A stretch of DNA of 60,144 nucleotides from a virus (IMGVR_UViG_3300025632_000016:1-60144), one strand, 5' to 3'; shown: positions 1-60,144, counted from the first letter of the stretch. The notes: generated by a model from the letters alone, not told the origin. Numbers and translations: made by a program.

Positions 1-126
1 GCAGATGGAGATGTAATCATAACCGTAGATGGAGATGACGTAGAATCAATTAGCACATACAGCATAAGTTTAAATTCCTTAACGGGAGAAATTACTTTCG
101 GAACAATTGTATATACGGGAGTAAAG
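1..126. repeat. Terminal direct repeat, left copy (assembly overlap of a circular contig)
   Basis: Bases 1-126 match 60016-60141; only the last 3 nt of the window diverge. Implies a unit length of about 60,015 bp. Confidence 0.95.
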
Positions 127-153
127 GTAGCTTATCACATAATTAAACCTTAA
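1..153 (+). CDS. C-terminal end of the structural protein that starts at 58699 (spans the circular join)
   Basis: Frame 1 is open (ADGDVIITVDG...AYHIIKP*) with TAA at 151-153; 60016 is in frame with the ATG at 58699. Confidence 0.85.
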   Translation, partial: ADGDVIITVDGDDVESISTYSISLNSLTGEITFGTIVYTGVKVAYHIIKP

Positions 154-156
154 AAA

Positions 157-1047
157 ATGAAGAAGATATTAACCATATTACTAGTTGTATTTGCGTTTTC
201 AGCATATTCGCAAACCACAATTGATTATGTCTATAAAAGGCAGCCTATTAAGTTTAGCAAGATAGCCCTTGCTGATACAATGTTTTTAAGTTCTGAGTCC
301 CCTTACGGGACTTATGGTAACTTATTTGTCATTGACTCTACATTAGATGGAAGGTTCTTTATTAATGATGGATATGCATTAGCAGATTCGTTGTCTCAAA
401 TAAGAAGTGAAATTTCAGATACAGCCGCTCAATTAAGACTAGATATTTCGGATTCACTAGCCATAAATATTTCGGATACAGCGACACAGATTAGAGCAGA
501 ATTAACTGACAGCATTGCTCAGTTAAGATTAGATATTTCAGACACAGCTACACAGATTAGAAGCGAATTGTCAGACACAGCTACACAGATTAGAAGCGAA
601 TTGTCAGATAGTACTTACTTTCAATTAATGGGTGGTAAGTACTTAGCAATAAATAATACTGGATATGATTCATTGATTATAGGCGGAAATTCAAAAGACC
701 CTAATGCTGTATTGCAAGTAAACGGTCAGTTTAATCAATCTTTCACGTTTATGTCTCCTTCTGCTAATTCTGTATACAATGCTAGAAATGGAAATATAGT
801 TATTCTTAATAGCGATGGTAATATATCTGGGATAACCAATTGTGCAATAGGTTCGGTTATAACATTTACTTGTTTTACTGGAGTTACAAATGTGATACTT
901 AACCCAGCTAATTTCATTCCAAACGGGCAAACACTAAGGATTCCTAATGGTTCAATAAAAACATTTGACCAATACGATGTGTTTACAATTATATGTGTAG
1001 CGGATGATGAGTTTTTATTTCATTCTGAAAGCGGAGATAATCAATAG
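157..1047 (+). CDS. Virion fibre-like protein with hydrophobic N-terminus and 11-residue coiled-coil repeats
   Basis: N-terminus resembles a signal peptide (MKKILTILLVVFAFSAYSQ); repeats of SDTATQIRSEL; beta-rich C-terminus; lies in the tail module. Confidence 0.55.
   Translation: MKKILTILLVVFAFSAYSQTTIDYVYKRQPIKFSKIALADTMFLSSESPYGTYGNLFVIDSTLDGRFFINDGYALADSLSQIRSEISDTAAQLRLDISDSLAINISDTATQIRAELTDSIAQLRLDISDTATQIRSELSDTATQIRSELSDSTYFQLMGGKYLAINNTGYDSLIIGGNSKDPNAVLQVNGQFNQSFTFMSPSANSVYNARNGNIVILNSDGNISGITNCAIGSVITFTCFTGVTNVILNPANFIPNGQTLRIPNGSIKTFDQYDVFTIICVADDEFLFHSESGDNQ
385..609 (+). repeat. 33-bp (11-aa) tandem repeats inside the ORF
   Basis: gacacagctacacagattagaagcgaattgtca is duplicated exactly at 541-573 and 574-606, with degenerate copies upstream. 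Confidence 0.85.
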
Positions 1048-1050
1048 AAA

Positions 1051-1686
1051 TTGGGAGCAAATATAAATACCGTAAAGACGCAAGTCTTTGAGATTATAAA
1101 GAAGAATCAGTCAGGAGGCTATATAAAGACAAGCGACTTTAATAACTACGCAAAGCTAGAACAACTTTCTTTTTATAATGAAGTGCTAGGTATGTCTGAA
1201 AGTTCACAGCAAACAATGGACATAGCTGATGAATTAAAGGTGTCAGTTAATCTTTTTCCGAACTCAAGTGGTTTAGTAACCAAGCCTAGCGATTATATGC
1301 AATTGCAATCAATAACGGGTAGAGTTTATCTTAATCAAACACAGAGTAAGCTAGTTCAATTTCAAGTAATGGGTCAGTCAGAAGCAGATACATCGGAAGT
1401 TAGCGGCTTCTCAAGAGCAAGTGCAAAATACCCCATAGCTGTTGTTAATGCAGGTACAGTAGAGATTAAGCCTTATGCTACATTTAGTAGCGTTAAGCTT
1501 AACTATTACAGATTTCCATTAGACCCTATTTGGGGCTTTACGGTATCATCTAGTAGGGAAGTGTATGATTCGTCTACATCGGTTGATTTTGACATACCAG
1601 AGCAGCATACAGAAAGAATAGTACAAGGTATAGTTAGACGTTTTGGTTTCTCAATAGGAAACGAAGCGTTAGTTAATTACAAATAA
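1051..1686 (+). CDS. Tail tubular / ring (head-tail adaptor) protein
   Basis: TTG start; YYRFPLDPIWGF...DFDIPE motifs resemble crAss-like ring proteins; position upstream of the nozzle gene. Confidence 0.6.
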   Translation: MGANINTVKTQVFEIIKKNQSGGYIKTSDFNNYAKLEQLSFYNEVLGMSESSQQTMDIADELKVSVNLFPNSSGLVTKPSDYMQLQSITGRVYLNQTQSKLVQFQVMGQSEADTSEVSGFSRASAKYPIAVVNAGTVEIKPYATFSSVKLNYYRFPLDPIWGFTVSSSREVYDSSTSVDFDIPEQHTERIVQGIVRRFGFSIGNEALVNYK

Positions 1687-2306
1687 TGACAAAAGTAGAT
1701 TTAGCATATAGAGCATTAAAGAAGCTTTACCCAAAGCTAACGCAAGACGCTAAGACTTCTCTTAGGGAAATGGTAGCCGCTGTTGGTAATGCTAGAGATA
1801 AGGTTGTTGCAGATTTCGCTTGGCAAGCGTGGAGTAATGACTTAATGGAAGATATGGTTTGGGAAGGCTGTATATCTACTTATGAGCAATTATCCCCTAC
1901 AAAAGACACTAGAACTAACAGATGGTATTTACAGCTACCATTTAAGCCATTGGTATTACCTAAGAATATGGGTATATATCAGATAACGCCTTGTAATAAC
2001 ACATTTGAATACTACCAAGTACCATCTACGTTTAATTCTTTATTTAACGGTTCAGCCTCAAAAGAGTTGGAGGGTAATACGGGATATTGGTTAAGTGGAG
2101 ATAGAATATACTTTACAGTAAGGCAAACAGAAGAAACTCTATTAGACGTACATTCAATATCTAGTAGCGAAGATATAGCGGATGATGATTATTTTCCATT
2201 TCCGCCTAACCTAGAGTTAGATATAATTAATATGGCTGTACAAGAATATGTATTGACAAAAGACATTCCAGAAGATTTAAGCGATAACAACCTAGCAGAT
2301 TCATAA
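1686..2306 (+). CDS. Tail ring protein (putative)
   Basis: TAATG coupling; DDDYFPFPPNLELDII C-terminus typical of ring proteins; synteny. Confidence 0.5.
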   Translation: MTKVDLAYRALKKLYPKLTQDAKTSLREMVAAVGNARDKVVADFAWQAWSNDLMEDMVWEGCISTYEQLSPTKDTRTNRWYLQLPFKPLVLPKNMGIYQITPCNNTFEYYQVPSTFNSLFNGSASKELEGNTGYWLSGDRIYFTVRQTEETLLDVHSISSSEDIADDDYFPFPPNLELDIINMAVQEYVLTKDIPEDLSDNNLADS

Positions 2307-3070
2307 TGAATAGAGACTTACCCATATTATCCATAGTAAAAGACTACCTTAGAGAGCAAGGCAAAAAGACTACACACGATTTATCTTTTTACCTAGACTT
2401 TGCTATACAAGCATTAAGGGAGATGGAGTATGATTTTACGGGCATACCTGTAAGTAAGTTTGTTACATTAAACTCTAACGACCAAATAGTAATTCCTGCG
2501 GGTTGCGTAAGAATTATAGACTTAGGAATTGTAAATAGCGCAAACCATTTCATTTCATTAGGGTTAGGCAATAAAATCGCCAACGCAAGAGGAACTGATA
2601 GTGAAGGCAATACAGAAAGACAAACCTCTACGGGAAGGTTAGCTGAATCAAACGGTTACGGAGATTTTAACAACAGCCTATCCGTAAGTAGACACGGAGA
2701 GAACTTAGGAGGCAATTTCGGTAGCAATGGACACGTTGTTTATGGTGAGTGGAGTATAGACTACGAAAGAGGATTTATCAACGTAAATGGAGGCTTAAAC
2801 ACTACTGACAAGTATATGATAATATACCTTCAAGATATTTCCACAATAAACGGAGAGTTTATAGTTCATCAGTTTATGAGAGAGCCAATTAAGGCGGGTA
2901 TAGAATTGTTTAGTAAAAGAAGAAGAAAAAGCACACCAAGAGGTGTTATACAAGATTTAGAGCATAAGTTCACTTGGTCTTGCTATCATATGGCTGAAAG
3001 ATTCAGTTCAATGACACAAAACCAAATGATGAATCAGACTAGAAAGAGCAGCGCATTTACTAAAAGTTAA
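2306..3070 (+). CDS. Tail ring protein (putative)
   Basis: TAATG coupling; AIQALREMEYDF and YMIIYLQD motifs; synteny with the crAss-like tail module. Confidence 0.5.
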   Translation: MNRDLPILSIVKDYLREQGKKTTHDLSFYLDFAIQALREMEYDFTGIPVSKFVTLNSNDQIVIPAGCVRIIDLGIVNSANHFISLGLGNKIANARGTDSEGNTERQTSTGRLAESNGYGDFNNSLSVSRHGENLGGNFGSNGHVVYGEWSIDYERGFINVNGGLNTTDKYMIIYLQDISTINGEFIVHQFMREPIKAGIELFSKRRRKSTPRGVIQDLEHKFTWSCYHMAERFSSMTQNQMMNQTRKSSAFTKS

Positions 3071-6000
3071 TGATACAAGAGGATAGACGTTTTTTTTATC
3101 TTGGAATGAACCAAGATTCCGACCCTAGATACCTAAAAGAAGGTGAGTACATAGAGGCTAAGAACTTTTATGTATCAAGTACTGATGGGGGGAATGACAA
3201 CGCCTTAGAAAATGTAAAGAGTACACTTGAAGTAAGTTATACATTACCGTCTGGTGGTAGATATAAATGCGTTAAGATACAAGATGACGAAGAAAACCAA
3301 AGAACTTATATATTCCTATGGAGTAGTGAGGGAGCTCATATAATTCTTTATTATAGCTATTTAGATGAAACCCTTAGATTATTAGTTAGAGATAACTTTT
3401 ATTCAATAGTAGGTACTTTGGGCGGGGCTACACCTACATACGCAACATCTTACACCGCTGGTGATGTAGTATTAAGAACGGGCGGTATATCTTCAGAGAA
3501 TAAATATTATATTTGTTTAGTTGGGTTTACATCCGCTAGTTATGCAGGAGAAAAAGACCCCGAAAAGAACTCATTAATTTGGAAGGAGATAGGCAACTAT
3601 TTAAACTTTCAAGAGAATAATTACATAGATTCAGCTATAATAATAAGAGATGGTCAAACGTTATTGTTTTGGACTGACAATCATAACGAGCCTAAATATA
3701 TTAACGTAGATAAATTAATTGGGTCTGAATACCCTACTGCATTACAAGCAGAGCATTTTGATTTATGCCCGTTACAGCCGCTACATCAAACGTTACTAAG
3801 CGATATTCCTACAACGGGAGGTGCTAATAACTCACTTATCGGTAAGTATTTTCAGTTTAGATATAGATGGGTGTTTGACGATGATATGTATGGTGCTTGG
3901 TCACCTATATCAGAAATGAATACATACAATACAAATTTATTTGCTAACCCTACTACTGCTTACAGCGCATTAAAACTTAGGGTGTATAGAAACTCTTCTA
4001 TACCTAATAGATTAAAGAGAATAGAAGTGGCATATAGAGATTGTAGAGATGGCAACTCTGGAGATTGGTATAAGTTTGCTGATATAGATGGTTCTGATAT
4101 TAGCGCATCAAATAAATATAGGTTTACTAAGTTCGATACAAGTACATTTGCTCTGAATGGCAATTGGGGATTAACGGGTGGTGGGGTTCAATACGAATCA
4201 TTCTACGAGGTAATCTTTGATAATAACTGCGCTAAAGTGCCGATAGACCAAAATGAGGCTAATCAATTGTATTCTTTCTGCCCTAAAAAAGCAGGAACAA
4301 TAGCCGTTACGGAAGATAATAGATTGGTATTTGGCGACATAGAGGAAAATTTAGATATTAGTGGCGTAGAGTTAGATATGGCTGCATCTTATGTATATAG
4401 CGCACCTAGAGTAACATCCCCTAGTATAAGTTATGAAAGGACTTTAAAGACGGGCGCAAAATACAAATGGGGTATAAGGTATTCAGATGGTAAGGGAAGG
4501 CTGTCTACGGTATTAACTAATTTTGACTTAGAAAAAGAAACAGATTGGTATGATTCAATAGCAGTGACCCCTAGTGTAGCCGTTAGTCTAAATATGAGAA
4601 TAGGTCACGCACCGCCATCTTGGGCTAAAACTTGGCAACTATGTTACTTACCAATAGGTATTGATTATGAGGGAAGTACACCTTTAGCCTATCAATTTAT
4701 GGCGGGGGCTGACACTCCAGTAGCGGCTAACGGTCAATCATTAATTAGCCTTCAAATACCAAGAACATTTAATAATGATAACGATGATAGTCAATTTCCC
4801 CTTAGTTTTAGTGATGAATATTACGTCAGGGGGGTATATGATGCATCGGCATCTTCCTATTGGCCTCAATACGATGAATCTAAAGTAATAGAAACTATTG
4901 ATTCAGGAGAAATAGCTTCGGCAATGATACTAGATGGAGGCAGCGGGTATAGCCTGTCACCTACTGTTACTGTAGTTGGTGGTGGTGGTGAAAACTGCAC
5001 TGTAACTGTTAGTGTTGATGCAACTGGTGCAATAAGTACCCCCATATCTTTAACCGCTGGCTCTGGCTTTACATCTTTTCCTACAATAAGAATTTCTGAT
5101 ACTTCTGGCTCTGGAGCTAATATCGTAGTAGATAAAATAAAATTCAAGAAGTACATAAAGATAGATAGCAGCGGTTGGACGACAAAACCACTTGGTGATG
5201 ATATTTTAGAAGTTTACAAAAAAAGCACAGATGAAAATAATGCCTTATGGAGAGAGTTTGGCTATCCTTGTAAGGTAGGATATGATGCTAATGGAGATTT
5301 AGCCCACTTAGGATTAGATTCTTTAATAAATACTGTTTCGGGTTTTGGCGACCCCGATGCGCCAAGTCAAAACCAAGTAATATCAAGCCTTACGGATTTA
5401 GTATATAATCCTAAAAACGTGGGCGATATGTATTTAAGCTACACATTCTTAGACTATGACGCTGATAACTTTCCTCCTAGTAAAACAATACCAACAACGG
5501 GTAGAACAGCGGTAGGCGGTGCATTCTTCCTAGAAGTGCCATTTGCGGATATAAGAACAGCATCTAGGTCTACTAGCTTAAAAAGGCCATTAGTAGCACT
5601 AGAAGACAATAGGCTACCTGCGCTTAACACAACATTAAGGTGGAGTGACCCGTTAGTACAAAACACTAACATAAACGGACTAGGATTCTTTTACGATATA
5701 AACTTTAGGGAACTAAAGAACGAATACGGAACTATAAGAAAGATATTTGCTGAAAACGAATATCTAAAAGTATTATTCGACAGAAAGATGGGGCTTTTAC
5801 CAATGGGTAGAACGGAAATAAACTCATTAGACGGTAATAATTTCGTAGGTAAAACTACTGATGTATTCGGAACTCCTAGATATTCTGTATCAGATTATGG
5901 TATATCAGACAATCCAGAGAGCCTTTCCTATTTTGGCGGAGCATCAATGTTTGTAGATAGAAACAAAAACACAGTACTAATATCAAGTGGCATAGAAGTG

Positions 6001-6906
6001 AAACCTATTAGTGATGCTGGAATGAGATTCTTTTTTGATGAAGTTCTTATACGCTCTCAAAGGTTAATCAATAAACCCGTAATACAAAGCGTTTACGATA
6101 AAGAGTTCGATACGTTTATATTATCAATAAACAATAAGTCAACATCAACGGGAACAGTTGCAACCACTCCACCTACAACAATAGTAATAACGCTAACAGA
6201 AGCACAAATAAAAGAGCTTGAACTAAGCGAAGATATAGTGTTAAAAACATTTACAGCCGCACCATTTGTAACAGAAACGGTTAGTAGTGGAGATTGGTCT
6301 AAAACAACAAGTACTACAATAACAGCAACCGTAACAAGTTCGGGGACATACAATCCCGCTGTTGACGTAGAGGTAATACAAGGACAGCAATACGTTCTTA
6401 ATTACTCCCCCAAGAATAATAAATGGATGTCTTTCTTTGATTACAAAGGTGATGCATTCGGTAGTGCGAGAAGTAGATTATGCTCTAGTAAAGATGGCAA
6501 ATTCTATTTACATAACAGCCCTAATGTTTCCTCTTATGGAAACTTTTACGGTTCTCAACACGAATCATATATCACCATTCCTTTTGCCGCAGAGCCTACT
6601 AACACAAAGAACGCTAGGGCATTAGAGATAGAATCAACAGACACTAACTTCTACTTGGACAGCGGAACAAACGAAAGAGGACAAAGCACTAGCTTAATCA
6701 ACGGAGATTTCGAGGAAAAAGAAGGAAGGCAATGGGCTAACATACTAATGGATGAGAATACGCCTCTTGTTGGCGGCATAACAAATCCTATTACACAAGG
6801 GGACTTAATGATAGGCACATACTTTATTGCTAAAATCAACAATACAGCTACATCGTTAGTAAAAGTATTTAGCTCTACATTAAGATATGTTAAAAGCCTT
6901 ATTTAA
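3070..6906 (+). CDS. Tail nozzle/muzzle (P22 gp10-like stabilisation) protein
   Basis: 1278 aa; GMNQDSDPRYLKEGEYIEAKN start, LFWTDNHNEPKYIN, FQFRYRW, YGISDNPES, WMSFFDY and FEEKEG motifs; GGSGY-type beta insert. Confidence 0.75.
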   Translation: MIQEDRRFFYLGMNQDSDPRYLKEGEYIEAKNFYVSSTDGGNDNALENVKSTLEVSYTLPSGGRYKCVKIQDDEENQRTYIFLWSSEGAHIILYYSYLDETLRLLVRDNFYSIVGTLGGATPTYATSYTAGDVVLRTGGISSENKYYICLVGFTSASYAGEKDPEKNSLIWKEIGNYLNFQENNYIDSAIIIRDGQTLLFWTDNHNEPKYINVDKLIGSEYPTALQAEHFDLCPLQPLHQTLLSDIPTTGGANNSLIGKYFQFRYRWVFDDDMYGAWSPISEMNTYNTNLFANPTTAYSALKLRVYRNSSIPNRLKRIEVAYRDCRDGNSGDWYKFADIDGSDISASNKYRFTKFDTSTFALNGNWGLTGGGVQYESFYEVIFDNNCAKVPIDQNEANQLYSFCPKKAGTIAVTEDNRLVFGDIEENLDISGVELDMAASYVYSAPRVTSPSISYERTLKTGAKYKWGIRYSDGKGRLSTVLTNFDLEKETDWYDSIAVTPSVAVSLNMRIGHAPPSWAKTWQLCYLPIGIDYEGSTPLAYQFMAGADTPVAANGQSLISLQIPRTFNNDNDDSQFPLSFSDEYYVRGVYDASASSYWPQYDESKVIETIDSGEIASAMILDGGSGYSLSPTVTVVGGGGENCTVTVSVDATGAISTPISLTAGSGFTSFPTIRISDTSGSGANIVVDKIKFKKYIKIDSSGWTTKPLGDDILEVYKKSTDENNALWREFGYPCKVGYDANGDLAHLGLDSLINTVSGFGDPDAPSQNQVISSLTDLVYNPKNVGDMYLSYTFLDYDADNFPPSKTIPTTGRTAVGGAFFLEVPFADIRTASRSTSLKRPLVALEDNRLPALNTTLRWSDPLVQNTNINGLGFFYDINFRELKNEYGTIRKIFAENEYLKVLFDRKMGLLPMGRTEINSLDGNNFVGKTTDVFGTPRYSVSDYGISDNPESLSYFGGASMFVDRNKNTVLISSGIEVKPISDAGMRFFFDEVLIRSQRLINKPVIQSVYDKEFDTFILSINNKSTSTGTVATTPPTTIVITLTEAQIKELELSEDIVLKTFTAAPFVTETVSSGDWSKTTSTTITATVTSSGTYNPAVDVEVIQGQQYVLNYSPKNNKWMSFFDYKGDAFGSARSRLCSSKDGKFYLHNSPNVSSYGNFYGSQHESYITIPFAAEPTNTKNARALEIESTDTNFYLDSGTNERGQSTSLINGDFEEKEGRQWANILMDENTPLVGGITNPITQGDLMIGTYFIAKINNTATSLVKVFSSTLRYVKSLI

Positions 6907-6922
6907 CGTATATTTGTAGTAT

Positions 6923-7519
6923 ATGAAAATGGAAGACATAGATAATCAAATTGCAGAAGCTCCTTTAACAAAAGAAGAGTCTAAGGCTCAATTTATAGCG
7001 AATACAGAAAAATTAGGTTTAAAGCATACGTTTAATTTTGATGAAGCGTGGGAGATAGGTCAGGAGATTAAAAAGCGTAAAGACTTTAGAGAAAAGATTT
7101 CAGCCATAGAGCAGCAAGGACACGATAACGATATTTGGATGAGCGAGGAAGAATTACAGGAACGTAATCCCGTAAAGAATAGCTTTGCCGATGGTTGTTA
7201 TATTAGAGAAATATTTAATCCTGCTAACGAATTATTAGTCACTAAGATACACAAGAAAGAGCATCCTTTTTTCCTTATGAAAGGGGAAATGTCAGTATTA
7301 ACAGATGAAGGTATAATTCATTTAAAAGCACCTCATCACGGCATAACAAAGGTAGGGACTAAACGAATCATATACACGCATACAGATTGTGTGTTTGTAA
7401 CGGTTCACGCAACAGAATTAACGGACGTAAAAGAAATTGAAGAAGAAGTTATAGCTAAGGATTTTCAAGACCCAATGATTACCTTAGATGATTTAAAACT
7501 ATTAAAAGGAGAGATATGA
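6923..7519 (+). CDS. Cupin-fold protein
   Basis: FADGCYIREIF...KIHKKEHPFFLMKG...GTKRIIYTHTDCVFVTVH; own TATATTTG promoter at 6909-6916. Confidence 0.6.
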   Translation: MKMEDIDNQIAEAPLTKEESKAQFIANTEKLGLKHTFNFDEAWEIGQEIKKRKDFREKISAIEQQGHDNDIWMSEEELQERNPVKNSFADGCYIREIFNPANELLVTKIHKKEHPFFLMKGEMSVLTDEGIIHLKAPHHGITKVGTKRIIYTHTDCVFVTVHATELTDVKEIEEEVIAKDFQDPMITLDDLKLLKGEI

Positions 7520-8337
7520 GTTTCGTAACAGTAGCAGCAGTTTTAGGTGGCACAGCATTATTAGGTAAAGCAGCTATAGGTGGCACTAAAATGTTTCAAG
7601 GACATAAAAAAAGAAAAGAAGGAAAACTTGCGGCTAATACAGCAAATGTTCAAGAAATGGCATTAAACCTTCAGAACGAAAGGGAGCAGAAAATACAGCA
7701 AGGCACAATGGAAGCGCTTGCTAATCAAAGAATGTCTGAAATATCCTCTTTACAAGCTAGGTATGATGAAGCAGCTAAAGAGGGTATTCCAGAAGAACTA
7801 AAGGAACAATATTTAGAGAATATACAAGGTTCTCAGGCACAAACATTAAACGCTAATGCAAGCCGTAGAGGTGGATTAGTTGGTATGGCACAAGTAGACC
7901 AAAATGCTGTAAATGCGTATAAGGAATTACTTTCTATGGATGCTAATCAGAGGTTAGCTAACGAAAGAACGGCAATGAGCTTTCAAGGTAATGCGATAGG
8001 TCAAATGGATACTTACGCAAACAGAGGATTAAACTTTCAGATAGGAAACCAACAACAAAATTATGCAAGGGATTTAAGCAGCAATTACTTTGACCAAGAC
8101 TACGCAATGGCACTACAAGGTGCGGGAGAGCAGATGATGTACTCAGGGGCAGGGCAGATAGTAAATACGCTAGGTGAAGCATCTTCATTTGCAGCAAGTC
8201 TTGCTGGAGGTGGCTTAGGCGGAGGAATAGGTGGAAGGCCAGAGAATATACCTAAAATGGAATCAATCAAAACGCCTACAAGCGTTCAATCACAAGCACC
8301 GCAAGGGGGTAATGGGTTTTCATACGCACCGCAATAA
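7516..8337 (+). CDS. Ejection (internal virion) protein 1
   Basis: Gly/Ala-rich hydrophobic N-terminus, Q/A-rich helical body; position after the nozzle gene. Confidence 0.6.
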   Translation: MSFVTVAAVLGGTALLGKAAIGGTKMFQGHKKRKEGKLAANTANVQEMALNLQNEREQKIQQGTMEALANQRMSEISSLQARYDEAAKEGIPEELKEQYLENIQGSQAQTLNANASRRGGLVGMAQVDQNAVNAYKELLSMDANQRLANERTAMSFQGNAIGQMDTYANRGLNFQIGNQQQNYARDLSSNYFDQDYAMALQGAGEQMMYSGAGQIVNTLGEASSFAASLAGGGLGGGIGGRPENIPKMESIKTPTSVQSQAPQGGNGFSYAPQ

Positions 8338-8348
8338 TTAAATAAGGT

Positions 8349-9944
8349 ATGGCATTAGAAAGAAAACCACAGAATTTAAGGGGCTACGGATTAGCGCAAG
8401 ACCCTAAGGTAGAGTTAGATACAACGTTTATAGATGACCAAAATAGGCGTGCGTACCAACAAAGGGGTATAGAAGCGCAACAAGAGGCTCAACAAAAGAA
8501 CTTTGCTCAAAGGGATAAAGAAACTAGGGTAGACTTATTAAAGGGTATTCCTACCATAGAATCAAATTGGTCGCCAGAAATAAAGAACAAGATAAATACC
8601 GAAATAGATGCTTTTATAAAAGGAGCGGGAGATTTATCTACTGAGGAAATTGTAGTGGGGCTAAACGGATTAAAATCAAAGGCTGGGGCATATAAGAGCA
8701 TAGGAACTGCATTAAAAGATAGGGCAACTAAAGTAGCGGCTGGAGATATATATTCTGGCTTGGATGGTGATAAATTATTAGGGTTAAAGCTTGAAGAAGA
8801 TTTTAAGAATCTGACTTTTGAAGAAGCAATGGCTAAAGCTATGAATATAACTCAAAGTCAATTTGCGCCAATGCCTGATATGACCCAATGGGAAACCTTA
8901 AAGAATAATGTTTACGATTTTGCTAAATCATCATCTACGGGAGAAATGGAGTATGCTGGTAATCTAGGGGACAAGTCCTATGGTAGATTTGCATTTAATG
9001 TAGACCCTAATGCAAAGATAGCAGCCGTAAGTAACTTTATGACGGGTAATAGAGGTTTTTATAATTTATACGCTGAAAAAAATGATTTAGAATATGATGA
9101 AATAGAATCAACATTATCATCTCAAATAGATGATGTTGTTTTTGATAAGTGGGCTGAGAATACTCCAAAAGCTGATAAAGAATTTAAACCAACGTATAGT
9201 CGAGGCGGTGGCTCTAGCTTAGAATATAATTATGGGGTATCAGAAGGTACTAGAAAAGAGGAGGGGCGTGTTCCTCAGGGTCTTGGATTTCCAAATGTAG
9301 ATATTAATATGAATTATGTAGATATTATTCCCAAAGATGGCAAGACCTTACCGCTATCTAAAATAAAAGGTAAGAATGGGGAGGTAGTTACAGGGGTAAT
9401 AGTTTCAGTAACAGAAGGAAGTGATGGAGATTTAAAACTAGTGGTAAATAAAAAACTTTCTAGCTATGAGCAAACTCTTGACCTATACAATCAAGCAAAA
9501 GAATTATTAAAAGCCAATACTAAGGAATTAAATAATTTTAATGAATTAAATGATGAAGAAAAATTAGCTAAGGTAGAGAAGTTGGTTTTAAGCGGAAAAA
9601 TAAAGCCAAAAACAGAAACCACAGAGTTACTTGACTATGAGTCAAATAAAAACTTAGTAGCCCCCAATAGGAAAGAAATTTATAAAATGCTAGGTGATGT
9701 AAGGGCTTACGAAAATCCAGAGCAAATAAAAGAAGATGGATTTACTTACTTCGCTAAACAAGATGGAAGCGACCCAATAGGTATAGACGAACTACATAAA
9801 ACTTTCTTGAACGAGAAAAGGAAAGGTGACACTTTTGGTGAGTATATAAAGGGATTTGATTATATTCCACAAGAAGGTGATATGCCTAATGTAGGTGGAG
9901 CTAAGGTGGTAGAAGATTTTTCAGAATTTGAAGTTAAAGGATAA
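8349..9944 (+). CDS. Ejection (internal virion) protein 2
   Basis: 531-aa helical protein between ejection protein 1 and the giant protein; TAATG coupling to the next gene. Confidence 0.5.
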   Translation: MALERKPQNLRGYGLAQDPKVELDTTFIDDQNRRAYQQRGIEAQQEAQQKNFAQRDKETRVDLLKGIPTIESNWSPEIKNKINTEIDAFIKGAGDLSTEEIVVGLNGLKSKAGAYKSIGTALKDRATKVAAGDIYSGLDGDKLLGLKLEEDFKNLTFEEAMAKAMNITQSQFAPMPDMTQWETLKNNVYDFAKSSSTGEMEYAGNLGDKSYGRFAFNVDPNAKIAAVSNFMTGNRGFYNLYAEKNDLEYDEIESTLSSQIDDVVFDKWAENTPKADKEFKPTYSRGGGSSLEYNYGVSEGTRKEEGRVPQGLGFPNVDINMNYVDIIPKDGKTLPLSKIKGKNGEVVTGVIVSVTEGSDGDLKLVVNKKLSSYEQTLDLYNQAKELLKANTKELNNFNELNDEEKLAKVEKLVLSGKIKPKTETTELLDYESNKNLVAPNRKEIYKMLGDVRAYENPEQIKEDGFTYFAKQDGSDPIGIDELHKTFLNEKRKGDTFGEYIKGFDYIPQEGDMPNVGGAKVVEDFSEFEVKG

Positions 9945-12900
9945 TGGATAAAAAATATTACATAGCAGGTGGAAAGAAATACGCTATTCCAAATGAGAAA
10001 TCGGAAGCTTTTATATCTAAATTTCCAGACGCACAAGAGGCAAAGTATTACGACAATGTAGAGGGAAAGAAATATTATATACCATTAGATAAGGTAGAAT
10101 CTTTTGAATCTAAATTTAATATAGCGCAAAGCACCGATGGGGGTGGTGCTATGGGAAAGCCCGAAGGCTCACAAGAGCCATTAGAGCAGTCGGAAGGTAC
10201 TACTACAACATCTTCATCGGAAACGCAATCACCTACTTCAGAACAGAGTGGAGAAGGGATTGATTTAGATTACTTTTTATCGCAAGCACCTAAAGCTACG
10301 GAAACTGATTCTGGTCAAGAACAGCCTAGAGAAACGTATGACCCCGAATACATAGCCGAAGAAGAGGCTAAGTTATCAGAAGAATTTAACCGTGTAAAGC
10401 AATTGGAAAAAGAAGTTGCTAAAAATACGGGGGGATATGAAACTGACATATCTGCTTTAAGGGACTCTGTTGATATGGAAATAAAATCCGTATCTGACAG
10501 TATAAGTTCAGAATTTGATATTATCAACAAGCAAGTTTCGGATTCTGTTTTAGCTGAATTAGATGTAAGAAAAGCCCAATTACAAGAGCAGATAAATTCT
10601 GGGAATATATCGGTAGAAGATGCTAATAAAATACTATCCGAAGAATCTGATAAATATAAAGTAGAGGCTAAAAAAAGTATAGACAGCAAGAAGCCAGAAC
10701 TAGCCGCTGCATTAAACAAGCGGGTAAGTGAAATTAATAATGCGTATCAATCATCATTAAATGAACTTCAAGATAAGCGGAATATATATAATAAGCAAAA
10801 GCAAGAAAAAGAAATAGAAGAAATGTCTCCTTGGGAGAATATAGGTAGGGCTTTTCAAAACGAATGGACTAAGACTAAGATGATTCCAGCCCAATCCATT
10901 CAAGTGGCATCTCAGTTAACACCAGAGGGCAATGAAAAAGAAACTAGAGTTATTATAGATGCTAATGGAATTAGATTAGTGGAGCAAACTCCAGCAGAAG
11001 GTCAAATATATAACAGAAATCAATTAGAGGAATTAAGAAAAGAAATAGAGCCAACAAAGCAAATAATTAAATCTATAAAGGATGGTGATTATTCTGGGGC
11101 TGCATCAGCAGTAGTTGGTAGTACTGTTAATTTCGCTGGCTCAATGGTCAGGGCATTAGCTAGTAGAGGGGCATCTATGGGCGCAGAAATGGGAGAGCCT
11201 ATGTGGGAGAGCGCTGTAAAGGCTGAGGCTGAGAAAACGGGTAAGACACCAGAGGAGGTGATAACAGAAGATTTAGAAGATGAACTTACAGCAATGAGTT
11301 TAGGTGCTGTTTCTGTTCTATCTGAGCGATTCGGAGTTAAGGCGTTTAAGAACGTAATGCAAAAAAACGTATTCAAAAAAGCTGTTAAGGATGAGATAAA
11401 TAAAAAAGCGCCTAGCCTATTGTCTGCATCTTTAAAAGAAACGGGTACTGAGTTATTTCAAGGTGGGATAGAAAAGGGTAATGAAGAAATTCTAAAAGGC
11501 GATGATGGGCTATATTCTCTTGAGGGTGGTAGTATTTTATATAATGAAATGAAAAACTTCATTGCCTCTGAAGAAGGTGCGGAAACGGCTATATCTACAT
11601 TCTTAGGCTCAATGATGTTATCTGGCGGAAGCAAGGGTGCTATGGCTGTTTATAACAACATAAATAAGAATCCTAAAGACATTACAGCGCCATCTATTGA
11701 TGAGATACTAAAAGACAGAGATAATGCAGCCGCATCATTTAATGAACTTTATGAGTCTGGTAAGCTATCAGAAGATGATTATAACTCATCATTAAATTTA
11801 ATAACAACTGTATCTGAATATGATAGTAAGCTATCGAAGGACAATACAAATAGAGCAGAGTCTATTAAATTAATGATGGAAAGAGACTCTAAGGCAGAGG
11901 AATTATCTCAATTAGATGAAACACAACAAGCTGGCGTAAAAAAAGAAATAGAGGATATTAACTTAGAGCTTGAAAAATTATCCGCTCAAAAAGAGGAAAC
12001 AAATGGAAAAGAAACAACTGAGCAACCCACAGCAGATATGCAAGAGGGTAAACGAGATAGTGAAGAAGTACAGCAAGAAGTAGAATCTCAAAAAGCTGAT
12101 ATAGGAAGAAGAAGACAAGAAGAGTTAAACTCTCCATTACAAAGCACAAGTTCACAAAAAGATGGTGCTAAAGGAAAAACTGTTGCTTCTCAATATGAAG
12201 ATGAATTTATATCAGTAGTAGCGTTTGAAGATGCTAATGGAACACCTTCAACAGTTATATCTATAAATCAAGGGGATAAAGACTCAACAAAAAAGGTAGT
12301 AGAACGAAAAACATTTGAAACATTAGACGAGGCTAAAGAATATGGTAACAACTATATAAAGCAAAGAAGCAGGATTTATGATAACCATATAGAAAAAACC
12401 AACGCTAGATATGATGCTGAATTAGCTGAGTTAAAATCTAATCAAGCGAGTGAAGAAGTACAGCAAGAAGACAGCGAAGCTAAGACTGAGAAAGCTCCTG
12501 CTGCTGAAACCGCTATACCTGAAGGTAAGAAAAAAGCTGAGGCTTATACCACTGAAGAGGTTGTTGAGATTGGAGACGACAGAATAGAGGAGTTCGTTGC
12601 TTCACAGGCTGAGGCTAAGGCTCAAAGGAGTGATGATGCACTTCAGGATACACCACTAACCGTAGAGGGTGTTAGGAAAATAAAGGCTGACGGAGGTAAG
12701 CTGTTCATGACTTCTGATGGAAAATCAGGGGGGTATGTTACCAAAGACGGATACATGGGTGGTCTATTCAAGCAGCCAAAATCTGGAAGAAGAGGTGCAG
12801 CAAAAGTATTGCAGGAAGCAAGAATAAAAGCAGGAGGTAAGTTCTTCGAAGCCTTTGGTATAAACCAAGAAACTGGAGAAGGAACTACGTTGGAGCAGAT

Positions 12901-15900
12901 ATATATTGAAAATGGTTTCAGACCTGTTGCTCGTATGACATTCAACCCAGAGATAGCTCCAGAAGGATGGGATGGAACTAACCTAAAAAGTAGACCAGAC
13001 AACGTGTTCTTTGTATACGACCCTAACGGTCAGTACGAGGCAGGAGATGGTGCTAGAATAGAAGACTACAATCAAGCATACGAATTAGCTAAAAATCAAG
13101 CAAATGAAACAAAAACAAAACCAAGTGCAGGGAACAGACTCTTCAATGAGCCCCTCAAGGCAGTTAAGGAAATTGCTGATAGATATTACGAAAGAGTTTT
13201 CGGTAAACCGAGGAAAGAGTTCCAAGGAACAAGAGAGCTCGATGTAGAGAGAGCTAAGAGACTCAGTGATGCCTTTGAAGCGATGAAGAACGACCCTAAC
13301 AACCCTGAGGTTAGAAAGGCTTACGAAGCATTAGCTAAAGAGACTATTGAGCAGTATAAAGACTTTGTTGATGCAGGATACGTTGTTGAGATAAACAACG
13401 AAGAGCCTTATGCTAACGCTCAAGAAATGATTGATGACCTTAGAAAAAATAAGAAAATCAAGATATTCTCAACAGAAAGTGGTTTTGGAGATAATGCCAT
13501 AACTGAGGAGCAGAGAGCAGAGAACCCATTATTAGCAAGAACTCAGTTCGTAGATGTTAATGGAGTGCCAATGCTTGTGAATGACTTATTCAGAGCTATA
13601 CATGACTTTTACGGTCACGCAGAGTTAGGTAACGGGTTTGGAGCTATTGGGGAGGAAAATGCTTGGAATTTACACGCAAGAATGTTTTCTCCACTAGCAA
13701 GAAGAGCCATGACTACTGAGACTAGGGGGCAGAACTCATGGGTAAACTTCTCTGGTGCTAACGACAAGATAAAAGCTCTAAGGCAAGAAGCTAGAAGGTT
13801 AAGAGAGGAAGGAGCTCCGAAAGAGCAGGTTCAAAAGATAGTTGATGAAATCTACGAGATAGGTTCTTTTGCTGACCAGAAGATAGGCTTACTTCCAGAA
13901 GAGTTTTCTGATATATCAGAGTCACTTGAAAAGCAAGATGCGTTAAAGAAGAAGCCGAGAGTGAGAATAAGGACAGCAAAAATTAAATTAAAGCCAGAGC
14001 AAAAAATAAATTACAAAGTAGGTGATGATATTTTAAGTGGTAAGGTTGTCGAGGATTTGGGTAACGAGGTGAGTGTTGAGACTCCTAGCGGAGATACAGT
14101 AGTGATTGATAAAAAAGACTTATCTAATCCACCTAAGCCTAAAAGAAAAAGAATAAGAACTGTACAGGATGAGACTGAAGGGCTTACTCAAAAAGAACAA
14201 ACAAAACAAGCCGTAGAAGAGTTATCAGATGCTTTTATTAGAGAGAAAAAGGCTGCTGTAAAAAAGATAAGAACATCTCTTCAAGAGAAAGCTAAACGTA
14301 TATTCGAGCTAAATAAAAAGAAAAAAGACAATAGAAAGTTATTAAAAGACTTTTCTAGGGATTTACTTGATAAAATGAATAAGTCTGGTATAAAGTCTGC
14401 TAGAATAAAGGAAGTTAAAACTATAATTAATCAAATAGGAAAGGACGTTTCTAGTGATAAACAACTTCAAGAGTCAGTAGGAAGAATAATAAACGCCATA
14501 CAAGACCTAAATGACTTAAAGAAAATAGAGGATTATAATAAAAAACTGTCCGATGCTAATAGTAAATCAAAGAGCATTAAAAGGAAATCTAAGTCAAAGA
14601 CTCAAATAGCTACGTTAAAAAATATAGCTAAACGATTTTCTTTGATAAACCCAAAGGATGTATCTAATATAGATGAATATCTAGAGTTTGCGGGAGAATT
14701 GAATAATGCGCTGTCAGCGCCAATAGTGAAGATGGATGGAGTTGAAACTAAGTCTCCAATAAATAAAGATAAAATTAACAACTACATAGAAGAGGCGCTT
14801 TCTGAAAATGAATCTTCAAGTAAAGCGAAACTGTTAGATAACTTCTCTGATTACGCTGATATGGGCGCTATTGACGGGTCAATGACATCTAAGGAGATAA
14901 AAGAAGTTATTGACGCTATAGAGGGCGGTAAGGATGTCCCTAGTAAAAACATAGAGGCATTTAGGCAGGTTGCTAGTAGATATTTATCCGCACAACAAAA
15001 GGCTCTTAAAGAGGTAATAAAGGAAGCCCCTCAAAACGTAAAGTCAAGATTAAGGGATTTATCTAACGCTAGGCTAGACTTATTAGACTACAAGGATATG
15101 GTTATGGCTATTAGAACTATTAACAACGCTATAGAAAATCTTGATATAGATAATGTTGATTTAATAACAGCAAGAGCTACGGCTAAAGAGAACGCTATAT
15201 CATTCGCAAAAGGAAGACCTAAAATAAGTGAGATTTCTTTTGGTAAAAGCCTAATGATTGGAGATACACTAAAGAGTTTTTCAAAAACATTAGCTAGACT
15301 ATATTTAAAAGGAGTAGGCTCTACAACATTAATAGCTGAAGGTATATTTGGATTTGAGGGTTTGGTTAAATTTATAGATAAATCTAGGTTTTTTGATGTA
15401 CTAAAAGGATATAAGGATTCTCAAAAATACTCCAAAAAAATATTTGATAAATACAATAATAAATTTAAAAATGTAAAAGATTTCTTTAGTAAGGATAATG
15501 TTTACGAAAGAGGAATAGTAGCATATCTAGGAAGGTTTAAGGATGATTCTGTAGCTGAATTTGAAAGAAGGAAAAAGCTATTAACAGAAACATTGTCAGA
15601 CCTAGAGAAGAGTGACTTCGAGAAGTATGAATCGTACCTAAGTGTTTACAATAAAGTAGTTAGAGATTCTAAGAATTTTGATGAAGTAAAGAGTAAGGCG
15701 GAAAAAAATAACGTTGATGCTGTTAATTTTTGGGTAGATGAGTTCTCTAAGCATTTCGATAGTATGAGTGATGTATCTATGGCTGTGTATAACACAATGC
15801 TAGATAAGGAGAATAATTATCTTCCAGACACCTATAAAAGAATAAAAGGTGTTGAGTCAAAAAATAAAGACCCAAAGCAAGTAGGCTCATCGTTTCTAGG

Positions 15901-17497
15901 TTCTTTTGATAATATAGATAAGTCGAAAAGCGGAAGGTTTAACGAGGTAGTGTCTCCAAAGACATTGGCTAAAAGAAGGTATGTAGATTTATCTTTTGAG
16001 GAAAATATGGTTAAATCTTTAGAGTCGATATTAACGGATATTAATACAGCAAAAGACATCCAATATTTATCAGAGTTTATAGATAGCGATGCTATTAGAG
16101 ACTTATTTAAGTCAACCGATGATTACAAATTTTTAAGAGGTAGAGTAATAAGCCTTATTGATAATATAAAACAAAACTCTATCCCAATGGATGAGGATTC
16201 AATGCAAGCATCAAAGTTAGTGAATAGAATAGGTAAAACATCTACAGGATTAGCTCTAGTAGGACTAGGTCAACCAATAAAGCAATTCGTACCAGTAATG
16301 CTTAACACGGTAATTAATCTAGTAGGAAAAGGGTTTACATTGCCAGACTTTAAGGTAAGAGAGGGTCAGAAGAAAATACTAGGAGAGTCTATAACATCAT
16401 TTAGAGGGCTAGAATCAACAGCAAACATTGATAATCAAGTAAACAAGTATTTAGACGGAAGACCAAATCTTTTAAATAAAGCCCTAGATAAGTCACTAAA
16501 AATGGCTATAGAAAATCCTGATAAAGCAGCGGCAGGAATATCTTGGGTGTCATACTACACGAAGAGATTGAAGTCGCAAGGCAAAGAAGTTCAGTTTGAT
16601 AAATTAGATAGGGAAGCTTCAATATATGCTGACTTGCAAGTATCTCGTCAACAAAACGTTCCTACTAAGGAATTAATGGGTGAGTTATTCACTAGCAAGC
16701 AACTATCTACAAGAATAGTTAAATCTATATTCTTCCCGTTTTCTGGTTTTGCGTTCAATATAAAAACAAGAATATGGACTGATGTAAAGGCGCTAAAGTC
16801 AAAGAACTCTACTAAGCCAGAGAAGCAAATGGCTGCTAAATCTTTGGTAGGAGCTACTACGGAATTAGTTGCGTATAGGATACTGCAAGGAGCTATAACA
16901 TATATGATAGGGTATATGGTTAATGTAATGCTTTTAGGTGAGGATGAAGAAGAGTTTAAGGAGAAACAAGCTAAAACATTCAAGAGAAGTCTGCTTAATA
17001 ACGGAATAAACGATGTATTGTCACCAGCACCACCATTAGACAAGGCTGTTGCATACACATTTAACAAGAAAATACTTGAGCCTACATACGAAAAAATGAA
17101 TGTAGAAGAGAAAGATAGGATATACGCTTATGATAAAAGCTATGGTAACGACTTAGGATTATTAGGTATCCCCTATGAGAAGGGTCAGAAATTCTATAAG
17201 ATGTTAGATATGGCGGCAGATATAGATGACGTTCCTCTTTTTGACGCAAAGCAATACTTTACCGATAAGGATATAGAAAAGAGAATATCTGAAAACGATA
17301 AAGCCGTAATGCAAGTGGTAGCTCCTATATATGGTTTATATTTAATGGGCTTAATGCCAAGAGAAGTTGGCTCTGCTGCTGAAAAAGCTATGCAGACAAT
17401 AGAAAGGAGAAGTAAAACAGATAAAAGCGGAAGCGAATCATCTAGCTTCTTGAAATTACCAACCCTAAAGACACCTAAAGTGCCTAAACTTAAATAA
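9944..17497 (+). CDS. Giant multidomain (polyvalent) ejection protein with GNAT-like and HDxxGH zincin-like domains
   Basis: 2517 aa; GNAT-like segment (GGLFKQP...LEQIYIENGFRPVARMTFN) at about 12600-13080; NDLFRAIHDFYGH...GEENAW...TETRGQNSWVNF at about 13130-13920; long helical C-terminal region with hydrophobic segments. Confidence 0.7.
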   Translation: MDKKYYIAGGKKYAIPNEKSEAFISKFPDAQEAKYYDNVEGKKYYIPLDKVESFESKFNIAQSTDGGGAMGKPEGSQEPLEQSEGTTTTSSSETQSPTSEQSGEGIDLDYFLSQAPKATETDSGQEQPRETYDPEYIAEEEAKLSEEFNRVKQLEKEVAKNTGGYETDISALRDSVDMEIKSVSDSISSEFDIINKQVSDSVLAELDVRKAQLQEQINSGNISVEDANKILSEESDKYKVEAKKSIDSKKPELAAALNKRVSEINNAYQSSLNELQDKRNIYNKQKQEKEIEEMSPWENIGRAFQNEWTKTKMIPAQSIQVASQLTPEGNEKETRVIIDANGIRLVEQTPAEGQIYNRNQLEELRKEIEPTKQIIKSIKDGDYSGAASAVVGSTVNFAGSMVRALASRGASMGAEMGEPMWESAVKAEAEKTGKTPEEVITEDLEDELTAMSLGAVSVLSERFGVKAFKNVMQKNVFKKAVKDEINKKAPSLLSASLKETGTELFQGGIEKGNEEILKGDDGLYSLEGGSILYNEMKNFIASEEGAETAISTFLGSMMLSGGSKGAMAVYNNINKNPKDITAPSIDEILKDRDNAAASFNELYESGKLSEDDYNSSLNLITTVSEYDSKLSKDNTNRAESIKLMMERDSKAEELSQLDETQQAGVKKEIEDINLELEKLSAQKEETNGKETTEQPTADMQEGKRDSEEVQQEVESQKADIGRRRQEELNSPLQSTSSQKDGAKGKTVASQYEDEFISVVAFEDANGTPSTVISINQGDKDSTKKVVERKTFETLDEAKEYGNNYIKQRSRIYDNHIEKTNARYDAELAELKSNQASEEVQQEDSEAKTEKAPAAETAIPEGKKKAEAYTTEEVVEIGDDRIEEFVASQAEAKAQRSDDALQDTPLTVEGVRKIKADGGKLFMTSDGKSGGYVTKDGYMGGLFKQPKSGRRGAAKVLQEARIKAGGKFFEAFGINQETGEGTTLEQIYIENGFRPVARMTFNPEIAPEGWDGTNLKSRPDNVFFVYDPNGQYEAGDGARIEDYNQAYELAKNQANETKTKPSAGNRLFNEPLKAVKEIADRYYERVFGKPRKEFQGTRELDVERAKRLSDAFEAMKNDPNNPEVRKAYEALAKETIEQYKDFVDAGYVVEINNEEPYANAQEMIDDLRKNKKIKIFSTESGFGDNAITEEQRAENPLLARTQFVDVNGVPMLVNDLFRAIHDFYGHAELGNGFGAIGEENAWNLHARMFSPLARRAMTTETRGQNSWVNFSGANDKIKALRQEARRLREEGAPKEQVQKIVDEIYEIGSFADQKIGLLPEEFSDISESLEKQDALKKKPRVRIRTAKIKLKPEQKINYKVGDDILSGKVVEDLGNEVSVETPSGDTVVIDKKDLSNPPKPKRKRIRTVQDETEGLTQKEQTKQAVEELSDAFIREKKAAVKKIRTSLQEKAKRIFELNKKKKDNRKLLKDFSRDLLDKMNKSGIKSARIKEVKTIINQIGKDVSSDKQLQESVGRIINAIQDLNDLKKIEDYNKKLSDANSKSKSIKRKSKSKTQIATLKNIAKRFSLINPKDVSNIDEYLEFAGELNNALSAPIVKMDGVETKSPINKDKINNYIEEALSENESSSKAKLLDNFSDYADMGAIDGSMTSKEIKEVIDAIEGGKDVPSKNIEAFRQVASRYLSAQQKALKEVIKEAPQNVKSRLRDLSNARLDLLDYKDMVMAIRTINNAIENLDIDNVDLITARATAKENAISFAKGRPKISEISFGKSLMIGDTLKSFSKTLARLYLKGVGSTTLIAEGIFGFEGLVKFIDKSRFFDVLKGYKDSQKYSKKIFDKYNNKFKNVKDFFSKDNVYERGIVAYLGRFKDDSVAEFERRKKLLTETLSDLEKSDFEKYESYLSVYNKVVRDSKNFDEVKSKAEKNNVDAVNFWVDEFSKHFDSMSDVSMAVYNTMLDKENNYLPDTYKRIKGVESKNKDPKQVGSSFLGSFDNIDKSKSGRFNEVVSPKTLAKRRYVDLSFEENMVKSLESILTDINTAKDIQYLSEFIDSDAIRDLFKSTDDYKFLRGRVISLIDNIKQNSIPMDEDSMQASKLVNRIGKTSTGLALVGLGQPIKQFVPVMLNTVINLVGKGFTLPDFKVREGQKKILGESITSFRGLESTANIDNQVNKYLDGRPNLLNKALDKSLKMAIENPDKAAAGISWVSYYTKRLKSQGKEVQFDKLDREASIYADLQVSRQQNVPTKELMGELFTSKQLSTRIVKSIFFPFSGFAFNIKTRIWTDVKALKSKNSTKPEKQMAAKSLVGATTELVAYRILQGAITYMIGYMVNVMLLGEDEEEFKEKQAKTFKRSLLNNGINDVLSPAPPLDKAVAYTFNKKILEPTYEKMNVEEKDRIYAYDKSYGNDLGLLGIPYEKGQKFYKMLDMAADIDDVPLFDAKQYFTDKDIEKRISENDKAVMQVVAPIYGLYLMGLMPREVGSAAEKAMQTIERRSKTDKSGSESSSFLKLPTLKTPKVPKLK
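10153..10179 (+). other. Candidate programmed -1 ribosomal frameshift signal
   Basis: In-frame G GGA AAG heptamer (10153-10159), 6-nt spacer, hairpin GGCTC-acaa-GAGCC (10166-10179). Confidence 0.55.
12059..12470 (+). repeat. 22-bp direct repeats bounding a 390-bp in-frame module
   Basis: agtgaagaagtacagcaagaag at 12059-12080 and 12449-12470; offset 390 bp = 130 codons. Confidence 0.85.
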
Positions 17498-17517
17498 TCA
17501 AGTAATTTTAAATTTAG

Positions 17518-17525
17518 TATCTTTG
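17518..17525 (+). promoter_or_regulatory. Bacteroidota -7 promoter element TAnnTTTG (representative + strand copy)
   Basis: TATCTTTG here; further intergenic copies at 6909, 22541, 40815, 44811, 44915, 45325, 46733, 47500, 48196, 48532, 48604, 52143, 54729, 57449 and 58671. Confidence 0.8.
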
Positions 17526-17547
17526 TATTTAACAAAAAATAACCAAT

Positions 17548-18018
17548 ATGGCAACATTTAACGTAACAACCGACACATTTATTCCAGCCGATGCTGCTGC
17601 AACTGGAACTGTTGATACATTCGGGGCTTCATTTATAACAAGCACAGCCGACCAAGTAAAGGTAGGTGACTTCATAACAGACTCAACTCAAAAGGAATCA
17701 AGACGAGTGGAATGGGTTGAAAGAGATGGTGTTAGCGGATTACTTAATTCTGCATTTACATCTGACCTATCTACAACAGCATTAAAAGTAATCGACAAAG
17801 AAGATTGTAAGATTATATCAATAGGAATTGCGGCTGACCAAGGGGTAGATACAGAAGTAGATGGAGTTACAATTACCTCCACCACATCAGATAACAGTAG
17901 ATTTCTAGCAGACAGACAAGGTAGCTTAGGATATAACTTCGTAAAGCCTATATATGTAGAAGGCTCTACAACGGGTGCTTGTACAGTAACAGTTACTAAC
18001 TACGGAAACCAAAAATAA
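17548..18018 (+). CDS. Hypothetical virion protein
   Basis: T/D/V-rich beta-type sequence with its own promoter in the late region. Confidence 0.45.
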   Translation: MATFNVTTDTFIPADAAATGTVDTFGASFITSTADQVKVGDFITDSTQKESRRVEWVERDGVSGLLNSAFTSDLSTTALKVIDKEDCKIISIGIAADQGVDTEVDGVTITSTTSDNSRFLADRQGSLGYNFVKPIYVEGSTTGACTVTVTNYGNQK

Positions 18019-18021
18019 GTA

Positions 18022-18630
18022 GTGAGTATTGCACTTGACATAGTAGCCAAGATATTAGTTAAGTATTGGCATTTTATAGTAATCGGGCTATTATTTGCGC
18101 TATTATTACTTACTTGCAATAAGAATACGGACTTACGAAATAAGAATCAGAAGTCGCAAGGAGAGTTGCAGTCAATGGCTTTAGATATTTCCCGTTCAAC
18201 CCAAGAGGCTACAATAAGCAAGAAGGGCTTTAGAGAAATATTAAAAGAAAAGAAAGAACTCCAATGGGTATTAGACTCTTTAAAAAAGAATCCTAAGACA
18301 ATAACGGAAATTCAATACATAAGAACAGAGAAATATAGTAGGGATACCGTAAAGATAATTACAAGCGATTTTGAGGGCTTAATGATAAACAGAGCATCTT
18401 ATAACACTTGCGGCTTAGAAGTGGATTTTATGTGGTTTAATATGGACACCATAGGAGATTTCAGCGTAAAAGACAAGACAGAACTTGCGATAGTGACTAC
18501 AGATGAAAGAAAGAGATTATTCAATTGGAATTGGACTCCACGTTGGGGTAAAAGACAATACGAAATTACAGTGTTAACTAGCTGTGGTGATTCAATAATA
18601 ACTAACTATAAAATAACCAAAGAGAAATGA
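18022..18630 (+). CDS. Membrane-anchored coiled-coil protein, putative spanin
   Basis: N-terminal TM segment ending LLLTC, coiled coil, adjacent to holin-like genes. Confidence 0.5.
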   Translation: MSIALDIVAKILVKYWHFIVIGLLFALLLLTCNKNTDLRNKNQKSQGELQSMALDISRSTQEATISKKGFREILKEKKELQWVLDSLKKNPKTITEIQYIRTEKYSRDTVKIITSDFEGLMINRASYNTCGLEVDFMWFNMDTIGDFSVKDKTELAIVTTDERKRLFNWNWTPRWGKRQYEITVLTSCGDSIITNYKITKEK

Positions 18631-18842
18631 ACGGACAAGTAGGGTTTTTTGAAGAGAGCGATGGAGTTAAATCCATTACAAGATTAAAGACATTTATAGC
18701 TGCAATGGCTGGTATATTAATATCTATTTGCTCTGTATTTGTAAGCAATATAACAATAGGCGATGCCTTACCAATGGTAGTTACTCTACTTGCTTATTCA
18801 GCGGGAACTAAAGTATTTCAAAAATTCGCAGAAAAGAAGTAA
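18627..18842 (+). CDS. Putative holin (2 TM)
   Basis: 71 aa, two hydrophobic helices, basic C-terminus KVFQKFAEKK. Confidence 0.6.
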   Translation: MNGQVGFFEESDGVKSITRLKTFIAAMAGILISICSVFVSNITIGDALPMVVTLLAYSAGTKVFQKFAEKK

Positions 18843-18848
18843 TAAGTA

Positions 18849-19199
18849 ATGGAGGAGCTATTAAATCACATAGACTTTCTTATAGCACTTGTGGCTATAG
18901 TTGCGGGGTATGCAGATGTAAGGACAACCGTAAAAAGTTCTGTTGGTAGATTGGACAAGTTTGAAGAAACAGTGCTAAGAATATTAGAACGCTTAGAAGC
19001 TAACGATAAGGAAGATGCTGTGAGAGAACAAAAGATAATAGAACTTACAGCACATAAAGAGGCGAGTAATCAAAGTAAAGATGCGGCTATGGAGAAGCTT
19101 AATAAGATAGACGCAATGGTTGAAATGTTAATCAAAAGAGATGATGAACGCCATAAAGAATATTCAAGGAGACTTGAAATAATAGAATCAAAAATATAA
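18849..19199 (+). CDS. TM plus coiled-coil protein (lysis-associated, putative)
   Basis: N-terminal TM segment (FLIALVAIVAGY) followed by heptad-rich helix. Confidence 0.45.
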   Translation: MEELLNHIDFLIALVAIVAGYADVRTTVKSSVGRLDKFEETVLRILERLEANDKEDAVREQKIIELTAHKEASNQSKDAAMEKLNKIDAMVEMLIKRDDERHKEYSRRLEIIESKI

Positions 19200-19200
19200 A

Positions 19201-19236
19201 AACAAACAAGTAAATAACAAACAAGTAAATAACAAA
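19201..19236 (+). repeat. 15-bp tandem repeat in 5' UTR
   Basis: aacaaacaagtaaat twice plus aacaaa immediately before the ATG at 19239. Confidence 0.8.
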
Positions 19237-19238
19237 TT

Positions 19239-19643
19239 ATGCCATTTTCACAATATTTAGCAGACGAATTAATTGATTGGGTAAAGGGAACTGATATGCC
19301 CACAGCGCCAACAACAGTGTACATCGCCTTATTCAATGGCGACCCATCGGGAGCGGGTACAGAAATAACAAACACAATAAAAGGTTCAACAACTAGAGAT
19401 GCAATTGCTTTGGGTGGTGTTACTACTAGCGGTAACTTCCGTCAAGCAGACAACACAGCAGAGATAACTATAACGCCAAGTGCATCAGCAGGAGCAACAG
19501 CAGATTATGCTGCTATATATGACGATGCAACGGGTGGAAACCTTTTATCATACGATACATTAACAGCATCTAAAACAATCACAACGGGAGATGGGGTTAA
19601 GTTTGAAGCAAACGCAGCAGTTTATAAGGTGAAAATAGCGTAG
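19239..19643 (+). CDS. Small tail/fibre-associated structural protein
   Basis: TVYIALFNGDP...AIYDDATGGNLL...LTASKTITTGD pattern widespread in phage tail genes. Confidence 0.7.
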   Translation: MPFSQYLADELIDWVKGTDMPTAPTTVYIALFNGDPSGAGTEITNTIKGSTTRDAIALGGVTTSGNFRQADNTAEITITPSASAGATADYAAIYDDATGGNLLSYDTLTASKTITTGDGVKFEANAAVYKVKIA

Positions 19644-19644
19644 T

Positions 19645-20826
19645 TTGGGTAAGCTAGGACGCAGAGGTATATTTAGTACGGGGGCTTCTCTAGGTGGAGG
19701 GGGTGGAATATCTACGCCCTCTAACTTTAAGATAGTTCATAAGCTAGACATAAGCTTTGAGAATGAAATGGAGTTGCAGTCAGAGATTCTTAAATTAAAG
19801 TCTTTAGGTATTCAGCTTGAGAATGAACAAGAACTCTCCGCTGACTTAAAGATAGCTCGTAAGCTTGGCATAAGCCTTGAGAATGAACAAGAACTCTCCG
19901 CTGACTTAAAGATAGTTCGCGGGTTGGGTATAAGCTTTGAGAATGAAATGGAGTTGCAGTCAGAGATTCTTATGTTAAAGTCTTTAGGTATTCAGTTTGA
20001 GAATGAACAAGAGTTGTTTGCTGACCTCACATTAGGAGGTATTGACCCAGACGCTCAAACATTTATTACGGCTCACGAAACGGATACGGGCGTATCTATG
20101 AACGCAATCCAACAAAAAGCTATTAACGGTTTTGTGACAAGGTTAAAAGGAATAGGAACTACACATAGTACTAACTTTTGGAGTGGTGCGTTTAATGTAA
20201 CTTCAATCTATCCTTATTGTCCTTCAAATGATAGTACTGCGTCTGCGGCTGGGTATAAATTAGACCTACTAAGAGTTAACGATATAACCTATACAAATTT
20301 TATTGCTGGGGATTTTACACCTACGGGGGCGACTGGTGGAGCTGGAAAAATAGCAAACACTGGAATAGGCATAGACGCAGCGGCTTACAATGATTATATG
20401 ATTAGTTTTTATTCAAGAGATTTAAGCGCAAGCGGTAGGGTTATGGGGGCGTTAAATGCGGCGGCAACAAGAGCATTAGACCCAGCGTTTACGGGGGCAA
20501 CAACATATAATAACTTTTACCGAAATACTGGGTCAAGTTCAGACGCAATAACAAACACTCAAGGTTTGTTTACCGAAAGTCAAAACAAGCAATATAGAAA
20601 TACAACACAATTCGGAAATAGGCAAAGTGCTAATTTCTCATTAGATAATAAAGATATTTATTTACATTCAAGAAACTTTAATGGTGCTCCAAACGCCCCT
20701 ATCTCAAATGAATTTGCTGGATTTGCAGTAGGAACTAAAAACTTCACAGCAGCAGCTATTCAAGATTGGTTTGAGTGTTGGGATTGGTATCAAACAAATG
20801 TAATAACTGGAGGTAGAAATGTTTAG
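19645..20826 (+). CDS. Tail fibre / receptor-binding protein with 20-aa repeat stalk
   Basis: TTG start; five repeats of LGISLENEQELSADLKI type; then DPDAQTFITA domain common in Bacteroidota phage fibres. Confidence 0.65.
   Translation: MGKLGRRGIFSTGASLGGGGGISTPSNFKIVHKLDISFENEMELQSEILKLKSLGIQLENEQELSADLKIARKLGISLENEQELSADLKIVRGLGISFENEMELQSEILMLKSLGIQFENEQELFADLTLGGIDPDAQTFITAHETDTGVSMNAIQQKAINGFVTRLKGIGTTHSTNFWSGAFNVTSIYPYCPSNDSTASAAGYKLDLLRVNDITYTNFIAGDFTPTGATGGAGKIANTGIGIDAAAYNDYMISFYSRDLSASGRVMGALNAAATRALDPAFTGATTYNNFYRNTGSSSDAITNTQGLFTESQNKQYRNTTQFGNRQSANFSLDNKDIYLHSRNFNGAPNAPISNEFAGFAVGTKNFTAAAIQDWFECWDWYQTNVITGGRNV
19721..20027 (+). repeat. Five 60-bp tandem repeats
   Basis: tgagaatgaa core recurs at 19758, 19818, 19878, 19938 and 19998. 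Confidence 0.9.
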
Positions 20827-20998
20827 TGGGTTATTAGTAGATGATTTTGATTCAGTAAAAACTGAAAGTGGTATATATTGCAAACCAATGAAGTGTAATG
20901 AGGGGTATTTCTTACCGTTAGGTTGGGAGTCTTTTTTAGATGATAATAATATTAATTATACTAAAAGAGAAGATTTAACCGAGATTGAGTTAATATAA
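20819..20998 (+). CDS. Small protein downstream of the fibre gene (possible fibre chaperone), 59 aa
   Basis: Read by hand: MFSGLLVDDFDSVKTESGIYCKPMKCNEGYFLPLGWESFLDDNNINY...; overlaps the fibre stop codon. Confidence 0.6.
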   Translation: MFSGLLVDDFDSVKTESGIYCKPMKCNEGYFLPLGWESFLDDNNINYTKREDLTEIELI

Positions 20999-21016
20999 AA
21001 ATAGTATCTTTACCTA

Positions 21017-21457
21017 ATGGCAAGAGGCAGAAGAAGTAAAGGTGGAAAAGGAAAACGAAGTAATAAAGACCCTTACCGTTCTAATTTAGAGCGTGAGTTT
21101 GCAAAGAACCTTAAAGCAAGGAGTGTAGACTTTGGGTATGAAACCGAGAAGATAAGTTACGTTATAGACCATAAGTATTGTCCTGACTTTATTTTAGAGA
21201 AGAAAGATGGTACTACTATGATAATCGAGGTAAAAGGTTTTTTAGATTCTAGTGACCGCAGGAAGATGCTCGCTGTAAAGAAACAGAACCCTGATTTAGA
21301 TATACGATTTATATTCGGGGATAGCCAAAAGAAAATAATAAAAGGTAGTAAGACTACATACGCTATTTGGAGCAAGAAGAACGGCTTTAAATTTGCGGAT
21401 AAGTCATTGCCTTCTGAATGGAAAAAAGAATTATTAATTAATATATTAAATTTGTGA
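21017..21457 (+). CDS. T7 endonuclease I-like Holliday junction resolvase
   Basis: YRSNLE...YETEKISY...YCPDF...IIEVKG...DRRKMLAVKKQNPDLDIRFIF...TTYAIW motifs. Confidence 0.9.
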   Translation: MARGRRSKGGKGKRSNKDPYRSNLEREFAKNLKARSVDFGYETEKISYVIDHKYCPDFILEKKDGTTMIIEVKGFLDSSDRRKMLAVKKQNPDLDIRFIFGDSQKKIIKGSKTTYAIWSKKNGFKFADKSLPSEWKKELLINILNL

Positions 21458-21458
21458 T

Positions 21459-21986
21459 ATGAGAATAAGAAAGAAAGTGCCTAAAGTAACTAAGCGAGAT
21501 AGAATAGTTAAAGCCAAAGCCAACGCTAGTATTCTAAAGAAAAAGATTAAATCAGCCCCAAAGAAGGGGAGGGTAGTAGAAAGCCAGTCACCTAAGACTG
21601 GAGAAACCACATACTCACTAAACAAAGACTCTACTAAAGAGGCAAAGAAAATGGCTATAAAAAGAGTAAACACTAAACTCAAGGCTCAGAAAAAAAACAT
21701 TAGGAAGACACATTCTGCGGCTAAAGCTAAGGCTAAAACCTCTACATTAGCATCTAGGGGGATTAAAACAGCTCCAAAATCACAGAAAGCGTCAATTAAA
21801 TCATCCACAAAGAGAAGTAAGGCGTTAGCTAAATCAACTCATAAGCTAAGAAAGGCAGGTGCAGGAAGCGGTTTTTGCTCAACGGGAGCTGGAGGCTCTC
21901 CATCTTGTAATTCCACATCTAGAGCAGCGAAGAAATCTGCTATGTCTAAGAGAAAGGTAAAAACAAAGGTTCGTTATAGAAGATAA
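21459..21986 (+). CDS. Highly basic K/A/S/R-rich protein (histone H1-like composition)
   Basis: Composition only; includes a GAGSGFCSTGAGGSPSC segment. Confidence 0.65.
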   Translation: MRIRKKVPKVTKRDRIVKAKANASILKKKIKSAPKKGRVVESQSPKTGETTYSLNKDSTKEAKKMAIKRVNTKLKAQKKNIRKTHSAAKAKAKTSTLASRGIKTAPKSQKASIKSSTKRSKALAKSTHKLRKAGAGSGFCSTGAGGSPSCNSTSRAAKKSAMSKRKVKTKVRYRR

Positions 21987-21997
21987 TAAATATAATA

Positions 21998-22123
21998 ATG
22001 GCAAAGAAGGTTAGTTGGAAATACGGTGGTAAGAATTATAGCGGGACTCTTATAAGAGAAACCAAAACTCACAAATATGCGAGAACTACTAACGGTAAAA
22101 TTAAAACCATAAAGAAAAAGTAA
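21998..22123 (+). CDS. Small basic protein, 41 aa (Tudor/SH3-like start)
   Basis: Read by hand: MAKKVSWKYGGKNYSGTLIRETKTHKYARTTNGKIKTIKKK; TAATG coupling to the next gene. Confidence 0.7.
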   Translation: MAKKVSWKYGGKNYSGTLIRETKTHKYARTTNGKIKTIKKK

Positions 22124-22377
22124 TGGCTACACCAAGAAAGGGAAAAGCAAAAGTTAAAATTACCTCCACTGGAAAGAAAGTAAGTTACGGTCAGGCAGGT
22201 AAAGCTAAGAAGGGTGGTTCTAGGGTAAAGGTAGGTACACCTAAAGGAGATAGTTATTGTGCAAGAAGTTTAGGTATAAAGAAAAAATTATCTAAGAAAA
22301 AACAAAACGACCCAAACACACCAAACAACTTATCACGCAAGAGGTGGAAGTGTTCGGGAGCAAAATCTAAAAAATAA
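22123..22377 (+). CDS. Small basic protein with SYCARS...RWKC motif
   Basis: KKVSYGQAG...DSYCARS...NNLSRKRWKC, a family common in aquatic phages. Confidence 0.75.
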   Translation: MATPRKGKAKVKITSTGKKVSYGQAGKAKKGGSRVKVGTPKGDSYCARSLGIKKKLSKKKQNDPNTPNNLSRKRWKCSGAKSKK

Positions 22378-22383
22378 AAAAAG

Positions 22384-22506
22384 ATGGCAAAAACATTTAA
22401 GATGCACAATATGTATAGCAAAACAGGCGTAAAGAAAGTAGCTAAGACAATGGCACAACATTTATCTTTAAAGAAAAAAGGATATACTCATACTAAAAAG
22501 AAATGA
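22384..22506 (+). CDS. Small basic protein, 40 aa
   Basis: Read by hand: MAKTFKMHNMYSKTGVKKVAKTMAQHLSLKKKGYTHTKKK. Confidence 0.7.
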   Translation: MAKTFKMHNMYSKTGVKKVAKTMAQHLSLKKKGYTHTKKK

Positions 22507-22618
22507 ATTGTAGGTTTATAGGTGCTAATTAATAATACGTTACCTTTGTAATTATACGTCTAAATATTTAAAGAAATCTGCAACATCTAGGAACAAAAGT
22601 TTGTTATAAAAAATAATT

Positions 22619-22729
22619 ATGGTTAAGAAAAATAAAGCTAAGTGTAAAACCAAGACTAAGGCTGTTACAAATAAGAAAAAAGGAACTACAAAAACTAAGG
22701 TTGTAAAAAGAGGTGCGAGAGGTTACTAA
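22619..22729 (+). CDS. Small lysine-rich peptide, 36 aa
   Basis: MVKKNKAKCKTKTKAVTNKKKGTTKTKVVKRGARGY; promoter TACCTTTG at 22541. Confidence 0.5.
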   Translation: MVKKNKAKCKTKTKAVTNKKKGTTKTKVVKRGARGY

Positions 22730-22753
22730 AAGTACTACTCCTAAGAAAAAGAA

Positions 22754-23161
22754 ATGAAACTACTAATTAAAAGATTTAGCCACGAAGAAAACCAAACACT
22801 AGGCTATGCAATCGTTTTTAACGAGAATAACGGGGTTCAATATACATTCAGTACGTTAGAGTTGCCTTGGAAGGAGAACGCTAAGAGGATAAGCTGTATT
22901 CCAGTGGGAGAGTATAAGGTAGTTAAGCGTTGGTCTGATAAATACAAAAGACATTTCCACGTTTTAGATGTACCTAATCGCTCTTATATTCTTTTACATA
23001 GCGGAAACTACAATATACACACATTAGGTTGTATTCTTTGCGGTAAAGAGCATTTAGATATTAATGGTGACGGAGAAAGAGACATAACATCATCTAAGGC
23101 TACAATGAAAAAACTTAATGAAATTCTTCCCGATGAATTTACTATGGTGATTGAGGGCTAA
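22754..23161 (+). CDS. DUF5675-type putative endolysin
   Basis: TLELPWKEN...SCIPVGEY...VPNRSYILLHSGN...TLGCILCG (HxGN...GC catalytic pattern). Confidence 0.8.
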   Translation: MKLLIKRFSHEENQTLGYAIVFNENNGVQYTFSTLELPWKENAKRISCIPVGEYKVVKRWSDKYKRHFHVLDVPNRSYILLHSGNYNIHTLGCILCGKEHLDINGDGERDITSSKATMKKLNEILPDEFTMVIEG

Positions 23162-23172
23162 TACGCAAAAGC

Positions 23173-23221
23173 GTTACACAAAACGTGTAATCCGTCACAA
23201 ATTTATCAAATATTTGTGACG
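23173..23221. terminator. Hairpins at the convergence of late and early transcription
   Basis: ttacac-aaaac-gtgtaa and gtcacaaat...atttgtgac inverted repeats between convergent genes. Confidence 0.5.
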
Positions 23222-23272
23222 AAGAAAAGCCTTTATTTAATCGTTAAATTTTCTAACCATACCACAATCACG

Positions 23273-23479
23273 TTACCCACCATTAGGCTTATCAGGTAAT
23301 CCCATCCAATATTTTACAGTACTTAGTTTAAATGTGTTTTGGTCATCATCGTGCCACACTTCACCAAACTCACTATCATTTTCAAGCCTTGATATTACAA
23401 TGTCTATATTATCAATAGGGTGTACTAATACTCTAATACCCTCTTTTGGTTTCTGTGTTTTTATATTAATCCATTTCAT
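23273..23479 (-). CDS. DUF551-like small protein
   Basis: MKWINIKTQKP...VLV...VKYWMGLPDKP signature. Confidence 0.75.
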   Translation of the reverse strand: MKWINIKTQKPKEGIRVLVHPIDNIDIVISRLENDSEFGEVWHDDDQNTFKLSTVKYWMGLPDKPNGG

Positions 23480-23514
23480 AATATTCTATTAGTCTATCTA
23501 AGTACTCTTTAGCT

Positions 23515-24135
23515 TTAGTATGTTTCTTTATTAAAAAGCTTGCGTATTGTGCTTGGTGCTACGTTATATTTTCTAGCTAATTCAGAAAAGTTTATTTCTT
23601 CTTTTTCTTTACCATTAAAAAACTCTAAAACCTCATCCAAAACTCCCTTTCCATAAAGAGTATAATCTCTATTTATAGCCTGAATTTTCCTAGTTGTGTA
23701 CCTGCAATTATGCGGCGAATAACCCAAAGAATTATCTATTCTGTCCAATGTTAATCCCTTTTTGTATCCGTTATCCAATGACCAATTTATAAAAGCTTCT
23801 GAGCTATCTGCCCATAAAGAGCAAACACCTCTTTTACTATAATATTCGTACTTCACATTTTTAGGATTATAACATCTATCTTTCATATTTAACCAAGTAG
23901 AATATAACGGATGCTTTCTTAGACCGTGAGTAATACTTTTACATTTATCACAGCCGACACCAACTCTTTTTCTAGTATAGTCACTAGTCTTTTTTACAAC
24001 TATATTTCCGCAATCGCAAGATGCTTTCCAATAATGACAAGCCTTACCGTGTTTATTTTTAGAAATGTATTCTTTATTTAATACCGTCAGAGTGCCTACT
24101 ATAAACCCTGTTAAATCCTTTGCTTTTCTTCCCAT
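23515..24135 (-). CDS. HNH-type homing endonuclease with C-terminal HTH
   Basis: DLTG...LTVL...CDCGN...WLNMKDRC...LTLDRIDNSLGYSPHNCRY; FSELARKYNVAPSTI. Confidence 0.85.
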   Translation of the reverse strand: MGRKAKDLTGFIVGTLTVLNKEYISKNKHGKACHYWKASCDCGNIVVKKTSDYTRKRVGVGCDKCKSITHGLRKHPLYSTWLNMKDRCYNPKNVKYEYYSKRGVCSLWADSSEAFINWSLDNGYKKGLTLDRIDNSLGYSPHNCRYTTRKIQAINRDYTLYGKGVLDEVLEFFNGKEKEEINFSELARKYNVAPSTIRKLFNKETY

Positions 24136-24359
24136 TCTATTAGTCTATTTAAATATTCTCTACATTTTTTCAAATCTTCCGCACCGTTCTTTTCTTTCCA
24201 TCGTCTAATGTACTTTAGGATATTACCCTCACAGAAACCTATATCGTTATCTAAGCAAAACTTTATAACATCGTTATCTGATTCGTAGTGCTTTGGCTTT
24301 ATTTTATCTTCACTCATCTGTTTTAATATTATGTTTTTTTCTGTATTTAATTTCCGCAA
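24111..24359 (-). CDS. DUF3310-like protein (likely start 24317)
   Basis: PKHY...FCEGNILKYIRRWKEKNGAEDLKKC signature. Confidence 0.85.
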   Translation of the reverse strand: MRKLNTEKNIILKQMSEDKIKPKHYESDNDVIKFCLDNDIGFCEGNILKYIRRWKEKNGAEDLKKCREYLNRLIEWEEKQRI

Positions 24360-24624
24360 TATAAAATGGAATATATTTATTATCAGGTCTATACTTAGAG
24401 TGCGGTATTACTCCATTATGCAATTCAATTCTATTTGCTATAATAAATTTTTCTTTCATAATCCTAAAAATATAATTGCAAACATAATAATCATTAGTAT
24501 TCCCGTTGCTACTTCTGCCGTGTATTTCTTCATTGTCTTTTTATTTTAGTTTAATAATCTCTATTATTTTTAGTACCCTGCAATATCAAAAGGCTATCGT
24601 GTTGATATTCATAATTTATTGTTT

Positions 24625-24885
24625 TTAAATAATTTCTAATTCTACTTCATCAACCAACCCTAAAAGCATTTCTAAGTTTCCTCTTGTTAGGGTTAGATAA
24701 GCATAGTCTTTAGTGTTTAAATGTACGCAACCGTCATTATGAAACTTACAATCTATAACGTCTAACTCTGCATCCACTATTTTAGCGGTAATAATTTCCC
24801 CTTCAATGATTAGCTTATCCCTTTCTGGGCAAAGAGCATCTTCAATATTAAATTCTTTCTTTTTCATAGTTTTAATTTGATACAA
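24625..24885 (-). CDS. Hypothetical protein (likely start 24867)
   Basis: ORF with a - strand promoter at 24883-24890. Confidence 0.6.
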   Translation of the reverse strand: MYQIKTMKKKEFNIEDALCPERDKLIIEGEIITAKIVDAELDVIDCKFHNDGCVHLNTKDYAYLTLTRGNLEMLLGLVDEVELEII

Positions 24886-24890
24886 ATATA

Positions 24891-24920
24891 AAAAGAGCCT
24901 CTACATAGCAAAGGCTCTTT
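24891..24920 (-). terminator. Intrinsic terminator
   Basis: aaagagcct...aggctcttt stem with A/T run. Confidence 0.6.
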
Positions 24921-24945
24921 CTGTTAAAAATATTTAAAAGGATTC

Positions 24946-26103
24946 TTAAAAGTTGTGTGTAAGCCTACTTATCTGTCCTAATTCTGGGTGATGTATAAAT
25001 GCTTCAATAGCAACCTTTGCCCCAAAGTAGCCCGAATTTTTGTGCCATAAATCTACTGCGCTAGGAGAACGTAGGTACTCAACAGTCATGCCTATAAAGT
25101 CCTTGCCGCTTCTGAACTTAAACATATCTTTATGGTGTATGTGATGTAAATAAGCATATCTGTATTCTGTTTCAGCCCACATTTGCTTCTCTTCGTGAGC
25201 GGCAAGATATGGTATTTGGTCTAGCTTGCACCCATCACCGTGTGAGAAAGACAGCATATTGACTCCATACTTAGCGTATTTTCTGTGTATATTACTAACG
25301 TCTAACGTTACGTTTTTATTATTATGAAAGTAGCAACTAACAGCATCTGCTAACATAAATCCACTCATATAATCGTGATTGCTCGGACAATGGATGACAT
25401 TAACGTGCGCTATTGTGGTAAGTCTTTGTATTATCTGACAATAAACAATTCTAGCTATCTTAAAGTTGTCATACCACATCCCATCTGTATCTTGTGGCGT
25501 TCCAGCGGTTGTCGTTCTCTTAGTGTTGTCGATATGGAGTATATCATTACCTATTACAAAGTAAACCATATCTATATTATACGGCTTAGACTTGTCTATC
25601 AGTGATTCACTTCCTTCAATTGCTCTGCTAATCGCTAAGTCTACATCGTAGTATTCACCCGTTCCTTGCATTGTGGCTAACTTACCTATATGTAAATCAG
25701 CTATATCTAAAATAAGACAATGAGCATCCTTTATATTCTTTCTCTTGTATTTCTTAACTTTAGGGGATAGTTTACTCATCTCTGTAATCATATCCTCTTT
25801 AATCAAATCGTAGTCTACAACCTCGTCTTTAAAGTCAACGTTCTTAACTAATGTAGATGTTCCCGTTTCAGAATCTTTTACCCAAGCCACCTTCCAAGAG
25901 TTAGCTGTTATATTGTTTCGGTGTAAGGACTCATCTATAATAGAATCTAACTTTCCGTTTCTCCTCTTAATATACTTCCTTAGAGCATCTACTTTACTAT
26001 ACTCAACATCTCCTAGTATTTCTCTTGCCATTTTACTCCAATCAGACCTACCAGAACCTAAAAGTCCATCTATTTTAGTGTCATATTTAAACCACTTACT
26101 CAT
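24946..26103 (-). CDS. Calcineurin-like metallophosphoesterase
   Basis: ADLHIGK, GNDILHID, SNHD, SHGD and HHIHH metal-binding motifs. Confidence 0.85.
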   Translation of the reverse strand: MSKWFKYDTKIDGLLGSGRSDWSKMAREILGDVEYSKVDALRKYIKRRNGKLDSIIDESLHRNNITANSWKVAWVKDSETGTSTLVKNVDFKDEVVDYDLIKEDMITEMSKLSPKVKKYKRKNIKDAHCLILDIADLHIGKLATMQGTGEYYDVDLAISRAIEGSESLIDKSKPYNIDMVYFVIGNDILHIDNTKRTTTAGTPQDTDGMWYDNFKIARIVYCQIIQRLTTIAHVNVIHCPSNHDYMSGFMLADAVSCYFHNNKNVTLDVSNIHRKYAKYGVNMLSFSHGDGCKLDQIPYLAAHEEKQMWAETEYRYAYLHHIHHKDMFKFRSGKDFIGMTVEYLRSPSAVDLWHKNSGYFGAKVAIEAFIHHPELGQISRLTHNF

Positions 26104-26134
26104 AACATTTGATTTTAGTTTTTACGAATATACT

Positions 26135-27004
26135 CTATTTTTTTATTTCTATATCCTGTAACCCTTTTGTTTTAAACATTTTGAGGTGGTTTCCGTCAAT
26201 AAAAGGGCAACTACTGCGAAATCCACAGACAGATTTACAGAACATATTACGCTCTCCTTTTTCATCTAATAGTTCTTTGTAGTCAGGGGTAAACATTCCC
26301 TTCATACCCATTTTTTCTACCTTTAATCTACCCTCAATCTCTAGTATTCTGCCTTCAGCGAACTCAATAGCCTCATCCATATCAGCCTTATTGAACTTAA
26401 TAACCTTTGGTTTGTCCCAAAATTGAAAGAACTCAAATATAAGCTGTTCGGGGTATTGTCCGTGTATTTGATGATAGCCATAAGCATAAACGTATAACTG
26501 TCTAGCCTTTTCTTTTACGTTTTTTCTTGTGAATCGCTTGCTTATTTTGTAATCCCTAATGGTTAAATTGCTCTTTCCATCACTATCAACGCTTACCCTA
26601 TCTACAAAGCCTTGAAATTTCTTGCCCGAAGGAAGGGTAAATTCTAGGTGTTCCTCCACCGAAACAGTTTCACCTAACAGCCAATTAGTATTCTCTTTAG
26701 TAAAGAAGGGAAGTGTTTTATTATAGTAATGTTCAGCGGCTTCTACTAGTTCACCTTCTTTATTGTAATATCCAAAAGGGTTATCTAATCCATCAACAGC
26801 ATCGTACCAGCTATTCTTAACGGCTTCTAAGCAATCCTCTTGCGTCATTTCGTCTTTAGCTGCGTGTTCCATTAGGTCGTGTTCAAATTTTCCCCCGACA
26901 TTCCATATGTTATCTTCACCTTTATTTTCTAGTACATAGTTTTGATAAAATGCAGCTAGGCAAGTGTAATTAACTCTACTCCAAGAGTATGTTGTTTCTT
27001 TCAT
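26135..27004 (-). CDS. PD-(D/E)XK (RecB/Cas4-like) exonuclease
   Basis: GFVDRV...IRDYK...QLYVYA; N-terminal Cys and C-terminal CxxxCxxxxxC. Confidence 0.85.
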   Translation of the reverse strand: MKETTYSWSRVNYTCLAAFYQNYVLENKGEDNIWNVGGKFEHDLMEHAAKDEMTQEDCLEAVKNSWYDAVDGLDNPFGYYNKEGELVEAAEHYYNKTLPFFTKENTNWLLGETVSVEEHLEFTLPSGKKFQGFVDRVSVDSDGKSNLTIRDYKISKRFTRKNVKEKARQLYVYAYGYHQIHGQYPEQLIFEFFQFWDKPKVIKFNKADMDEAIEFAEGRILEIEGRLKVEKMGMKGMFTPDYKELLDEKGERNMFCKSVCGFRSSCPFIDGNHLKMFKTKGLQDIEIKK

Positions 27005-27052
27005 ACTAAATCCTCCTTAATGTTTTCTATTATTGCTATTAGTTTCATATCT

Positions 27053-27451
27053 CTATCCTTTAATTAACCATTCTTTTTCGTAACTTTCCTTTGGGTTAGC
27101 GTGAATATATAAATGCCCTTCACGGCTGACTGCCATCCAAAGAGTAGAATCTAGTAATCTTTCTCCATTTCTTTTCATTTTGTGATGAATTTCCGTTGCA
27201 TCTAGGTTTGGATAAACTTCACACTTAGGGTTCTGCTCTAAAAATAATCTTCTTAAAATGGTGTAAGCTTGATTCATCCTAGCCCTTTTAGATGACACTT
27301 GCTTAATCTTTTGCCTTACTTTCTTGGTTTTTGTTTTAGGCTTGTATTTAGCGGAGCAATCTTTACAACCAAACTTTTTGGTAAAGTAATAACACATCTT
27401 ACCATCTTCTGTGTTGTTAGGGTCTTTACAGGGTTTCTTTTTGTTAATCAT
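27053..27451 (-). CDS. HNH-like nuclease
   Basis: CEV...ATEIHHK...WMAVSREGHLYIH; N-terminal Cys cluster. Confidence 0.7.
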   Translation of the reverse strand: MINKKKPCKDPNNTEDGKMCYYFTKKFGCKDCSAKYKPKTKTKKVRQKIKQVSSKRARMNQAYTILRRLFLEQNPKCEVYPNLDATEIHHKMKRNGERLLDSTLWMAVSREGHLYIHANPKESYEKEWLIKG

Positions 27452-27485
27452 TCAAACATATTTTTTCGTGCCTTAAAAATCCGTT

Positions 27486-27538
27486 ATCCAACAGTTGCTA
27501 AGGAAACATTAAAACGCTGGCTTAGCTTGGTGTTAACT
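27486..27538 (-). mobile_element. attC-like palindromic site 1
   Basis: - strand agtTAACaccaaGCTAAG...CTTAGCaactGTTggat; TAA is the stop codon of 27533..27808; ends in a perfect GTTRRRY. Confidence 0.6.
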
Positions 27539-27808
27539 TTTCTTCAACTCAAATATAGTGTCATCTAATTCCTTATCAACTATTTCATCAATCTTTTGTG
27601 ATAAATTAGTAATTACATCCTGACCTTCTACAAACACACCACCTACACTCACATCCTTTTCTAACTCTTTCATTAACTGATTGAGCAGCATCTTAGGCTT
27701 CTTATTGTACAGCTTAGTGCCTTTTATATCATCTAACACTTCTATGAAGCTTTGTCCGTGTAGGGCTAATCTAGCCCCTATTTTAAATAAGTCGTTATCT
27801 GATTTCAT
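27533..27808 (-). CDS. Hypothetical protein
   Basis: ORF coupled to neighbour. Confidence 0.65.
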   Translation of the reverse strand: MKSDNDLFKIGARLALHGQSFIEVLDDIKGTKLYNKKPKMLLNQLMKELEKDVSVGGVFVEGQDVITNLSQKIDEIVDKELDDTIFELKKS

Positions 27809-28155
27809 TATAATGTTTTAAAATATTCATTAACTATGTATCGCTTGAAATACATAAATACAGCATCCCTTAACACGCTACTCCCTTTTAACTTAATCGC
27901 TCTGTTAACTAATTCATCTATATTATCTATTCTATCTTGCCAGTATTTAGTCATTTGTTCGTTGGCTAATTCTTTATCTATCTCATATACCTCTACGAGT
28001 GAGTCTTTAGCGTATTCTAAGCCTTTTGACGGGTTATCAGCTTTCTTTGGTATCTTACCTTCAGTTGTTAATTCATTGTACGCTAATGAGCCTAAATCAA
28101 AGCAATGTCCGTTGCGCTTGAAGTAGTTGTATTCTCTTTGTGTGGCGGAAATCAT
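27808..28155 (-). CDS. Hypothetical protein
   Basis: ORF with TAATG coupling. Confidence 0.65.
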   Translation of the reverse strand: MISATQREYNYFKRNGHCFDLGSLAYNELTTEGKIPKKADNPSKGLEYAKDSLVEVYEIDKELANEQMTKYWQDRIDNIDELVNRAIKLKGSSVLRDAVFMYFKRYIVNEYFKTL

Positions 28156-28523
28156 TATAGGTATGCTGTGTTAAATTTTGGCTTATACTTTATAATCATC
28201 AATCTCTCTATTCTAAATATATCCTTTATGTTTTTATTTGCAATTTCAGCGCAAAACCATAATGCTTCATTAAAGTCAATATCATTACTATTATAATGTT
28301 CTGATATTCTTTTTTTTATACACTTACTCATACCTATATAAACTAACTCACCATCTTTAAATAAGTGGTATATTCCTAATGATTCTGGAATAACCCGTTT
28401 TAGGTCGCTGTTTATTATGTCTTTTATGTTTATTGGATAACCCACCTTCAAAGAGCCATTATAGAACGGATTAGAATACCTTATTTTATTATAATCTAAC
28501 CAATCCTTACCTATAAAATTCAT
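28155..28523 (-). CDS. GIY-YIG nuclease
   Basis: GIYHLF...LVYIGMS...RISEH...ERLMIIKYKPKFN. Confidence 0.85.
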   Translation of the reverse strand: MNFIGKDWLDYNKIRYSNPFYNGSLKVGYPINIKDIINSDLKRVIPESLGIYHLFKDGELVYIGMSKCIKKRISEHYNSNDIDFNEALWFCAEIANKNIKDIFRIERLMIIKYKPKFNTAYL

Positions 28524-28527
28524 AATA

Positions 28528-28977
28528 TTATTTCCCTTTTATAAATTGCTGTGATTGCATTTCATTCTTAACTACGCTTATTGTCTGCGTAAGAGAGCGT
28601 ATAATAGTATCATATACAGAATACCTATTACTTACTTCTTTGTATTCGTTTTCTAAAATAGATACTCCTTTAATTTCTGTTTCACAGTCTCTTTCTGCGT
28701 ATAACGTAGCTATTCTAGCCTTATCAGAACCCGTTAAGTCTTTTAAATATTCTATTTTCTTTTCGGTTAGGATTATTTTTAAGGCTGTTTTAGATTCGTT
28801 TAGGGCATTTCCCTTAGTGGTTTTAAGTTCCCCTAAATATGATAGTGATACAAGGTAATGGTTCTTCATAGCCTCTAACGTTTCAATAGGAACGGTATGA
28901 AGTTCTAGGGTATCTATATCTCCAAAGATTTCCGTAGTCCTCTTTTCGTGTGTCGTTAATGTTAATTCGTAATTCAT
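28528..28977 (-). CDS. Helical hypothetical protein
   Basis: 149-aa coiled-coil-like ORF in the replication operon. Confidence 0.6.
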   Translation of the reverse strand: MNYELTLTTHEKRTTEIFGDIDTLELHTVPIETLEAMKNHYLVSLSYLGELKTTKGNALNESKTALKIILTEKKIEYLKDLTGSDKARIATLYAERDCETEIKGVSILENEYKEVSNRYSVYDTIIRSLTQTISVVKNEMQSQQFIKGK

Positions 28978-29426
28978 TTTTTATTGTATCTCTTTACTAA
29001 TCTAGTAGCTTTAGTTTCCATTCCGCAATTTTTAAGCATATCACAATACTTAATTCTTAATACAGTGTCTGTCTCTAGCAAATTATTTATAGCCTTAACT
29101 GAATGGGATGTTGTGGAGTGGTCTTTATCAAACAAATCGCCTATCATTCTTAATGAAGCATTTGTATTAAGTCTCAGGCAGTGCATTATCATTTGCCTAG
29201 TTTCTACAATCTCTGCCTTTCTAGTCTTAGTTTTAGTTAATAACTTATCTCTGTCTATATGGTGATGATTTTCAAAGTAAGAAAGAAGTCTGTTCTTTAG
29301 TTCTAGGTAATCTTTTTTTGCGTTCACCCTTTCCGCCTCAACACCAATCTTAAGTAACACTTGCTCGAATGGAGATAGCGACTTAGGAGTATTAATAACC
29401 TCAAACCAATCATTATTACTTATCAT
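28974..29426 (-). CDS. DnaA C-terminal (domain IV)-like HTH protein
   Basis: RKAEIVETRQMIMH...SLRMIGDLFDKDHSTTSHSVKAI. Confidence 0.85.
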   Translation of the reverse strand: MISNNDWFEVINTPKSLSPFEQVLLKIGVEAERVNAKKDYLELKNRLLSYFENHHHIDRDKLLTKTKTRKAEIVETRQMIMHCLRLNTNASLRMIGDLFDKDHSTTSHSVKAINNLLETDTVLRIKYCDMLKNCGMETKATRLVKRYNKK

Positions 29427-29626
29427 ACTATTTCATTTTTACTCATTAAATCTAACTTTCTATCTATACAGTTCTCCCATATATTCTGAGCCACTTCATA
29501 CAATAATCTCTCTGTTGCAATAGGCTCATTAGAGTTAAGTATAATGTCATTAAGAAACACCACCTTATCCCTGCTAGTCCAAGTGTTAAATAGTAAATCT
29601 CTTTCTTCTTCTGTTATTTGTTCCAT
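29423..29626 (-). CDS. Hypothetical protein
   Basis: ORF with ATGA coupling. Confidence 0.6.
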   Translation of the reverse strand: MEQITEEERDLLFNTWTSRDKVVFLNDIILNSNEPIATERLLYEVAQNIWENCIDRKLDLMSKNEIV

Positions 29627-29670
29627 TGTATTTTTAAGTTTTTAATATTCCGCACATTAAAACGTGCGTT

Positions 29671-29728
29671 AACTAACAGCCGCTAAGAAACATCGCTTCG
29701 CTTTACGTTTCTTAGCTTGGTGTTATAC
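29671..29728 (-). mobile_element. attC-like palindromic site 2
   Basis: - strand gtaTAACaccaaGCTAAGAAAC...GTTTCTTAGCggctGTTagtt; TAA is the stop codon of 29723..29950; shares TAACACCAAGCTAAG with site 1. Confidence 0.6.
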
Positions 29729-29950
29729 TTCCTTTAAAATGTCTTTAGTCTGCTGAAAGAACATCTCTACTCCATCTGCTTTACCTATTTCATAACCAAA
29801 CTCTAGGAGTATATTAACTGTGTCATCTCCTAATTGCTCTCTTAAAGAGTCTACTACCACCCTCTGTTGCGGGGATAGTTTACTTTCTATTTCTTCTTTC
29901 ATAATGTTTGTTTTTGTAAAAGTAAAAAGACAATGCAGAAGAAGGCTCAA
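29723..29950 (-). CDS. Hypothetical protein (likely start 29902)
   Basis: MKEEIESKLSPQQRVVVD... Confidence 0.55.
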   Translation of the reverse strand: MSLLLHCLFTFTKTNIMKEEIESKLSPQQRVVVDSLREQLGDDTVNILLEFGYEIGKADGVEMFFQQTKDILKEV

Positions 29951-29993
29951 TTAGAACCTCCTCTGCTTTGCTTGTGTAATTGTTAATCATAGA

Positions 29994-30344
29994 TTAAAAT
30001 GGTAATCCAGAATCTATTGGCGCTGCCGTTTGCTTCTCGAACTCCTTGTTAGGCGTACTTGCTCCACTTTGACCATCAGCCTTGAAAACTTTCCACGCAA
30101 TTAGATTCACATAGTACTTACCTTTGTACTCACTGCCATTAATATTAAATGACACATCTACATCCTGACCAACCTTATTGTACTTTAGGAAATTATCTAC
30201 CTTATCCTTTAGCACTTCAAACTTAACGTCTTGTGGGTAAGTATCATTCGTGGTAATCACAAATTCTACCTTTTGAAATCCAGAGTCAAACGTTTGCTTT
30301 TCTCCGATTAATTTAATCTTTCCTGTTAATTTTAAATCACTCAT
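29994..30344 (-). CDS. DUF3127 single-stranded DNA-binding protein
   Basis: GFQKVEFVI...YPQDVKFE...[12 protein letters not shown]...YYVNLIAWK; SSB-like C-terminal tail ending GLPF. Confidence 0.85.
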
Positions 30345-30360
30345 CTTATTATTTATTTAA

Positions 30361-30888
30361 TTATTTACTTGTTAATAGTTTTTCTACCGCTTTACTTACG
30401 GTGAATGTTTGTTTAATTACTTCTAATGTAGTTTTACCTTCGCTTAACGCTTTCTTTGCCCCTTCATAGCGTGGGTGAGATTCTGTTAACGCTTCTTTCT
30501 TAGGTGGCGTTTTAGTTTCCTGCTCTCCGCAAGCGTCAATATCCTTATCTGTTATTAATCCTAATGCAGCAGACAGCGAGTACCTTCTGTAATATGTTAT
30601 AGCACTTCCTAGTACTTGAAACGTATTCATTTTAGCTAACTGTACTTCTTGCTGAATATGAACAGTAGACTCAATAGATTCTCCGCTTGTAACGTGGAAT
30701 ATAACGGTCTTTAAATCCTCTCCGTTTAGTAATTGGGTAAACCCTAGCTTATGCTTTTTCATTAATGGGTTAATCACTTTGAATATTGCCGAAAGGTCTG
30801 CGTATGAATACCCAAATCCCTGAGTTCCTTTATGGATTGGCGGAACTTCTTGCTGAAAATCAGCTAATGCTTTGTATATATTTTTCAT
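30361..30888 (-). CDS. erf: ERF-family single-strand annealing protein
   Basis: YSYADL...GSAITYYRRYSLSAALGL...DIDA. Confidence 0.9.
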   Translation of the reverse strand: MKNIYKALADFQQEVPPIHKGTQGFGYSYADLSAIFKVINPLMKKHKLGFTQLLNGEDLKTVIFHVTSGESIESTVHIQQEVQLAKMNTFQVLGSAITYYRRYSLSAALGLITDKDIDACGEQETKTPPKKEALTESHPRYEGAKKALSEGKTTLEVIKQTFTVSKAVEKLLTSK

Positions 30889-31025
30889 TCTTCTAGTTTT
30901 AATTCATCATTATAATCATCTGCTCTATCGGCAGCTTCGTTTTCCTCTTCTTCACTATCAATTGTATTTCCAAATACATCCTCGTCATCGTAAGGATTAG
31001 ACAGCTTGTAGTCATCGTAATTCAT
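30885..31025 (-). CDS. Very acidic 46-aa protein
   Basis: Read by hand: MNYDDYKLSNPYDDEDVFGNTIDSEEEENEAADRADDYNDELKLEE; ATGA overlap with erf. Confidence 0.7.
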   Translation of the reverse strand: MNYDDYKLSNPYDDEDVFGNTIDSEEEENEAADRADDYNDELKLEE

Positions 31026-31079
31026 TTCTCTTTAATTAAATGTTCAATTGCTTTCTTTCTTTTCTCTGTAAACTCACTG

Positions 31080-31304
31080 TTAATGTAGCTGTGATGCCTT
31101 GTCATTACTTCCAGTAGCTGCTCTAGCTGATGCCTCGATAGCTTGTTTAAGCTTTGCATCTTCAATCCTAAGTCTCTCCAAGTACGGTATTTCATTTGTC
31201 ATTTCTCTGTATTCTGCTTCTTGTGCTTTGCGATAGAAGTATTCATCATCCATTCCATCGTAGCCAGAATTAAATTGCTCTATGTTTCTTTTAGTTAAGC
31301 TCAT
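31080..31304 (-). CDS. Hypothetical protein
   Basis: ORF with a promoter at 31321-31328. Confidence 0.6.
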   Translation of the reverse strand: MSLTKRNIEQFNSGYDGMDDEYFYRKAQEAEYREMTNEIPYLERLRIEDAKLKQAIEASARAATGSNDKASQLH

Positions 31305-31376
31305 ATCTCTAAATTTTACTCAAATATATTATTTAACTTTCTGATTGACAAGCTTTTTAACATTTATTAATGTAAT

Positions 31377-31616
31377 CTAAATAGTGTACTCATTTAACAT
31401 TGATTCCAAGTAGCTCAATGCTTCCTTTTTATACTCATCTGGAGTGGGCATTAATTTCAGTAATTTTATTTTAATCTTAAGGTCATTTACTACTGATTCA
31501 TTAGCTATTTCTATAAACTTTTTGTTTGTTTCGTCATCCTTAAGCGCCCTCTTCCATGCGGCTGAATACACTGGTAGGATATTTTTATCGTAATGTATTT
31601 TTGTTAATTTTTTCAT
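31377..31616 (-). CDS. Hypothetical protein
   Basis: ORF downstream of the primase-helicase gene. Confidence 0.6.
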   Translation of the reverse strand: MKKLTKIHYDKNILPVYSAAWKRALKDDETNKKFIEIANESVVNDLKIKIKLLKLMPTPDEYKKEALSYLESMLNEYTI

Positions 31617-31628
31617 AATTATTTGTTT

Positions 31629-33599
31629 TTAAAATGGGGCTTCGCTAAACTCATCATCGAATGAATCGTTTGTAGGCATAGAACTTATTCTTTCTTTAGC
31701 CTCAGATAATGTTTCTGGCTTTTTAAATCCCATAGTTCCGTTGTCTTCGTGCCACTTCCTTATGGGGTTAACTCCATTTATAGTAAACTCACACATATTC
31801 TTCTCTAAAAGCATTTGTATTGGGTTATCTCTCTCCGTTGGCTTCCCCCCAGTTTCACTTTCTCTTTCTTTATCAACATGAAATTCAGTGATAAACCTAA
31901 TTAATCCCTCAGCTTTTGTTTTTCTATGAAGCACAATTCCTTGGTCTGCCCTATTACTCCACTTGCCACCTCCCTCAACATCATCGACCCAAGGGCATAT
32001 AAGGTTTCCATCATCATCTCTTTTTCTTCTAGCCTCTGTATTTGTGTGTGCATTTAGATATAATGATACTCCCGTTCTTTCAGTAAAGTCTAGTATTTCT
32101 GATGCCATCCTATAATCATAATCGTGACCATTTTCCTTCGGCTTCTGAGCCTTATTAAACCCTGAGTATGGGTCTGCCACTATAAAGTCAATTTCTTTTT
32201 CTTCTGAAAGCTTATATGATAGCTTAAGTAGTTTAGGTATATCATTAATAAATCCGCCTCTTGCTTTTATAATTATAAAATGCTCATTAACCCATCTTTT
32301 AGCTAAGTCAAATTCATCTTGAGTCATTTTATCTAACGGCCTACACATATAAAACTCCATTAACTTTCTCTTTGTAAACCCAGAAGAGTTCTCTTTCGTT
32401 ACAACAGCGCCCTTCCAATTATGATAAACAGATGGCAGGCACATTTTATAAAGAATAGCGGTTGTTTTCCCAATGTTTGAATGCCCAACTATCACGCAAA
32501 ACTTACCCCTTTTAAATCTAAAAAATTCATCCATCTCTCTGCATCCAGTAGAGAGGCCTAGTTCTAATGTACCCTCTCTTACGTCTTGCAAGTATTTATC
32601 ATCCTCTATACTGTCTGATATATGCTCAGAAACACTTGATATTTCACTATCTTGGTTTTCATACTGCTCTGTTGGGCTTAGTTCTTTCTTTTGCTCACCG
32701 TATCCTTTTTGATATAAATCTTTTGCTGCTGCTGAGTAATCCCCATTATGATTTAGTACAGCATAAACACCAAATGGCGGATAAGCCTTCTCTGGCTCAA
32801 ACTGAGTACTGCTACTAAACGCCTTAAATAATTTTCTATCTATTAAATAGTTACCGCTGTGCAATGCGGTGGTATCTCCCGCTCGCTTTAAGTAAATCCT
32901 ACTTGAAGTTGTCTTTACGTCAGACCAACCGTGAGCGTAAAGTTCCGATAAACCATCTTCTCTGTCGTTATAATCATCCCAAGGGGTTTTTCCAGAAACA
33001 TTCATTGTTGACTTAGGGATGTGAACTTCTTTTATCTCCTCATCAAATGTTCTTGCGCACGATAGGATAACATCTCTCTCACTTGTCGATATGGTAGGTA
33101 TTTCTGAAAACTTACCCTGTATTACTTCGTACCCTTTACTTGGGAATGATGCTATGTAGCCTCCCTCGCCTCTCGTTTCTATTAAAACTTTCCACTTCTC
33201 TCGCTTTATAGTTAACTCATCACCTGTAGCTTCCCTTCGTGCTAATTTTTGATTACCTTGTATTTCTTCACAACGATATATCCAATGATAGCCGCCAGAA
33301 GGCGTTTTAAGTATCATTAAGCGGTTATATAAGCCACTTGCATTATCATTTAATAGTCTAGTGTACCTATCGTATAAATCTCCGCTTATATCGTACTTCA
33401 AATCAATATCAATAACCTCCATATTACCCGATATTTTACCACAAATTAATCCCAACGCCTCTGAATTTATACTTTGAGGTATTCTAAATTCGTGCTGCCA
33501 CTTAGACCAAGAACCTTCTGCGGGTATTTTCTTATTAGTAAGACCTAATACATTTATACCGCTATCTAAAAATCTTTTAACTAAACTTTCTTGTATCAT
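31629..33599 (-). CDS. Prim-Pol primase fused to DnaB-like (SF4) helicase
   Basis: VIDID, TPSGGYH and IETRGEGGYI (Prim-Pol); GHSNIGKT Walker A, FIVADPY and GGGKWSNRAD (helicase). Confidence 0.9.
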   Translation of the reverse strand: MIQESLVKRFLDSGINVLGLTNKKIPAEGSWSKWQHEFRIPQSINSEALGLICGKISGNMEVIDIDLKYDISGDLYDRYTRLLNDNASGLYNRLMILKTPSGGYHWIYRCEEIQGNQKLARREATGDELTIKREKWKVLIETRGEGGYIASFPSKGYEVIQGKFSEIPTISTSERDVILSCARTFDEEIKEVHIPKSTMNVSGKTPWDDYNDREDGLSELYAHGWSDVKTTSSRIYLKRAGDTTALHSGNYLIDRKLFKAFSSSTQFEPEKAYPPFGVYAVLNHNGDYSAAAKDLYQKGYGEQKKELSPTEQYENQDSEISSVSEHISDSIEDDKYLQDVREGTLELGLSTGCREMDEFFRFKRGKFCVIVGHSNIGKTTAILYKMCLPSVYHNWKGAVVTKENSSGFTKRKLMEFYMCRPLDKMTQDEFDLAKRWVNEHFIIIKARGGFINDIPKLLKLSYKLSEEKEIDFIVADPYSGFNKAQKPKENGHDYDYRMASEILDFTERTGVSLYLNAHTNTEARRKRDDDGNLICPWVDDVEGGGKWSNRADQGIVLHRKTKAEGLIRFITEFHVDKERESETGGKPTERDNPIQMLLEKNMCEFTINGVNPIRKWHEDNGTMGFKKPETLSEAKERISSMPTNDSFDDEFSEAPF

Positions 33600-34411
33600 T
33601 TATAACTTTTTTCTGCTCTACATAGGGTAGAGAAATAAGTATTTGGATTACTCTGCTTCATAGCAACATTCCAAAGATGCTCTAATACATCTAAACTAAT
33701 ACCATTCGCTTCTGGTATTTGTGGAATTTTAACATATTCAACTTCTTCTTCTGTCGGAACATAATCCCGCCACCCTTCATTAGCAAAGAATGACCTTCCC
33801 GCTTTTATATATTTCTCTTCGGTTTTTTCATCGGCTACTTTTTTTGCGTATTTAATAACAGATGATTTTATATCCGCTCTTTCTTTCTCCCTTGCTTTAG
33901 CGTTATAGTATTTCTTAGCTACTAGTTTATCTTTCTTACGAGGGTAAAGCGACCAAACATCTTCAAAATCAGTTTGCTCATCTTTTTGTTTTATATGTAC
34001 TTTGTTATTATAAGTACTTTGTAGTTGTTGGTTAGCCGTTGACGGGTGAACCGTTGACGGAAAACCCGCATCGGTGTCAATCTCTTTGGTAGCAACGGGT
34101 TCGTCGTAAAATAGATAATTCTTACCCTTAAATCTGCCGCTATCATCAGTAACCATATTTGTACTAATTAAGTACCCTTCACTTTCTAGTTCTTTAAATA
34201 TAGAGTTAAGTGCATCCCTTCCAATACCAAATTCTTTCATAACAAAAGATTTGTGTAAAATCCAGTCATCAGGTAAGCTAAGTATGTAACATAAAAACCC
34301 CTTGGCCTTAAAAGAAAGCGTTTTATTTTGAACCACATCGTTATGCACTATAAGGAATTTTTCCTTCGGCTTAGAGCGAGTTCTCTTTAATAGTTCAGTA
34401 TTGTTGCTCAT
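33596..34411 (-). CDS. Replication initiator with N-terminal HTH
   Basis: LSFKAKGFLCYILSLPDDW...GRDALNSIFKELESEGY; C-terminal FEDVWSLYPRKKDK...YIK. Confidence 0.8.
   Translation of the reverse strand: MSNNTELLKRTRSKPKEKFLIVHNDVVQNKTLSFKAKGFLCYILSLPDDWILHKSFVMKEFGIGRDALNSIFKELESEGYLISTNMVTDDSGRFKGKNYLFYDEPVATKEIDTDAGFPSTVHPSTANQQLQSTYNNKVHIKQKDEQTDFEDVWSLYPRKKDKLVAKKYYNAKAREKERADIKSSVIKYAKKVADEKTEEKYIKAGRSFFANEGWRDYVPTEEEVEYVKIPQIPEANGISLDVLEHLWNVAMKQSNPNTYFSTLCRAEKSYK
34036..34074. repeat. Iteron-like repeats inside the initiator gene (candidate origin)
   Basis: ccgttgacgg at 34036 and 34051, degenerate ccgcatcgg at 34066 (15-bp period), next to an AT-rich tract. Confidence 0.6.
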
Positions 34412-34509
34412 AATAATAAAGTCGGCAAGACCTAGCGGGAGCTACACCATCGAAACGGATACCGCTAAATCTGCCTAAATAAGTTGTTGGATTGTGTAGC
34501 TCTAATCCT
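34412..34509 (-). ncRNA. Structured 5' leader of the initiator gene (pseudoknot-like)
   Basis: Hairpin arms at 34424-34438 and 34462-34475; loop segment 34439-34447 is complementary to 34494-34502; promoter at 34514-34521. Confidence 0.55.
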
Positions 34510-34527
34510 ATTGCAAATATAGGTAAA

Positions 34528-34941
34528 TTAACCCCAAGTCCTATGCTCTTCAGCAATACTTTCTAAGCCATCGTATTCACTTATAATCCAATCAATATCA
34601 TCTGGAACATCTACGATTTTTAATTCAGCACAAGAACCGAATGATTTACTACCAAGACTTCTAACTACTTCTATTAAGTCCTTATCAGGCCTAACCGAAT
34701 AATCATCCTTAATATTAAATAGTACCCCATCTTTGTATATGCAATATCCGTAAGGATGAGCCATATATCCGTCTTCTAAATCAATATACCCATTAAATTC
34801 CCCTTCCCATCCTTGTTTGTCTCCGTAATATTTATGCGGATTATATTTCTCTATACACTTAGCATTTCTTTTAACTAATTCTAATAAAGCAGGTGTTGAA
34901 ATTCCAAATCCGCCAAAACGAGTGTTTATAACTAATTCCAT
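34528..34941 (-). CDS. Conserved hypothetical phage protein
   Basis: VINTRFGGFGIS...LIEVVRSLG...LKIVDVPDD...EYDGLE motif pattern. Confidence 0.7.
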   Translation of the reverse strand: MELVINTRFGGFGISTPALLELVKRNAKCIEKYNPHKYYGDKQGWEGEFNGYIDLEDGYMAHPYGYCIYKDGVLFNIKDDYSVRPDKDLIEVVRSLGSKSFGSCAELKIVDVPDDIDWIISEYDGLESIAEEHRTWG

Positions 34942-35072
34942 AATATTATGTTTTTAAATTAATCCTATAAATTCCGCCATCCCACGAAGGACAGTATAAA
35001 TAAACCCTATAATAACTCCCCAAGCTAATGCTCCTAATGAAGCAAGCATTAACCAATATATAAATTTGTATA

Positions 35073-35294
35073 TCATATCTCTTTTTTTAATTGTTTAAGC
35101 GTTTTAATTACTTCTTTATACTCACATACCAAATCCATTTGTTTAGCCGTTAAAGCTACTCCTAAATCGCTGTGAGCTGTTAATTCTTTTGCTCCTTTCC
35201 GTTCTAATTCTTCTTTCAATATCATCCCTTCTGCAATGATAAGTGTAATATTTTGTTTTAGCATTTTTTTAATTGTTAAATAATTACCATACAC
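35073..35294 (-). CDS. Hypothetical protein
   Basis: ORF; start probably at MLKQ. Confidence 0.5.
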   Translation of the reverse strand: MYGNYLTIKKMLKQNITLIIAEGMILKEELERKGAKELTAHSDLGVALTAKQMDLVCEYKEVIKTLKQLKKEI

Positions 35295-35310
35295 TCAGCG
35301 TTATCCGCAA

Positions 35311-35496
35311 TTAGAACAAATGATTTTCCACACATTCATAAACAAAGGCGCTATCCTCATTTAATTCATCTAATTGCTCGTCAGTCATTGGTTTTCCATT
35401 ATAGTCCGCACTTGCTATAAATGCGTCACAAAAATCTGGATAGTCTTTAGTGTCTATTCCATCTACTTCAATGTTGTCAATTTTTTTATAGTCCAT
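35311..35496 (-). CDS. Small acidic protein flanked by attC-like half sites
   Basis: MDYKKIDNIEVDGIDTKDYPDFCDAFIASADY...; upstream GTTgtgcgc and downstream gcggatAAC on the - strand. Confidence 0.7.
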   Translation of the reverse strand: MDYKKIDNIEVDGIDTKDYPDFCDAFIASADYNGKPMTDEQLDELNEDSAFVYECVENHLF

Positions 35497-35635
35497 TTTT
35501 AAATAAATTAAAAGCGCACAACAATGTATAAAATTAATGCGCTTGGTTCTAAAGGTTATAATAAACACAAACTTATTGCAATAAATCCACCTACCAAAAT
35601 AATAAATGTTAAAATGCTTAATGCGTTAAATGTTT

Positions 35636-35917
35636 TCATAAATCTATTTCTAATGTTTCACCATCAACTTTTATTATTGTGTAAATTCCTTCTTCTAATT
35701 CGTCTGAGGTTAAATAAAACCTTCCTTTTTTTGATAGTTTCTTTAATGTTCCAGCGAAATTTAAAGAGGGTTTCTCTATATAAATAATTCCATCGTTGCA
35801 ATACACATTAAATTCTTTGCCGAAGTTAGGATTATCATTTAACCAATCATCACAATTTTCTAGGTATATATACCAGCCATTAAAATGTTGATTGTGTTTA
35901 GTAATTCTTGCTTTCAT
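35636..35917 (-). CDS. Hypothetical protein
   Basis: ORF in the early region. Confidence 0.6.
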   Translation of the reverse strand: MKARITKHNQHFNGWYIYLENCDDWLNDNPNFGKEFNVYCNDGIIYIEKPSLNFAGTLKKLSKKGRFYLTSDELEEGIYTIIKVDGETLEIDL

Positions 35918-36103
35918 TTTTAATCCTCCAATATTTTAAACTCATCTGAAATATAAATGCAGTTATCTATTTTACAAATTCCTTTCTCTTTAAATTGCTC
36001 AAACTTTTCTTTACTAGGGTTTACATAAAAATAAAACTCTTGCAAATTAGTTTCCCTATCTTTTGTATAGGTTACGATGCTTGATATATTAGGACTCATA
36101 ATC

Positions 36104-36553
36104 TTACTTATTTTTATAGTTTCTAAATTTCATTTGAGCGTATGCAATTTTCTGTTGATACGTCCCACCACCTTGACCTGCTGGTAGCTGTATTTCTTTG
36201 CTATTTTCACAGTCCCAAATAGCTAACTGACCATTAAGCATACCTTGAGTCCAAGCCTTTTCTAAGCTATCTATATTTATACTTAAATCTAAGTAAATGT
36301 TATTGTCACTTTGCCAAGCCCCAATAAATATGTTATCATTTATTTCTATGTCTCTAGCGTGTTTAAGAATGTACCCCGTTAAAACTTCTTTTGTTAGTCT
36401 TTTAGATATTTCCTCACACCCATCTAAGCTAACCATATAGCCTTTATTTGGATTCATTAACCCCGTGTTATAGTTATAACTACATCCGCCATCTTTAGCT
36501 ACATTATCACAAAAATTAACTAAAGTTCCTCTTCTATTATTCAATTCGTTCAT
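36104..36553 (-). CDS. Early protein with GAW...YLD...QLAIWD motif (possible SAM-lyase-like fold)
   Basis: Motif pattern only; own promoter at 36582-36589. Confidence 0.45.
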   Translation of the reverse strand: MNELNNRRGTLVNFCDNVAKDGGCSYNYNTGLMNPNKGYMVSLDGCEEISKRLTKEVLTGYILKHARDIEINDNIFIGAWQSDNNIYLDLSINIDSLEKAWTQGMLNGQLAIWDCENSKEIQLPAGQGGGTYQQKIAYAQMKFRNYKNK

Positions 36554-36861
36554 TTTGTTTTATTTTTAAAGTTTAATTGTTCAAATATATTATTATCTTA
36601 ATCCTAATCCAATCTAAGTTTGTTAATTTATTAAAACGGAACATCTGCATATTGTCTTAATTCTCTATTAGCCCTCAACCCCCTCGCACCTAATTAAACG
36701 TTCTATCTCGGTTTTAAGGTCTTGCTTTTTAGCTTCTGACCAGCTTAAAGTATCTATTAAGCTGACTATTATTTTAAGAATTTTACTATTCATTTTGTTT
36801 TGTTTTAAAATTAATTATTCAAATGTAGTTTAATTGTTTTACTTGTTAGTGTTAATTAGTG

Positions 36862-37524
36862 TTAATAACCCGTTGCCGCTGAATAAGGATAAACCTCTTC
36901 TTTGGTTTCTTTATTTATAAAGCATTGCTTTGATTCGTTTAATTCGTATCTATCATCATCATCTATTGTGTAAAAATCATCAAATGTTTCTTGGTTGCTA
37001 TTGTCGTAAAAGTCAACCGACCAACCTATAAAAAAATAGTCAGGGTCGTTAACTTTGAATACTTGCGTACTAGTGTAACCGCCTCTAATATCTGCGCCTT
37101 GATGTAATTGAAACAAGCAATATACATCACCGTTAAACCCTATTAATTGGTATTGAAAATCTTGAGAAAGGTCGTTTTCGCTGTTATAAGTATTGTTTGG
37201 TTCACTTGAGCATAAATAACCATTAACATCTAATTCAAACGCCTCAGAAAGTACATCAAACGCCTCACCAACCCAAAAATAAGATTTGCTCAATTTGCGA
37301 TTAAACATAGCCGTCACATCATCACATTCAAACATCGTATTCATATAAACATGAATAGGAATAGTTGCCCCGTATTCGTCTAATTTTACATCATCATTAA
37401 AGTCTAGCTTTCTTTTTTGATTCCTTTGCCAATGCCTGCCGTTTTCGCCGCCGCTGTCGCACATTGCTTTACCCGTTGATGTTTGCATTAATTTCTCAAT
37501 CTTTTTCTGTATGTAAGTTTTCAT
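36862..37524 (-). CDS. Conserved hypothetical phage protein
   Basis: STGKAMCDSGG...RHWQRN...NTYNSENDLSQDFQY...QLHQGADIRGGYT; start MKTY at 37524; promoter at 37553-37560. Confidence 0.7.
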   Translation of the reverse strand: MKTYIQKKIEKLMQTSTGKAMCDSGGENGRHWQRNQKRKLDFNDDVKLDEYGATIPIHVYMNTMFECDDVTAMFNRKLSKSYFWVGEAFDVLSEAFELDVNGYLCSSEPNNTYNSENDLSQDFQYQLIGFNGDVYCLFQLHQGADIRGGYTSTQVFKVNDPDYFFIGWSVDFYDNSNQETFDDFYTIDDDDRYELNESKQCFINKETKEEVYPYSAATGY

Positions 37525-38096
37525 AATTATATATTTTAATTGTTTACGAATGCAAACATATAGCATCACTTCTAACCTCACAAATATTTTAACATTCGTT
37601 AACATAATAAATACCTAACTATCTGTTATTCAATTGGTTTATATTCTAAACTATAATTATTAGGGTAATAACTATATAAATTGAAAGAAATAAACAACTA
37701 TTCTAGATAATTAAATATTGTTTTACAGCATACTCTACTTAACATAATGTACTGAACATAGGACAAAATAATTATATTCTTTGATGTGGTTAAATATTGT
37801 ATTTGGTTTGAATGTGAGTGTTTTGTGTGTGTGGGTTTATACCCTATTTAAACTTAAACACATCAACAAAACAAAAAAACTTTTACCACCTATATAAGGT
37901 CGTCACAAAAGTCAAAACTCAAAACCTTCTACAGACCAATGACAGCATAGGTTTGACGGTTATTTTTAAAATATGCGTGACTATTTTAGCCCCTCGAAAT
38001 AGTCATCGTGTCAAATATTAGATAGTGAATAAGAGGTTTTTTGACGGGTTTAAATTTGTATTGGTTATAATGTATGGACAGAAAGTTTAGCGCATA

Positions 38097-38127
38097 AAAA
38101 AACCCTGCTAAATTAATAGCAGGGTTT
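38097..38127 (-). terminator. Intrinsic terminator
   Basis: aaaccctgcta-aattaa-tagcagggttt with a T-run on the - strand. Confidence 0.8.
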
Positions 38128-38149
38128 AAATTGTTTTGTTCGGTTAAAA

Positions 38150-38362
38150 TTACATCGGTTTAAAATGGTATAAATTTTTAGTAAACCAACTTCTGTTTAC
38201 TTCTAAATTTCTCATATTGGGAAGGACATCAAAAACGTGGCAAAATAAACAATCATTTATGGATAGTTCATTTTTGTTTAATTCAAACCTTTCTTTTGGA
38301 TACAATTCTAGTAATGGCTTGTTAAATATTCCTTTTTTGTAATTTGTTACTAATACTTTCAT
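38150..38362 (-). CDS. Hypothetical protein
   Basis: ORF in early operon. Confidence 0.55.
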   Translation of the reverse strand: MKVLVTNYKKGIFNKPLLELYPKERFELNKNELSINDCLFCHVFDVLPNMRNLEVNRSWFTKNLYHFKPM

Positions 38363-38367
38363 AATTC

Positions 38368-38574
38368 CTATCTGTTTAAACTGTTAAATTTTGCTGTAAT
38401 TACTTCTTTGTAAAGGATAGTATCAAACCTATCCCAATGTGCCTTGTATGCGTCTATTTTAGCTTCATTACAAGCATTTACTAGCTTGTTAGTCGCTCGC
38501 TTGCTTTTGTACTTCAAGACCTTTGTATTAGGTCTGAAGCCAAATGTTAACGGATTGCCTTTTGAATTTGTCAT
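38368..38574 (-). CDS. Hypothetical protein
   Basis: ORF in early operon. Confidence 0.55.
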   Translation of the reverse strand: MTNSKGNPLTFGFRPNTKVLKYKSKRATNKLVNACNEAKIDAYKAHWDRFDTILYKEVITAKFNSLNR

Positions 38575-38586
38575 CTTGTTTAGTAT

Positions 38587-38829
38587 TTAATTAGTATGAT
38601 ATTTTATCGCATTTGATTGCAGTCTCCAGTTAGCCGCTTTGCCATTTTTAATATCAATCCAAAACAGTAAAGCCATTGGCTTATATAGCCTATTCATTCC
38701 CTTATGCTCTTCTGATATTTGCTGCATCCTATCTTTAAGAATTACACCTTTTGGCGTATGTAAATTTAGCCCTTTGTCAATTTTGAAAAACTCTCCTTGT
38801 ATTGCCGTTGTACAAATTATTTCACTCAT
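38587..38829 (-). CDS. Hypothetical protein
   Basis: Start MSEII at 38829, downstream of the tRNA-like element. Confidence 0.55.
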   Translation of the reverse strand: MSEIICTTAIQGEFFKIDKGLNLHTPKGVILKDRMQQISEEHKGMNRLYKPMALLFWIDIKNGKAANWRLQSNAIKYHTN

Positions 38830-38848
38830 ATTTACTTGTTTTAAATTA

Positions 38849-38907
38849 GTAGCGCTGCGGGAATCGAACCCGCTTGAACCGTTTGATTCATTAACCATTG
38901 GCGCTCC
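38849..38907 (-). ncRNA. tRNA-like element (T-arm plus partial acceptor stem, no D-arm)
   Basis: GCGGG-TTCGATT-CCCGC T-arm directly followed by AGCGCTA, which pairs with 5' AGCGC; middle hairpin TGAAT-caaacg-GTTCA. Confidence 0.5.
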
Positions 38908-38916
38908 TTATGCATC

Positions 38917-39198
38917 TTAGTCTAAGTATATCTGCCTGCTTTCGATTGCTTGGACTAAGTAGTCTTCTAGGCTTTCGTTATCCGCGTCAAGCCTAATGTG
39001 CGCCCAATTTGAACGGTTGTTTAAGTGTCCGTGTCCTATTTCTACGCCATCGTATTCAATGTTAAACCTATCGCTTTCTATATCTTTTTGCGTGGTTCTA
39101 ATTACTGCTAACTTTTCAGGATTAACTGTTTCTGTTACTGTAACCGTTTTTGTAATCTCTATTTTCATAATATATAGTTTTAAATTACCCCCGCACAA
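38917..39198 (-). CDS. Hypothetical protein (likely start 39168)
   Basis: MKIEITKTVTVTETVNPE... Confidence 0.6.
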   Translation of the reverse strand: MCGGNLKLYIMKIEITKTVTVTETVNPEKLAVIRTTQKDIESDRFNIEYDGVEIGHGHLNNRSNWAHIRLDADNESLEDYLVQAIESRQIYLD

Positions 39199-39218
39199 TA
39201 TGCGCGGGGCTTTGTTTT
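39188..39218. terminator. GC-rich hairpin / terminator
   Basis: ccccgc-acaatatgc-gcgggg followed by a T-rich run. Confidence 0.5.
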
Positions 39219-39499
39219 TAGTGTTCTATTTTACAAGTTAGCTCAACCACCGTTGCCACATCACTACCTTCAAAGAATGTTCTACATAGCGTGATTATGT
39301 TATAAGTTCTAGAATATTGCGTTTGTAAATTATCAAAGGTCACTTGCTCACCTTTTGAATTTGCCGCCGTACTTATTGAATCCAGCATATTTAACGCTAT
39401 TGAGCAATCTATATCGCTCAATATTACATTGCCATTTAGTTCAACATTGATAGCTCTTCCCTTCGCTATGGCCTTAAATGCTTTGTTTAATTCGTTCAT
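39218..39499 (-). CDS. Hypothetical protein
   Basis: ORF with a promoter at 39543-39550. Confidence 0.6.
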   Translation of the reverse strand: MNELNKAFKAIAKGRAINVELNGNVILSDIDCSIALNMLDSISTAANSKGEQVTFDNLQTQYSRTYNIITLCRTFFEGSDVATVVELTCKIEH

Positions 39500-39825
39500 G
39501 TCTATTGTATTAAATTGTAGTATCCAATAGCGGATACCGAGACAAATATATGTTTAACTTTAAAGATAAATTGATATGTTCATTTGTTAAAAATTGTTAA
39601 AGCCAATAATAGCAAGGGATACAGAAGGAATAAATATATATACAAATATATTAATTGATATGTCAACAATGTAGTGCTGGTAGTTAGGTTTTTGAGGTCG
39701 GAATGTTGACCCCCTCGGTTGGCTAATTCGGGTTTGGCTTGTTGGAGCTGGCGGGGGTTGGACTATATATTATACCCCACTCCCGTACTCATACAACTTT
39801 TTTAAAATTATTTTTTTATATGTTT

Positions 39826-40125
39826 TCATAGTTCTTTTATAATTCTCATTCTATCCGCTAGTACCCAAGTTCCTCCTTGAGATTTTGGTCTATTGTATAG
39901 ATAGAATCTATGAACCTCTACCTCTACCCATACTCTACCTTTCTCTGATAGATGTGGGGCTTTTGGTTCTAGTGTACAGTGCCATCCTTTTCTTTCTTTG
40001 AATCCTTTTGTGGGATGGTTTTCCGCCTCTAGCCATTCGCCTATGGGTATTCTACTTTTTTTGTTTATGAATAACGGAGATAGGCTACCGTCTTTCATTT
40101 TTCTTACTAGTTTATATGCTTTCAT
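39826..40125 (-). CDS. Conserved hypothetical protein
   Basis: GFKERKGWHC...APHL...RVWVEVEV...SQGGTW; promoter at 40130-40137. Confidence 0.7.
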   Translation of the reverse strand: MKAYKLVRKMKDGSLSPLFINKKSRIPIGEWLEAENHPTKGFKERKGWHCTLEPKAPHLSEKGRVWVEVEVHRFYLYNRPKSQGGTWVLADRMRIIKEL

Positions 40126-40309
40126 AATTCAAATATATATAATTAAGTAAGTGACTTATGTTAAATAAGCTTAAATACCCCCTCTACACACACAAAATTT
40201 AAATTATTTTTCTTACACATCTACATACATACAAAATTTTGAACCTCCATCTACATACAAAATTAAAATACATTTATTTCAGCAGTACCTCTACATTCAC
40301 GCAACTTTT

Positions 40310-40654
40310 TTAAAATAAATCTTTCACTGGTAGTAGTATTCCTTTTGATGAATTGCTATCTCCACCTCTTTTGTCACGGTTTGTATTTAGATGCTTTCTA
40401 CATAGTTTCTTTAGGGTGGTTGACGGGAGGATTATGAGTGTTTCTTGTATTGCTATGCAGTAGTATTTAGCTTCTGATGTTGCTATTCCTGATGGCCTTC
40501 CTCTTGATTGGTATTCTATGAATATATTTCCTGTTTTGTGTGCTTGTAGGTCTGTTTTAACTTCTATTTTTTCATTTTGAAGGATGTTAGCTAGTTCTTT
40601 TTCTTTTATTTGCCCTACCTTTAAGTCGTATTTGAAGTCTGAGTTATATTCCAT
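40310..40654 (-). CDS. PD-(D/E)XK-like small nuclease-fold protein
   Basis: KIEVKTD...TGNIFIEY...PSGIATSEA...GGD...SKGILLP. Confidence 0.65.
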   Translation of the reverse strand: MEYNSDFKYDLKVGQIKEKELANILQNEKIEVKTDLQAHKTGNIFIEYQSRGRPSGIATSEAKYYCIAIQETLIILPSTTLKKLCRKHLNTNRDKRGGDSNSSKGILLPVKDLF

Positions 40655-40831
40655 TGTTTAGCGGCAAAAATTAAACTGAATACATTAGCTGTATTTGAAT
40701 GTAGCGTTTATAATATATAATATCCTATTCTTTTTCATACAGCTAAAGTAATTAATTATTCTATTCGCATATGTTAATAGGTGTTATTATATTTTTAGTA
40801 CACCCTAGTTTGAGTATATTTGTTTTTAAAT

Positions 40832-41266
40832 ATGGATGATGTTAAATTAAATACAAGCTGGTCTGATGATGACCTATCTTCATTGTGTAGGATAGAGAAT
40901 CATAAGATTGTAAAGGATAGGGACTCTAATTACAGGTGGTATCACAAGTTGGGTGGCGTTTGGGGGGTTCATAGTATATGGGTGTTTGATGATTACAGGA
41001 AGCCTTCTGCTTATTTACATTTTTGGCTTGCTATGTGGTTAAAGGAGCTTAGACAGCGAGAATGCCGTGCTATTAGGCTAAGGACATCTAAGAATAGGAA
41101 AGCTAGGTTAATTAAGAAGAGTTTAAGGAAGGCTATGGTTAATAAGATTTTGGAGTTGAATAAATTATTTCCAGAATATTCTAAGCAGGAGTTGGCGAAT
41201 GAGTTGGACGTTAGCTTGAGTACGGTGCAAAGAGCCTTAAAGAGGCAAAACAAAAAAGCCCAGTAG
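40832..41266 (+). CDS. Protein with C-terminal HTH
   Basis: YSKQELANELDVSLSTVQRALK; TATATTTG at 40815-40822; lone + strand gene in the early region. Confidence 0.7.
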   Translation: MDDVKLNTSWSDDDLSSLCRIENHKIVKDRDSNYRWYHKLGGVWGVHSIWVFDDYRKPSAYLHFWLAMWLKELRQRECRAIRLRTSKNRKARLIKKSLRKAMVNKILELNKLFPEYSKQELANELDVSLSTVQRALKRQNKKAQ

Positions 41267-41313
41267 TTAACCGAGCCTTTTTATATTCATTTCTTAAACT
41301 TTTTTTCGTATCA

Positions 41314-41343
41314 TTATCGTATCTTATCGTATCTTATCGTATC
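41314..41343. repeat. 10-bp tandem repeat
   Basis: ttatcgtatc three times, plus a degenerate copy upstream, between convergent genes. Confidence 0.85.
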
Positions 41344-41344
41344 G

Positions 41345-41584
41345 CTACCATCTCCACCAATAATTACCATCCTCTAGTTCATTCTTATGCTTATCCTTGA
41401 TAGTCATTATATCTAAGCCCCGTATAGCTGTTACGTCATCTACTTCTATAACAGCAGACACATCGCCACAACATTGCTTATGTAGCTGTATTTTACCCCA
41501 TCCTGCGAGTTTTATGGTGTATTTTATAGAGTCTATCTCCACCGTATCTCCTACGGAGTATAATATGTCTTTGTGTAGTTTCAT
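41345..41584 (-). CDS. Hypothetical protein
   Basis: ORF. Confidence 0.55.
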   Translation of the reverse strand: MKLHKDILYSVGDTVEIDSIKYTIKLAGWGKIQLHKQCCGDVSAVIEVDDVTAIRGLDIMTIKDKHKNELEDGNYWWRW

Positions 41585-41676
41585 AATTATTTCTTTGTGT
41601 TTTGCGGGTAATTTACCAATATAATCTCACTTAATTCATAAGCGTGTTTAGAGCCATCTATCATTATTATCATCCA

Positions 41677-41907
41677 TTACCTCCGCTTCATTCTGCTTGC
41701 GCCATTAGCATCAAGAGATATAACGTTACACTTCTTAGGTATAATACCTGAATCGCTGATTTGCTTCCAGCCACCCTTTACTTTCTCGTATATATCTAAG
41801 CCTATTTTAGCCCGTTTAACACCTTCTAGTGTTTCTGAGTAAGAAGAATACTCCGCAGCATCCATTAAGTCTTGTAGCGTACTGTTTCTAATCAATTTTG
41901 TTTTCAT
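41677..41907 (-). CDS. Hypothetical protein
   Basis: ORF directly downstream of the HisRS-like gene. Confidence 0.55.
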   Translation of the reverse strand: MKTKLIRNSTLQDLMDAAEYSSYSETLEGVKRAKIGLDIYEKVKGGWKQISDSGIIPKKCNVISLDANGASRMKRR

Positions 41908-41913
41908 AATTAT

Positions 41914-42546
41914 CTATTTACAAAGCATTAATCTATCAAACCCAATGGCAAACCCAATTCCTCTATCATAAGCACCACCTCCGCATATCTGTTCTTGCGC
42001 TCCTAGTTGTTTACAGCGTAATTCAAAGCCTTTATCTGTATAATAACCCAATCCCCTTGTTACGGAATAATCTATCGTTATATCCTTTGTTTGAAGTTCA
42101 CAAAGTTCTTTAGATATGTCTATTAATTCTTCTTTGATTAAATCAGTAGATGGGTTTATTACTTCGCAACCAAACTGCCAAAATTCTCTGTATCTGCCCC
42201 TTTGCGGTTTTTCGTATCTCCAGCATTTCTCAAAATACCAAACTCTTATTTCTTTTTTAGCTTGCCAAAAATGATTAGCAATTAATTGAACGGTTGCCGT
42301 TGCTTCTGGTCGTAAGCATACATTCCTTCCTTTTTTATCTGGAAATACCCACATTTGATTAAGAACCTCAGAACCCGCTTTATCAACGTATATCTCTGAC
42401 GGCTCTACGCTAGGTAGCTGTATTCCCTGAAAACCGTAAGATTCAACGGTAGCTATCATTTTATTTAATAGCGTGTATCTATCTCTTACTTCGTCACCAA
42501 ATAATATTCTAGTGCCTCTTGACTGTTTCTCTATTTTATATTCCAT
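41914..42546 (-). CDS. Minimal histidyl-tRNA synthetase-like catalytic domain (class II aaRS core only)
   Basis: Motif 1 YGFQGIQLPSVE; LRPEATA; motif 2 WRYEKPQRGRYREFWQFGCE; HisA RGLGYY; HisB CGGGAYD; motif 3 GFAIGFDRL; ends immediately after motif 3. Confidence 0.9.
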   Translation of the reverse strand: MEYKIEKQSRGTRILFGDEVRDRYTLLNKMIATVESYGFQGIQLPSVEPSEIYVDKAGSEVLNQMWVFPDKKGRNVCLRPEATATVQLIANHFWQAKKEIRVWYFEKCWRYEKPQRGRYREFWQFGCEVINPSTDLIKEELIDISKELCELQTKDITIDYSVTRGLGYYTDKGFELRCKQLGAQEQICGGGAYDRGIGFAIGFDRLMLCK

Positions 42547-42548
42547 TA

Positions 42549-42746
42549 TTATCTATATTTTTTTTCAAACTCATCTATTGTTGTAATTACCTTTGGGTTG
42601 TTATACGGTATAAAGCACCATATATTTGTGTCTGAAATACGCCCAAAGAAGCCTTCATCGATATATGGGTATATTTTTTCCCCATTTAATCCCGTCATAT
42701 TCTTTAAGCCTAAATTATTTGCAAGATATTCTTTTGTTATTTTCAT
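42549..42746 (-). CDS. Hypothetical protein
   Basis: ORF directly upstream of the HisRS-like gene. Confidence 0.55.
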   Translation of the reverse strand: MKITKEYLANNLGLKNMTGLNGEKIYPYIDEGFFGRISDTNIWCFIPYNNPKVITTIDEFEKKYR

Positions 42747-42755
42747 TTTATTTAA

Positions 42756-42941
42756 TTATTTATCGTTTAATTCTTCTGCTAATTCTATTATTCCGTTATC
42801 TACTGTTTCCTTATGAAATCCACTTCCGTAAAGCATTGAAACAACAGCGTCTAATACTTCATCCATCGTTACATCTTGGTGGTCTAATTCAACGGAAATT
42901 TTCTTACCGTAACCCTCATATGTTATTTTAGTTGTATTCAT
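42756..42941 (-). CDS. Hypothetical protein
   Basis: Small acidic ORF. Confidence 0.6.
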   Translation of the reverse strand: MNTTKITYEGYGKKISVELDHQDVTMDEVLDAVVSMLYGSGFHKETVDNGIIELAEELNDK

Positions 42942-42944
42942 ATC

Positions 42945-43376
42945 TTAATTATTTAATAAAATATGTATTACTATTCCCACTCCAATCAAAAACACAGCTA
43001 ATAACCTTACAAAAACATAGTTTAAGCCCGTTTTAAGGTACTTTCTAGCCATCTTATCAAGAAAAGCAGTTTGTCCTATGTAAAATATTCCCTTTCCCCT
43101 TAAAACGTTTAAAAACAAGTCAAAGGAAATGCTGTATGATAATGCACAAGCTATAAGTCTTGGAACGAAGTATCCATCTTTAGGTAGAGCGTGGTGTAAT
43201 AACGCACCACCTAGTAAAAACATTAGTATAAACTTAGCTGTGTGATACAGCCATTCTAGCTTGTATTCTCTTTTTATTAGGGTGGCATCAAAAGGGGCTA
43301 TAATCATCCCTAAGGCAAACCCTCCCATCACTACTAATGCAGTGGGGTCTATTTCTATGTTATCTATTTGTATCAT
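42945..43376 (-). CDS. Multi-pass membrane protein
   Basis: About four hydrophobic segments; FDLFLNVLRGKGIFYIGQTAFLDK; promoter at 43381-43388. Confidence 0.7.
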   Translation of the reverse strand: MIQIDNIEIDPTALVVMGGFALGMIIAPFDATLIKREYKLEWLYHTAKFILMFLLGGALLHHALPKDGYFVPRLIACALSYSISFDLFLNVLRGKGIFYIGQTAFLDKMARKYLKTGLNYVFVRLLAVFLIGVGIVIHILLNN

Positions 43377-43380
43377 AATT

Positions 43381-43425
43381 CAAATGTATTAATAATGTCT
43401 ATTCGTTAATGTTAAAAAGGGTTAA
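43381..43425 (-). promoter_or_regulatory. Early promoter: TAnnTTTG plus upstream TTAAC-N5-TTAAC box (representative - strand copy)
   Basis: caaatgta at 43381; gttaa at 43411 and 43421. Other - strand -7 elements at 24883, 31321, 34514, 36582, 36820, 37553, 39543, 40130, 43683, 44044 and 44631. Confidence 0.7.
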
Positions 43426-43459
43426 AATTGAAACATTAAAACGCACCTTATGCAATGCG

Positions 43460-43678
43460 TTAATTCTTTATCTCTGGCTTCAACAAATCAGTAAGTAATT
43501 TACTGTATTCCACTTGCTGATACAGTAATTCATTTTCTTCATCACAGAAGGATAATTCTGCTTCATAATATTCTAGCATTGATATAAGGTATTCCATAAC
43601 CGTTCTAGTAGGGTCTGTATAATCTTCTGTGTTTATATTTATTTGTTCTCCGTTGTTTAAAAATAGTGAAAATTTCAT
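43460..43678 (-). CDS. Small acidic hypothetical protein
   Basis: Promoter at 43683; stop codon overlaps an attC-like half site (TAACgcattgcataaggtgcgttttaatg). Confidence 0.6.
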   Translation of the reverse strand: MKFSLFLNNGEQININTEDYTDPTRTVMEYLISMLEYYEAELSFCDEENELLYQQVEYSKLLTDLLKPEIKN

Positions 43679-43745
43679 ATATCAAATATACCCTTTTTGT
43701 TTAGGAGGAGGTTATTGACTAATAATTATATTCCGCCATAATTCT

Positions 43746-44027
43746 TCACTTATTTAAAATATTAGAGATAAAATCAAATAATGGCTTTACTTCTTTTATG
43801 TTTATGCTTATTGAGTTATGATGTCTGTTTTCGCCTACTGTAACCTCGTCAAACGTAATCGTATGAGGCTTACCATCTAAATACATAGCAGAACATATTA
43901 CATCGCTAGAAACGCCTTTAACCTCAATCCATTTAGAAATGTATCTATCCGTATTACTATCCTTACTGAATATTAAGTCTATTTCAGCTTTAGTTTTTAA
44001 TGTTTGAAGGTTATCTTCTTTTTCCAT
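43746..44027 (-). CDS. Hypothetical protein
   Basis: ORF with a promoter at 44044-44051. Confidence 0.6.
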   Translation of the reverse strand: MEKEDNLQTLKTKAEIDLIFSKDSNTDRYISKWIEVKGVSSDVICSAMYLDGKPHTITFDEVTVGENRHHNSISINIKEVKPLFDFISNILNK

Positions 44028-44239
44028 AATTCTTTATTTAAGGCAAACATAAATAAAGCATCCTAACGTAAAGGTTAATAGAAGTTAACTTGAAGTAACA
44101 AACTGTGACATAAAGTTATCGAACATACTAGGTCTAATTGAAAGAAAGATAGGGGAGTGCATTAAAGCGCATAGCCTAAGTAACTAACATTAGTAAACCA
44201 AATCAACAAAGAAGGCAAGACCAAAAAAAACGTTTATCT

Positions 44240-44626
44240 AATTAAAAAAAGCATACTGCTCGTTTTTTCTTCTGTTATTGTGAGCTTTTCTTTATTCACT
44301 CCAATAACTCCTTCTTATCCGTCACATACCTAGCGCTTAGCAGCAGCCTTTCAATTCGGTGCATGGGTTGTTACCTCGTTAAAGACATCTCAATCCTTAA
44401 ACATTGCCCACATTAACGGCGATTATAAGTTGTTCTGAGGTTATTTAACGGCTTAGTGTCCGTGTATTCAGTCAGAAATGTTTCAAAAACACTGAATTGT
44501 ATGTACCTTATATCTATAAAAAAACCCAAGCTAGCGGCACGACTCGCATTACTTGGGTTTCAATATTCTTTCCGAAGAAAGGGTTATGAAAAATCTTTGT
44601 GGTTATCGTGCCATTTAAGATTGGAA
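44240..44626 (-). ncRNA. Candidate large structured non-coding RNA
   Basis: Promoter at 44631-44638, no credible ORF downstream, several helices (aacccaag/cttgggtt, attcagt/actgaat, gttattg/caataac, ggcacga/tcgtgcc). Confidence 0.4.
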
Positions 44627-44822
44627 AGGACAAATATAAACATTTTTTTATTATACAAACACAGTAAAAGAGATAAAAAAAAGAAAAAAACATATAGTTA
44701 GATGAATGAATATTCCATCATTAACTAAAAAAACAGCTATTAATGTAGCATATAAGCGACAATTTCAATCAAAATACAGCAGTTAAATTTAATATCTATC
44801 ATTATTTAAATATATTTGTTTT

Positions 44823-44903
44823 AACGGTATCGTACCAGTGCGTTAAGGGTTTGGATATTACCTTAACTTAGACGAAGACAGCAGTTCAGCAACGAACATT
44901 GTT
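44823..44903 (+). ncRNA. Candidate ~80-nt structured RNA (6S-Flavo-like)
   Basis: Starts 4 nt after TATATTTG (44811-44818); closing stem AACGGT/ATTGTT; internal stem GTTAAGG/CCTTAAC; ttagacga...cagttc segment. Confidence 0.5.
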
Positions 44904-44928
44904 ATTATTTTTATTAATTTTGTATCCT

Positions 44929-45312
44929 ATGAAAGGAAAGAAAAAAAAGAAAACTGAAGTAAAAAGAACTAGCAAAGGCTTAGTTAGTTCTACCAATTAC
45001 AGTTCTATAAAGAAAACAAAGAACAAGACTAAGACTAAATCCGTTAAGAACGTTAAAGACACTAGCAAGTTAACTGATTTTAGCAATTTAAGAGGTGAGA
45101 GAGTTCATCCAATAAAATCTCAGACTTTCAAAAAAAACAAAGTAAACGCTAAGAAATCAAAAAGTAGGTCTGTTAGCGTAAATACATCTGTAGGGTCAAA
45201 CGGCTCAATAACAAGAAGCGTAGTAAAAAAGAGTACTACACCGAAGAAGACGGTTACTAGGTCAAGAGCGACTGGAGCTAAGCCTGTAAGAACCGTAAGA
45301 AAGAAGAGATAG
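44929..45312 (+). CDS. Highly basic K/S/T/R-rich protein
   Basis: Start MKGKKKKK at 44929, 6 nt after TAATTTTG. Confidence 0.65.
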   Translation: MKGKKKKKTEVKRTSKGLVSSTNYSSIKKTKNKTKTKSVKNVKDTSKLTDFSNLRGERVHPIKSQTFKKNKVNAKKSKSRSVSVNTSVGSNGSITRSVVKKSTTPKKTVTRSRATGAKPVRTVRKKR

Positions 45313-45348
45313 TATTATTTTTAGTATCTTTGCCTTAAACTAATTTTT

Positions 45349-46032
45349 ATGTCTGCAAATAGTTCAATAACCAACTTAACTCTAACTAACGGAGAAACAA
45401 AGCGAATATCAACCTTTTCAATAGAAAGCGTAATAGATACAGGAACATATAGAGTTGTTAAAACTTTTCTACCTACAAACAGATATAGGTCTTCAGATTC
45501 TTTAGCGGCTATAAAAGCTGAATCTGGAAGTTTATTTTCTGCAACAGAAGGTGGCGTGAGTATATTATTAAGCTCTTTAATTATAGAAAATATCATTGAT
45601 TTTAATGGTGTTTGTCAGATAATACTCCAAGGAGGAAGGAAAATAACTTTAGATGAAACTGTTTCTGTTATAGAGGCTAGGATTGATGCTTTAGGTGATA
45701 AACCTGCATTAGACCAAACAGAACAAACTTCTATTTTCATTAAAGCACCAGAGGACGGAACAGAAAAAGTAATTTTAAAAGCAGCATACCCATTTACAAT
45801 AACAGAAGTAACTACAATTTCAACAAGTGGAACTTGTACGCTTGCGGTATCAATAAACGCAACTGCATTAGGAGGTAGTTCAAATTCTGTTAGCACATCT
45901 GAGGTTAGTCAAGCACATTCAACGGACAATTCCGTTGCGATAGGAGATGATGTGAGCATTTCAATATCAAGTAATGCAAATTGCGAGGATTTAAATGTTT
46001 CACTAACGGGCGTAAGAACTTTAGCTCAATGA
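45349..46032 (+). CDS. Virion structural / decoration protein (putative)
   Basis: S/T/I-rich beta sequence; C-terminal YPFTITEV...AIGDDVSI domain typical of phage fibres. Confidence 0.55.
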   Translation: MSANSSITNLTLTNGETKRISTFSIESVIDTGTYRVVKTFLPTNRYRSSDSLAAIKAESGSLFSATEGGVSILLSSLIIENIIDFNGVCQIILQGGRKITLDETVSVIEARIDALGDKPALDQTEQTSIFIKAPEDGTEKVILKAAYPFTITEVTTISTSGTCTLAVSINATALGGSSNSVSTSEVSQAHSTDNSVAIGDDVSISISSNANCEDLNVSLTGVRTLAQ

Positions 46033-46676
46033 GGCATATTAGAATAGACTCAGGAACATCGCCTCTTTTTGGTAAGGCATTAAGGCTAGACGGTATCAAT
46101 CAATATGGTAATTACGCAACGCCAATAGCGATAACGACTGGCACAACTATTTCGGTTTGGTTTAAAGCTAAAGATACTAATTGGGACGGTACGCTTTTCG
46201 GAGACAGCACATCTAATACAGTAGGATGTAATATTCAGTCTCCCACATCTATTCATCTAATAAACGGTACTGCTGTAGACTTCGCTGTTCCAGCAATGTC
46301 AGCCAACACTCGCTATCATTGTATGATAGGTATAGGTGCTACAACAACTAAGTTATTTTTAAATGCCGTAGAGAGTAGCTCTGGTGCGCTATCCAATAGA
46401 TTATTTACAATCAACCAAGTCGGAAAATTCGGAACAGTAGCCCCTACTTTTTTGTTTAATGGCGAAATTGATGAAATAGCTATCTGGAATGGTTCGCACG
46501 AGGGGGTATTACAGGATGCAATAGACTTATACAACAGTGGCAACGGAGAGTTAGCCACAAATGTTATTGCATCTCCAGATGTATATACTCGGTTTAATGA
46601 CAGCGATGGCACAGATAGTAGCGGTAACGGTAACACAATGACGTTATTTAATTCACCTACGTTTCCAACATTTTAA
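46029..46676 (+). CDS. LamG / concanavalin A-like jelly-roll protein
   Basis: ALRLDGINQY...TISVWFK...FNGEIDEIAIWN...LYNSG...DSSGNGN; ATGA overlap places the start at 46029. Confidence 0.8.
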   Translation: MRHIRIDSGTSPLFGKALRLDGINQYGNYATPIAITTGTTISVWFKAKDTNWDGTLFGDSTSNTVGCNIQSPTSIHLINGTAVDFAVPAMSANTRYHCMIGIGATTTKLFLNAVESSSGALSNRLFTINQVGKFGTVAPTFLFNGEIDEIAIWNGSHEGVLQDAIDLYNSGNGELATNVIASPDVYTRFNDSDGTDSSGNGNTMTLFNSPTFPTF

Positions 46677-46747
46677 ATTATGAAATATCATCATCGGCTA
46701 AACCGATAATTGATTTTAGCGGTGATTTTTCTTACTTTTGCTGTTAA

Positions 46748-47212
46748 ATGATAAAAGACGACAGTAAAATATTTCTACTAGATAAGCTATTACAAACAGG
46801 GCTTATATTTAAAGACATTAAGTTATTACTTAGTTTACCTAAAACTACTAGCACAAACGAAATACGGGAGATATTATCAGCACCTCTATACAGACTAAAC
46901 ATAAGTCAAGTGATAGCTATTGCATTAGCTTTAAATAAATCCCCTTCATACGTTATTGATGCAGCGCAATTTGGCGGTAAAGACTTAATACAGATGGATG
47001 AGAAGTCTTACAATATGTGGATACATAGACTAGGAACAGAGTCATTAGAGTCAGACGTAAGAAGAAACCTGTCTTGGGCTATGGGAAAGGGTATTGACGT
47101 ACAAGAAATGATATTAGAATACCTAGACAACCACCCCGAAAAAAGAATGAGACGGCTAAAGATTAGCCCCTACCAATATAAGCTCGCTAAAGAAAGAGAA
47201 GAAGCTAAATAG
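46748..47212 (+). CDS. Hypothetical protein, possible XRE-like HTH
   Basis: LNISQVIAIALALNKSPSYVID; promoter TACTTTTG at 46733. Confidence 0.5.
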   Translation: MIKDDSKIFLLDKLLQTGLIFKDIKLLLSLPKTTSTNEIREILSAPLYRLNISQVIAIALALNKSPSYVIDAAQFGGKDLIQMDEKSYNMWIHRLGTESLESDVRRNLSWAMGKGIDVQEMILEYLDNHPEKRMRRLKISPYQYKLAKEREEAK

Positions 47213-47474
47213 ACAGGTCTTGTTCAATTAAAGCCTTGTACGCTGGCACGCCCTTCCATTGTTCTTCATAACTCTCGCTATCCTTTTGAATGAATATAAT
47301 GTATCTAGGAGTGTTGGTATTTATGAAGTGTAGTTCGTCAAATGTTATTCTTGTTATGGTAGCACTCATAGAGCGTATATGCTGACCAACGGTAAATGTA
47401 AACGTTCTAATATCCCCACTATTATACTTATCGTAAGATATGGAGCGTATTTTACCAAAAATTAATTCATCCAT
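47205..47474 (-). CDS. Conserved hypothetical protein
   Basis: KIRSIS...FTVGQ...YIIFIQK...WK pattern seen near terminase genes of Bacteroidota phages. Confidence 0.55.
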   Translation of the reverse strand: MDELIFGKIRSISYDKYNSGDIRTFTFTVGQHIRSMSATITRITFDELHFINTNTPRYIIFIQKDSESYEEQWKGVPAYKALIEQDLSI

Positions 47475-47482
47475 AATGTAAT

Positions 47483-47890
47483 TTGATTGATTTTAAATAT
47501 ATATTTGTGGAAACAAAAATACAAAATGTACAAGTAATGGATTCGCTAAGTAAAATGTTAAATCGGTTAAGACCAAATAATCCGCTATTTAAGGAGCAGC
47601 TTATATCCATAACATCGGTTTACTGCGATGTATTTGACTCCGATACTGTGATGCGGCATTTAGCTGAAGGAACTTTGCGAGAAGAAAAGAACGGAGATGG
47701 CATAGCATATATTCCCTGCATTGAATACTCAAAAGATTTAAACGACTATATATACCCAACAGAAATTATTATAGGGGATGATATTGTAATTCCATTTCCG
47801 CAAGACATAGAGGAATTTAGGTCAATGTGTTTAGCACACGGAATAAAAGTAAGGTTAAATAATCATACAGCACAAAAACTATTTAGATAA
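47483..47890 (+). CDS. Hypothetical protein (likely start 47537)
   Basis: Promoter at 47500-47507; TAATG coupling to the next gene. Confidence 0.55.
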   Translation: MIDFKYIFVETKIQNVQVMDSLSKMLNRLRPNNPLFKEQLISITSVYCDVFDSDTVMRHLAEGTLREEKNGDGIAYIPCIEYSKDLNDYIYPTEIIIGDDIVIPFPQDIEEFRSMCLAHGIKVRLNNHTAQKLFR

Positions 47891-48084
47891 TGGGATATTA
47901 TACAGACGACCAAGATAGAGAAGATATAGACGTTTTGCTACACGAAATGCACATAGCATCCGATTTAGGAATAAACCCTACAAAACATGAAATAAAGCAG
48001 TCTATTTTAGACAAGAATAGATTGGAGTTAGCTATTAAAGAAATAGACGAAGATTACTATAAAGAAATATGTCCTTATGAATAA
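47890..48084 (+). CDS. Small acidic hypothetical protein
   Basis: IDVLLHE...IKEIDEDYY. Confidence 0.6.
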   Translation: MGYYTDDQDREDIDVLLHEMHIASDLGINPTKHEIKQSILDKNRLELAIKEIDEDYYKEICPYE

Positions 48085-48207
48085 AGAAATTGAATTTATC
48101 GAAAATATACTGGCACTAACCAAGTAATTTTTATTGTTTCTAACAAAAGGCTCAGTCACGTTTTAATGTGACTTTAGCTAAAGTTATAAAATGCTTATCT
48201 TTGTAGC

Positions 48208-48528
48208 ATCGCACCAAGAAAGAAACCATATAGCCAATTAAGTGATAGCGCAAAGTATTACAGAAATTCTAAAAAAGCTAGAAAGGTTAAGGCGGCTAAG
48301 GATAAGGAGATAAATTCTCGTCCTGAGCAAAAGAAAAAAAGAGCCGAACTATCAAAAGCTAGGCGTAAGCGAAACATTGTATGTAAAGATACGGGTGACT
48401 TAAGCCACACAAAGAACGGACTAAGATTAAAGTCCGTAAAAGCTAACAGAGGAAGTAAGAGCGATTCATCTGGAGATGTTAGGGCTAGAGGCGGTAAAGC
48501 CAAGAAAAGAAAAAGAGTTAAAAAATAA
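48208..48528 (+). CDS. Basic protein with apparent ATC start, 106 aa
   Basis: (M)APRKKPYSQLSDSAKYYRN...DLSHTKNG...ANRG; no in-frame ATG/GTG/TTG after the TAA at 48187; ATC lies 4 nt after TATCTTTG. Confidence 0.65.
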   Translation: MAPRKKPYSQLSDSAKYYRNSKKARKVKAAKDKEINSRPEQKKKRAELSKARRKRNIVCKDTGDLSHTKNGLRLKSVKANRGSKSDSSGDVRARGGKAKKRKRVKK

Positions 48529-48571
48529 TATTACCTTTGTAAAAAGAACATCTTTTTTCATGTTATCTAAG

Positions 48572-48600
48572 AAGTCCCTGCCGTATGGTGGGGCTTTTTT
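48572..48600 (+). terminator. Intrinsic terminator
   Basis: aagtccctgcc-gtat-ggtggggctt followed by Ts. Confidence 0.65.
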
Positions 48601-48633
48601 GTTTATATTTGTTAAAACTTTAATTTAATAGAT

Positions 48634-48915
48634 ATGACAGACAAGAAAGAGCGAGAAGCTAATATGGCTTATCAGCAATTAGCGCAAGGCGCACAGCAAG
48701 AATTTCAAGCAGAATTACAAAAAGCATCAGCATTAGAGGGTTCCTATAGATTTGCATTAGACTTAGCTGTTCGAGCAGGAGTAACAGAACCTAACGAATT
48801 ACTAGAGTTCGCAGATATAATTGTAGCTAAGACGGATTCATTTTCTGCTGTAAATTTTCACGCACCAGAACCAACGGTAAAACCACCTAGCAATCTTATA
48901 TTGCCAAATGCTTAA
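48634..48915 (+). CDS. Hypothetical protein
   Basis: ORF; promoter at 48604. Confidence 0.6.
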   Translation: MTDKKEREANMAYQQLAQGAQQEFQAELQKASALEGSYRFALDLAVRAGVTEPNELLEFADIIVAKTDSFSAVNFHAPEPTVKPPSNLILPNA

Positions 48916-49741
48916 AGGAGGCATTTTAAACTACATCGCTGTAAAAGTAGACGATGATAAAGCCAATCTATTGAATGGGCTTATAATTGACTCTAATTGG
49001 GGTCACGAGGGTAAGCATATGACACACGATGGCATTGTCGTAGAAAACTCCACAAAGTTAGATGTAGAACTTAACGGTAAGATTTGGTTTGACCATAGAA
49101 TGTGTTGGCTAGATGACAGAAAGTTTTCTAGCGAAGATTGGAATGGTACAACTGAAAAAGGTATATTCTATTATCTTTTACGAGATTCAGAATACGTTCA
49201 GTATGTAAGAGCGATAAATGAAGTGCCTACGAATGGTTTTGTAGGCATTAAGAAGCTGCCAAAGAAAGAAACCACTGACAGCGGTATATATATTCCGCAA
49301 ACCGTAGAGCAGCCTAATGATAGGGGTGTAATCGTAATTGATTGCTACGACTTAAAGAAAGGTGATATTATAATCTACGCAGAGGATAACGACTATCCAT
49401 CAGACCAATTTGAAGGCGAGTGGATGCAAGTAGATGGAAAGGATGTTATATTCACGCATTCTAGCTATATTTTCGCTGTAATCAATGGGGATGAATTAAT
49501 TCCTTTTGGTGATTGGATTATAATGGAGGCTATGGATGATGACGAAGAATGGGTGGACTTTAACGGCATTTATTTACCTAGAAAAGAAAAGGTAACAAAA
49601 GGCTTAGGTAAGGTAGTGTATTCAAACTCATATAAGAAAGACACGCAGCTTATTTATATGAAGCGAGGGTATAACTCATTTGAGTTTAATGGTAATAAGT
49701 ATTACGCTGTAAAAGAAGATAACGTACTAGCAGAATTATGA
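48908..49741 (+). CDS. Tandem GroES-like co-chaperonin protein
   Basis: PTNGFVGIK...ETTDSGIYIP...GVIV...KKGDII; PFGDWIIME...GIYLP...GKVV...FNGNKYYAVKEDNVLAEL; apparently three GroES-like units. Confidence 0.8.
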   Translation: MLKGGILNYIAVKVDDDKANLLNGLIIDSNWGHEGKHMTHDGIVVENSTKLDVELNGKIWFDHRMCWLDDRKFSSEDWNGTTEKGIFYYLLRDSEYVQYVRAINEVPTNGFVGIKKLPKKETTDSGIYIPQTVEQPNDRGVIVIDCYDLKKGDIIIYAEDNDYPSDQFEGEWMQVDGKDVIFTHSSYIFAVINGDELIPFGDWIIMEAMDDDEEWVDFNGIYLPRKEKVTKGLGKVVYSNSYKKDTQLIYMKRGYNSFEFNGNKYYAVKEDNVLAEL

Positions 49742-50076
49742 AGCATAGTTATATAGATAAACTTGATTTACCTGAAGCAAAACGAATACTTAAAAAGGTA
49801 TTTGAAAGCCCTTATTTAGAGGGATATGTTGCGCTGAAAAGTCAAATGGATGATATATCTAGGCAAATTAGTAAAGTGAAGATAATATTCGGTCAAGATG
49901 ATGACGCTTTCGATGAGTTTATAAAGTGGGGCGATAAAATGGAGAAGCTTACCGATGCTATATATAAATTAGAAACTAGAATTGACCCCACGGAACTTGC
50001 GAGAGCAAAGAAAGAAAGACTAAAGCCAAGCGAATTAAAACCAGAGTTCTATGCCCAACAAAGAAAAGACAAGTAA
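49738..50076 (+). CDS. Putative terminase small subunit
   Basis: Helical 112-aa ORF overlapping the TerL start; position only. Confidence 0.4.
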   Translation: MKHSYIDKLDLPEAKRILKKVFESPYLEGYVALKSQMDDISRQISKVKIIFGQDDDAFDEFIKWGDKMEKLTDAIYKLETRIDPTELARAKKERLKPSELKPEFYAQQRKDK

Positions 50077-52114
50077 GGGCATAGAGGAATGTCACGAAAT
50101 TTACTATGATTTCCAAACAAACATACGAGTAGGTGACTATGATTATGTAAGACCCGACCCGCCAGATGTTGGCGATGTGTTTAATTTTGGTTTAGAGAAG
50201 GATGATAGAAAGTTTCCACTACACGATAGGGATATAATAGACACGCTATCTGAAAGCGAACTAATAGAATTTGTAGCAGAAGAACAAAGAAGGCTAGACG
50301 AAGGAATACACTTCTACAATGGCGACCAATTAGAATATGTAACGGGTAAGCATTACTTTATGCTCCAATGGTGGATAATACCATCCGTTAATGATGGTAC
50401 ATACACAACTCCAGATTTCATTGATGCACAGAGAGATGCGTTTTATCATTGGGACTGCACAGAGAACGATAAAGACTCGTTAGGTTCGGTTTGGGGGACT
50501 TGTAGAAGATTTGGGAAGACGAGTTTAGCGACATCTATATGCTATACAATAGCAATGATGCTGGAGGGTGCGAAGTGTTCAATACAATCAAAAACAAACA
50601 AAGACGCAATAGAAATTTTCTTGAAAATACAAGAATCTTGGCAGCGACTACCAGACTTCTTTAAGCCTATTGATACAGGGGAAACAAAAAGAAGCAATGC
50701 AATTTATTTTACAGCACCTCAAAAGAAAAGTTCTAAGGGTGAAACAAAGGAATATCAATATGTATTAGACTCTTGGATTAAACCGTTTCCAGCAAACAAC
50801 ATGGCTCAGGATGGATTAGGGTTTAGATTTGGGTACTACGATGAGGAAGGAAAGGTAGAGAAAGGTGTAGCAGAAGTAGATGAGCGTTGGGAGGTAAACT
50901 CTAAATGCTTTATGTCTAGGGATAAGGTGGTAGGTAAGTCCTTGCATACTACAACCGTAGAGGACATGGAGAGATTTGGGGGTGCTAGATTTAAAAAGAT
51001 TTGGGACAACTCAAACGTAAAGACATTAGACCCTTTACTTGGTAGAACTATAAGTGGATTAAGAAAACTCTTTATACCTGCTGATTACGGGTATAAGGTT
51101 GATGAGTGGGGGTATTCAGATAGAGAATACGCTAGAAGGTTTCACGAAGCTGAAATGGCTAGATTAAGTGGCTCTGAGCTTATATCATACAGAAGGAAAT
51201 ATCCATTAAGAGAATCTGATATGTGGTTAATGGAATCAACAGCAAGTCCTTGGGCGTTAGCTAAGATACAGCAGCAATCACAATATAACGAAGATGAAGG
51301 TATTTACGCAGAAAACAGACGAGGTAACTTCTATTGGAAAAACGGAGAAGAAAACGAAGTAGGTTTTCAAGAAGATAAAGAAAACGGTAGATGGACTGTT
51401 GCGTGGATGCCGCCAACAGAAGATAGAAACCAATACAGAATATCAGAATACGGTAGAGAACCAACAAGAGAACACGTTAGAATAGGTATTGACCCTACAA
51501 ACCTTAAAGCACCCGTAGTAGGAAGCGGCTCAGATAACGCAGCTTACGCAGTTCTTGATATAGGTTATATGGGAAATAAAACACCTAAAGCTGTATGCGA
51601 ATATCTATATAGACAAGACCACCCAACAGACTTTGCAGAGGATATGATAATGATGGCTGTATTCTATTCAGCTAGAGTGTTCGTAGAGAATAACGCAGGG
51701 TCAGTATTGATTCGTCATTTCGAGAATAAGAGATGTGAAGAATACCTAATGTATAACGAATTAGAGAAAGACCAAAAGAAAAAGTTTAAAGAAAGAGGCT
51801 TTTATAACGCAACTAATGGAGGAATACGAGAGAACCTAGTAAACGTCACTAGAGCGCATATTGTAGATGATATAGGTTATATTGAAGTAGACCAAACGGG
51901 TAGCCCTTCTTACGGCTCAATGCCATTCCCTAACCTAATAGAAGATTTACAAGATTTCGAGGTAGACAATTGGACTCCCTACGATGCAACGGTGGCATAT
52001 ATGATAGCAATACTAGCGTGTAAAATGAGTAGAATGAATATAGATACGTCAGAATTATCCGCTCCCGCAGACTTTAATGTAATGAGTTTTCATAAGATAT
52101 ATAAGGTTAAATAA
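50051..52114 (+). CDS. terL: Terminase large subunit
   Basis: CRRFGKTS Walker A, YYDEEGK Walker B, RIGIDP nuclease, FVENN, YDATVA. Confidence 0.92.
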   Translation: MPNKEKTSKGIEECHEIYYDFQTNIRVGDYDYVRPDPPDVGDVFNFGLEKDDRKFPLHDRDIIDTLSESELIEFVAEEQRRLDEGIHFYNGDQLEYVTGKHYFMLQWWIIPSVNDGTYTTPDFIDAQRDAFYHWDCTENDKDSLGSVWGTCRRFGKTSLATSICYTIAMMLEGAKCSIQSKTNKDAIEIFLKIQESWQRLPDFFKPIDTGETKRSNAIYFTAPQKKSSKGETKEYQYVLDSWIKPFPANNMAQDGLGFRFGYYDEEGKVEKGVAEVDERWEVNSKCFMSRDKVVGKSLHTTTVEDMERFGGARFKKIWDNSNVKTLDPLLGRTISGLRKLFIPADYGYKVDEWGYSDREYARRFHEAEMARLSGSELISYRRKYPLRESDMWLMESTASPWALAKIQQQSQYNEDEGIYAENRRGNFYWKNGEENEVGFQEDKENGRWTVAWMPPTEDRNQYRISEYGREPTREHVRIGIDPTNLKAPVVGSGSDNAAYAVLDIGYMGNKTPKAVCEYLYRQDHPTDFAEDMIMMAVFYSARVFVENNAGSVLIRHFENKRCEEYLMYNELEKDQKKKFKERGFYNATNGGIRENLVNVTRAHIVDDIGYIEVDQTGSPSYGSMPFPNLIEDLQDFEVDNWTPYDATVAYMIAILACKMSRMNIDTSELSAPADFNVMSFHKIYKVK

Positions 52115-52169
52115 CTTTATAGTTAATTAATCTTAATTTTAGTATCTTTGTAAAAAGAAATTCAGCAAC

Positions 52170-54707
52170 TTGGATAATATAAAAGCTCAAAAATCCTTTA
52201 GGGGATTCCCAAACCCATTTGATTCTGAAGAGAAGAAAGCTACACGAGAGTATGGTCTAGCTTATCTTAGGGCTATGTGGGGTGAGCATAGTAAGGATGC
52301 TAATAACTTTTTCGACCAAAGAAAGAAGTTCGTTACTTTACGGAACTTTGCTATGGGTACGCCTTCAATTGAGGAGTATAAAGACAGAGATACTTTAGAA
52401 GATGGTAATACATCATTATTATCTAAAGATTTCACTCCCGCAGCAGCAGGGGTATTAAAGAACCTAATCAACATTTCTTCTAACAAGCTAATAGACAGAC
52501 CTTACGATGTAATTGCCACGGCAATAGACAAGGACAGTACAGACAAGTTAGATAACCGAATGAAAGAGATGTTCGGTAAGGTTAAGATTAAAGCCGCTAT
52601 CGCTAAGATGGAAGCGCAAGGTCAAGACACATCGGGCTTAGACAAGATAAAAGAAGAGGTAAAAGACGCTCCAGACACAATAGACGAAGTACAATTTGAT
52701 GCAGAATTAAATTGGAAAACAGAAGAAGAAGAGTCTATTGAAAATGGAATACGATATGTTTACGCAAACAATAGTTTCGAGGAAATAAAGAAAACTATAT
52801 CAAGGGATTTGCACGTTTTAGACAGCGCAGGAACTTGGACTAGGTTCGATATAAACGGTAACATTATAACAGAAGCAATAGACAGAAAAAACTTAATATA
52901 CTCTTATTTCACTAAGCCAGACGCATCAGACGCAACCTATGTAGGCATAGTGCTAGAGATGACTATAAATGAACTAAGACAACGTTCAAACGGAGAGTTA
53001 TCAGAATCAGAACTATTTGACATAGCAAAGAGATATGCAGGAAATAAGGGCAGTGTATCTAATCAGAGTTGGTCATTTGGTTCTTACTACCAAGAAGGGA
53101 TAACCTCAAATGAATATGATAACTTTAATGTTCTTGTTATGTTTGGGCAATTCAAGTCTGAAAACCACAAGGTATGGAGAGAGAAAAAGTCTAAGAAGGG
53201 AAATAGCGTATCATTTGATAAAGTACCTAGTAATTACACAGAGTATTACGAGGATGAAGAAGGAAAGAAAGTTAAGAAAAGAGGCGTAACAGAAGTAATT
53301 AGAAAGTCTGTTATAGACATTTACGAGGGTTACTTAGTATGCGATACAAATAAATGTTTCGGGTACAAAAAGAAAAACGACATAGTAAGACGCATTAAGG
53401 ACAAGGTAATTGACACTAATGCAGAATTTGACATAGTATTCTATACGCCTAACGTGCAAGATACTATGAGTCAAGGGATGACTGAATCAATGATTCCTTA
53501 TGTACGTCAAATGATTAATATAGAGCAGAAGATACAGCACTTAATTAGTCAGGCAAGACCAAAGAACGTTGCAATAGATATTTCCGCCCTACAAGGGGTT
53601 ACATCTGGAATGGGTAGCGGTTTGGTAGACGACAAAGGACTAGCAGAGATTTACGATAAGACGGGTAGAATATACTACCGCTCTCACGATAAGAATGGTA
53701 GACCTCAAACCTTAACGGGTCAACCTCCTATAAGAGAATTAGAAAACGGGTTATCATCAGACGTAGAGAGATTAGTTGGGATATACAATCATTGGGTGAG
53801 TCAAATGTATCAAGTAAGTGGTATAAACCCTACGATTGATGGAACAGCAGCGGCTAAAGGTGCTTTAGTAGGCGTAGAAGAAAATAGAGAATCTGCTTAT
53901 AACTCCGCAACAAAACAACTTACAGACGCATACACTAATATCATAGAGCGCACATCAGATAGGATAGCTTTAATGATTAAGCATAATATAGCTAGAGGCA
54001 TAAAAGTTAACGGCTATAAAATGGCTATGGGTAGCTTGCGAGTAGAAGTGCTTAAAGCAAGTAAAGAACTTACAAATGCTGAATTAGGCATATCAATTAA
54101 GTTTAAGCCGTCAGAACAACAAAAAGCATTGTTTGAAGAGTCTGTTAAAATTGCGATACAACAAGGGCAAATATCAGTGGCAGAAGCTAATAGGTCAAGA
54201 GAGGTATTAGAAGCGGGAAGCTATAAAGCAGCTAACGAATATCTAGCTAGAGCGGCAGACAAGTTTATGCAGAAGGCGCACCAGCGCTCTATTGAATTAC
54301 AGCAAGCTAATGGTCAAATTCAGATTCAAAGTAATCAAGCGGCAAAAGCAGCAGACTTAGAATTAATGAAAATAGAGCATAGTTTCGCTATGCAAAAAAT
54401 GCAAGCTGAGTATCAATTTAAGGCTGAATTAGAGAAAGTAAAAGCGGGCGAAGGAAGATTAGGAACTGTTTTAAAAGGCGAAGTAGACCAAGACTTGATA
54501 AAAACAAGTATGAATATGGACGCAGAAACAGAGGTATTAAACAACACTCCAAGTGGAAGAACATCTTCTTCATTAACATATAAGCCTAATTCCGTACCTA
54601 GTGGTGGTGGCGGTCAGCGGGGAATACCGCAGCCTGCAAGAAGCACACCTAGACCAGCAGATGACGCACAGAAAAGAGCCGCATCAACGGGTCAAACACA
54701 GGCTTAG
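52170..54707 (+). CDS. Portal protein
   Basis: 845 aa after TerL; MTINELR, IYEGY, IYDKTGRIYYRS, PPIREL and VSGIN motifs of crAss-like portals. Confidence 0.85.
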   Translation: MDNIKAQKSFRGFPNPFDSEEKKATREYGLAYLRAMWGEHSKDANNFFDQRKKFVTLRNFAMGTPSIEEYKDRDTLEDGNTSLLSKDFTPAAAGVLKNLINISSNKLIDRPYDVIATAIDKDSTDKLDNRMKEMFGKVKIKAAIAKMEAQGQDTSGLDKIKEEVKDAPDTIDEVQFDAELNWKTEEEESIENGIRYVYANNSFEEIKKTISRDLHVLDSAGTWTRFDINGNIITEAIDRKNLIYSYFTKPDASDATYVGIVLEMTINELRQRSNGELSESELFDIAKRYAGNKGSVSNQSWSFGSYYQEGITSNEYDNFNVLVMFGQFKSENHKVWREKKSKKGNSVSFDKVPSNYTEYYEDEEGKKVKKRGVTEVIRKSVIDIYEGYLVCDTNKCFGYKKKNDIVRRIKDKVIDTNAEFDIVFYTPNVQDTMSQGMTESMIPYVRQMINIEQKIQHLISQARPKNVAIDISALQGVTSGMGSGLVDDKGLAEIYDKTGRIYYRSHDKNGRPQTLTGQPPIRELENGLSSDVERLVGIYNHWVSQMYQVSGINPTIDGTAAAKGALVGVEENRESAYNSATKQLTDAYTNIIERTSDRIALMIKHNIARGIKVNGYKMAMGSLRVEVLKASKELTNAELGISIKFKPSEQQKALFEESVKIAIQQGQISVAEANRSREVLEAGSYKAANEYLARAADKFMQKAHQRSIELQQANGQIQIQSNQAAKAADLELMKIEHSFAMQKMQAEYQFKAELEKVKAGEGRLGTVLKGEVDQDLIKTSMNMDAETEVLNNTPSGRTSSSLTYKPNSVPSGGGGQRGIPQPARSTPRPADDAQKRAASTGQTQA

Positions 54708-54757
54708 GTTTTTGTTAAAAAATCTTATTAATTTTGTATATATCAATTTAATTTATT

Positions 54758-55924
54758 ATGGACGGAATAGAAATAAACACTAGCTTAGGAAAAAGCAAGG
54801 ACGAATATAGTTCTTTGAAATCAGAAGAGGTTGCACAAGAGGCAACTGAAGTAGTAGAAAACGAAACTCCCGTTGCAGAAACGGAAGAACCTATAAAAGA
54901 TGTGATAGTGGAAGATGCTGTCGCAGAAGATAACGTGTCCCAACCTCCATCGGTTGAGGAGCAAGCACCAGAACTAAATGAAGATTTGGTGCGCTCTAAA
55001 GCCAAAGAATTAGGTTACTTGACGCAAGAGGACTTCGAGGCTCAAAAGCAAGAATGGTTAGAATCACAATCAAATGTAACAGCAGAAAGTGATTTTATCA
55101 AACGAGCGAGAGAGTTAGAAGCGCAAGGGTACGACTTAAATGATAACAGCTATTGGTCTTTAGCAACTAGAGATTACGATAATTATGATTTAAACGATGT
55201 AAACCAAGCATTAGATGTTGTGTTAGAGGGATATAAATTAGATTTTCCTAATGTATCAGAAGAAAAGCTAATAGCTAAGTTAGAGAATGATTATGACGCT
55301 TTGTATGACGAATACTCTACACCAGAGGACAGGGAGCATCAACGAGCGAAAGCTGACTTAGACATAAAGGCTGAAACTTACTTAGGTAAGCTAAAAGAAA
55401 GACAAGAAAATGCAAAGCCACCTATGAATCCGCAGGATGAACAAAGGATAACGGCTCAAGAAGAAGAAAAAAGGCTACAAACTTTCCTTCCAAAAGCGGA
55501 GAGACAGTTTAAGGCAAAGGTTAATGATTACTTTAATAATAATAGTGCTTACGATATTAAAGTAGGGGATGACGTAATACAATACGAGTTATCAAAAGAA
55601 AACGTAGGCACATTGAATGAAGCTTTAGGAGACATCTTTAAGAATAACTTCAAATTATTAATTGACGAAAACGGCTCTATAGAAAATCGTGTTAAGGACG
55701 AAGGTTTAGCAGTCACAGTCGAGAATTTAATTTGGCAAAACCCAGAGTTAAGGTCTGGTATTCATAAGAAGATGTTGGAGCACAATTCAGCTAAGAATAA
55801 AAAAGAAGCGGTTAATGACTTAACTAATGCATCTTTACCTGAAACCACAGCCAAACCTAATGAGGTTGCTAAGGATAGGAACGCAGACGCATATAGAAAA
55901 GCCCATATACCGACAATTATGTAA
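54758..55924 (+). CDS. Scaffolding protein (putative)
   Basis: Acidic helical protein between portal and capsid genes. Confidence 0.65.
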   Translation: MDGIEINTSLGKSKDEYSSLKSEEVAQEATEVVENETPVAETEEPIKDVIVEDAVAEDNVSQPPSVEEQAPELNEDLVRSKAKELGYLTQEDFEAQKQEWLESQSNVTAESDFIKRARELEAQGYDLNDNSYWSLATRDYDNYDLNDVNQALDVVLEGYKLDFPNVSEEKLIAKLENDYDALYDEYSTPEDREHQRAKADLDIKAETYLGKLKERQENAKPPMNPQDEQRITAQEEEKRLQTFLPKAERQFKAKVNDYFNNNSAYDIKVGDDVIQYELSKENVGTLNEALGDIFKNNFKLLIDENGSIENRVKDEGLAVTVENLIWQNPELRSGIHKKMLEHNSAKNKKEAVNDLTNASLPETTAKPNEVAKDRNADAYRKAHIPTIM

Positions 55925-55951
55925 AACAATTTTTTTAAACAATAAATAAAA

Positions 55952-57376
55952 ATGGGATTTAATACAACACCAGCAACTACAGCGAATTACACAAACAACA
56001 CATACGTTGATTCGCTTGCTTTGACATACGACCAGTCGATTCGTAAACCAAACATCGACCCAACTTTAGTTAATCCTTTCGGAAACCAGATGATTTCTGG
56101 ATTTTGTGAGATGACTATGGCTATGAACGGAATCAATAACAACGAGTATATTCACGTTGAATCTGATTACATTAAGGAAGTAGTAAAACTAGCAGGCAAC
56201 GAATTAGCAGGTTCAGCAGGAGGAGAGGTTACACATACAATTGCAACAGCTTATAAGTGGGATGCCGCTAATAATGGTGGAGCTTATGTACAAACCTTAC
56301 CAGCAAATACTACCTCTTACCCTGTAAGAGTGAATGACGTGCTAATGTTCCCTAACCGAGTAAAAGGTTTGGTTACATTTGTAGATGGAGCAGATTACAA
56401 AGTAATTCCTTTGAATCCAACAGATGCTATTCCAGCAGTAGCAACTACTGATACTATTATAATCGCTTACAACTTAATGGGTGAGGCTTCTTCTCAAAGA
56501 ACTTCTTCTAGTAAGACTGTATTTGAATATAAGAATACAATCCAAACTCTAAGAAACGACCACAAAGTAACAGACAGAGAAACTGCTACTGAAACTTGGT
56601 TCGAGAACTTAGGTAAAGATGGTAACTCTAGCGGATGGTACAACGAAGCTGTTTATGACGCTTACAAAGTGCTTATGGTAGAATTAGAGCAGTCTATGTT
56701 GATTGGTGACCAAGTAACTAACACTACTTTGGCTAACTCTACAGATGGTTCATTCGGAACAGTATTGGGAAGTCAAGGTCTTATTCCTTGGATGGAGGCT
56801 TACGGAAACGTAGAGACTTACACCGCTGGTTCGTTTGCTTTAAGTGATTTCGATAGTTTAACTGCTAAGTTGGTTAAATACGAAGGAAGTAGAAAAAACA
56901 CAATGTGGGTTGGTCATACTCTTTCTGTTGAAATCGACAACCTTATGAGAGCTACAACTGGCTTAACAGCAGGTGGTATTTCTTACAACGGAACTCCTTC
57001 TGATTCAAGAAGTGTAGCGTTTGGATTCGGAGAAATCACTTATGGTGGATTTTCTTTCGATAAAAAACACTTATCTATCTTTGATAAGCCTTGGGGTCTA
57101 GGAGCTGAAGGACAAAAGTTCACTAATATGGGCTTAGTAATTCCTTCTGATAACGTAATCGTACCACAATTTGGTGGAGGAACATCTTCAGTACCTTCTT
57201 TAAGATTAAACTACTTAGAGACTAAAGGTTCTAATATGGGATTCCGTCAATGGGAAACAGGTGGATTAGCACAAATACCAACATCAGATGTTGCTGAACT
57301 TAACGTTCATATGACTTGTGATAGAGGATTTGAAGGATTCGCTGCTAACCGATACGGTATCTTTAAGGCTAACTAG
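55952..57376 (+). CDS. Major capsid protein
   Basis: 474 aa; ELEQSMLIG...GSQGLIPW...FGFGEITYGGFSF...DRGFEGFAAN; highly biased codons; strong terminator downstream. Confidence 0.85.
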   Translation: MGFNTTPATTANYTNNTYVDSLALTYDQSIRKPNIDPTLVNPFGNQMISGFCEMTMAMNGINNNEYIHVESDYIKEVVKLAGNELAGSAGGEVTHTIATAYKWDAANNGGAYVQTLPANTTSYPVRVNDVLMFPNRVKGLVTFVDGADYKVIPLNPTDAIPAVATTDTIIIAYNLMGEASSQRTSSSKTVFEYKNTIQTLRNDHKVTDRETATETWFENLGKDGNSSGWYNEAVYDAYKVLMVELEQSMLIGDQVTNTTLANSTDGSFGTVLGSQGLIPWMEAYGNVETYTAGSFALSDFDSLTAKLVKYEGSRKNTMWVGHTLSVEIDNLMRATTGLTAGGISYNGTPSDSRSVAFGFGEITYGGFSFDKKHLSIFDKPWGLGAEGQKFTNMGLVIPSDNVIVPQFGGGTSSVPSLRLNYLETKGSNMGFRQWETGGLAQIPTSDVAELNVHMTCDRGFEGFAANRYGIFKAN

Positions 57377-57398
57377 AATTAACCTTATATAAACTATT

Positions 57399-57431
57399 AA
57401 AAGCCCTGATGGAAACATTGGGGCTTTTTTT
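57399..57431 (+). terminator. Intrinsic terminator after the capsid gene
   Basis: aaagccctgatg-gaaa-cattggggcttt plus T-run. Confidence 0.85.
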
Positions 57432-57486
57432 GTTTGTTAAAAATTGTTTAATTTTGTATTTACAAATTTTAATTTAATAAAGTATT

Positions 57487-58608
57487 ATGGCACAATTAGA
57501 GAAGTACGTTACATTCGTACTAGACAAAAGACACGTTGCACTAGACCCACGAAGAAGTGGCGCAAACAGAGGTGTATCAATTCCAGCTAAAGACATTATA
57601 AACGTAGAAAACCCTAAGACGGGAGTTATAAACAAGCGTATAGCAGTTTACAACCCTAGTAACGGTCAGCGTAGCATATACATGGATGAGTGGAATAACT
57701 ACAAAGGCGAAGAAGATTTCAGATTAATCTCCGCACCTAAAATCACATTCAATGATAAGATAATGATTTTAGACCCGAAAAGAAATTCAATGCTTATTGA
57801 GTATTTAAGAGCAATGAACTCTAACGGTAGCAATCCAGAAAGAAACCCAAATGCAGAAGTAATCTTTACAGAAGAATCAGAAGCTAAAGATGCGGAAGAA
57901 AGATTTGATTCAGAAGAATTAACTCACAAAGCAATTCAGTTTATTATTGAAGCTAGAGAAGAAAACCTAATTCAATTAGCTGAATTACTAGGTAGAAACA
58001 CTTTAGACAGAAACAATGTTCCATTGAATGAGAAGGAACTTAAAATGGATTTAATTTCTCACGCTAGAAGAAATCCAGAAGAAGTACTAGAGATTATCAA
58101 TGACCCTAGACTAGAAACTAGAATACAGATAAACAGAGCATTTACGCTTAATATTATCAAGTTTGATAAGTTGACTAGACAAATACTATGGGCTGACACT
58201 AAAGAGCCTGTAATCGCCTTAAAAGTAAGAAAAGGACTATTATCGAAAGATGTATTAGTTAATTATTGTTGTGAATCAGGTGGAACGGGTAAAGAAGTCT
58301 ACAATGACATCCTTTACAAGTTAAACGGAGAAATAGGAGATGATTATATCGTAGAAGAAAATCCAGATGTAATTGATAGCTTTAGTCCAAATGAATTAGT
58401 ACAAGCGGCTAAGGATGCGGGTATTCTTATTCAATCGGGTGCTTATTTATTCCTAGACGATAAAAAGGCAGAAAACCAATTAGCGAAAGGCAAAGGTGGC
58501 GTAGTTAAGATGATTGAGCAAGATGTAGAGTTCAATGGTTTTAATCTAAAAAGCTATTTAATAAGAATGTTGAAACTTGCTATGCAGTCTAAAATAACTG
58601 ATGAGTAG
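57487..58608 (+). CDS. Conserved virion-associated protein downstream of the capsid gene
   Basis: KITFNDKIMILDP...LIEYL...ARRNPEEVL pattern; synteny with crAss-like genomes. Confidence 0.6.
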   Translation: MAQLEKYVTFVLDKRHVALDPRRSGANRGVSIPAKDIINVENPKTGVINKRIAVYNPSNGQRSIYMDEWNNYKGEEDFRLISAPKITFNDKIMILDPKRNSMLIEYLRAMNSNGSNPERNPNAEVIFTEESEAKDAEERFDSEELTHKAIQFIIEAREENLIQLAELLGRNTLDRNNVPLNEKELKMDLISHARRNPEEVLEIINDPRLETRIQINRAFTLNIIKFDKLTRQILWADTKEPVIALKVRKGLLSKDVLVNYCCESGGTGKEVYNDILYKLNGEIGDDYIVEENPDVIDSFSPNELVQAAKDAGILIQSGAYLFLDDKKAENQLAKGKGGVVKMIEQDVEFNGFNLKSYLIRMLKLAMQSKITDE

Positions 58609-58636
58609 TCAGTAATTTAAACATATATTTTATATT

Positions 58637-58669
58637 AAAGGTGGGTTCATATCAGTTCCCACCTTTTTT
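58637..58669 (+). terminator. Intrinsic terminator
   Basis: aaaggtggg...cccacctttttt. Confidence 0.8.
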
Positions 58670-58698
58670 GTATCTTTGTATTTAACAAATTATAACTA

Positions 58699-60144
58699 AT
58701 GGCAACTCAATCAACAGACATAACATTCACAACAGGTGAGTCTATCGCAGCCAAAAACGTAACACTTACAGATACATCTACTTATGCTTCTGGTGATTTA
58801 AGTTGGGCTTCGGGAGATTCAAGAATACTTGTTAAGATAGTAGACCCACAAGGAACTACATTTTATAATAATACAGACACATCTAGCCCCAATATGACAT
58901 CGGGTGGCTCTAGCGATACGCTAAGCCTACCAACTGATGCTGATTCATTAGTGGTTAGAGGCATTAATCTAGTAACGTTAACTTATTTCGATAATGATAA
59001 TGTAACGCCTACATCATTTGATTCTGCCGCAGTATCAGCGGGAGCGATAGTAGTTGGGACTAACACATTTAATACGGGGCAGTCAGTAGTTTATTCAGCA
59101 GAAGGAAACACTGTTATTGCCGCTCTTACAGATGGGGAAACCTATTATGTAAGTACTAATAGTACGAGTACAAATATATTTCTATCAACGACATACGCAA
59201 ACGCAATAGCGGGTACTGATTTAACTCTTGTGGCTACAACGGGAACTCAAAAACTAACAGCAACTCAATTTGAAAGAACATTTCAATTCGACAATACTTA
59301 TTCGTCACCAACGGCTGATTTAGACCTTAGTTATAGCGTAATAAACCCTATTTACTTTAAAGCAGTAGACGAAACAAGTTACGCTTATAATTCAGTAGAC
59401 CCTACAATAACGGGTACATTAACACTTACGCACCCACAAGGGCTAGGTTCTTATGTAACTAACATTGATAGTTCTACAAAGACATTAAACACAAAAGTAT
59501 TTTACTATTCAACTGACCCTGATATTACTTCGGTAGTAGCCTTGTCAGCAAATGCTACATATACATTTAACGGGTATTACACAGATGCAACTTCTACGGA
59601 TGTTACTTGGACACTACTAGATGCTGTAACGGTCTCTAAGGGTATCTATGTAAGCGGTGGAAGTGATGGTTGCGACCTTTATTGTTGTATGAAAGCATTA
59701 GAGCAGCAATTAGATGCAGCTATAAATACTGGAAACAAAACAGATGAAGCTAGATTAACGAAGCTATTCAATAGAGCGTCTAATCTTTGGCAGTTAATTC
59801 AGAACGCATATAACTGTGGTAAATCATCGGATGCAGCGGCTTATACCTCTGAAATAAAAGACTTATTAAGTTGTACGGGAGATTGCGGTAGTTCAGGAAC
59901 AGTATCTCAAGTAGTAGGTATAGGAACAACCCCTGCAATAGTAAGAATGGGTTCAGCTACAATGACGGCAGACGTTACTAGCTATACATTCACAGAACTT
60001 ATAAACTACAACTATGCAGATGGAGATGTAATCATAACCGTAGATGGAGATGACGTAGAATCAATTAGCACATACAGCATAAGTTTAAATTCCTTAACGG
60101 GAGAAATTACTTTCGGAACAATTGTATATACGGGAGTAAAGAGC
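58699..60144 (+). CDS. Structural protein (tail hub/fibre-like), about 489 aa across the circular join
   Basis: Absent from the ORF track because it has no stop in the window; T/S-rich beta domains then GCDLYCCM...NCGK...SCTGDCG Cys cluster; ends at 153. Confidence 0.75.
   Translation, partial: MATQSTDITFTTGESIAAKNVTLTDTSTYASGDLSWASGDSRILVKIVDPQGTTFYNNTDTSSPNMTSGGSSDTLSLPTDADSLVVRGINLVTLTYFDNDNVTPTSFDSAAVSAGAIVVGTNTFNTGQSVVYSAEGNTVIAALTDGETYYVSTNSTSTNIFLSTTYANAIAGTDLTLVATTGTQKLTATQFERTFQFDNTYSSPTADLDLSYSVINPIYFKAVDETSYAYNSVDPTITGTLTLTHPQGLGSYVTNIDSSTKTLNTKVFYYSTDPDITSVVALSANATYTFNGYYTDATSTDVTWTLLDAVTVSKGIYVSGGSDGCDLYCCMKALEQQLDAAINTGNKTDEARLTKLFNRASNLWQLIQNAYNCGKSSDAAAYTSEIKDLLSCTGDCGSSGTVSQVVGIGTTPAIVRMGSATMTADVTSYTFTELINYNYADGDVIITVDGDDVESISTYSISLNSLTGEITFGTIVYTGVKS
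60016..60141. repeat. Terminal direct repeat, right copy
   Basis: Identical to 1-126. Confidence 0.95.

What the first reader, a model, noticed from the sequence alone, without database searches (positions are those of the whole stretch)
27486..29728. Integron attC-like sites at gene ends in a phage with no integrase
Seen: two imperfect palindromes of 53 and 58 bp (27486-27538, 29671-29728). On the coding strand both begin TAACACCAAGCTAAG and end CTTAGC-n4-GTT, and in both the TAA is the stop codon of the preceding gene. Site 1 ends in a perfect GTTRRRY. Established: attC sites have an AAC...GTT core, inner inverted L boxes and a variable loop, and often overlap cassette stop codons. Inference: the early region is assembled or shuffled by an attC-type cassette recombination system whose recombinase is supplied by the host or another element. 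Six genes lie between the two sites.
Basis: partly seen in the sequence, partly recalled or inferred. Interest (0 to 1): 0.75.

Follow-up and report, generated by a model that had tools for sequence, protein, structure and literature searches.

The report
Portable gene-end hairpins in Flavobacteriia phages
The two sites are copies of a conserved, movable hairpin that sits right after stop codons in a group of marine Bacteroidota phages; in outline it resembles an integron site, but it fails the integron tests and more likely acts in the phage's messenger RNA.

Summary
Both sites exist as described on the minus (coding) strand. They belong to a real family: 40 distinct copies in phage and metagenome contigs and two in the isolated Maribacter phage Panino.

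The layout is TAACA / CCAA / GCTAAG / variable upper stem / YTTAGC / RRC / TGTTR. The upper stem covaries and carries an invariant G.U pair. It is capped by UUYA or by a GCGAAGC-type mini-hairpin.

Copies are intergenic and lie on the same strand as an upstream ORF. In 17 of 40 contexts the element's TAA is that ORF's stop codon. Between close relatives the element is present or absent as a discrete unit.

The attC reading holds only in outline: a paired AAC...GTT, an unpaired spacer and a variable tip. It fails these tests:
- The 7-nt R-box consensus is at chance level.
- The G.T-rich strand is the coding strand.
- Six genes lie between the two sites.
- Breakpoints are not at G|TT.
- No integron integrase was found.
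- No bacterial genome carries the full element.

My best reading (0.45) is a portable RNA-level hairpin cassette, comparable in its evolutionary role to the PeSL cassettes of T4-type phages. A new single-strand DNA mobile hairpin remains possible.

The parts
29674..29725 (-). Site 2. Class-1 hairpin element from the T of TAAC to the A of TGTTA. The TAA at 29723-29725 is the stop codon of ORF 29723..29950.
   Evidence: (64.1 bits over 29670-29728).
29651..29668 (-). Second hairpin just after site 2: a 5-bp stem around the loop GTTTTAAT. The same cap motif is found inside many class-1 elements.
   Evidence: The same module follows the element in G001 at 1382 and 55568.
29626..29722 (-). 97-nt unit (element, second hairpin and A-rich leader). 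It is absent from relative G003, where the stop and start codons overlap as TAATG.
   Evidence: alignment; joint 29625->29723 in one contig each of runs X4 and X10.
27489..27535 (-). Site 1. Class-1 hairpin element. The TAA at 27533-27535 is the stop codon of ORF 27533..27808. The upper stem is capped by CGTTTTAATG.
   Evidence: 60.1 bits over 27485-27538. Absent from relative G001, where the two genes overlap.
27453..27488 (-). Spacer between site 1 and the next start codon. It carries a TAACGG...AGGCACGAAA motif shared with a second hairpin family, and a TATGTTTG box (27453-27460).
48138..48190 (+). Divergent third copy with the same layout (TAACA..GCTCAG..CGTTTTAATG..CTTTAGC..GTTA) in a plus-strand gene block. 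A TATCTTTG box follows a few bases downstream.
   Evidence: 11.9 bits, E 1.2, not significant alone. (6-bp stem around GTTTTAAT).
43428..43462 (-). Decayed remnant after the stop of ORF 43460..43678. The homologous place in G001 (38394-38446) holds a full element plus a second hairpin. The window copy looks like a deletion between the two GTTTTAATG caps.
27533..29626 (-). The six ORFs between the sites: 91, 115, 122 (weak GIY-YIG/T5orf172 match), 149, 150 (DnaA C-terminal helix-turn-helix domain) and 67 aa.
29723..29950 (-). ORF of 75 aa whose stop codon opens site 2. No family match.

Best explanation
The two sites are copies of a portable hairpin cassette, here called the class-1 element. 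It is 52-63 nt long and specific to phages of Flavobacteriia-type hosts.

Shown:
- The anatomy on the coding strand is a 5-bp outer clamp TAACA/TGTTR, an internal loop CCAA over RRC, a 6-bp inner stem GCTAAG/YTTAGC, often a one-base bulge on the 3' arm, and a covarying upper stem.
- The upper stem is closed by C-G, G.U and U-A, and is capped by UUYA or by a GCGAAGC-type mini-hairpin.
- The element lies between genes on the same strand as an upstream ORF. It starts at or just after that ORF's stop codon.
- It comes and goes as a discrete unit between phages that are otherwise 90-96% identical over the aligned blocks.

Inferred:
- It folds in the sense strand, most simply in the polycistronic early mRNA.
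- There a conserved host or phage factor reads the invariant unpaired and wobble positions. The likely roles are marking a processing site, protecting the 3' end, or attenuating read-through.
- Because its arms are identical in many genomes, it also acts as a patch of homology at gene junctions. The phage's own Erf, SSB and exonuclease recombination genes lie in the same block and could use such patches. ORFs would then be gained, lost or swapped next to it, as with the PeSL cassettes of T4-type phages.
- It is not an integron recombination site.
For: Family:
- A scan with the model built from 15 copies gave 57 matches, 40 of them distinct, over 59 sources.
- Two copies lie in the isolated Maribacter phage Panino, at 58.8 and 57.8 bits.

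Structure:
- There are 24 distinct variable regions with 17 different basal stems.
- The basal 5 nt pair with their own 3' partner over at least 4 bp in 16 of 24 cases. Paired with the partner of a different-type element, this happens in 73 of 512 cases.
- On 17 aligned short-form copies, one upper-stem pair shows GC 7, CG 5, AU 2 and UA 1. No shuffle out of 500 reached the observed covariation score.

Sense strand:
- The G.U pair is invariant in 17 of 17 copies, and a second G.U occurs in 10 of 17.
- With RNA energies the coding strand folds better than its complement in 33 of 40 copies (p 8e-7). With DNA energies there is no difference (18 against 21).

Context:
- In 17 of 40 contexts the TAA is the stop codon of an upstream ORF of at least 40 codons.
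- In 13 more contexts such an ORF ends 6-33 nt upstream.
- The next ATG-started ORF begins 20-47 nt after the element in 16 of the 30 contexts with a listed downstream ORF.
- The Bacteroidota -7 box TAnnTTTG follows within 110 nt in 15 of 39 contexts, against 7.5% of random windows.
- In Panino both copies are followed by a TATCTTTG box ahead of the next start codon.

Discrete unit:
- The 97-nt unit is absent in G003, and element-less contigs occur in runs X4 and X10.
- Site 1 is absent in G001.
- G001 has elements where the window has none or only a remnant.
- The same element body sits between unrelated flanks in 5 pairs, which I count as about 3 independent cases.

Other:
- Erf, a DUF3127 single-strand DNA binding protein and two exonucleases lie in the same gene block.
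- The variable distance between the half-sites (16-28 nt) excludes a fixed double-strand operator.
Against: - No RNA end, cleavage or termination was seen. The only RNA-library data are contigs, and one of them (258 nt, depth 2.1) runs straight through site 2. That argues against a strong terminator and shows nothing about processing.
- No U-run follows the hairpin. The phage has canonical hairpin plus T-run terminators elsewhere.
- No binding factor was found. No protein family is shared by more than 7 of 40 contexts.
- The sense-strand bias, G.T pairs, bulge and GAA-type cap are also what Nivina 2016 describes for the recombining strand of attC sites. They therefore fit a single-strand DNA substrate as well.
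- The GCGAAGC cap is, from recall, better known as a very stable DNA mini-hairpin.
- Element junctions are no more often breakpoints than other junctions: 4 of 4 against 17 of 40 and 16 of 40.
- The start exactly at the stop codon is not required by an RNA role.
- The invariance of the two arms is partly built into the searches, which used them as the query.
Confidence: 0.45

Rival explanations
1. The element is a small selfish mobile hairpin that moves as single-stranded DNA, in the manner of REP or IS200/IS605-derived elements. An unidentified host or phage enzyme would insert it just 3' of a TAA. It would then survive mainly where that TAA is a stop codon.
For: - It is a discrete unit with sharp ends. 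The same body, from TAAC to GTTA plus at most 5 nt, lies between unrelated flanks.
- One clean filled-versus-empty pair shows an insertion right after TAA with no duplication beyond a 2-nt ambiguity.
- The TAA is the stop codon in 17 of 40 contexts.
- A decayed copy exists, as does a hybrid joined right after a TAA.
- Turnover among close relatives is high.
- The folding strand carries conserved G.T pairs and a GCGAAGC cap.
Against: - No Y1 transposase (PF01797) in any of 5 records.
- No serine recombinase in any of 5 records.
- No tyrosine recombinase in 7 of 8 records.
- Only one clean insertion event was found.
- Copy number is low, at 1-5 per genome.
- The full pattern is absent from representative bacterial genomes, so no host reservoir is visible.
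- Five or six copies begin with CAAC or GAC instead of TAAC.
Confidence: 0.2
2. The sites are true integron-type attC sites. A host integron integrase would recombine the folded sites and so shuffle cassettes in the early region.
For: - The outline matches: a paired AAC...GTT, an unpaired spacer, an inner inverted repeat and a variable tip.
- Gene gain and loss occur next to the sites.
- Qi et al. 2023 (PMC9892861) report attC clusters without an integrase in virulent phages, including Polaribacter phage P12002L. One of that phage's two predicted sites recombined with attI1 under IntI1.
- A hairpin of the same layout and cap lies in P12002L between methyltransferase genes gp35 and gp36. A near copy of it is fused to a class-1 left arm in locus L015.
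Against: - R'' fits RYYYAAC in 5 of 34 copies and R' fits GTTRRRY in 3 of 34. Both fit in 0 of 34, and pairing outside TAAC/GTTA is at chance level.
- The strand with the G.T pairs, and with the bulge opposite the AAC, is the coding strand. This is the reverse of cassette polarity (Nivina 2016).
- The element body travels with the downstream DNA. Breakpoints lie at the 5' edge or beyond the second hairpin, not at G|TT.
- Six ORFs lie between the two sites.
- No IntI was found. Panino's 185-aa recombinase is about 30 kb away and gives only weak, below-cutoff matches to generic Xer-type tyrosine recombinase models.
- The full pattern occurs in none of the representative bacterial genomes.
- The P12002L match to the model is not significant (12.4 bits, E 0.75).
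Confidence: 0.08
3. The sites are ordinary intrinsic transcription terminators and nothing more.
For: - They lie at gene ends on the same strand as the upstream ORF.
- In Panino and at window 48138-48190 the element is followed by a TAnnTTTG promoter-like box.
- The -7 box is enriched downstream.
Against: - No T-run follows the stem. Neither site is among the terminator-like sites.
- The phage uses canonical hairpin plus T-run terminators elsewhere, for example at 24922-24890.
- 26 conserved bases, an invariant G.U and a conserved cap across unrelated contexts are not needed for a terminator.
- Site 2 has no promoter box downstream although six more genes follow it.
- A contig from an RNA library reads through site 2 (weak evidence).
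Confidence: 0.1
4. The sites are double-strand DNA operators for a dimeric regulator, similar to the 'stoperators' of mycobacteriophage L5 that overlap stop codons (recalled from memory).
For: The half-sites GCTAAG and CTTAGC are symmetric. The sites sit at stop codons, with few copies per genome.
Against: - The spacing between half-sites varies from 16 to 28 nt, and the spacer keeps its base pairing through compensatory changes. This points to an extruded fold rather than a fixed duplex site.
- The wobble pairs are strand-specific.
Confidence: 0.04

Closest known systems
PeSL (promoter-early stem-loop) cassettes of T4-type phages: Arbiol et al. 2010, PMC2839356 (abstract and section 13 read); Comeau et al. 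2014, PMC4122927 (abstract read)
   Same: - Both are small conserved intergenic cassettes that run from the upstream stop codon towards the downstream start codon.
- Both contain a stem-loop with G-T pairs.
- Both sit among small genes of unknown function.
- Both mark insertions, deletions and replacements between close relatives.
- In both cases the phage's own recombination is the supposed driver.
   Different: - PeSLs are defined by a sigma-70 promoter plus a stem that terminates transcription, and there are about 50 per genome.
- Here the conserved part is the hairpin itself, with a fixed clamp, internal loop and cap.
- A promoter-like box follows in only 15 of 39 contexts, and not at site 2.
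- There are 1-5 copies per genome.
- No terminator activity or mini-circles have been shown.
Integron attC sites, and attC clusters without an integrase (CALINs) reported in virulent phages: Nivina et al. 2016, PMC5027507 (passages read); Qi et al. 2023, PMC9892861 (abstract, sections 5, 6, 13 and passages read)
   Same: - Both are hairpins of similar size with a paired AAC...GTT at the base, an unpaired spacer, an inner inverted repeat and a variable tip that often holds GAA.
- In both, one strand is richer in G.T pairs.
- Both lie at gene ends.
- A look-alike hairpin lies among methyltransferase genes in P12002L, a phage for which Qi et al. report a CALIN encoding two predicted methyltransferases.
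   Different: - The 7-nt R-box consensus is not kept.
- The favoured strand is the coding strand.
- The body travels with the downstream gene.
- Six genes lie between the sites.
- No IntI was found, and no relatives occur in bacterial genomes.
- The cap and a wobble pair are conserved in sequence, which attC recognition does not need.
RNase III processing hairpins between the genes of phage T7 (recalled from memory; no call or paper read here)
   Same: Both are irregular hairpins with an internal loop, lie between genes of a polycistronic early transcript, are related to each other in sequence, and would leave a protective 3' stem on the upstream message.
   Different: Nothing here shows cleavage. 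The paired length (15-18 bp with an internal loop) is at the low end for RNase III. The host enzyme of Flavobacteriia has not been studied in this respect.
REP/BIME palindromes and the hairpin ends of IS200/IS605 elements (recalled from memory)
   Same: Both are short strand-specific hairpins with conserved unpaired bases. Insertion next to a short fixed word without a target duplication fits the one clean case.
   Different: No Y1 (HUH) enzyme was found in any of 5 records. Copy number is low. The element is phage-borne and not seen in bacterial chromosomes.

Membership tests
Integron attC site | Conserved AAC and GTT triplets that pair at the base of the hairpin | tested here: met
   TAACA pairs with TGTTR in 15 of 15 and 17 of 17 aligned copies. 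The AAC/GTT columns are invariant or nearly so.
Integron attC site | R'' = RYYYAAC and R' = GTTRRRY, forming a 7-bp R box (Nivina 2016, PMC5027507) | tested here: not met
   R'' fits in 5 of 34 distinct copies, R' in 3 of 34, and both together in 0 of 34. Of the three positions outside TAAC/GTTA, a mean of about 1.3 can pair, which is near chance.
Integron attC site | An unpaired central spacer between the R and L boxes, and a variable terminal structure | tested here: met
   The internal loop is CCAA over RRC. The variable region spans 16-28 nt.
Integron attC site | The recombining (bottom) strand is antisense to the cassette ORF, is the more stable strand, is richer in G:T pairs, and carries the extrahelical bases on the arm opposite its AAC | tested here: not met
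   Here the strand with these properties is the coding strand. G.U is invariant in 17 of 17 copies and a second G.U occurs in 10 of 17. The coding strand is more stable in 33 of 40 copies with RNA energies. The one-base bulge is on the 3' arm of the coding strand.
Integron attC site | Array of cassettes with one ORF per attC, and crossovers at G|TT, so that each attC travels with its upstream ORF | tested here: not met
   Six ORFs lie between the sites. The body and right flank stay together while the left flank changes in 4 pairs and in the comparison of the window with G001. The 97-nt indel ends at the next start codon, not at GTT.
Integron attC site | An integron integrase in the element or host, and similar attC sites in host arrays | tested here: not met
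   PF00589 found nothing in G000-G005 and P12002L. Panino has one 185-aa tyrosine recombinase with only weak, below-cutoff matches to generic Xer-type models. The full pattern gave no match in the representative-genome collection. The hosts themselves are unknown for the metagenomic phages.
Integron attC site | Recognised by the attC covariance model or HattCI, and recombined by IntI | not testable with these tools
   IntegronFinder and its attC model are not available here.
PeSL-type mobile regulatory cassette | Conserved intergenic motif running from the upstream stop codon to the downstream start codon, with a stem-loop | tested here: met
PeSL-type mobile regulatory cassette | Contains a host-type early promoter | tested here: inconclusive
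   TAnnTTTG lies within 110 nt downstream in 15 of 39 contexts, against 7.5% of random windows. It is present after site 1 but too close to the ATG, and it is absent after site 2.
PeSL-type mobile regulatory cassette | Marks indels and replacements between close relatives | tested here: met
   However, 17 of 40 and 16 of 40 early-region junctions also carry breakpoints.
PeSL-type mobile regulatory cassette | The stem terminates transcription, and mini-circles form between copies | not testable with these tools
   Only assembled contigs were available. No back-joint was listed among the four runs.
Intrinsic terminator | G+C-rich stem followed by a run of T | tested here: not met
   Neither site is among the 5 terminator-like sites found in 22000-36000. 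The bases after the stem are GGATAACGG at site 1 and GTTAACGCAC at site 2.
IS200/IS605- or REP-type hairpin element | A Y1 (HUH) transposase in the element or genome | tested here: not met
   PF01797 found nothing in 5 records. Host genomes are unknown.
Any Rfam family | Match to a curated covariance model | tested here: not met
   No match at gathering score over the whole window. In 27400-29800 at E <= 5, the only hit was an unrelated weak SraG match at 27762-27838.

The most novel reading that the evidence does not exclude
The element is a new kind of single-strand DNA mobile hairpin in virulent Flavobacteriia phages. It would resemble an attC site in architecture but be recombined on the coding strand at TAA|C, so that it lands on stop codons. 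It would need no integron integrase and would shuffle small early genes as 'hairpin plus downstream ORF' units. The attC clusters reported in phages such as P12002L would then be members or cousins of this phage-borne system rather than strays from bacterial integrons.
Probability: 0.2. Interest if true: 0.85.

Novelty: new variant of a known kind. Interest (0 to 1): 0.6.

Why it matters
If the family is an RNA-level cassette, it gives Bacteroidota phages a defined and portable regulatory hairpin. Their gene regulation is little known. An isolated phage-host pair (Maribacter phage Panino) is available in which to test it.

It would also extend the idea of mobile regulatory cassettes as seams of mosaicism beyond T4-type phages.

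The family bears on a published claim as well. Hairpins of this architecture have the outline that attC finders look for. Some attC clusters reported in virulent phages may therefore be phage hairpins of this kind rather than integron parts.

If instead the hairpin moves as DNA, it would be a new mobile element with an unknown enzyme.

Tried and rejected
- **Joint 27510->29705.** At first sight this joint (skips 2194) looks like a deletion between the two sites. Only 21 letters lie on one side, all inside the shared left arm. The 7 letters between the sides reproduce the cap of a relative's site 1 (as in L022 and L100). I reject it as evidence of excision.
- **RNA run X19.** Three low-depth contigs were laid. 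Contigs cannot show RNA ends or strand.
- **Rfam.** No relevant match.
- **Shared neighbouring protein.** No family occurs in more than 7 of 40 contexts, and those 7 are close relatives of the window.
- **Paralogy of the two upstream ORFs.** None.
- **TAAC as a general stop context.** 8 of 47 TAA stops are followed by C, which equals the C content of 16.9%.
- **DNA search of 50,697 phage records with 26000-31000.** Only an Erf gene match was found.
- **Search of the same records with the 66-nt element.** Only Panino is a true match. The other six records are short chance matches inside genes.
- **P12002L with the model.** 12.4 bits, E 0.75, no better than noise hits. The likeness rests on layout and on the bridge sequence in L015.
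- **Bacterial genomes, looser pattern.** 10 loci were found, which is about what chance predicts by my own rough estimate. Two Flavobacteriia matches lie inside ORFs of 964 and 1230 aa. The two hairpin-like ones are in MAG contigs and lack the clamp, or lie antisense to both neighbouring ORFs.
- **Text search for the 12-mer and its complement.** 11 papers hold it; the 10 listed are all unrelated eukaryotic work.
Full report
**What is at the coordinates**

The window is a phage record of 60,144 bases whose first 126 bases repeat at the end, so it is a circular assembly overlap. Genes from about 23.2 to 44.0 kb run on the minus strand and form the replication and recombination block:
- an Erf annealing protein at 30361-30888
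- a DUF3127 single-strand DNA binding protein at 29994-30344
- a primase-polymerase/helicase at 31629-33599
- a replication initiator at 33596-34411
- two exonucleases at 24946-27004

Terminase, portal and virion genes run on the plus strand.

The shared 15-mer starts with the TAA stop codon of two unrelated ORFs. Six ORFs lie between the sites. Six-frame searches found no tyrosine recombinase, serine recombinase or Y1 transposase.

**The sites belong to a family**

- An exact scan of viral contigs for the 15-mer gave 45 matches. Of these, 22 also carry the right arm at hairpin distance, which the scan did not require.
- Gapped patterns added loci from viral contigs and metagenomes.
- A covariance model built from 15 copies then found 57 matches, 40 of them distinct, in 59 sources.
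- In the window it finds the two sites (64.1 and 60.1 bits), which were in its training set. It also finds one divergent look-alike at 48138-48190 on the plus strand (11.9 bits, not significant alone).
- Two full copies lie in the isolated Maribacter phage Panino, whose host is a member of the Flavobacteriaceae.
- The invariance of the two arms is partly built into these searches. The features below are not.

**Structure**

The consensus on the coding strand has these parts:
- an outer clamp, TAACA pairing with TGTTR
- an internal loop, CCAA opposite RRC
- an inner stem, GCTAAG pairing with YTTAGC
- often one bulged base on the 3' arm
- an upper stem
- a cap that is UUYA (as in CGTTTYAATG) or a small extra hairpin such as GCGAAGC

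The upper stem covaries. There are 24 distinct variable regions with 17 different basal stems. Own partners pair over at least 4 bp in 16 of 24 cases, against 73 of 512 cross-pairings between different types. On 17 short-form copies one pair shows four Watson-Crick types, and no shuffle out of 500 reached the observed covariation score.

A G.U pair in the upper stem is invariant (17 of 17). The top pair of the inner stem is G.U in 10 of 17 copies. On the complementary strand these pairs would be C-A mismatches.

With RNA energies the coding strand folds better than its complement in 33 of 40 distinct copies. With DNA energies there is no difference, 18 against 21.

The spacing between the half-sites varies from 16 to 28 nt. 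This rules out a fixed double-strand operator.

**Context**

- In 17 of 40 distinct contexts the element's TAA is the stop codon of an ORF of at least 40 codons. In 13 more, such an ORF ends 6-33 nt upstream.
- The next ORF starts 20-47 nt after the element in 16 of the 30 contexts with a listed downstream ORF.
- The copies in Panino and in the window follow the local gene direction on either strand.
- The Bacteroidota -7 box TAnnTTTG follows within 110 nt in 15 of 39 contexts, against 7.5% of random windows. It follows both Panino copies and the divergent third copy, but not site 2.
- No T-run follows the stem, although the phage has canonical hairpin plus T-run terminators that abut promoter boxes elsewhere.
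- TAAC is not a general stop context: 8 of 47 TAA stops are followed by C, equal to the base composition.

**Turnover and mosaicism**

Two relatives were compared: G001 (65,958 bases) and G003 (50,739 bases). They are 76-100% identical to the window over aligned blocks, and mostly 88-97% over the long blocks.

- *Site 2.* G003 lacks exactly 97 nt, comprising the element, the neighbouring GTTTTAAT hairpin and the A-rich leader. The stop and start codons overlap there as TAATG. Contigs with the same 97-nt skip occur in two runs from different studies, and one of those runs also holds a contig with the element. G001 has about 760 extra bases between the upstream stop codon and the element.
- *Site 1.* G001 lacks it and the two genes overlap there. 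G003 has 958 extra bases just upstream of its copy.
- *Other places.* G001 has further copies where the window has nothing, or where it has a remnant that looks like a deletion between two cap repeats.
- *Pairs of contexts.* Among 528 pairs of parsable contexts, 4 share body and right flank but differ in the left flank right up to the T of TAAC. Five share only the body plus 3-5 nt, which is about three independent cases.

The element is therefore a discrete, portable unit.

It is not a special hot spot, however. In the early region 17 of 40 gene junctions against G001, and 16 of 40 against G003, carry an alignment break. The two element junctions do so in both comparisons.

**Enzymes and hosts**

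- PF00589 matched none of G000-G005 or P12002L.
- Panino has one catalytic-domain-only tyrosine recombinase of 185 aa, about 30 kb from either copy. It gives only weak, below-cutoff matches to generic Xer-type models. Its authors found no integration (PMC11590407, passages read).
- No protein family is shared by more than 7 of 40 contexts.
- The full two-arm pattern is absent from the representative-genome collection.
- A looser pattern gave 10 loci, about the chance expectation. The two checked Flavobacteriia hits lie inside long ORFs.

**Comparison with attC**

From Nivina et al. 2016 (passages read), an attC site has these features:
- the paired triplets AAC and GTT inside R boxes RYYYAAC and GTTRRRY
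- an unpaired central spacer
- extrahelical bases on the arm opposite the cleaved AAC
- a variable tip, often GAA
- a bottom strand that is more stable and richer in G:T pairs
- cleavage between A and C, so that each attC travels with its upstream ORF

The class-1 element has the paired triplets, a spacer and a variable tip. It fails the rest:
- The R-box consensus is at chance level.
- The strand with bottom-strand properties is the coding strand.
- The body travels with the downstream DNA.
- There is neither an integrase nor a bacterial reservoir.

Qi et al. 2023 report attC clusters without an integrase in virulent phages, including P12002L. One of that phage's two predicted sites recombined under IntI1.

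P12002L has a hairpin with the same clamp, inner stem and CGTTTTAATG cap between methyltransferase genes gp35 and gp36. A near copy of it is fused to a class-1 left arm in L015. The model score in P12002L is not significant. I could not check whether this is their site, because the supplements are closed.

**Reading**

Shown:
- The element is a conserved, strand-specific, covarying hairpin family.
- It sits at gene ends and is portable.
- It is confined to phages as far as these scans reach.

Inferred:
- It acts in the sense strand, most simply in the mRNA, as a factor-recognised processing, 3'-end or attenuation hairpin.
- Its identical arms serve the phage's own annealing recombination as seams, as proposed for PeSLs (Arbiol 2010, section 13 read).

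Every strand-specific feature would also suit a single-strand DNA substrate. The start exactly on the stop codon and the sharp unit ends fit a mobile element better than an RNA role. I therefore put 0.45 on the RNA cassette, 0.2 on a new DNA mobile hairpin, 0.1 on a plain terminator, 0.08 on a true attC site and 0.04 on a duplex operator. The remainder is unassigned.

Noticed in passing
window 28155-28523 (-): The 122-aa ORF with weak GIY-YIG/T5orf172 matches is missing from one contig of run X4 (joint 28153->28530, skipping 376 bases). This looks like a free-standing homing-endonuclease gene that is present or absent in the population.
   Followed up: partly
G001 214-266 and 48617-48704; G003 44444-44501; L102 (P12002L) 38035-38090 and 38879-38936 (-); window 27453-27488 (-): This is a second family of gene-end hairpins. 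They also start at a TAAC stop and close with GTGTTA or ATTGTTA. They have a long GTATAT...ATATAC stem and a TTGAGGYACGAAA-like loop. Part of the motif follows window site 1.
   Followed up: partly
window 43690, 43388, 40137 (-); 24922-24883 (-); about 48570-48611, 57420-57456, 58640-58678 (+): Several early genes have a TAnnTTTG box whose first base lies 12 nt before the ATG, which suggests leaderless messages. Canonical hairpin plus T-run terminators directly abut TAnnTTTG boxes, forming terminator-promoter composites.
   Followed up: no
window 41914-42546 (-): A 210-aa ORF matches the histidyl-tRNA synthetase core (PF13393, E 5e-27). It is a truncated HisRS/HisZ-like protein in a phage early region.
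   Followed up: no
window 1-126 and 60016-60141; 19718-20025; 9944-17497: There is a 126-nt terminal direct repeat from circular assembly, and 60-nt tandem repeats inside ORF 19645-20826. A 2517-aa ORF has only one weak PHROG match.
   Followed up: no
L108 1498-2055 (-), which is Panino 71797-72354: A virulent phage carries a 185-aa tyrosine recombinase that consists of the catalytic domain only, next to an exonuclease gene. Its authors saw no integration (PMC11590407).
   Followed up: partly
L015 2699-2772 (-): This is a hybrid element. A class-1 left arm and the start of its upper stem are joined, right after a TAA, to a P12002L-type hairpin.
   Followed up: partly

Follow-up and report, generated by a model that had tools for sequence, protein, structure and literature searches.

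The window, by which we mean the whole 60,144-nucleotide stretch analysed here (IMGVR_UViG_3300025632_000016:1-60144), is an entire IMG/VR virus record whose completeness CheckV puts at 60%. Terminase, portal and virion protein genes were identified on its plus strand, and a minus-strand block from 23.5 to 44.0 kb encodes a Prim-Pol/helicase, an HTH protein, ERF and two exonucleases, which bears out the phage origin that had been proposed for this DNA from its sequence. Within this replication and recombination block, about 2 kb downstream of a divergent intergenic region, lies a gene for a protein resembling the core of histidyl-tRNA synthetase (HisRS) at 41914..42546 (minus strand; ATG start, 210 codons, stop included in the coordinates), with its TAG stop at 41914-41916. 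The gene is packed into a tight run of small minus-strand ORFs: upstream, a 65-aa ORF ends 2 nt before it, and downstream, a 76-aa ORF begins 6 nt past its stop. It plausibly belongs to an early operon. A promoter-like motif, TTTG-N21-TATATTTG, at 44631..44659 (minus strand) in the divergent intergenic region is a pattern match to what we take to be the Bacteroidetes-type promoter consensus; the window contains 9 matches to the pattern where 3.4 would be expected, and a single shuffle among 100 gave as many as 9. We tentatively regard this match as a candidate operon start for the minus-strand block. Scans for sigma-70 promoters and terminators across 40500-45400 performed no better than on shuffled sequence.

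The large terminase matched 87 phage records at 28-29% identity, namely phages of Flavobacterium, Cellulophaga, Tenacibaculum or Maribacter and one uncultured virus. Given these matches and a GC content of 32-38%, the host is likely to be a member of the Flavobacteriia. PHROGs provided no family for the 210-aa protein (E 0.12) or for 7 of the 10 small ORFs neighbouring its gene, and megablast with the 12 kb surrounding the gene found no match among 50,697 phage records. We found no tRNA genes in the window or in four related records, these five records being 22-81% complete.

The protein matched the Pfam family PF13393 (tRNA-synt_His; E 5.3e-27, 95.3 bits, cut-off 25) and, also above the cut-off, PF00587 (E 5e-10). 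Its score against the NCBIfam hisS model TIGR00442 (E 1.5e-52, 179 bits) stayed below the whole-protein cut-off of 286.75, as expected of a protein half as long as full-length HisRS, and its score against the hisZ model TIGR00443 (99.3 bits, cut-off 271.65) was also below cut-off and lower than that for hisS. Alignment to Escherichia coli HisRS (1kmm) falls into two pieces, with query residues 29-146 matching chain residues 28-149 and query residues 150-208 matching chain residues 245-314. The insertion domain of about 95 residues between motif 2 and HisA is skipped in this alignment and is thus absent from the protein, no part of a solved HisRS C-terminal domain aligned to it, and the anticodon-binding domain HGTP_anticodon (PF03129) had no match anywhere in the 60-kb record. 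The original prediction of a class II HisRS core lacking both domains was therefore correct. The hisS profile match ran on past the TAG stop as far as profile position 358, and an ORF at 41677-41907 lies in the same frame. We considered whether this downstream ORF supplies an anticodon domain, either split off or reached by read-through, and rejected the idea, as HGTP_anticodon was absent both from the ORF and from a translation reading TAG as Q; the ORF at 41677-41907 is conserved in the three closest contigs alone.

All three class II motifs are present in the antiparallel-sheet catalytic fold, together with the HisA and HisB loops, and each of the sequence motifs named in the original prediction was found. 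The N-terminal RGTR segment with the motif 1 helix and strand (residues 12-49; 42400..42513, minus strand) forms the core of the predicted class II dimer interface, and G11, R13, G17 and P45 are invariant in an alignment of 20 family sequences that has 81 invariant columns. The segment DKKGR (residues 70-74; 42325..42339, minus strand), in which D70, K71, K72 and R74 are invariant in all 20 sequences, has the same spacing to LRPE as 71'RGGR74' of Thermus thermophilus HisRS and is its putative counterpart. The histidine-binding and ordering loop LRPEATAT (residues 78-85; 42292..42315, minus strand), mapped to 1kmm columns, is invariant among the 20 sequences and at least 90% conserved in a broader alignment of 40 sequences with identities as low as 32%. 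Motif 2 with its loop, CWRYEKPQRGRYREFWQFGCE (residues 108-128; 42163..42225, minus strand), were mapped in the same way and include QFGCE at residues 124-128; here R110, E112, Q115, G117, R118, Y119, R120, Q124 and E128 are invariant in the 20-sequence alignment and position 113 is K, R or Q in every member. These are followed by the HisA loop RGLGYY (residues 164-169; 42040..42057, minus strand), the HisB loop GGGAYD (residues 189-194; 41965..41982, minus strand), in which G189-G191 and Y193 are invariant among the 20 sequences and position 192, an arginine in E. coli, varies in the family, and motif 3, GFAIGFDRL (residues 198-206; 41929..41955, minus strand). Five residues (LMLCK), rather than the four originally counted, follow the motif 3 arginine R205 before the protein ends.

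Residue equivalences to the E. coli enzyme were read from the column map to 1kmm, and the E. coli numbering was checked against that alignment. In motif 2, R110 corresponds to R113, E112 to E115, K113 to R116, Q115 to Q118, R118 to R121, R120 to R123, Q124 to Q127 and E128 to E131; elsewhere, E81 corresponds to E83, T83 to T85, R164 to R259, Y168 and Y169 to Y263 and Y264, and R205 to R311. In the E. coli enzyme, histidine and ATP are bound by E83, T85, R113, R121, Q127, E131, R259, Y263, Y264 and R311. All ten have their equivalent in the window protein (E81, T83, R110, R118, Q124, E128, R164, Y168, Y169 and R205), invariant in 20 of 20 sequences, so the claim that the histidine-binding and adenylation residues are retained, unlike in HisZ, was upheld. 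All but R118 and Y168 also keep a conservation of 90% or more in the 40-sequence alignment, where the same holds for P80, Q115, G117, R120-F122, F174, E175, G190, G191 and Y193. Key motifs are lost in 6 of these 40 diverse members, which counts against a charging function.

An AF2 model of the protein was confident (pLDDT 88.4, pTM 0.87). The best Foldseek matches of this model are E. coli HisRS chains, with 1kmm_A at the top (E 8.2e-17, TM(query) 0.88). Modelled as a homodimer, the protein scored 0.88 against 0.00 for the best control, a pass that may reflect only that HisRS dimers have been solved; among proteins of solved structure, 20 of 30 pairs and 1 of 23 single chains came up to this mark. 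The homodimer runs had at least 97% of contacts in common, with a partner pLDDT of at least 86, and placed the interface at residues 3-52 and 66-121, including 12-18, 20-24 and 40-49. Because HisRS dimers are already solved, we read this model as a likeness to them, not as binding.

In T. thermophilus HisRS, the acceptor end of the tRNA is contacted by Arg7, Glu114, Arg115, Gln117, Lys118, Arg120 and Arg122, and 71'RGGR74' extends across the dimer to G-1 of the partner subunit's tRNA (PMC4357726). These contacts involve ATP and tRNA positions G-1, G1, C70-C74 and A76, and contacts made by the insertion domain are dispensable, with R197A retaining more than half of the activity and K209A behaving like wild type (PMC4357726). 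The same source also describes the tRNA-His anticodon as a weak determinant and mini- and microhelices as HisRS substrates, and reports that the E. coli catalytic domain alone retains about 0.6% efficiency (PMC4357726). The short family keeps the equivalents of the Thermus tRNA contacts, namely R/K10, E112, K/R/Q113, Q115, R118, R120, D70, K71, K72 and R74.

A length-limited search (115-368 aa) returned 796 proteins. Among the best 120 of these (290-479 bits), 114 are 206-218 aa long and 58-99% identical over their full length. A search of longer proteins yielded ordinary full-length HisRS only, most of it from archaea, and none exceeded 159 bits or 45% identity. The original prediction would have been refuted had the closest homologues been full-length and this copy a unique truncation; these scores show otherwise. 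With no length limit, a search of 1.84 billion cluster representatives matched many clusters of about 200-225 aa end to end, down to 35% identity, and also a few fused forms; one member of the family carries an intein. The C-terminus is constant as well: 19 of 20 family ORFs stop 0-7 residues after GFDRLML, the exception (L018) running further. Comparison of the window gene with its closest relatives gave dN/dS values of 0.049, 0.084 and 0.094, the lowest from a pair with 35.5 synonymous and 8.5 non-synonymous differences, and the family is thus under strong purifying selection.

We built a quick maximum-likelihood tree from 76 chosen rows, using 220 of 641 alignment columns. Short forms supplied 40 of these rows; the rest came from archaea (12 of 65 loci), from proteobacterial hisS (3 of 4 loci), from 19 longer representatives and from two putative HisZ sequences. 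All 40 short forms fall on one side of a single branch (SH-aLRT 100, length 0.71), which points to a single, ancient loss of both domains that has persisted since. The two putative HisZ sequences sit on a long separate branch (1.34). Archaeal HisRS are the best-scoring full-length relatives of the short family, and the quick tree gives no sister group. The original prediction of a natural minimal enzyme as opposed to a decaying one thus gains a large family behind it: the short forms are a natural, selected enzyme family of single origin and constant length, and not products of decay.

Some match to the protein was present in 21 of 50,697 GenBank phage records, and three of these cover at least 80% of the query: two uncultured phages (635 kb and 642 kb) and Sinorhizobium phage Phosso (469 kb). 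IMG/VR holds at least 104 relatives, of which the best 80 loci were kept, many of them on contigs of 350-675 kb. In bacteria (one genome per species, 185,579 species) we found at least 15 short-form loci at 57-62% identity, followed in the ranking by archaeal full-length HisRS. The carriers are proteobacterial and include Pseudomonas megaplasmids, Massilia, Undibacterium, Psychromonas, Pleionea and several MAGs. Canonical hisS is also present in 13 of the 15 bacterial carriers checked, of at least 15, which makes the short form an accessory gene there as a rule and counts against the charging reading. Members are named in public records either 'histidyl-tRNA synthetase' or 'ATP phosphoribosyltransferase regulatory subunit', and the latter name is probably wrong.

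The original prediction had proposed a comparison of neighbourhoods, and this showed no conserved partner gene and frequent tRNA genes in the phage loci. When the ORFs of 20 loci and the window were clustered, the HisRS-like family alone was widely shared; one other ORF family occurred in five bacterial loci at varying positions, and the L011 copy had been dropped from the clustering by the ORF filter. The bacterial copies have neither conserved neighbours nor a nearby tRNA-His, which counts against charging. Among the best 80 of the at least 104 IMG/VR relatives, a tRNA gene lies within 10 kb in 55 loci and a tRNA-His gene in 31. Once dereplicated at 80% identity, these loci form 47 clusters; tRNA genes occur within 10 kb in 32 of them, and tRNA-His, the commonest type, in 17 (Arg 16, Ser 14). 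The 15 clusters with no tRNA within 10 kb, the window's own clade among them, count against charging. Often the distance from the short-form gene to a same-strand tRNA is 8-120 nt, and often the gene sits inside an array. Within 1 kb, tRNA-His is present in 9 of the 18 clusters that have any tRNA, followed by Trp (7), Ser (6) and Arg (6), and the nearest tRNA is tRNA-His in only 4 of 32 clusters. The association of the short-form gene with tRNA arrays is therefore strong. Its specific association with tRNA-His is real but modest, because Arg, Ser and Trp are close behind and the nearest tRNA is so seldom tRNA-His.

In Phosso, the copy annotated at 4096-4686 lies 275 nt downstream of a tRNA-His(GTG) in a tRNA-rich region; G at -1, C73 and CCA are all encoded in this tRNA gene. 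Alphaproteobacterial hosts reportedly use a system lacking G-1 (PMC3064791), and Sinorhizobium may be among them. The two megaphages also carry their copy downstream of an array that includes tRNA-His, at a distance of 1.4-5.5 kb. Across the loci, 24 of 26 neighbouring tRNA-His genes have G at -1, accompanied by C73 in 20 of those 24 and by A73 in 4, and G at -1 occurs in 5 of 375 other tRNAs of the same loci. The tRNA-His genes of huge phages include unusual ones of 86-90 nt, with a long variable arm and a GUG anticodon, 17-19 nt from the short-form gene.

One carrier, the Kangiellaceae MAG G005, whose main contig is 3.07 Mb, bears on whether the short form can stand in for the canonical enzyme. 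Neither the hisS profile nor tblastn with the HisRS of another Kangiellaceae genome found a canonical hisS in it; only the short form (L019:8001-8630) was found, which aligns to the window protein without gaps at 57% identity. Canonical hisS scored above the cut-off in 30 of 30 relatives, and the operon hisS-yfgM-bamB-der is intact in all nine relatives examined. G005 keeps yfgM-bamB-der, with unrelated genes (HupE/UreJ and others) at the hisS site, where no hisS remnant was detected even at E 100. ThrRS, SerRS and ProRS are on the same contig, and the HGTP anticodon domains in the assembly are those of ThrRS and ProRS only, none being of the HisRS type. The tRNA-His of G005 is normal, with G-1, C73 and CCA. 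This bacterium, a single MAG, thus appears to rely on the 210-aa form, unless a hisS lies in unassembled DNA, and such reliance would mean that the family can charge tRNA-His well enough for life. The second carrier in which canonical hisS was missing, G035, is a fragmented MAG.

Set against canonical HisRS (E. coli 1KMM/1HTT, T. thermophilus 4RDX, Thermoplasma 1WU7), the short form has the same catalytic fold, motifs 1-3, HisA/HisB loops, histidine and ATP ligands, motif 2 loop and D(K/R)xGR peptide, and its predicted dimer would use the same interface. It differs from them in lacking both the insertion domain and the anticodon-binding domain of about 100 residues, in a loop between GGGxY and motif 3 that is about 11 residues shorter, and in an identity of no more than 45% even to the best full-length relatives. 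By its two missing domains and its curated score it falls outside full HisRS membership, yet it most likely works like a HisRS. Known stand-alone cores are instructive here. An N-terminal catalytic fragment of E. coli HisRS, described in PMC4357726, likewise has no anticodon domain, activates histidine and acylates tRNA-His weakly; unlike the short form it retains the insertion domain, and its poor activity counts against charging by the short form. HisRS urzymes of 119-145 residues (PMC3060492) are also cores that lack the anticodon domain, and they acylate tRNA-His according to PMC11602164, which reports a database-derived minimal GlyRS as related laboratory work. Such fragments and urzymes are laboratory constructs, whereas the short form is natural, selected, widespread and of intermediate size, and in comparison with them it keeps motif 3 and the histidine loops and drops the insertion domain.

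Two natural paralogues offer further comparisons. HisZ is a HisRS paralogue that, like the short form, lacks the anticodon-binding domain, and database names often assign short forms to it; unlike the short form, HisZ retains the insertion region (about 320-390 aa) and is inactive in adenylation (PMC9437257), and the catalytic arginines of the short form are invariant. GluQRS (YadB), which derives from GluRS by truncation and attaches glutamate to queuosine in tRNA-Asp, is also a stand-alone catalytic core with an intact activation site and no anticodon-binding domain (PMC9437257). It differs from the short form in being class I, in using another amino acid and in having a modified base, and not A76, as acceptor, so that it can serve as a model only for transfer to an unconventional acceptor. 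In the literature, we found no paper describing a HisRS-like family of about 210 aa; the phage aaRS inventory of PMC7162821 may list members simply as HisRS. A 2022 review of aaRS duplicates and paralogues (PMC9437257) names HisZ alone under HisRS.

We considered what such a protein might do if it were not a tRNA-charging enzyme. The original prediction led with a use of histidyl-adenylate other than normal tRNA charging, and we regard it as unlikely, though a serious contender, that the short form makes His-AMP and moves histidine to an acceptor other than the 3' end of tRNA-His, whether a modified nucleoside or other RNA site, a protein or carrier, a small molecule or a second nucleotide (giving Ap4A-type products). 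An intact active site combined with the loss of both tRNA-positioning domains would suit this, and there is precedent: RNA modification and the loading of carrier proteins are known from aaRS-like enzymes and from enzymes that have no anticodon domain (PMC9437257). As most bacterial carriers keep a normal hisS (13 of 15, of at least 15), the short form must add something; furthermore, the window's clade, in five records that are 22-81% complete, yielded no tRNA genes, and an association with tRNA arrays would suit an RNA-modifying enzyme too. Against these points stand the 20 loci, in which no conserved partner or acceptor gene adjoins the short form, so any alternative acceptor must be universal, as well as the conservation of residues that position G-1, C74 and A76 as in ordinary charging and a bacterium, G005, that appears to have the short form as its sole HisRS. 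Of the original prediction, the minimal enzyme stands; its leading idea of a non-charging role is disfavoured by the tRNA-contact residues, the tRNA arrays and G005.

A role as a regulator instead of an enzyme, be it a HisZ-like sensor of histidine for ATP phosphoribosyltransferase, a sponge for tRNA-His or histidine, or a subunit that heterodimerizes with host HisRS through motif 1 and alters or poisons it, seems improbable to us. The regulatory-subunit name common in public records, a motif 1 dimer interface that is intact in the model and the standing of HisZ as the sole HisRS paralogue listed in the 2022 review (PMC9437257) all lend it some weight. The hisZ model, however, scores well below its own cut-off and below hisS, the putative HisZ sequences branch far from the short forms, no HisG-like neighbour occurs among the shared neighbour families of the 20 loci, and the arginines by which motifs 2 and 3 bind ATP never vary among the 20 aligned sequences, whereas HisZ is without adenylation activity (PMC9437257). 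Decay of a captured hisS into a functionless fragment might be suspected from a protein half the length of HisRS that no PHROG family covers, but dN/dS values of 0.05-0.09, hundreds of same-length homologues with the same C-terminus, the grouping of all sampled short forms in one clade, an intein in one member and a confident AF2 model make it exceedingly improbable.

We favour, at slightly better than even chances, the reading that the window protein is a minimal HisRS that forms dimers and is blind to the anticodon. What the analysis shows is its sequence, fold, family, selection and genomic associations; that it adenylates histidine, charges tRNA, dimerizes and benefits the phage is what we infer. 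A homodimeric class II catalytic core would bind histidine and ATP, form histidyl-adenylate and transfer the histidine to the 3' end of tRNA-His. It would recognize the acceptor end (G-1:C73 and CCA) alone, through the motif 2 loop and the cross-subunit DKKGR, and leave the anticodon unread. Charging of tRNA-His is probable in view of the residues, the tRNA-array context and G005. In huge phages the short-form gene would travel with phage tRNA-His genes inside tRNA arrays. Given the lack of tRNA genes in the window's clade, the short form there would act on host tRNA-His, and in this tRNA-less phage, whose host is probably one of the Flavobacteriia, it would supply extra capacity for charging tRNA-His during infection. 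More tentatively, and at somewhat less than even chances, the 210-residue core may be a complete, self-sufficient, anticodon-blind HisRS that serves as a portable charging module among phages, megaplasmids and bacteria, can displace canonical hisS, as in the G005 lineage, and is paired with phage tRNA-His in huge phages. If it is a self-sufficient HisRS, we know of no smaller natural aminoacyl-tRNA synthetase.

[quoted passage not shown] The acceptor-stem 'operational RNA code', so far studied with engineered fragments and urzymes only, would then have a living representative, and the sufficiency of acceptor-stem recognition would become testable with a selected, soluble and widespread protein. 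It would also provide a compact, anticodon-independent tool for histidine charging in genetic-code engineering. The finding raises the question of why an infection should benefit from extra, anticodon-blind histidine charging. For phage biology, the short form is a defined and very common addition to the translation-related genes of tRNA-rich phages, and the same gene is also present in a mid-sized, tRNA-less phage, probably of Flavobacteriia.

Two very large open reading frames of apparent virion type lie on the plus strand of the window, one of 2517 aa (9944-17497) and one of 1278 aa (3070-6906), the latter with matches to PHROG virion structural protein families. On the minus strand, the short HisRS gene is followed in the same frame by a 76-aa open reading frame (41677-41907), from which it is separated by a TAG and two codons. 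No family match was found for this small frame, and it is kept only in the three closest contigs.

Several related proteins depart from the minimal architecture. The family member P0137 (564 aa), recovered by the cluster-representative search, contains an intein, with Intein_splicing and LAGLIDADG matches, that is inserted directly after LAPEY, the version of the histidine-binding motif LRPExT found in this protein. P0124 (285 aa) carries a C-terminal extension of about 75 aa, whereas P0127 (353 aa), P0128 and P0132 are extended by 55-137 aa at the N-terminus; no Pfam family matched the added segments of these four proteins. P0255 (322 aa) is a HisRS that retains the anticodon-binding domain and is missing the insertion domain alone. 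The Pleionea genome G004, one of the bacterial carriers of the short form, encodes a third class IIa core in addition to that form and a canonical hisS. This core and an HGTP anticodon domain share one frame of 418 aa (G004:C11:574961-576073, minus strand), which matches the hisS profile only weakly.

Two adjoining tRNAs with the amber-reading CTA anticodon are found in locus L108 (L108:17166-17318) on a phage contig of 155 kb; the distance to its short HisRS gene is about 6.5 kb, and stop-codon recoding is a possibility in this phage. A His anticodon on a long-armed tRNA is unusual, and we observed this combination in 6 of the 26 phage tRNA-His(GTG) genes near short HisRS genes. These six genes (L097:9898-9984, L165:9814-9903 and one each in L099, L118, L129 and L154) are 86-90 nt in length and have the long variable arm of a type II tRNA. 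No intron was called in any of them, and all six have both G-1, the encoded G before the tRNA 5' end, and the discriminator base C73. For two of the six, on contigs of 480-520 kb, the short HisRS gene lies 17-19 nt downstream.

We also examined the bases preceding tRNAs in the arrays of loci L091-L170, the best 80 of at least 104 IMG/VR phage loci. ATG precedes 23 of the 26 tRNA-His genes. Among the 375 non-His tRNAs, 257 have a T directly 5' of the tRNA, and the dinucleotide AT precedes 174. In the ATG before tRNA-His, the AT leader seen at other tRNAs of the arrays is followed by the encoded G-1.
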